NCBI GenBank assembly: GCA_964500825.1
Contig: CAZCQN010000041.1
Location: 1-17,505, forward strand
Direction: 5' to 3'
Source of the DNA: an uncultured Verrucomicrobiota bacterium
GTDB taxonomy: Bacteria > Auribacterota > JABMQX01 > JAFGEW01
Length of the DNA: 17,505 nucleotides
In this document: one piece after another, positions 1 to 17,505 of the stretch
How positions within the stretch are numbered: position 1 is the first letter of the stretch
How the letters are laid out: each line of letters starts with the position of its first letter
The notes under the pieces: generated by a model
Told to the model about the DNA's origin: nothing
The model's input: only the letters and a program-made list of their open reading frames with translations
The model's database searches: none
Translations under genes and position numbers: made by a program

Positions 1-3000
1 GAGAACACATCTTGCACGCTCGCGTGGTCGGCATCCGGCACCAGCGGCGTCGAGATGAAGAAGTCCTGCATCGTCCAGGTGATCTCCAAGTCGAGATCAA
101 ACACGCTGGCGGTCTGCCAGCTCGTGTTCGATCCGTCGCTGCGCTTGACGCGGTAGAAGCGGAAGTCGTGCGTCAGCGGGTTCGTCGAGAGGTCGTCCGT
201 GAAGCTGTCCTGCCCGGCCGTGCCGACGAGCACATCGCCCGGCAGCGAGTCCCACGTCAGGTCGTCCGCGTAGGCGTCGGCCTCGGCGCGCTCGAGGACG
301 TATTCGACGCCGTCGGCCGAAGCGAACGTCATGACCACCGACGTCGTCGCCTGGTCCCAATAGAGGTCCGTGATGTCGTCCGGCTTGTTGGGGTTGGTTC
401 GGTACACGAGCACCTCGTCGCCATCGGTCAGGCCGTCGTCGTCGGTATCGGGGTCAAGCGGATCGGTGCCCGTATCGTCCTCGCTCACGTAGAGGCCCGT
501 GTTCGTCTCGACGCCGTCGAGCAGTTGGTCGTCGTCGCTGTCCGGATCGGTCGGGTCGGTCCCGTGCGTATAGACCTCCTCCCCGTCGATCAAGCCGTCA
601 TCGTCGCTATCGTCGTCGTCGGGGTATGTGCCGGTGTCTTCTTCGCTCACGTACACGCCGGTGCCGGTCTCGACCGCGTTCGGCAGGCCGTCGCTGTCGT
701 CGTCGGGGATCTCGAAGGTGCCGGCCTCCTGGACCCTTTCGTTCCCGGCCGGGTCGCGCGAGAGCACGCGGTAGGAATAGGTCACGTTGTGCTCGAGCGA
801 ATCGACCACGACCGACGCCCACCGCGTGTACCAGCCCTCGTAGTCGGTCGAGAAGACGTAGCCGGGCCCGTACTCGACCCGGTGCTCGGCAAGCTCGTCG
901 GTTCCGGCCGGGTCGCGCGAGAGCACGCGGTTGGGATAGGTCACGTTGCGCTCGAGCGAATCGACCGGGACCGACGCCCACCGCGTGTACCGGCCGTCGT
1001 AGTCGGTCGAGAAGACGTAGCCGGGCCTGTACTCGACCCGATGCTCGGCGACCTCGTCGGTCTCCCAGGTGATGCGCACCCGGTGTGCCACGTACGGGTC
1101 GGCGGCAATGGACGAGATCGTGGGGGCGTCGGTGTCGGCGATCGGCGGCTCGCGAAACGGCGAGTAAAGCGGGTCGCCCACCAGCACCATCCGCCAATGT
1201 GTGTTGGCGATCGACGCCCACCACGCCTCGGCGGCCGTGTAGCCGCGGAAGAACCGGTCGTAGAAGATGCCGCCTGCCTGCATGGCGAACGTGTACGGCT
1301 CCCGGACGGCGCCGGCCGAGATCGTCGCGCCCCGCATCAGCATCTGGACCGTCCAGTTCGGGTCGTCGGGGTTGGTGAGGATATAGGCGCTCGCGGAGTC
1401 GAGATGCCAGGCGACGGAGCCCACCTTCAGGTACCCGTCGAAGATCGGCTGGAAGTTGTGGTACGAGTACCACCCGTAATAGAAAAGCGTGTTGTCGCAC
1501 GTGCCGTTCGGGAACATCGCGCTGTTCCTGTCAATGATCGTCTCGACGCCTTCCCACGCGATCCGCCCCCCAGCGGTCTCGATGAAACGCTCGGCGTGGT
1601 AGTAGTAGCCGCTTGTCAGGTTGGGCACCCGAGCGCGGAGGTCGATCCAGGCTTTGCCCGTCGTCGCGTCGAGATGGTGTTCGGCGTACAGCGCGCGATC
1701 CACAAGGCCCTTGGCGAGTTGGGCCGACGGCCCGCTCAAACGCGCGACCAGCAAGGTCCCGTAGGACGACGAGAAGCGCCCGTCTTCGAGGTAGTACGGG
1801 TTGTCGCTGCCGTAGTTGCCTCCCCAGCCCGGGTCGACCGTCCCGTACAGGTCGGCGAGCAGGCTGTCTACAGACCGAATGGTGTAATCGTCCTGATTCG
1901 CCATCAACGGGATGCCCCGCGTTGTGACAACATAGAGCAGCTTGTCCTCAAGGCCCCGTGCGGCGATATGGTCGCGAACAGGGTCCCGAATCGTCGAAAG
2001 GTAGCGGTCCCGCGAGATGAACGTGCCCGTTCCCGCAGAGATCGTCACGACGTTCTCGTCGGGCACGTTGCGCATGAGCTTGTAGTACGTGCCGATCTCG
2101 ACCGAGTCGGCCGAGTTCGAGTTGATGACGATAAGCACGCGCTCGTTGTCCGGCCAGCCGGGGATGCCTTCAGCCTCGGCCGACAGCTCGCTCACGTTGC
2201 CGGCTGCATCGAGCGCCTTGACCGCGTAGAAGTACTTCTGCTCCGGGACGCCGCTTGCGTCCTCGTAGTCGGCCTGTCCCGCGACGTCGTCCAGATGGCC
2301 CCACGAGCCGCCGTCGGGCTTACGCCAAATCTCATAGCCGGTGATATCCGGCTCCGTGTTCGGTTCCCACTTGAGGCAGACGCTCGTCTCCGTGTTCCAG
2401 GCGCGTAGCACCATCGGGGCCGCGGGCACCGTGTCGTCCTTCGAGATCGCGAACTGCAGCGACGACGCGCTGCTCTCGTTCGCGTTCTCGTCGTAGGCGC
2501 GGACCGCGTACTGGACCGCATCAACCTCGTTGAGCTGGTGCGTAAACGTCGTCTTGTTCGTCTCGCCGATCGGTGCCCCGTCGGCGAACACGCGGTAAAA
2601 GGCGACGTCGCCCGACGGGCTCGGATCCCAGGTGAGCACGTTCCGGAGGTAGTCGGTCGCCGTCGCCGTGAGCGTTGGCGGCGGATCAGGTGCTATCGAG
2701 TCGGCCGAGGCCAGCGTCGTCGCCGTTGCCACGTTCGACACGTCGGCGCTGTTGCCGTCCTCGTCGGTCGCCTTGAGCGCGAAGTAGTACGTCGCGTCGG
2801 CCTCGAGCCCAGTCACGGCCAGGCTCTCTGTCGAACCCGTCGGCTGGGGCACAAGCGACTGGTCGACGCGCCATGCAGTGTCCCAGCTCGTCTCGTCGAT
2901 CGGCGACGTGCTGTAGCGGACGTCGTAGGCAGCCGCCGTGCCCGTGCGGCCATCGTCGCCGGGTGCGGTCCAGCCGAGCATGATCGACTCGGCGGTCGGG

Positions 3001-4256
3001 CTCGACGCCGCGAGGTCGGCGACGCGTTTCGGCGGCATCCCGTCGGTCTTGCCGTGCCAGGCGAGCGACTTGCGGTGCACGTGGTAGCTGCTCTTCGTAA
3101 TGAACGCGAGCGCCCCGTCCGACAGCCGCTTGCGCCGGATGTGGTGGCGGTACTCCCAGACGTGGTGCGTCGCGTTCCACACCTTCTCGATCCAGATCCA
3201 GGCGAGCCATTCGCCGTGCGGCGAGAACGCCGGGGCGATCTCGTCCTGGCTCGTGCCGGCGCTCTGCTGCGTGAGACTGCCCCCGGCCGAGTCAACCGTA
3301 TAGATCTCCGTGCCTTGCGTCGACGACGTGTACGCATGGAACGCGATCAGCGACCCGTCCGGCGCGTACGCCAGGCGGCGCTCGTTGCGCGTGTTGCTCG
3401 TCAGGCACGTCAGGCCCGTGCCGTCCGGGTTGACCCGGTGGATCTCGTCCTTGCCCGGGCGATTGGTCACGAAGACCAGGTGGCTGCCGTCGCGCGCGAA
3501 CTCGGGCCACCGGTCGTTGTACGTGTCGTCGGTGACGGCGCGGTCGTTACCGCCGTCGAGGTCCATGATATGGATATCGCGCCGGCCGCCGCTCTCGTAC
3601 ACGTAGGCGACCTCGCCCGTCGTCGGCGAGACCGCCAGCCCGCGCTCGTAGACGTTCTGCGCGCGCAGGGTGACCAGCTCGTGGCTCGACCGGTCGAGCC
3701 GGCGGATCATGCCGTTCGCGATGAAGATCATGTACCGCCCGTCGGCCGTGAGCCTCGGCGCGGCGCAGTTCTCGCCGATCGCGCTCTCGCCCTCGACGTA
3801 GAGGACTTCCTGCTCGGGATCGGCGCCGTTGAGCGCGTAGGTGCTGTCGATGAGCCACGGGTTCAGGTAATAGAACTCGTCGCTCATGCGCGTAAACGTC
3901 AGGACGTTGAGCGTCTTGAGCGGCGTGACCGCCACCTCGGCCGAGTAAGCGCTTTGGTCCACGCCCTCGAGCGCGGTCACGACATAGTAGTAACTCGTGC
4001 CGTTCGCGAGGCCGGAGTCGAGGAGGAAGAGGTCTGTCGCCTCGCCCACCTCCACGTAGCCGCTCCCCGACTGCTCGGAGCGGTACAGCTTGTAGCTGGT
4101 CGCATCCGGCACCGGGTCCCAATAGAGCTCAGCCTGGGCGTCGCCGGTCGTGGCGTACAGGTCGGCAGGCGGCTCGACCGCCAGCGCGCCGGCGCACACG
4201 AGCGCGGTGCACACGAGCGCCAGGATCGAGACGACACAGAGCCACACGTTGTGCAT
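1..4256 (-). CDS. Very large secreted multidomain protein, 3' end (C-terminus) beyond window start. Domain order from the N-terminus: signal peptide; TolB-like PD40 beta-propeller repeats; several FN3-like domains; TIGR03790-like domain (motif ERVLIVINSNSADSVEIGTYYKLMRNVPDENVV); a duplicated FN3 half-domain; thrombospondin-type-3-like Ca-binding repeats (DDDSDGLPN, DDDDSDDDGLIDGEE, DPDSDDDQLLDG, DPDTDDDGLTDGDE).
   Basis: I translated the minus frame by hand. Codon first bases fall at positions congruent to 2 mod 3. The frame is open from ATG 4256-4254 to position 1, which is over 1400 codons. It is not in the ORF track because it has no in-window stop. The N-terminus MHNVWLCVVSILALVCTALVCAGALA|VEPP is a textbook signal peptide. 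PD40-like repeats are present, for example WPEFARDGSHLVFVTNRPGKDEIHRVNPDGTGLTCLT and LAYAPDGSLIAFHA. FN3-like YxYRV..D.aGN motifs are present. The + ORFs 12-2408 and 2538-4355 are arginine- and valine-rich and sit in exact codon register with this frame, which is typical of shadow ORFs. There is an alternative in-frame upstream ATG at 4322-4320, and a stop codon lies upstream of that at 4340-4338. Confidence 0.8.
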   Translation of the reverse strand, partial: MHNVWLCVVSILALVCTALVCAGALAVEPPADLYATTGDAQAELYWDPVPDATSYKLYRSEQSGSGYVEVGEATDLFLLDSGLANGTSYYYVVTALEGVDQSAYSAEVAVTPLKTLNVLTFTRMSDEFYYLNPWLIDSTYALNGADPEQEVLYVEGESAIGENCAAPRLTADGRYMIFIANGMIRRLDRSSHELVTLRAQNVYERGLAVSPTTGEVAYVYESGGRRDIHIMDLDGGNDRAVTDDTYNDRWPEFARDGSHLVFVTNRPGKDEIHRVNPDGTGLTCLTSNTRNERRLAYAPDGSLIAFHAYTSSTQGTEIYTVDSAGGSLTQQSAGTSQDEIAPAFSPHGEWLAWIWIEKVWNATHHVWEYRHHIRRKRLSDGALAFITKSSYHVHRKSLAWHGKTDGMPPKRVADLAASSPTAESIMLGWTAPGDDGRTGTAAAYDVRYSTSPIDETSWDTAWRVDQSLVPQPTGSTESLAVTGLEADATYYFALKATDEDGNSADVSNVATATTLASADSIAPDPPPTLTATATDYLRNVLTWDPSPSGDVAFYRVFADGAPIGETNKTTFTHQLNEVDAVQYAVRAYDENANESSASSLQFAISKDDTVPAAPMVLRAWNTETSVCLKWEPNTEPDITGYEIWRKPDGGSWGHLDDVAGQADYEDASGVPEQKYFYAVKALDAAGNVSELSAEAEGIPGWPDNERVLIVINSNSADSVEIGTYYKLMRNVPDENVVTISAGTGTFISRDRYLSTIRDPVRDHIAARGLEDKLLYVVTTRGIPLMANQDDYTIRSVDSLLADLYGTVDPGWGGNYGSDNPYYLEDGRFSSSYGTLLVARLSGPSAQLAKGLVDRALYAEHHLDATTGKAWIDLRARVPNLTSGYYYHAERFIETAGGRIAWEGVETIIDRNSAMFPNGTCDNTLFYYGWYSYHNFQPIFDGYLKVGSVAWHLDSASAYILTNPDDPNWTVQMLMRGATISAGAVREPYTFAMQAGGIFYDRFFRGYTAAEAWWASIANTHWRMVLVGDPLYSPFREPPIADTDAPTISSIAADPYVAHRVRITWETDEVAEHRVEYRPGYVFSTDYDGRYTRWASVPVDSLERNVTYPNRVLSRDPAGTDELAEHRVEYGPGYVFSTDYEGWYTRWASVVVDSLEHNVTYSYRVLSRDPAGNERVQEAGTFEIPDDDSDGLPNAVETGTGVYVSEEDTGTYPDDDDSDDDGLIDGEEVYTHGTDPTDPDSDDDQLLDGVETNTGLYVSEDDTGTDPLDPDTDDDGLTDGDEVLVYRTNPNKPDDITDLYWDQATTSVVMTFASADGVEYVLERAEADAYADDLTWDSLPGDVLVGTAGQDSFTDDLSTNPLTHDFRFYRVKRSDGSNTSWQTASVFDLDLEITWTMQDFFISTPLVPDADHASVQDVF
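741..1058 (-). repeat. In-frame tandem direct duplication inside the giant CDS. Two 159-bp units lie at about 741-899 and 900-1058, roughly 94% identical. Each unit encodes a 53-aa C-terminal half of an FN3-like domain (AEHRVEYxPGYVFSTDYxGxYTRWASVxVDSLExNVTYxxRVLSRDPAGxxE).
   Basis: Direct sequence comparison. The block ggccgggtcgcgcgagagcacgcgg... appears at 747 and again at 906. The period is 159, which is 3 x 53, and there are about 10 mismatches. The upstream-translated copy is slightly degenerate (YPNRV in place of YSYRV). Confidence 0.85.
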
Positions 4257-4558
4257 GCTGCTTCTCAGAGACCGCCCTCCCCCAGAAACTCGAATCAGGC
4301 AAGAAATAAGAGGCAGCTTCATTCCCGGTATCGGAAATCAACACCAATAGTATAGCACAATTCGCGCCGGCCTTCAACGCCGGATCAGCGCCTCGGGCGC
4401 TCCCTGAACAGAAAAGCCCACGGCCACCTGAAAAAGACGTTCCGCTGGTTGGAGTTTGGTGCGAGAATGGCACGAGGAGCGCCCCTCTCCGCAAGAGCCG
4501 CCGGCAGTGGGGCACATGACGGGGAAACGGCGCCTGCAGCGAAAGGAGGACGGTCAGG

Positions 4559-4945
4559 ATGCCCGAGACTGCCGACCACGCACTGGCAAGAAACGTCGGC
4601 TACTGCGGTCTCGTTTGCAGCGTCTGCCGCAACGTCCTCAAGGGCTGCACCGGATGCCGGAAGGGCGGCGGCTCCGAGGACTGCTACCAGCGCGAGTGCT
4701 GCGAGGAAAACGGACTCAACGGCTGCTGGGAGTGCGGTGAGTTCCCGTGCGACAAGGGCTTCTTCGCCGACGACGCATGGAAGGGCCTTTGCATCGGCTC
4801 GGTCCAGTGCATCAAGGACCACGGGCTCAGGCGCTACATCGAACTGGTCGCCTCGAGCCTGGGCAACGACGTCGAGTACGGCGATTACCGCTTCAAAGAC
4901 CCCGACGAGATCAGGGCGATCCTGGCCGGAGAACCGAGAGCGTAG
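4559..4945 (+). CDS. Small cysteine-rich protein of 128 aa. I recall it as DUF3795-like (GYCGLVCSVC..CTGC..C..C..CWECGEFPC), probably a metal or Fe-S binding protein.
   Basis: Complete ORF with a strong SD (aaaggagga) 8-10 nt upstream of the ATG. Codon usage has high GC3. The gene is divergent from the giant secreted-protein gene and lies 18 bp upstream of punA. Confidence 0.7.
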   Translation: MPETADHALARNVGYCGLVCSVCRNVLKGCTGCRKGGGSEDCYQRECCEENGLNGCWECGEFPCDKGFFADDAWKGLCIGSVQCIKDHGLRRYIELVASSLGNDVEYGDYRFKDPDEIRAILAGEPRA

Positions 4946-4963
4946 GCACACTCCGATCGCTGT

Positions 4964-5785
4964 ATGTTGTTCGACGAGCACAAGGTAGCTGAAGCGACTG
5001 ACGCTGTGCGCGCCCGCCTCGGAGGCGACGCCGACGTCGGCGTGATCCTCGGGACCGGACTCGGCACGTTCGCCGACCGGCTCGAGAAGCCGGCCGCTTT
5101 CCCCTACGCCGAGATCCCACACTTCGCCGCGTCAACCGTGCCTGGGCACAAGGGGCGGCTTGTCGGGGGTCTCGTCGGCGGCAGGCGCGTCATCGTGCAG
5201 CAGGGACGCCTTCACCTTTACGAGGGGCTCGGCTTCGACCAAGTCCTCCTGCCGCTGCGCGTGATGCACGAGCTCGGCGTGCAAACCCTCATCGTGACGA
5301 ACGCCGCCGGTGGAGTGAATGCGGACTTCGCGCCCGGCGACCTGATGCTCATCACCGACCACATCAACATGATGGGCACGAACCCCTTGATCGGCCCGAA
5401 CAACGACGCCCTCGGACCACGCTTCCCCGACATGTCGAACGCATACGACCGCGAGCTGCGTGACCTTGCACTCGACGCGGCACGCGATCTCGGCATCGAG
5501 CTCAAGCAGGGCGTCTACCTCGCCGTGACCGGCCCGAGCTATGAGACCGCCGCCGAAGTGCGCGCCTTCCGCACACTCGGCGCCGACGCCGTCGGCATGT
5601 CCACCGTCCCCGAGGTCATCTACTCACAAAGCCTCGGCATGCGCGTCCTCGGTCTCTCCGTCATCGCCAACCGCGCCGTCGGTCTGAGCGACCAGCCCCT
5701 CATCCACGACGAGGTTATCCGCATCGTCGCCGCCCACCCCGGCCGGGTCGCGGCGCTGTTGGCGCGTGTGATCACAACGACATGA
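4964..5785 (+). CDS. punA: Purine nucleoside phosphorylase, PNP-I (inosine/guanosine) family.
   Basis: The sequence aligns closely, from memory, with B. subtilis PunA. Matching segments include VILGTGLG, QQGRLHLYEG, LIVTNAAGGVN, DLMLITDHINMMGTNPLIGPN, RFPDMSNAYD, VTGPSYETAAEVRAFRTLGADAVGMSTVPEVI and MRVLGLSVI. Confidence 0.9.
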   Translation: MLFDEHKVAEATDAVRARLGGDADVGVILGTGLGTFADRLEKPAAFPYAEIPHFAASTVPGHKGRLVGGLVGGRRVIVQQGRLHLYEGLGFDQVLLPLRVMHELGVQTLIVTNAAGGVNADFAPGDLMLITDHINMMGTNPLIGPNNDALGPRFPDMSNAYDRELRDLALDAARDLGIELKQGVYLAVTGPSYETAAEVRAFRTLGADAVGMSTVPEVIYSQSLGMRVLGLSVIANRAVGLSDQPLIHDEVIRIVAAHPGRVAALLARVITTT

Positions 5786-5829
5786 GGAGGAAGCCGCAGA
5801 TCACACTGATTGACACTGATCGTGTGATC
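5766..5829. promoter_or_regulatory. Cluster of GTGTGATC / TGTGATCACA palindromic motifs spanning the punA 3' end and the punA-pyrF spacer. It is a candidate operator or structured element.
   Basis: TGTGATCACA is a perfect 10-bp palindrome at 5767-5776. GATCACAC at 5799-5806 and GTGTGATC at 5822-5829 form an 8-bp inverted repeat with a 15-nt spacer. Confidence 0.3.
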
Positions 5830-5882
5830 TCGTATCAGTGGGCATCCGTGCAACCTGTGGCCCCAACTGGAGATAACCAGCT

Positions 5883-6590
5883 ATGCCGGCGAAGATCATT
5901 GTGGCGCTCGATGTCGATACGCTCGACGAGGCGGCGCGGCTCATCGACGCAACAAAGGCGGGCGCCGACGCCTACAAGGTCGGCAGCCAGCTCTACGCGC
6001 GGCGCGGGCCGGAGGTGGTCAAGCAGCTCGCGGACCACGGCGCGACGCTGTTCCTCGACCTGAAGCTGCACGACATCCCGAACACGGCCGAGAAGGCGGC
6101 GAAGGCGATCGCGCAGATGGGCGTGGCGATGTTCACGGTCCACGTCTCGGGCGGTTGGGACATGATGCGCGCGGCCATCCGGGGCGCGCACGTCGGCGCG
6201 CAGGAGGCCGGGCTCGAGGACCCGATCACGCTCGGCGTCACGCTGCTCACCTCGCTCGACGAGAAGACGCTGCACGACGACCTCGGCTGCACCCGTCCGC
6301 TCGTCGAGCAAGTCCAGCACATGGCCCAGATGGCCGCCGAGGCCGGGTGCGCGGGCGTGGTGGCCTCGGCCCAGGAGCTCAAGCCGGTGCGGGAAGCGGT
6401 CGGCGACGACGTGCTGATCATCACGCCCGGCGTCCGGCCCGAATGGGCACAAAGAGACGACCAGAAACGCACGATGACGCCGCGCCAGGCGAGCGCCGCC
6501 GGCGCCGACTATCTGGTGATCGGCCGGCCGATCACGGCGCACGACGATCCGGCCGAGGCCCTCCGCCTCATCCGCGAGGAGCTGGCCTAG
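5883..6590 (+). CDS. pyrF: Orotidine 5'-phosphate decarboxylase.
   Basis: Hallmark motifs are present: KIIVALD, DLKLHDIPNT, ITPGVR and DYLVIGRPI. A GGAG lies 10-13 nt upstream of the ATG. Confidence 0.9.
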   Translation: MPAKIIVALDVDTLDEAARLIDATKAGADAYKVGSQLYARRGPEVVKQLADHGATLFLDLKLHDIPNTAEKAAKAIAQMGVAMFTVHVSGGWDMMRAAIRGAHVGAQEAGLEDPITLGVTLLTSLDEKTLHDDLGCTRPLVEQVQHMAQMAAEAGCAGVVASAQELKPVREAVGDDVLIITPGVRPEWAQRDDQKRTMTPRQASAAGADYLVIGRPITAHDDPAEALRLIREELA

Positions 6591-6647
6591 CAGCCCGTGG
6601 CAAGAGCCGCCTCCCTCGCAGAAGCGTAGAGCTTGTAGAGAGCCGAG

Positions 6648-6705
6648 CCCCCGCAGGGGGCGACATCTGACGACGAGGGACCACAGATGTCGCCCCCTAC
6701 GGGGG
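6648..6705. repeat. Long imperfect inverted repeat (stem-loop). The 22-nt arms are CCCCCGCAGGGGGCGACATCTG and CAGATGTCGCCCCCTACGGGGG, with one C/A mismatch that becomes a G-U pair on the other strand, and a 14-nt loop.
   Basis: Read directly from the sequence. It sits 58 bp after the pyrF stop. No U-tract follows on either strand, so it is not a canonical intrinsic terminator. Confidence 0.6.
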
Positions 6706-6840
6706 CTCGCGCGGGTGCGAGCGACCCCTGTACCACGGGCTCACGCCCATAAGCGCTAAGATAAGCTGGGACTCGATCGAACTGGGCGACCAGCAGCCTT
6801 GTCGACGGAATGCCGCGCACAGGATAAAGGATGCCGGGCT

Positions 6841-7293
6841 TCAGCCGGCATGCGCAGCGCCGCAGGTGCTGCGTTGCCACTGGCTTTGAGCCGGTGGTGT
6901 GCGAAAGAGCAGGTCAGCCCCACTCCCTCTCCCCGCCCTGCCCGCCACAAACGTCTGCAGCAGGCGGGCCCGATGCCGCCGCCAGCGGTCCCAGATGAGC
7001 ACGACGGGTCCGCGCACGTGAGCAAGCAACTGGCGCACAAAGGCTATCAGCTCGCCGGCGCGCAGGTTGGTGTCGGGGTGCAGACGAAAGCACAGCCGCA
7101 CCCGCTCGCGCCCGGGCGAGACCAACAGCGCGGCGATCGCCGACACCTTGCGGTGGTGGCGCGTGCGCTGATAGTGCAACGGCGTCTGGCCGCATGGCGC
7201 CCATGTGCGACGCACCAGCGGCGCCATCAAGAAACCGCTCTCGTCGACAAAGACCAAATGCGCCTTCAGCCGCGAGGCTTTTTTTTGATGCGC
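6841..7293 (-). CDS. IS630-family transposase OrfB, the DDE catalytic part. It is entered by a -1 frameshift from OrfA. The C-terminus appears short and possibly degenerate.
   Basis: This is the -1 frame relative to OrfA. It contains the first D (VFVDESG) and second D (LIWD) of the DDE triad. No acidic residue sits about 35 aa after the second D in this frame. A PAY-containing segment in the adjacent frame (6587..6880) suggests further frameshifts or decay at the 3' end. Confidence 0.6.
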   Translation of the reverse strand, partial: AHQKKASRLKAHLVFVDESGFLMAPLVRRTWAPCGQTPLHYQRTRHHRKVSAIAALLVSPGRERVRLCFRLHPDTNLRAGELIAFVRQLLAHVRGPVVLIWDRWRRHRARLLQTFVAGRAGRGSGADLLFRTPPAQSQWQRSTCGAAHAG

Positions 7294-7745
7294 GGCCAGT
7301 CGTGCTTGATCCAGTGGGCGATGGCCGCCTCGTCGCGCTCGAGCGCGCGGCGCTGGGGCTTTTGCGGCGAGAACCCCAGCCCGTGCAGGAGCCGTCCGAC
7401 ATGATCGACGTGGTAATGCACCCCAAACTGCGTTTCGATCAGCCGGGCCACGCGCGGGCAGGTCCACAGCTCCGTGGCGAAACCGGCGGCGCGGGCGCCT
7501 TTGAGCAACAGACGCACGAGGCGCTTTTGCGCCTTGGCATCGAGGCGGCAGGGGCGACCCGGCGCGGGGCAGGCCCTAAGGGCCGCCTCGCCCCGCTTGC
7601 GGTAGGCGGCCTTCCAGCGGCGCACGCTGCGTCGGTCGACGCCGAGCTGTTGGGCCACCTCGACCGGCTGCAGGCCCTTGGCCAACAACGCCACGGCGCG
7701 CCGCCTTCGCTCTTCGAGTTGTTGACCACTTCCTCGGGGTCGCAT
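7266..7745 (-). CDS. IS630-family transposase OrfA, the N-terminal HTH DNA-binding part.
   Basis: 159 aa. Strong SD GGAGGTGA 7 nt upstream of the ATG. Helix-turn-helix segments are present (QQLGVDRRSVRRWKAAYRKRGEAAL). The ORF ends in WPRIKKKPRG* at an A8 run. Confidence 0.8.
   Translation of the reverse strand: MRPRGSGQQLEERRRRAVALLAKGLQPVEVAQQLGVDRRSVRRWKAAYRKRGEAALRACPAPGRPCRLDAKAQKRLVRLLLKGARAAGFATELWTCPRVARLIETQFGVHYHVDHVGRLLHGLGFSPQKPQRRALERDEAAIAHWIKHDWPRIKKKPRG
7278..7287 (-). other. A AAA AAG slippery heptamer within an A8 run; candidate programmed -1 ribosomal frameshift site joining OrfA and OrfB.
   Basis: On the minus strand the sequence is ATC AAA AAA AAG CCT in the OrfA frame. 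Slipping back one nucleotide gives ...KK-ASRLKAHLVFVDESG in the OrfB frame. The same heptamer is the known dnaX/IS3-type -1 site. Confidence 0.55.
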
Positions 7746-8245
7746 GGCACATCACCTCCGACCCCCAATATAGGACCTTACTTACGCAGGTGTCAATAGC
7801 CAGAGGTGAAACCCCTGGTCACGGGCGACACCGCGGAATGCCGGCCCTGAAGGGGCCGAACGTGTCAAGCACAAGCTCTCAGTGTGCAACCCCTCCAGGG
7901 TTGAATTGGCATTACTGCACACACGTTTCTCCGGGTTTCACCCGGAGCTACTCACGTCGCGCCCCTGGAGGGCGCGGCGATTACGGGCTTTTTCAACAGG
8001 CCGTTGCGCCCGAGGCTACTCTCAGACGCCCCTGACGGGGCTTGGATTTGTGCGCCGGTCCCTACCCGAGCCGATTCGGATGCGCGCCCGGCCGGCACGA
8101 TCGCACGAGCTGTGTGCGACAGCCTGTTTGGATGAGGCCGCGCGCAGCAGCGTTGGAACTGGTCAACAGGTAATCGCCCGCGCCATGTCGGGCGGCGATG
8201 TGCCCGCTCTCTGTCAGGAATGCCGGCTAGCGCACTCGCGGGGCC

Positions 8246-8692
8246 TCAAGCATTCTTGTCAATACCCCGCCTCGTTCCCAGACCGGCGTCGCGGGCATAC
8301 GCCTGGAGCGTCTCTCGTCCCCGCCTGAGGCTCTCGAGTTCGGTCGTGATCGCCTCGTGCCGCGCGTCGATCGTCTTGGCAAGAAGGCTGTCTTCACGTT
8401 GGATCGCGTTCACATGCTCCTCCGAGCTGTCGATCAGGGCGCGCAGGCGCGTTTGCTGCTCATCGGACGGTGTCGCGTCCCTGGCCGCTTCCAGTTCGTG
8501 GCCGATCGCCTTCTCGAGCTCGCGCCAGCGGCGCATCGCGTGCTCGCGGCGGTCGATGAGCCGGTCGAGGCGCGCCGTCTTGCCTTGCTCGACGGCCTTG
8601 CGCTGGCGACCGGCGAGCTCGAGGACTTCATCGAGCAGCTCGAGGCGCTGCTCGAACTTCGCGACGAGATCGTCTTTCAGGTCGGTCGCCAT
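8246..8692 (-). CDS. Hypothetical coiled-coil protein of 148 aa. It is the last gene of the three-gene minus-strand operon.
   Basis: Complete ORF. SD-like TAGGAG lies about 12 nt upstream. The protein is predicted almost entirely helical and heptad-rich (LELLDEVLELAGRQRKAVEQ..., RELEKAIGHELEAARD...). A FlgN-like chaperone fold is a weak possibility. Confidence 0.6.
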   Translation of the reverse strand: MATDLKDDLVAKFEQRLELLDEVLELAGRQRKAVEQGKTARLDRLIDRREHAMRRWRELEKAIGHELEAARDATPSDEQQTRLRALIDSSEEHVNAIQREDSLLAKTIDARHEAITTELESLRRGRETLQAYARDAGLGTRRGIDKNA

Positions 8693-8705
8693 GGTGAGAC
8701 AGCTC

Positions 8706-9782
8706 CTACTTGGATACGATGCAGAACGCGCGGTCCGCCAGCGGCAGCGTCACCCGGTCGCCGCCGCGCCTGCCCGATTCGAACATGGCGAGCGCGAGCT
8801 CGAGGGCGGCGCGCGCATCCTCGGGCGTTGACGAGGAGTCGCCGCCGTGTTCGATCACGTCCACGAGCTCCTCGACCGCGAGCACGTACGGGTTGGTCTC
8901 GCCGGGCGGCGGCGAGGGGAACGCCGCGCGCCGCAGCTCGAAGAAGCCATCGTAGTGCGGGCTCTCGGCCGACTCGAATAGCTCGAGCACGCCGTTGTTG
9001 CCGATCCGGACCCGACCCTGCGAGCCGAGCACGTCGAGCTCGAACAAGAAGTAGTCCTTGCCGACGGCGTCCACGTGCGCGTAGGCGCCGCTCGCCATCT
9101 TGATCGTCGCGACGCTGTCGCCGTCACCGTTCTCGTCGCCGGGCACTGCATCCGCCCGCGCCCACGCCGCCTCGGCGTGCGGCCAGGTCGCGGCCGAGAC
9201 CCACTCAGCCGGGCCGGCGAGCCACAGGAGCGCGTCGAAGAAGTGCGTCCCGGTGTGGATCACGCGGCCGCCGAACGCGCCGCGGACCGACTGGAGCGCG
9301 CCGAGCCGGCCGTCGTCGACGAGCCCCTTGAGCGTGCGGAAGTCCCAGCACCAGCGCCGGCTGTGATTGACGGCCACCGCAATGCCGTGCGTGCGGCACA
9401 GCGCGACGAGCTCGTCGGCCTCGGCCAGGCTCGTCGCCAACGCCTTTTCACAAAAGATGCCGCGCACGCCGCACGCGGCCGCCGCACGGACCACGTCGAG
9501 CCGGACCGACGCCGGGGTGCAGATGCTCACGACGTCGGGCCGTTGCTCGTCGAGCATCCGCTCGAAATCGTCGTACGCGGCCGGGATATCGAAGCGGGTG
9601 GCGAACCGCTGCGCACTCTCCATCGTTCGGCTGGCGCACGCGACGAGGCGCGTCGCCTCGACCGCCTGGTAGGCGCCGGCGTGCGTGCTGGGGTGGCCGC
9701 GGCGCGAGTCCTCCTCGAGCCAACCGGCCATCCGGCCGCAGCCGACGATGGCGGCGCGTATCGTGGCGGCTCGAGCCGTCAT
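8706..9782 (-). CDS. Gfo/Idh/MocA-family NAD(P)-dependent oxidoreductase.
   Basis: N-terminal Rossmann motif AAIVGCGRMAG. The consensus EKP motif is replaced by CEKAL. DVVSICTP is present. The ATG overlaps the upstream gene's TGA as ATGA. Confidence 0.85.
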   Translation of the reverse strand: MTARAATIRAAIVGCGRMAGWLEEDSRRGHPSTHAGAYQAVEATRLVACASRTMESAQRFATRFDIPAAYDDFERMLDEQRPDVVSICTPASVRLDVVRAAAACGVRGIFCEKALATSLAEADELVALCRTHGIAVAVNHSRRWCWDFRTLKGLVDDGRLGALQSVRGAFGGRVIHTGTHFFDALLWLAGPAEWVSAATWPHAEAAWARADAVPGDENGDGDSVATIKMASGAYAHVDAVGKDYFLFELDVLGSQGRVRIGNNGVLELFESAESPHYDGFFELRRAAFPSPPPGETNPYVLAVEELVDVIEHGGDSSSTPEDARAALELALAMFESGRRGGDRVTLPLADRAFCIVSK

Positions 9783-10135
9783 CGGCGCCGCGCCTTGTTC
9801 CTGCGGCCGGCCGCTTCGTCGATCGTCATTTTCCGCACGACGCGCTTCACCTCGTCCATGATCTCGTCGCCGTTGGTCGTGGCGAATTTCTCGTCGAGGG
9901 CATCGTCGATTGCGGCGAGCAGCGCCGGGTCGAGCTGCGCCTCGGCGTCCGCGGCCAATGCGTCGCGTCCGACCGCTTCGACGATGGCCTCGTGCACGTC
10001 CCAGCGCTTGAGCCGCTCGAGGTGCCGCTCGGTCAGGCGAGTCCTGCCCGGTAAAAGCATGACGCCCTTGTCGTCAAACACCGGCAGCGCCAGGATCATG
10101 CCGGGCTCAAGTTCACTCAGGCTCAGTCGACCCAT
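9779..10135 (-). CDS. Small hypothetical protein of 118 aa. Its N-terminal domain (LEPGMILALPVFDDKGVMLLPGRTRLTERHLERLKRWDV) resembles the DUF3391-type module found ahead of HD-GYP domains.
   Basis: Complete ORF, first in the minus operon. Its stop overlaps the start of the downstream oxidoreductase gene. No clear SD; an alternative start exists at the internal ATG encoding GMILAL. Confidence 0.5.
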   Translation of the reverse strand: MGRLSLSELEPGMILALPVFDDKGVMLLPGRTRLTERHLERLKRWDVHEAIVEAVGRDALAADAEAQLDPALLAAIDDALDEKFATTNGDEIMDEVKRVVRKMTIDEAAGRRNKARRR

Positions 10136-10385
10136 CTGGTTTGCCTGCTCGTTTGTCGTGGGGACACGTCTTCCCGCCGAGGATTATGCAAGAGACATGC
10201 CACGGGGAGCGGGTGATGCCGCCGATCCGGTAGGACGTCGGGGTAGGTGGGGGCGAGACAGGGGATGTGGGCCTTTCCCACACTATGTGGGGCGTGTCGG
10301 GGCCAGCACCCGTACAGAGCGGCCACGAGAAGGATGGTACGGATATTGCATCCGATCCAGGTGAGCGAACTGTCCGGAGCCTCGC
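10136..10385. promoter_or_regulatory. Divergent intergenic region of 250 bp between the minus three-gene operon and the plus four-gene operon. It contains a GTGGG-CCTTT-CCCAC palindrome at 10267-10281, flanked by ATGTGGG direct repeats.
   Basis: Read from the sequence. Both flanking operons must start here. Confidence 0.3.
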
Positions 10386-11549
10386 GTGGCCAGAATCATC
10401 GACATCCACGCCGCGGCCGAGCTTCTGGCCGTGGACACCAAGACCGTCTACCGCCTCATCCAGAGCGGCGATCTGCCGGCGGCCAAGATCGGGCGCGTCT
10501 ACCGACTCTCGCAAGACGACGTCGAGCACTACTTCGAGCAGCGCAAAGCGGCCACGATGCGCGTGTTCCGAACGAACGGCAAGCGCGCGCGGGAGGGCGT
10601 ATCCGACGCGCCGACCGAGCGCCGGTGCTCCTGGTGCGGACGCGAGCTGGTCCTCAACTACTCGGTTGCCACGAAATGCGAAGAGCCGGGCTGCGAAGCG
10701 ACGATTTGTCGCACATGTGCCCGCTCGGGCGCGCTGACCCGGTGCCCGGTGCATGCGCGGCCCGCTGATCGCAACGACACGGTCGAGCAACTGCGCGCGG
10801 ACGGCTGCCTCGTCGTCGGGCGCGACGAGCTCTCCATCGAGGCGGCCGCCTATCTGTCCGAGGTCGCCGCGCGCTTCGAGCATTTGTCCGGCTGGCTCGA
10901 TGACGGCGCCGTCCTTCCGCGTGCGAAGCTCGTCGTGACGCTCCGGCAGCAGCCTTCGGCCGAGGCGTGGCTCGCCCTCGACGGCGAGGGCCCGGCGCCG
11001 TTCGACGCGGGCGTGGCACAGCGCGCGCGGATCCGGGCCGGCAAGACGCTGCTGCGGCTTCGGCTCGTACCGGCCGTTCATCGGCCGAGCTACGCGCGGC
11101 ACGGCTTCGACGTGCAGCCCTGCACGGCCGGCGACCTTCGCAGCGCCGTCGACGACGCGGCGCAGCCCCGCAGGCGCAGCGGCCAGTGTGTCGTTGCCGT
11201 GTGGTCACCGACCGGATGGACCGACCAGGCGGGTGCCCAGGCGACCGCCGGTCTGGGCGGCGGCGAGCAGGTCGTCCTTGCCGATCGGCCGGCTGGCCGC
11301 TGCATCGGCGCCGCGGGCCAGCTTGTGTACTTGCTCAACCCGCTTGCCGACGAGCCGACGCTTGCCGAGTGTGCCCAGTTTGTCCGCAACGAGCTCGCCG
11401 TGCGCTCGAGCGTCCGGCTCGACGCATTGACCGACGAAGGCGGCTTCCACCGCGAGATCGCCCAACGATGCTTCGACCGGCTCGCTGCGAACGGCGAGTA
11501 CGTGGTCGACCGATTCGACGACCTGGGCGCGGTGCTTTCGAGGCGCTAG
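10386..11549 (+). CDS. Excisionase/MerR-type HTH DNA-binding domain (HTH_17-like: LLAVDTKTVYRLIQSGDLPAAKIGRVYRLSQDDVEHYF), then a Cys-rich zinc ribbon (CSWCG...C..C...CRTC...C.VH), then a C-terminal domain of about 250 aa of unknown function. First gene of the four-gene operon.
   Basis: GTG start with GGAG 8 nt upstream. High-GC3 codon usage. The stop lies 3 nt before the next gene's ATG. Confidence 0.75.
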   Translation: MARIIDIHAAAELLAVDTKTVYRLIQSGDLPAAKIGRVYRLSQDDVEHYFEQRKAATMRVFRTNGKRAREGVSDAPTERRCSWCGRELVLNYSVATKCEEPGCEATICRTCARSGALTRCPVHARPADRNDTVEQLRADGCLVVGRDELSIEAAAYLSEVAARFEHLSGWLDDGAVLPRAKLVVTLRQQPSAEAWLALDGEGPAPFDAGVAQRARIRAGKTLLRLRLVPAVHRPSYARHGFDVQPCTAGDLRSAVDDAAQPRRRSGQCVVAVWSPTGWTDQAGAQATAGLGGGEQVVLADRPAGRCIGAAGQLVYLLNPLADEPTLAECAQFVRNELAVRSSVRLDALTDEGGFHREIAQRCFDRLAANGEYVVDRFDDLGAVLSRR

Positions 11550-11552
11550 CAA

Positions 11553-13061
11553 ATGGGTTTCTTGACGACACAGTGTCCGCACTGCGGCGCGCGCGTGCGC
11601 CGGACGAGCAACTTCTGCCCGTCGTGTGGCCAGCCGGCGCCGAGGCGTGCGGTCGTGTGCGGCCGCTGCCGCCGGTCGAGCGGGCCCGGCGCCAAGTTCT
11701 GCGCGCACTGCGGCGCCGAGCTGGCGCGGCACGGCAAGGCCACCGTCGTGGACAACCGATGGTCGCGCGCCGCCGACGAGTTCGCCGTCGTCCTCGAGAT
11801 CGACGATCTGAACGGCGTCCTGAGCAAGTCGCTCGTCGTCGAGCCGGGCACGCGTGCGCTCCTGTTCCGTGCCGACCGCCTCGTTGGCGTGCTCGAGCCG
11901 GGCGAGCACACGGTCGACAGCCTGCCGCGTCGGATCGCCGCGCTCGGGCGTGGCGCCCCGATGCTGGCCATCCTCGTCTCGGCCGACGACACGGCGGTCG
12001 AGCTCGACCTGCCGGAGGTGTGGACGGCCGACGAGCAGGCTGTTTCGGTCAAGGTGTTCCTCAGCGTGCGGCTCGTCGATCCCGACGTGTTCCGCCGCGA
12101 GGTGGTCCGCGAGCGATGGCGCGTGTTGCTCGACGACGTTCGCGCGCTGTGGCGCGCCGAGGGGGTGCCGGTCGTTGCCGAGATCGTCCGGCGCGAGACG
12201 CTCGAATCGCTCTGCGCGACGCCCGGCCTGCGCGAGGCGGTCGAACGCGAGCTGCGCGCCGAGCTCGATGCGACCTGCGCGCGAAGCGGTCTCGAGCTCG
12301 TGCAGCTCCGCTGCCTCGACTTCTACGGCAGCGCGTACGAGACGCTCCGGGCCGAGCGCGGCGAGGCGTTCCAGCTCACTCGGGCGCTCGATGTCTACCG
12401 GCGAGTTCACGACGAGCTCTCGGTCGAGCGGATCGCGCGCTTCCAATCCGAGCAGGAGTTTGAGCAGTTCGTGCACGAGGCCGAGCACCGCGCGGGCGTC
12501 AAGGCCCTGCTGCGGGAGCAGGAGGTCGAGGACTTCAAGCGCGCGTACCGCGAGCGCCTTGCACTCGAGAAAGCGAGGCGAGAGATCGAGCAGGGCGCGA
12601 TCGCCTTCGAGTCCGAACTCGAGAAACACAAAGCGCTCGACGAGCTCCGATGGGCCAAACGCGAGCGCGGCCTCGAGCTGCTCGAGAAGATCCGCGAACT
12701 GCGGCACCGTGAGCGCTTGCGCCGCATCGAGACCGACGAGCTCCGGCTCGACATCTACAGCCGGGCCACGATCGAGGCGCTCATCGCCATCCTCGACGAC
12801 GACCGCGCCGACCGGCTCGTCGAGCTGAAGAAGTTCCAGGAACAGACAAAGATGTCGCCCGAGCAGCTTCTGGCGCTCGTGGCGGCGAACTCGCCCGAGG
12901 CCGCGCGTGCGCTGGCGGAGCGGTATCGGGCCGAGTCGGCGATCTCGCCCGAGGCGTACGTGCAGGCGTGCGATCGGATCAACAGCGCCACCGCATCCGC
13001 CGCCGAGCCGGTGGAGGACGCGCCAACCGATCACGTCGAACTATACGAAGAGACCGAGTGA
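11553..13061 (+). CDS. Double zinc-ribbon (CPHCG..CPSCG; CGRC..CAHCG), then an SPFH/band-7 domain, then a long flotillin-like coiled coil.
   Basis: The SPFH signature is recognisable (LEPGEHTV..., TADEQAVSVKVFLSVRLVDPDVF, compare TKDN..V.VDAVVYYRVVDP). The C-terminal half is rich in heptad E/R/K/L repeats. Confidence 0.85.
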   Translation: MGFLTTQCPHCGARVRRTSNFCPSCGQPAPRRAVVCGRCRRSSGPGAKFCAHCGAELARHGKATVVDNRWSRAADEFAVVLEIDDLNGVLSKSLVVEPGTRALLFRADRLVGVLEPGEHTVDSLPRRIAALGRGAPMLAILVSADDTAVELDLPEVWTADEQAVSVKVFLSVRLVDPDVFRREVVRERWRVLLDDVRALWRAEGVPVVAEIVRRETLESLCATPGLREAVERELRAELDATCARSGLELVQLRCLDFYGSAYETLRAERGEAFQLTRALDVYRRVHDELSVERIARFQSEQEFEQFVHEAEHRAGVKALLREQEVEDFKRAYRERLALEKARREIEQGAIAFESELEKHKALDELRWAKRERGLELLEKIRELRHRERLRRIETDELRLDIYSRATIEALIAILDDDRADRLVELKKFQEQTKMSPEQLLALVAANSPEAARALAERYRAESAISPEAYVQACDRINSATASAAEPVEDAPTDHVELYEETE

Positions 13062-13066
13062 CGCCG

Positions 13067-14533
13067 ATGTCGTCGACGAGCCAGGAGAAGCACGTGACCA
13101 GGTGCCCGGCGTGCGGCCGTGCCGTGGGGCACGCGCGCTACTGCGAACACTGCGGCGCCCCACTGCCGGCCGAGGTCGCGGCGCGCGCCGACGCCCTTGC
13201 CGAGGCGGTGGCGCACGCGGGCAGTGTCCGGCTCGAGATCGACGCCGCGCGCGTTCTGCAGCAGCAGGCCGTCGGCGTGCTCGAGCTGCGGTTCACGAAC
13301 ACCGGCGCGCACGAGGTGCAGGTGGCCATGGTCGAGATCGACACGCCCGTCGTGGACACGCCGCTGCGGTGCATCGTGCGCGACATCCGCTGCGGCCGGC
13401 ACATGCCGCTGCGGTTCTCCGTGATCCCCCTGCGGCACGGCGAGGCCGTGTGCCGCGTGCGCGTCAAGGTGCTCGACACGGCGCAGACCTTCAACGTCTC
13501 GATGGGCGAGTTCACGATTGTGGTCAACCCGCCGCACGCCGAGGAAACGACGCTCCAGTTCGTGATCAAGGATAGCGACGTGGTGGGCGATTTCGAGAAC
13601 GTGTTCACGCAGAAGCGGCGCCGGCCGCGCGACGTGATGCAGCCGCGGCGCCGGGCGATGTGGGTGCCCGTCCGGCTCGTTGAGCAGGAGCGCCGCGAGG
13701 TCCGACCCGTGCCCAAGACCATCGTCGATGCCGGGCGTCTCGCCGGCGTCCCGCCGATCGAGAGCGCCGCCCTGCGCCTGCTCGAAGCGGGCGCGATGCG
13801 CACCGTGGCGCTGTTGGCCAAGCCGCAGCTCGCCTTCGGCCGGAGCGCGTGGCCGGACCCGTACAGCCGCGAGCAGAACGACGTCGTGCTCCGCCTCATG
13901 CCCGACTCGGCCGCCACGCGCGACCTGTCGCGCGGCATTCATCGGTTCGCCTTTCAACTGCGGGCGGGTGCAGACGACGTCGAGCTCATCCGGCTCGCGC
14001 GCCGCGAGGGGCGGATCGCCGTCGACTCAGTCGAGCGGCTCGTCGACGGCCAGGCGATCGACGTCGCCGGCCTCTTCGAGCTCGTGGCGCACATCGTGCG
14101 AGGCACGGACCCCTTCAGGTGGGAGCGCTTCGTCCTCCACCGGGAAACCGACCGCGCGCCGGAGATTGAGCTGGTGGAGGTGTGCGTCCCGAGCGCCGCC
14201 CAGGTGCTCAGCGTGGTGGTGCGCCGTTCCGACGAGGCGGCCGAGATCGAGGAATACGTCCAGGTGCGGCGGCACGTCACCATCGGCGCGTCGGCGCAGG
14301 CGGCCATCGTGCTGCGCGAGGGGGGCGTCGCGCCGACGCACGCGCGGCTCATCGCTCGGGGCGGCGTCTTCCTCATCGAGGACCTCAGCAGCGACGGCGG
14401 CACGTGGGTCAACGAGCGACGGCTCGGGCCGAACGAGCTCGCGCCGCTCGTCTACGGCGACCACCTGATGCTCGGCAAGGCGGCGATCGCCTTCGAACCG
14501 TTCCAGCAGCAATTCGGAGAGGACGAGGCGTGA
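13067..14533 (+). CDS. Zinc-ribbon (CPACG..CEHCG), then an Ig-like or unknown middle region with a possible degenerate FHA, then a C-terminal canonical FHA domain.
   Basis: The ATG lies 5 nt after the upstream stop. The C-terminal FHA reads VTIGASAQAAIVLREGGVAPTHARLIARGGVFLIEDLSSDGGTWVNERRL...GDHLMLG. The middle segment FGRS...DVVLRL...SRGIHRFAF resembles a second, degenerate FHA. Confidence 0.8.
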   Translation: MSSTSQEKHVTRCPACGRAVGHARYCEHCGAPLPAEVAARADALAEAVAHAGSVRLEIDAARVLQQQAVGVLELRFTNTGAHEVQVAMVEIDTPVVDTPLRCIVRDIRCGRHMPLRFSVIPLRHGEAVCRVRVKVLDTAQTFNVSMGEFTIVVNPPHAEETTLQFVIKDSDVVGDFENVFTQKRRRPRDVMQPRRRAMWVPVRLVEQERREVRPVPKTIVDAGRLAGVPPIESAALRLLEAGAMRTVALLAKPQLAFGRSAWPDPYSREQNDVVLRLMPDSAATRDLSRGIHRFAFQLRAGADDVELIRLARREGRIAVDSVERLVDGQAIDVAGLFELVAHIVRGTDPFRWERFVLHRETDRAPEIELVEVCVPSAAQVLSVVVRRSDEAAEIEEYVQVRRHVTIGASAQAAIVLREGGVAPTHARLIARGGVFLIEDLSSDGGTWVNERRLGPNELAPLVYGDHLMLGKAAIAFEPFQQQFGEDEA

Positions 14534-16296
14534 GTCCAGACACCTCAGGCACGCAGCGGCGACGCCCGCGCGATCCACTCGACGAGGCGACGACGTTCGT
14601 CGAGGGGCGCCCCATCGCGCAGCCGTTCGAGGTGGGCGACACGATCTCGGACCGCTACGTGCTCCGGGCCGGGCTTGGCCGCGGCGGGATGGGCGTCGTG
14701 TTCCGCGCCGACGACCTGCTGCTGGGCGAGCCGGTGGCGATCAAGATGATGAGCCCCGCGCTGCTGACGAGCGAGACGCTGTCGCGACGCTTCTTCGAGG
14801 AGGCCCGCATCGCCCGCCGGCTCAACCACGACAACATCATCCGGATCAACGACGTCGGCGAAACCAACGGCGTCAAATACATCACGATGGAGTTCGTCGA
14901 TGGCGTCTCGCTGCGCGAGTGGATCCGGGCGCACGCGCCCACGCGCGCCGCCCCGGAGCACCTCGCCGACGCGCTGTTCATCGTCCGCCAGATTTGCTCG
15001 GGGCTGCGGTACGCGCACCGCCACACGCTGCACCGCGACCTCAAGCCTGAGAACGTGCTGCTGAGCAAGGACGGCCAGGTCAAGATCGCCGACTTCGGCA
15101 TCGCGCGACTCAAGGAGGGCGCCGACTACACCGTCTCCAAGGCGCGGTTCGGCACGATGTACTACATCGCGCCCGAGCGCGTCGCGGGAACAGGCGACGA
15201 CGCCCGGTCCGACCTGTACTCGCTCGGCGTCGTCTTCTACGAGATGCTCACCGCCCGGCTGCCCGTCGGCCTGTTCGCGATGCCGACGGCGCTCGATCCG
15301 AAGCTGCCGGCCGTCGTCGACGAGATCGTGGCCAAGCTGCTCGCGTTCGCGCCGCGCGACCGCTACGCGTCGGCCGCCGACGTGCTGCTCAACCTCGACC
15401 GGCTCAGCGGCCGACACGTATGGGGCGAGACGCCTGCACCCACCGCTAAGAGCGGGACCGCTGGAAGCGGGGCCGCCGCGGAGGCCAAGGACAAGGCGAA
15501 GATGAGCGCGCGTTCGAAGCGCAAAGCCGTCGTCAAAACCGCCTCGGCAGCCGCTCGTCCGAAGGCGCGTCAACTGGCGCCGCCGGGCATGGTCCTGATT
15601 CCGGGCGGCACGTTCCAGATGGGGAGCGAGACCGGCGACGAGGACGAACGGCCGGTCCACATCGTCAGCGTCAAGCCGTTCACCATGGATCAGGCTCCCG
15701 TGACGAACGCGCAGTTCTTCGAGTTCCTTCAGGCCCGGCCCGAGTGGCGCAAGGCAGCCGCCGACCGTGCGCGCACCGACCGCGACTACCTCGCGCTGTG
15801 GAGCTACAACACGTATCCGCCCGAGCTACGCGATCATCCCGTCGTCTTCGTGAGCTGGTATGCGGCCAAGGCGTACGCCGAGTGGCGCGGCTGCCGGCTG
15901 CCGACGGAGGCCGAGTGGGAGTACGCCGCGCGCGGCGGGCTCGAGCAGCGCGACTTCCCCTGGGGCGACTTGCCCGACGCCGACCGGGCGCATTTCCACT
16001 CGAGCCTCGGGACCGTGCCAGTCAAGACGTTCCCGCCGAACGGGCACGACCTGTTCGACATGGCTGGCAACGTCTGGGAGTGGTGCGAGGACTGGTACGA
16101 CGAGGGCTTCTACTGCGAGCTCCGGGACGGTGTCGAGAACCCGCTGTGCAGCAGCTCGGCCAGCGGCCTCAAGGTAATCCGGGGCGGGGCGTGGTGCTAC
16201 TACGCGTACGTGATGCGCTGCGCCTTCCGCAGCGGCTTCCCACCGCATGCGGCCGACATCAACGGTGGGTTCCGGTGCGCTCGCAGCCTCGCGTAA
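14530..16296 (+). CDS. Hanks-type Ser/Thr protein kinase fused to a C-terminal FGE-sulfatase (SUMF1/formylglycine-generating-enzyme-like) domain.
   Basis: The GTG start overlaps the upstream TGA as GTGA. Kinase motifs are GRGGMGVVFRA, VAIKMM, HRDLKPENVLL, DFGIA and APE. A Lys/Ala-rich linker follows. FGE-like motifs are GGTFQMGS, RPVHIVSV, VSWYAAKAYAEWRGCRLPTEAEWEYAARGG, GNVWEWCEDWY and IRGGAW. Confidence 0.9.
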   Translation: MSPDTSGTQRRRPRDPLDEATTFVEGRPIAQPFEVGDTISDRYVLRAGLGRGGMGVVFRADDLLLGEPVAIKMMSPALLTSETLSRRFFEEARIARRLNHDNIIRINDVGETNGVKYITMEFVDGVSLREWIRAHAPTRAAPEHLADALFIVRQICSGLRYAHRHTLHRDLKPENVLLSKDGQVKIADFGIARLKEGADYTVSKARFGTMYYIAPERVAGTGDDARSDLYSLGVVFYEMLTARLPVGLFAMPTALDPKLPAVVDEIVAKLLAFAPRDRYASAADVLLNLDRLSGRHVWGETPAPTAKSGTAGSGAAAEAKDKAKMSARSKRKAVVKTASAAARPKARQLAPPGMVLIPGGTFQMGSETGDEDERPVHIVSVKPFTMDQAPVTNAQFFEFLQARPEWRKAAADRARTDRDYLALWSYNTYPPELRDHPVVFVSWYAAKAYAEWRGCRLPTEAEWEYAARGGLEQRDFPWGDLPDADRAHFHSSLGTVPVKTFPPNGHDLFDMAGNVWEWCEDWYDEGFYCELRDGVENPLCSSSASGLKVIRGGAWCYYAYVMRCAFRSGFPPHAADINGGFRCARSLA

Positions 16297-16392
16297 TCGT
16301 CGGCCTCTGGGCAGTCCGGTACCCCACGCGTCCTACCATGACACTACGGTGGGGCGGGGCATCCTCGCGCCGCCGGGGCACGGGAACAGAGA

Positions 16393-16656
16393 TCAGGTCT
16401 GGATCGGCCCGGATCCGTTCGAGCCTTGCGGTTCTTGAGAGCTGCCGTTCTGGTCGGCGTTCCTCACGACGTTGGCCGCCTGCAAGCCGCGCGGGTCCTC
16501 GACGATGTCGAACTCGACCACCTCGCTGCGGCGAAGGGTCTTGAACCCCTCGCCCTGGATCGCCGAGTGGTGCACGAAGATCTCGCCGTGCGTGTCGTCG
16601 CGGATGAACCCGTATCCGAGCTTGCTGTCGAACCACTTGACGGTGCCTTGTGTCAT
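16393..16656 (-). CDS. Cold-shock protein of the CspA family, with a Gly/Ser/Gln-rich C-terminal tail of about 22 aa.
   Basis: MTQGTVKWFDSKLGYGFI...IFVHHSAI...GFKTL...VEFDIVEDPRGLQAANV. SD GAGGGGG lies about 9 nt upstream of ATG 16656. The ORF track starts 9 nt earlier, at a GTG. Confidence 0.85.
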   Translation of the reverse strand: MTQGTVKWFDSKLGYGFIRDDTHGEIFVHHSAIQGEGFKTLRRSEVVEFDIVEDPRGLQAANVVRNADQNGSSQEPQGSNGSGPIQT

Positions 16657-16782
16657 GGCTGGCACCCCCTCACTCTAAGATCATCCTCAGGTGCTTGGTC
16701 CACAGGTGCAAAAGTAGGGGGCAGGGGGTAAGGGCCCTGCTAGCGCTTACCGAAACCCGGAAAGCATCTCCCCGCAAGCAAA

Positions 16783-16810
16783 AAACGCTGTCGCAAAGCG
16801 TTTCTTTGTG
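16783..16810 (-). terminator. Candidate rho-independent terminator. Stem AAACGCT/AGCGTTT with a 7-nt loop, followed on the minus strand by T6. The A-tract and T-tract on either side mean it could act in both directions.
   Basis: Read from the sequence. It lies about 200 nt downstream of the DUF1559 gene stop and upstream of the csp promoter region. The stem is short, with 4 GC pairs. Confidence 0.35.
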
Positions 16811-17008
16811 CATTGCATCTCATACACCAGAAAAGGCGAATCGTCAAGAGGTGAGTACAATTTCGTACTCACTCGGTCAAGTCTCAGGCGTCGTGCGAGC
16901 TTTGGATATGTAATAGACTCTGAGGGAGAGTGCTACATAGACCAGTCAGCATGCCGATTGGAGGGCAATGCCGGCAATCGCCCTGCCGCGAGGCTTCGGG
17001 TGCTCCGC

Positions 17009-17505
17009 CTAGTTCTGGTTGAAGGCTTCGTACTCAGGGTGTTCAGGGGTTGGCAGAGGCCACTGGCTCTTGTTGACCCACTCGGTATGGGTATCCATAT
17101 AGCAGATGTTGCCGCCATCAATGTGGTTCGGCCCGCGTTGCGTCGGGGACGAGCCCAGGCCCTCGCCGACGCCGTCGTCGGCGACGACTTCTGTGTGGGT
17201 CTGGTCGGTTATCCTCCCCGTCAGGCCGCCCACGTAGCCGTAGCTCGAGTCTGTCGTGAGCGAGGTGTCGGTGTCCGATAGGCAGCTGAAGACCCTGATG
17301 TCGGACACGTAACTCGAGTAGAGCAGATCGAGATCCCAGTCGGTTCCGAGGTTGCTGCGGTAGGGCGGGTAGGTCTCCCGCCAGTCGTCGTGATACATGT
17401 AGAGGCCCAGGCCGATCTGCCGCAGGTTGCTCAGGCACGAGATGCGTCGTGCTCGTTCGCGCGCCGTGCTCAGCGCGGGCATGAGCATGGCGGCCAGGAT
17501 GCTGA
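17009..17505 (-). CDS. DUF1559-family protein with an N-terminal prepilin-type (type II secretion pseudopilin-like) cleavage/methylation helix. The N-terminus lies beyond the window end.
   Basis: The frame stays open to the window edge (...[37 protein letters not shown]). The C-terminal motif [19 protein letters not shown] matches the DUF1559 H..GG.N.LF.DG.V signature. This family is greatly expanded in Planctomycetota. Confidence 0.8.

Follow-up and report, generated by a model that had tools for sequence, protein, structure and literature searches.

A four-gene operon for zinc-ribbon SPFH, FHA and Ser/Thr kinase proteins, a compact form of a module conserved across Planctomycetota

Four tightly coupled genes on one strand (G1–G4), called as open reading frames spanning positions 10386–16296 of the window (the whole 17.5-kb stretch of DNA that was analysed), form a module that is conserved throughout Planctomycetota, here in a compact, stripped-down version. 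The core of this module consists, in order, of a soluble SPFH protein that also has a double zinc ribbon and a coiled coil (G2 here), a protein with (a zinc ribbon,) a beta-sandwich and two FHA domains (G3), and a Hanks-type Ser/Thr kinase, predicted to be active and often carrying a presumably non-catalytic binding domain of the FGE/C-type-lectin fold (G4). Its usual companion (G1) is a protein in which HTH_17 and a zinc module precede an alpha/beta domain and a winged helix. From the gene structure, domain content, conserved neighbourhood and promoter motif, we infer the cellular function and every protein–protein step given below. The favoured reading, with a probability of about one half, is that the genes encode a cytoplasmic SPFH scaffold or adaptor module, controlled by phosphorylation and connected with membrane remodelling or repair of the ESCRT-III type. 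No published description of the four-gene module was found in the literature, and it appears to be undescribed. No NCBIfam model matched at its cut-off and PADLOC returned only generic HTH and kinase matches, in agreement with the sequence-only reading, which had recognised no named system. The observation made in that reading is confirmed and its interpretation partly supported.

All features lie on the forward strand. As first described, the genes are separated by 3 nt (G1/G2, TAG-caa-ATG) and 5 nt (G2/G3, TGA-cgccg-ATG) and joined by a 4-nt overlap (G3/G4, GTGA), as read off the sequence. The junctions are equally tight in the orthologous loci L001 and L004 (+3, −1 and −4 nt), and a single translationally coupled operon is supported. 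No transmembrane segment or signal peptide was found in any of the four proteins. The HTH_17, zinc-ribbon, Band_7, FHA, Pkinase and FGE-sulfatase assignments all pass the Pfam thresholds, except for the G3 ribbon. Three of the proteins had been said to open with CxxCG...CxxCG ribbons. This holds for G2, which has two; the zinc module of G1, with eight ligands, comes after the HTH and is no simple ribbon of this kind, and the ribbon of G3 is below threshold with conserved cysteines.

G2 (11553–13061, 502 aa) consists of two zinc ribbons, an SPFH domain, a charged helical region of about 170 aa and a conserved C-terminal helix. The double ribbon (11574..11711; C8, C11, C22, C25 and C36, C39, C50, C53) matches Pfam DZR (E = 1.2e-8) as well as Zn_Ribbon_1 (E = 6e-9), and its cysteines are invariant or nearly so in 18 sequences down to 23% identity. 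The SPFH/Band_7 domain (aa 95–262, 11835..12338) is assigned from a modest Pfam score (PF01145, E = 3e-7, 31.2 bits for a gathering cut-off of 23.6) and is also on record for homologues; the G2 family profile found no SPFH structure by sequence. The following region (aa ~265–430, 12345..12842) is highly charged, with 40 D/E and 35 K/R in the 171 residues 270–440, a composition that suggests a coiled coil. The C-terminal motif MSPEQLLAL-AA-SPEAARALAE-Y (12858..12932), the ribbons and a VVEPGT motif are the only blocks conserved in the alignment of the whole family.

G3 (13067–14533, 488 aa) comprises a zinc ribbon, a beta-sandwich, a divergent FHA domain and a degenerate C-terminal FHA domain. 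Its ribbon (13103..13153; C13, C16, C26, C29) is below the Pfam threshold (E = 0.016). C13, C16 and C29 are nearly invariant, C26 is kept in aligned full-length homologues, and Phycisphaerae-type relatives retain the ribbon. The middle of the protein, left uncharacterised in the sequence-only reading, resolves into a beta-sandwich and a second, divergent FHA domain. The all-beta, sandwich-like domain (aa 54–154, 13226..13528) has eight strands at pLDDT 60–76 in an AlphaFold model that is poor overall, and can be aligned to the homologue in locus L007. The middle FHA domain (aa ~245–345, 13799..14101) was identified with a family profile (A7) that matched only FHA structures (Rad53 FHA1, 1.4e-5; CHFR, 1.7e-5); the L007 homologue has a Pfam FHA domain at the equivalent position. 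G258-R259-S260 are invariant, and beyond the G-R motif the domain is degenerate in the clade of the window. The C-terminal FHA domain (aa 404–470, 14276..14476; Pfam FHA E = 3.7e-12) has, across the family, G-A-S in place of G-R and no SRxH motif, so that the Arg and Ser that bind phospho-Thr are absent from the domain that Pfam detects. Its best NCBIfam matches are TagH and FhaB, at 38 bits for cut-offs of 120 and 125. As both FHA domains are degenerate, phospho-reading by G3 is not assured.

[quoted passage not shown] The kinase domain (14665..15429, Pfam Pkinase E = 1.7e-45) has all catalytic motifs intact (GLGRGG at aa 48, VAIK at 69, HRD at 168, DFG at 188, APE at 214). It is preceded by an N-terminal DPLDEATTFVEGR segment (14572..14610), a candidate phospho-Thr docking site that is conserved in three clade orthologues and missing in L007. 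The FGE-sulfatase domain (15583..16284, Pfam E = 1.1e-64) is probably non-catalytic: in the alignment with the FGE of S. coelicolor, 'LCHDSYC' corresponds to 'WCYYAYV', the second catalytic Cys being replaced by Val. The kinase had been described as sensor-like; lacking a membrane-spanning segment or signal peptide, and with a cytoplasmic FGE domain, it is not a membrane sensor.

Only about 10 protein clusters among 5.8 billion hold exact orthologues of G1 and G3; they come from one narrow clade in which the flanks are syntenic too, and the conservation of the four-gene form therefore adds little independent evidence. The G2 family is present across Planctomycetota, with relatives at 23–36% identity throughout Phycisphaerae and Planctomycetia. 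The genes thus co-occur in other genomes: in L007, homologues of all four stand in the same order between different flanks, and an ESCRT-III-like gene separates G1 from G2. The arrangement is not due to chance: all four families keep this order in independent lineages whose flanking genes differ. Among 47 non-redundant loci, a kinase was found in 31 and a G1-family gene in 16; of the 38 loci that extend 1.6 kb or more downstream, 22 have the gene for the FHA protein directly after the SPFH gene. Where long flanks were available on both sides (19 loci), the kinase was found in 16, the G1 family in 14 and the FHA protein in 13. Planctomycetes have many kinases per genome, and a kinase within 10 kb is therefore weaker evidence than FHA adjacency. 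The best-conserved part of the module is the SPFH–FHA pair, not the HTH protein, and the module appears to have been inherited vertically across a phylum.

The link to membrane remodelling comes from the relatives. In about 10 loci the module has as neighbours Snf7/ESCRT-III-like genes that are paired with classical AAA+ ATPases; among the 47 loci, 11 have an ESCRT-III-like paralogue, 11 an AAA+ gene and 10 a Snf7-like gene. Sister-lineage loci encode two Snf7/ESCRT-III-like paralogues, each with an AAA+ ATPase, together with a membrane protein and lipoproteins. The profile of the Snf7-like family matches CHMP3 over nearly its full length (E = 5e-4), and the second paralogue matches the Snf7-like family (hhalign probability 90%, E = 1.7e-6). 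Pfam Snf7 is on record for a gene of L009; in several loci the Snf7 scores are under the gathering threshold. The adjoining AAA+ genes have an AAA domain and, in most cases, AAA_lid_3; by sequence they are nearest to Cdc48/p97 D2, not Vps4, and Vps4_C is above the cut-off only in L007 and L031. No Snf7-like or AAA+ gene was found in the 17.5-kb window or within 10 kb on either side of the L001 and L004 operons, and the link is thus a family association, not one of local context.

In the proposed mechanism, a ligand or protein bound by the FGE-like domain would elicit a response of the cytoplasmic kinase. The kinase would phosphorylate Thr residues on itself or on partners, the conserved N-terminal ATTFVEG being a candidate site. 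The FHA protein would read these marks and bridge the kinase to the SPFH protein, and this bridging could control the assembly of an oligomeric SPFH scaffold on the inner surface of the cytoplasmic membrane. Most likely, the scaffold would then recruit or regulate membrane remodelling or repair of the ESCRT-III type, since sister lineages encode the scaffold beside Snf7/ESCRT-III-like and AAA+ pairs. Such an output would be comparable to the recruitment of PspA by YdjI and to archaeal ESCRT systems associated with FHA, kinase and SPFH proteins. The HTH/winged-helix protein, fused to the kinase in some lineages, may act as a kinase-coupled adaptor or regulator.

The SPFH protein YdjI brings PspA to the membrane in B. 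subtilis (Scholz et al. 2021, PMC8581546); its genomic contexts are surveyed in Ravi et al. 2024 (PMC11237479). The resemblance to pspA-ydjGHI noted from the sequence gains contextual support from distant SPFH relatives that adjoin genes of the ESCRT-III superfamily. In both systems the SPFH protein lacks a flotillin-type anchor of the classical kind and shares its operon with zinc-ribbon-containing proteins, and the functional tie of YdjI to an ESCRT-III-superfamily protein has its counterpart in the Snf7-like genes in loci of G2 relatives. However, the operon of the window lacks PspA_IM30, a YdjG-type NTF2/transmembrane protein and a TPM-domain YdjH, and has no ESCRT-III-like gene within its 17.5 kb; here the SPFH protein has zinc ribbons of its own, and the operon further encodes a Ser/Thr kinase, an HTH/winged-helix protein and a protein with two FHA domains. 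Archaeal ESCRT loci encode FHA, Ser/Thr kinase and winged-helix proteins, and SPFH, coiled-coil and zinc-ribbon proteins, and ESCRT components other than PspA/Vipp1 were stated to be absent from bacteria (Makarova et al. 2024, PMC10936438). The domain set around ESCRT-III and AAA+ in the Halo_FHA, 'main' and Meth_adaptin groups matches that of the planctomycete long forms, which carry FHA, Ser/Thr kinase, winged-helix and SPFH/coiled-coil/zinc-ribbon proteins; the likeness is one of parts and may reflect convergent assembly. The planctomycete module differs in being bacterial, in its Cdc48 D2-like AAA+ with Vps4_C in two loci only, and in that MIT, CdvA and adaptin-appendage domains were not shown in it; the window has scaffold and signalling genes only. 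Kinase–FHA pairs also control membrane machines in type VI secretion (PpkA with Fha1/TagH) and in mycobacteria (PknB with FhaA and FhaB), where an FHA scaffold beside a Hanks-type kinase is thought to gate the assembly of a membrane-associated complex. The adjacency of the two genes is shared, whereas the window has no T6SS or cell-wall genes, the G4 kinase is fully cytoplasmic, and G3 combines two FHA domains with a zinc ribbon and a beta-sandwich.

G1 (10386–11549, 387 aa, GTG start) begins with an excisionase/MerR-type HTH (aa 10–53, 10413..10544; Pfam HTH_17 E = 1.3e-13) with Foldseek matches to Xis, BldC and RacA. The zinc module (aa 81–123, 10626..10754) has the ligands C81, C84, C98, C103, C108, C111, C120 and H123, all invariant in 12 aligned homologues. 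The C-terminal region, not recognised before, ends in a winged-helix domain (aa ~322–387, 11349..11546); the central alpha/beta domain (aa ~145–320, 10818..11345) has no match among solved structures. Only 12 clusters of homologues were found at ≥55% identity, and 52 distant ones by sensitive search. It is unlikely that the operon is a self-contained transcriptional cascade of the kind suggested in the sequence-only reading, in which the kinase would detect a ligand and signal through the FHA protein to G1 as the DNA-binding output, with the SPFH protein as an accessory scaffold and no ESCRT-III-type link here. G1 does have a good HTH_17 and a winged helix and stands first in the operon behind a conserved promoter region; the window and the orthologous loci have no ESCRT-III-like genes nearby, and the fusion of kinase, HTH and G1-C in one protein (L009 and L024) and the presence of Pkinase in 5 of 54 G1-C family members fit a one-component kinase–regulator pairing. 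However, the HTH gene is shortened to ~130–146 aa in L014, L020 and L027, with most or all of the G1-C region missing, and some G1-C relatives have a CHAT or Peptidase_C25 (caspase-like) protease instead of the HTH; DNA binding is thus not constant within the family. Nothing resembling an operator could be assigned to G1, and the SPFH–FHA pair is better conserved. The HTH of the proposed output is real, but the second, C-terminal winged helix and the fusions to kinase, CHAT and Peptidase_C25 make a purely transcriptional role doubtful.

An anti-phage or conflict system, in which the kinase detects an invader molecule through its cytoplasmic FGE domain and phospho-signalling through the FHA and SPFH proteins leads to defence, is less likely again. 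FGE-sulfatase is the commonest class of binding domain diversified by DGRs, and one Ser/Thr kinase fusion is known among the target proteins (Wu et al. 2018, PMC5758913); the C-terminal FGE domain of G4, too, would bind rather than catalyse. In L010/L011 the immediate neighbour of a related module is a DGR, verified by a TR/VR pair whose mismatches are adenine-specific, and L017 has Avd-like genes after FGE-ending genes. The protease fusions of G1-C relatives and PADLOC matches to mad1, mad6 and PD-T4-6 point the same way. However, these matches are at domain level and far under the cut-offs (MAD1, 38 bits for 80; MAD6, 160 for 460), and the variable region of the L010 DGR is in another, truncated upstream gene. 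In the window there is no TR or RT, and the C-terminal segment of the FGE domain is identical among clade orthologues of 78–83% overall identity, showing that it is not hypervariable. No nuclease, toxin or NADase effector is present, no G2 relative was found in 2.9 million viral contigs, and the vertical inheritance speaks against this reading. The role in phage defence once raised as a speculation is not supported: the flanks are housekeeping genes, syntenic across the clade, there is no defence-island evidence, and the operon is not a recognised defence system.

Least likely is a flagellar or swimmer-cell programme of this clade, in which the operon would be co-regulated with the divergent flgN operon from a common sigma-54 control region and have a role in flagellum- or cell-cycle-related membrane organisation: two divergent sigma-54-type promoters share one 250-bp intergenic region, one facing G1 and the other a small-ORF/oxidoreductase/FlgN operon, L001, L003 and L004 have genes for chemotaxis and flagella upstream, and the G3 FHA also matches the YscD cytoplasmic-domain family. 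However, only the narrow clade with syntenic flanks shows the association; distant members of the module lie between unrelated genes and lack a strict sigma-54 match, and no enhancer-binding protein is seen nearby. The psp operon of E. coli is likewise driven by sigma-54, and the promoter type therefore does not discriminate between readings. The −24/−12 promoter of G1, TGGTACGGATATTGCA (10335..10350), ends 35 nt before the start codon. The window has just two matches to TGGYAYGN4TTGCW, of which this is one, for 0.00 expected by chance; exact matches are also found in L001 and L003, and the motif does not vary among the aligned upstream regions of four orthologous loci.

The module comprises four plus-strand genes (window 10386-16296), which encode a protein with HTH_17, zinc and winged-helix parts (G1, 10386-11549, 387 residues), a zinc-ribbon SPFH protein (G2, 11553-13061, 502 residues), an FHA protein (G3, 13067-14533, 488 residues), and a Ser/Thr kinase with an FGE-sulfatase domain (G4, 14530-16296, 588 residues). 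As read off the sequence, the junctions are TAG-caa-ATG between G1 and G2, TGA-cgccg-ATG between G2 and G3, and a GTGA stop/start overlap between G3 and G4. The domains named in an earlier sequence-only reading were all recovered by Pfam (HTH_17, Zn_Ribbon_1/DZR, Band_7, FHA, Pkinase and FGE-sulfatase). None of G1-G4 has a hydrophobic stretch that could serve as a membrane helix or signal peptide, and the entire four-protein module is predicted to be cytoplasmic.

G2 consists of two zinc ribbons (Zn_Ribbon_1/DZR, E = 6e-9 and 1e-8), an SPFH domain at residues 95-262 (Band_7, PF01145, 31.2 bits for a gathering cut-off of 23.6, E = 3e-7), and a highly charged helix of about 170 residues. An SPFH domain was also recorded for homologues of G2; no SPFH chain was matched when the family profile was compared by sequence with the PDB. 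SPFH superfamily members have an N-terminal transmembrane segment or hairpin and assemble into large ring or cage oligomers, whereas the N-terminus of G2 is formed by the two zinc ribbons instead. The maximum Kyte-Doolittle mean over 19 residues is 1.19, without a hydrophobic segment. The C-terminal motif MSPEQLLAL..SPEAARALAE is conserved through the family.

FHA domains bind phospho-Thr through Gly-Arg, Ser-x-x-His and Asn-Gly residues. In the C-terminal FHA domain of G3 (PF00498, 46.9 bits, E = 4e-12), G-A-S replaces G-R, and the canonical Arg and the SRxH/SxxH motif are absent in every family member. With the wider-family profile, the middle region (residues ~245-345) matches only FHA structures in the PDB (Rad53 FHA1, 1.4e-5; CHFR, 1.7e-5), and Pfam detects an FHA domain at the equivalent position of the homologue from the distant locus L007. 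G3 is therefore considered to contain two FHA domains. No match was obtained with hhalign between the middle region and the C-terminal FHA domain of G3 itself. In the middle domain, G258-R259 is invariant and S288-R289 is present; the clade of the window has a displaced His and a shortened NG loop, and the motifs are canonical in Planctomycetia relatives. The AlphaFold model of G3 is poor overall (pLDDT 46.9, unfit for a fold search), with an all-β domain at residues 54-154.

The kinase domain of G4 (Pkinase, 155.9 bits, E = 2e-45) has a complete set of catalytic motifs (GLGRGG at residue 48, VAIK at 69, HRD at 168, DFG at 188 and APE at 214), and G4 is assigned from its sequence to the Hanks-type Ser/Thr protein kinases. 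Its C-terminal domain belongs to the FGE-sulfatase fold family (PF03781, 219 bits, E = 1e-64). The formylglycine-generating enzyme (FGE) has a copper-binding catalytic cysteine pair (CxxxxC). In the alignment with the FGE from S. coelicolor (2q17/6muj), LCHDSYC corresponds to WCYYAYV of G4, so that the first Cys is retained and the second is a Val. G4 is therefore not assigned to the FGE enzymes, and its FGE-like domain, with one catalytic Cys left, probably serves in binding and not in catalysis. G4 also has an N-terminal extension, DPLDEATTFVEGR (14572-14610), that is conserved in the clade and absent from the L007 homologue. It contains two adjacent Thr with a hydrophobic residue at +3.

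The AlphaFold model of G1 (pLDDT 76.6) shows four parts, an N-terminal Xis/BldC-type HTH (HTH_17, E = 1e-13), a zinc module, a central α/β domain and a C-terminal winged helix. The cysteine module announced by the sequence-only reading follows the HTH and does not open the protein. Its eight invariant ligands (C81, C84, C98, C103, C108, C111, C120 and H123) would suffice for two metal ions. Searched with high sensitivity, the C-terminal part of G1 yielded 52 representative clusters. Among the 54 sequences scanned, this part is fused to HTH_17 (30), Pkinase (5), CHAT (2) and Peptidase_C25 (2).

Word-based searches of 5.8 billion proteins returned 12 clusters of full-length homologues for G1 and nine for G3, all at least 55-60% identical. 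These searches reach a narrow clade only, and deep conservation was tested with a G2 search and a genome scan. On the narrow-clade contigs, the four genes recur with the same junctions. Because their flanks are also shared (FlgN, oxidoreductase, cold-shock protein and, further upstream, chemotaxis genes), the exact conservation of the four genes within this clade is ordinary synteny. Full-length relatives of G2 were found at 29-36% identity. Scanning one genome per species with an alignment of nine G2 sequences gave 47 non-redundant loci, all recovered through the SPFH gene, nearly all labelled Planctomycetota and spanning Phycisphaerae and Planctomycetia. The loci were mapped by phmmer; the queries were the window proteins together with proteins of the first distant loci.

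Of the 38 loci that extend 1.6 kb or more downstream of the SPFH gene, 22 encode a G3-type FHA protein directly after it. Of all 47 loci, 31 encode a Ser/Thr kinase, 18 an FGE-sulfatase domain (in many cases as part of the kinase) and 16 a member of the G1 family; these counts are lower bounds, because single-sequence phmmer was run on six-frame ORFs. In the subset of 19 loci whose flanks are long in both directions, the kinase is found in 16, the G1 family in 14 and the FHA protein in 13. All four genes have homologues in L007, arranged as in the window but between unrelated flanks, and L009 and L024 encode fusions of the G1 family with a kinase. The grouping that had been picked out from the sequence therefore recurs beyond the narrow clade. 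The taxon labels are those of metagenome-assembled genomes. A few of the 47 are unexpected (Mollicutes, Anaerolineales, Kuenenia), and some of these may be mis-binned. L001, the closest public genome to the window and separate from the 47 loci, is labelled Verrucomicrobia.

About ten of the distant loci have an additional Snf7-like gene, the family profile of which matches CHMP3 over nearly the full length with E = 5e-4, and Snf7 with 0.55. The Pfam Snf7 domain was recorded for L009, and reached about 20 bits in L014 and L024, under the cut-off of 27.3. A second, more divergent paralogue matches the Snf7-like family with an hhalign probability of 90% (E = 1.7e-6). Each paralogue is adjoined by a single-domain classical AAA+ ATPase (11 loci). 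AAA_lid_3 is found in most copies, Vps4_C exceeds its cut-off in L007 and L031 only, the best PDB matches are Cdc48/p97 D2, and no MIT domain was detected. The Snf7-like/AAA+ gene pairs, often two in tandem, lie beside the SPFH gene (L007, 1226-2959; L009, 3456-6915; also L014, L018, L020, L024, L026, L027, L031, L040 and L041). The deposited annotation of L009 omits the AAA+ ORFs and the kinase-HTH fusion ORF. The same ten or so loci also encode a protein with an N-terminal membrane segment and two families of secreted proteins or lipoproteins. The first residues are M-x-L-F-K-S-K in the Snf7-like family and a conserved M-G-(L/F)-(F/L) motif in the G2 family (window 11553-11564). From these sequences, the two N-termini may share a membrane-insertion or recognition motif.

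In L010 and L011, a diversity-generating retroelement (DGR; bAvd and RT) abuts a distant relative of the module. The mismatches between template and variable repeats (L010, 54-174 and 1664-1784; also in L011) fall at template adenines. The L010 variable region encodes the C-type-lectin/FGE-type end of a truncated upstream gene. A 329-residue protein of L010 was considered as a relative of G1 devoid of HTH and rejected, as it is a lipoprotein and belongs to another family. In L017, Avd-like ORFs (2360-2752 and 4315-4707) follow two genes with an FGE domain at the end; one of the two is an FHA-FGE fusion. G4 itself was ruled out as a DGR target, since no repeat of its 3' end was found in the window and the C-terminal segment of its FGE domain is identical in the orthologues. 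The Snf7-like, AAA+, membrane/lipoprotein and DGR genes are all absent from the window and from the loci of its clade.

Membrane organisation is known to be regulated by SPFH proteins, by ESCRT-III/PspA proteins and by kinase-FHA pairs. The likeness to the pspA-ydjGHI operon proposed from the sequence receives contextual support from the Snf7-like genes of the ten or so distant relatives, but not from the module itself, which is without PspA, YdjG and YdjH. The PspA-YdjGHI operon includes a gene of the PspA/ESCRT-III superfamily, whereas none is found in the window, L001 or L004. YdjG (two zinc ribbons, NTF2-like and transmembrane) and YdjH (TPM) contain domains that Pfam scans did not detect in G1-G4 or their neighbours. 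Likewise, ESCRT systems combine ESCRT-III with a Vps4-type ATPase (MIT, single AAA and Vps4_C), whereas the window is without ESCRT-III and the AAA+ assignment in the relatives is ambiguous; the module is at most a candidate for such a system. In B. subtilis, membrane placement of PspA requires the SPFH protein YdjI (PMC8581546). Recurrent components of archaeal ESCRT loci are FHA and winged-helix proteins, Ser/Thr kinases and a protein with SPFH, coiled-coil and zinc-ribbon parts, and the survey describing them places such assemblies in archaea only (PMC10936438).

The SPFH scaffold, the FHA protein and the kinase form the constant core of the module, and the HTH/winged-helix protein is a frequent, sometimes fused, partner. 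The best-supported reading, with a probability of about one half, is that of a phosphorylation-gated cytoplasmic SPFH scaffold tied to ESCRT-III-type remodelling or repair, in which we infer all protein-protein steps. The kinase would mark Thr residues, DPLDEATTFVEGR being a plausible phospho-Thr or FHA docking site, and the lectin-like FGE domain would serve as a binding or sensing module. The FHA protein would read the marks and link the kinase to the SPFH protein, the assembly of which at the membrane would organise or recruit proteins for remodelling or repair of the ESCRT-III type. This reading has support from two precedents, YdjI-PspA (PMC8581546) and the archaeal ESCRT loci (PMC10936438). 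The module is classed here as a putative kinase/FHA-regulated SPFH scaffold linked to ESCRT-III-superfamily proteins. A cascade from kinase through FHA protein to HTH, with a purely transcriptional outcome, is an unlikely alternative.

Less probable again is a system for conflict or defence that relies on the FGE domain for binding. The Pfam-annotated flanks in the window resemble no defence island; the sequence-only reading had itself called a role in defence speculative. PADLOC reported mad1, mad6 and PD-T4-6, all generic HTH and kinase matches. Membership in MADS was rejected (MAD1, 38.2 bits for a cut-off of 80; MAD6, 160 for 460; the window contains neither a methyltransferase nor further mad genes), as was membership in PD-T4-6. 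A viral origin of the module was also considered and rejected, after 2.9 million viral contigs yielded no G2 relative. No NCBIfam equivalog reached its cut-off for G1-G4, in agreement with the initial impression that this is not a named system.

Sigma-54 promoters are characterised by -24/-12 elements (TGGCAC-N5-TTGC) and dependence on an enhancer-binding protein. Two matches to TGGYAYG-N4-TTGCW lie in one 250-bp region upstream of G1, one facing G1 (10335-10350, plus strand) and the other facing a divergent operon of a small ORF, a Gfo/Idh/MocA oxidoreductase and FlgN (10187-10202, minus strand). They are the sole two in the window (chance expectation 0.00), and both lie within blocks that are invariant in four orthologous loci, the proteins of which are only 55-63% identical. 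No sigma-54 activator gene was seen near the predicted promoters, and a simple scan for sigma-70 promoters and terminators gave nothing useful. This shared region suggests a clade-specific flagellar or cell-cycle role, which is the least probable alternative. The small ORF (9779-10135, minus strand, 118 residues), directly downstream of the minus-strand promoter match, has no Pfam match and is found at the same position in L001-L004 (100-116 residues).

Beyond the regulated SPFH scaffold, the Planctomycetota might, tentatively, carry a phylum-wide ESCRT-like membrane-remodelling system; the half concerned with scaffolding and signalling would then lie in the window. Such a system would consist of two Snf7/ESCRT-III-like paralogues, each having a Cdc48/Vps4-clade AAA+ ATPase as partner, and of a scaffold with SPFH, coiled-coil and zinc-ribbon parts, an adaptor with two FHA domains, a winged-helix protein and Ser/Thr kinases. 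If so, this parts list would mirror that of the archaeal ESCRT systems, now said to be absent from bacteria (PMC10936438), and the window genes would cooperate with ESCRT-III-like genes located elsewhere in the genome, whether in division, in budding, in the formation of vesicles or in membrane repair. Planctomycetota are without FtsZ, divide by an unknown mechanism and have unusual membrane invaginations (PMC6952346). The literature search returned no description of this planctomycete module, no paper pairing 'Planctomycetota' with 'Snf7', and no hard-wired combination of SPFH, ESCRT-III/PspA and kinase-FHA proteins conserved across a bacterial phylum. The module provides concrete, testable candidates for planctomycete membrane remodelling or repair, and its compact four-gene form (kinase, FHA reader, SPFH scaffold and winged-helix adaptor) suits reconstitution. 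Two uncharacterised domains are also defined, the central α/β domain of G1 and the SPFH C-terminal SPEAARALAE motif.

The G+C content of the window is 62-72%. Downstream of the operon are a cold-shock protein gene and a gene whose L001 counterpart has prepilin-type N_methyl and SBP_bac_10 domains. Upstream, besides FlgN and the oxidoreductase, are genes for a DUF3795 protein, purine nucleoside phosphorylase and OMP decarboxylase. An IS630-type transposase, split into two overlapping minus-strand ORFs (6841-7745; HTH_33/HTH_32 at 7266-7745, DDE_3 at 6841-7467), occupies the place held by CheX, CheY and HDOD genes in L001 and L004, and for this reason probably marks a recent insertion or rearrangement. 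Running off the start of the window is a large secreted protein of at least 1445 residues (3-4337, minus strand), with fn3, PD40 and bacterial TSP3 repeats. Its gene contains a 159-nt tandem duplication at 739-1056 and shorter Asp-rich repeats at 414-708.
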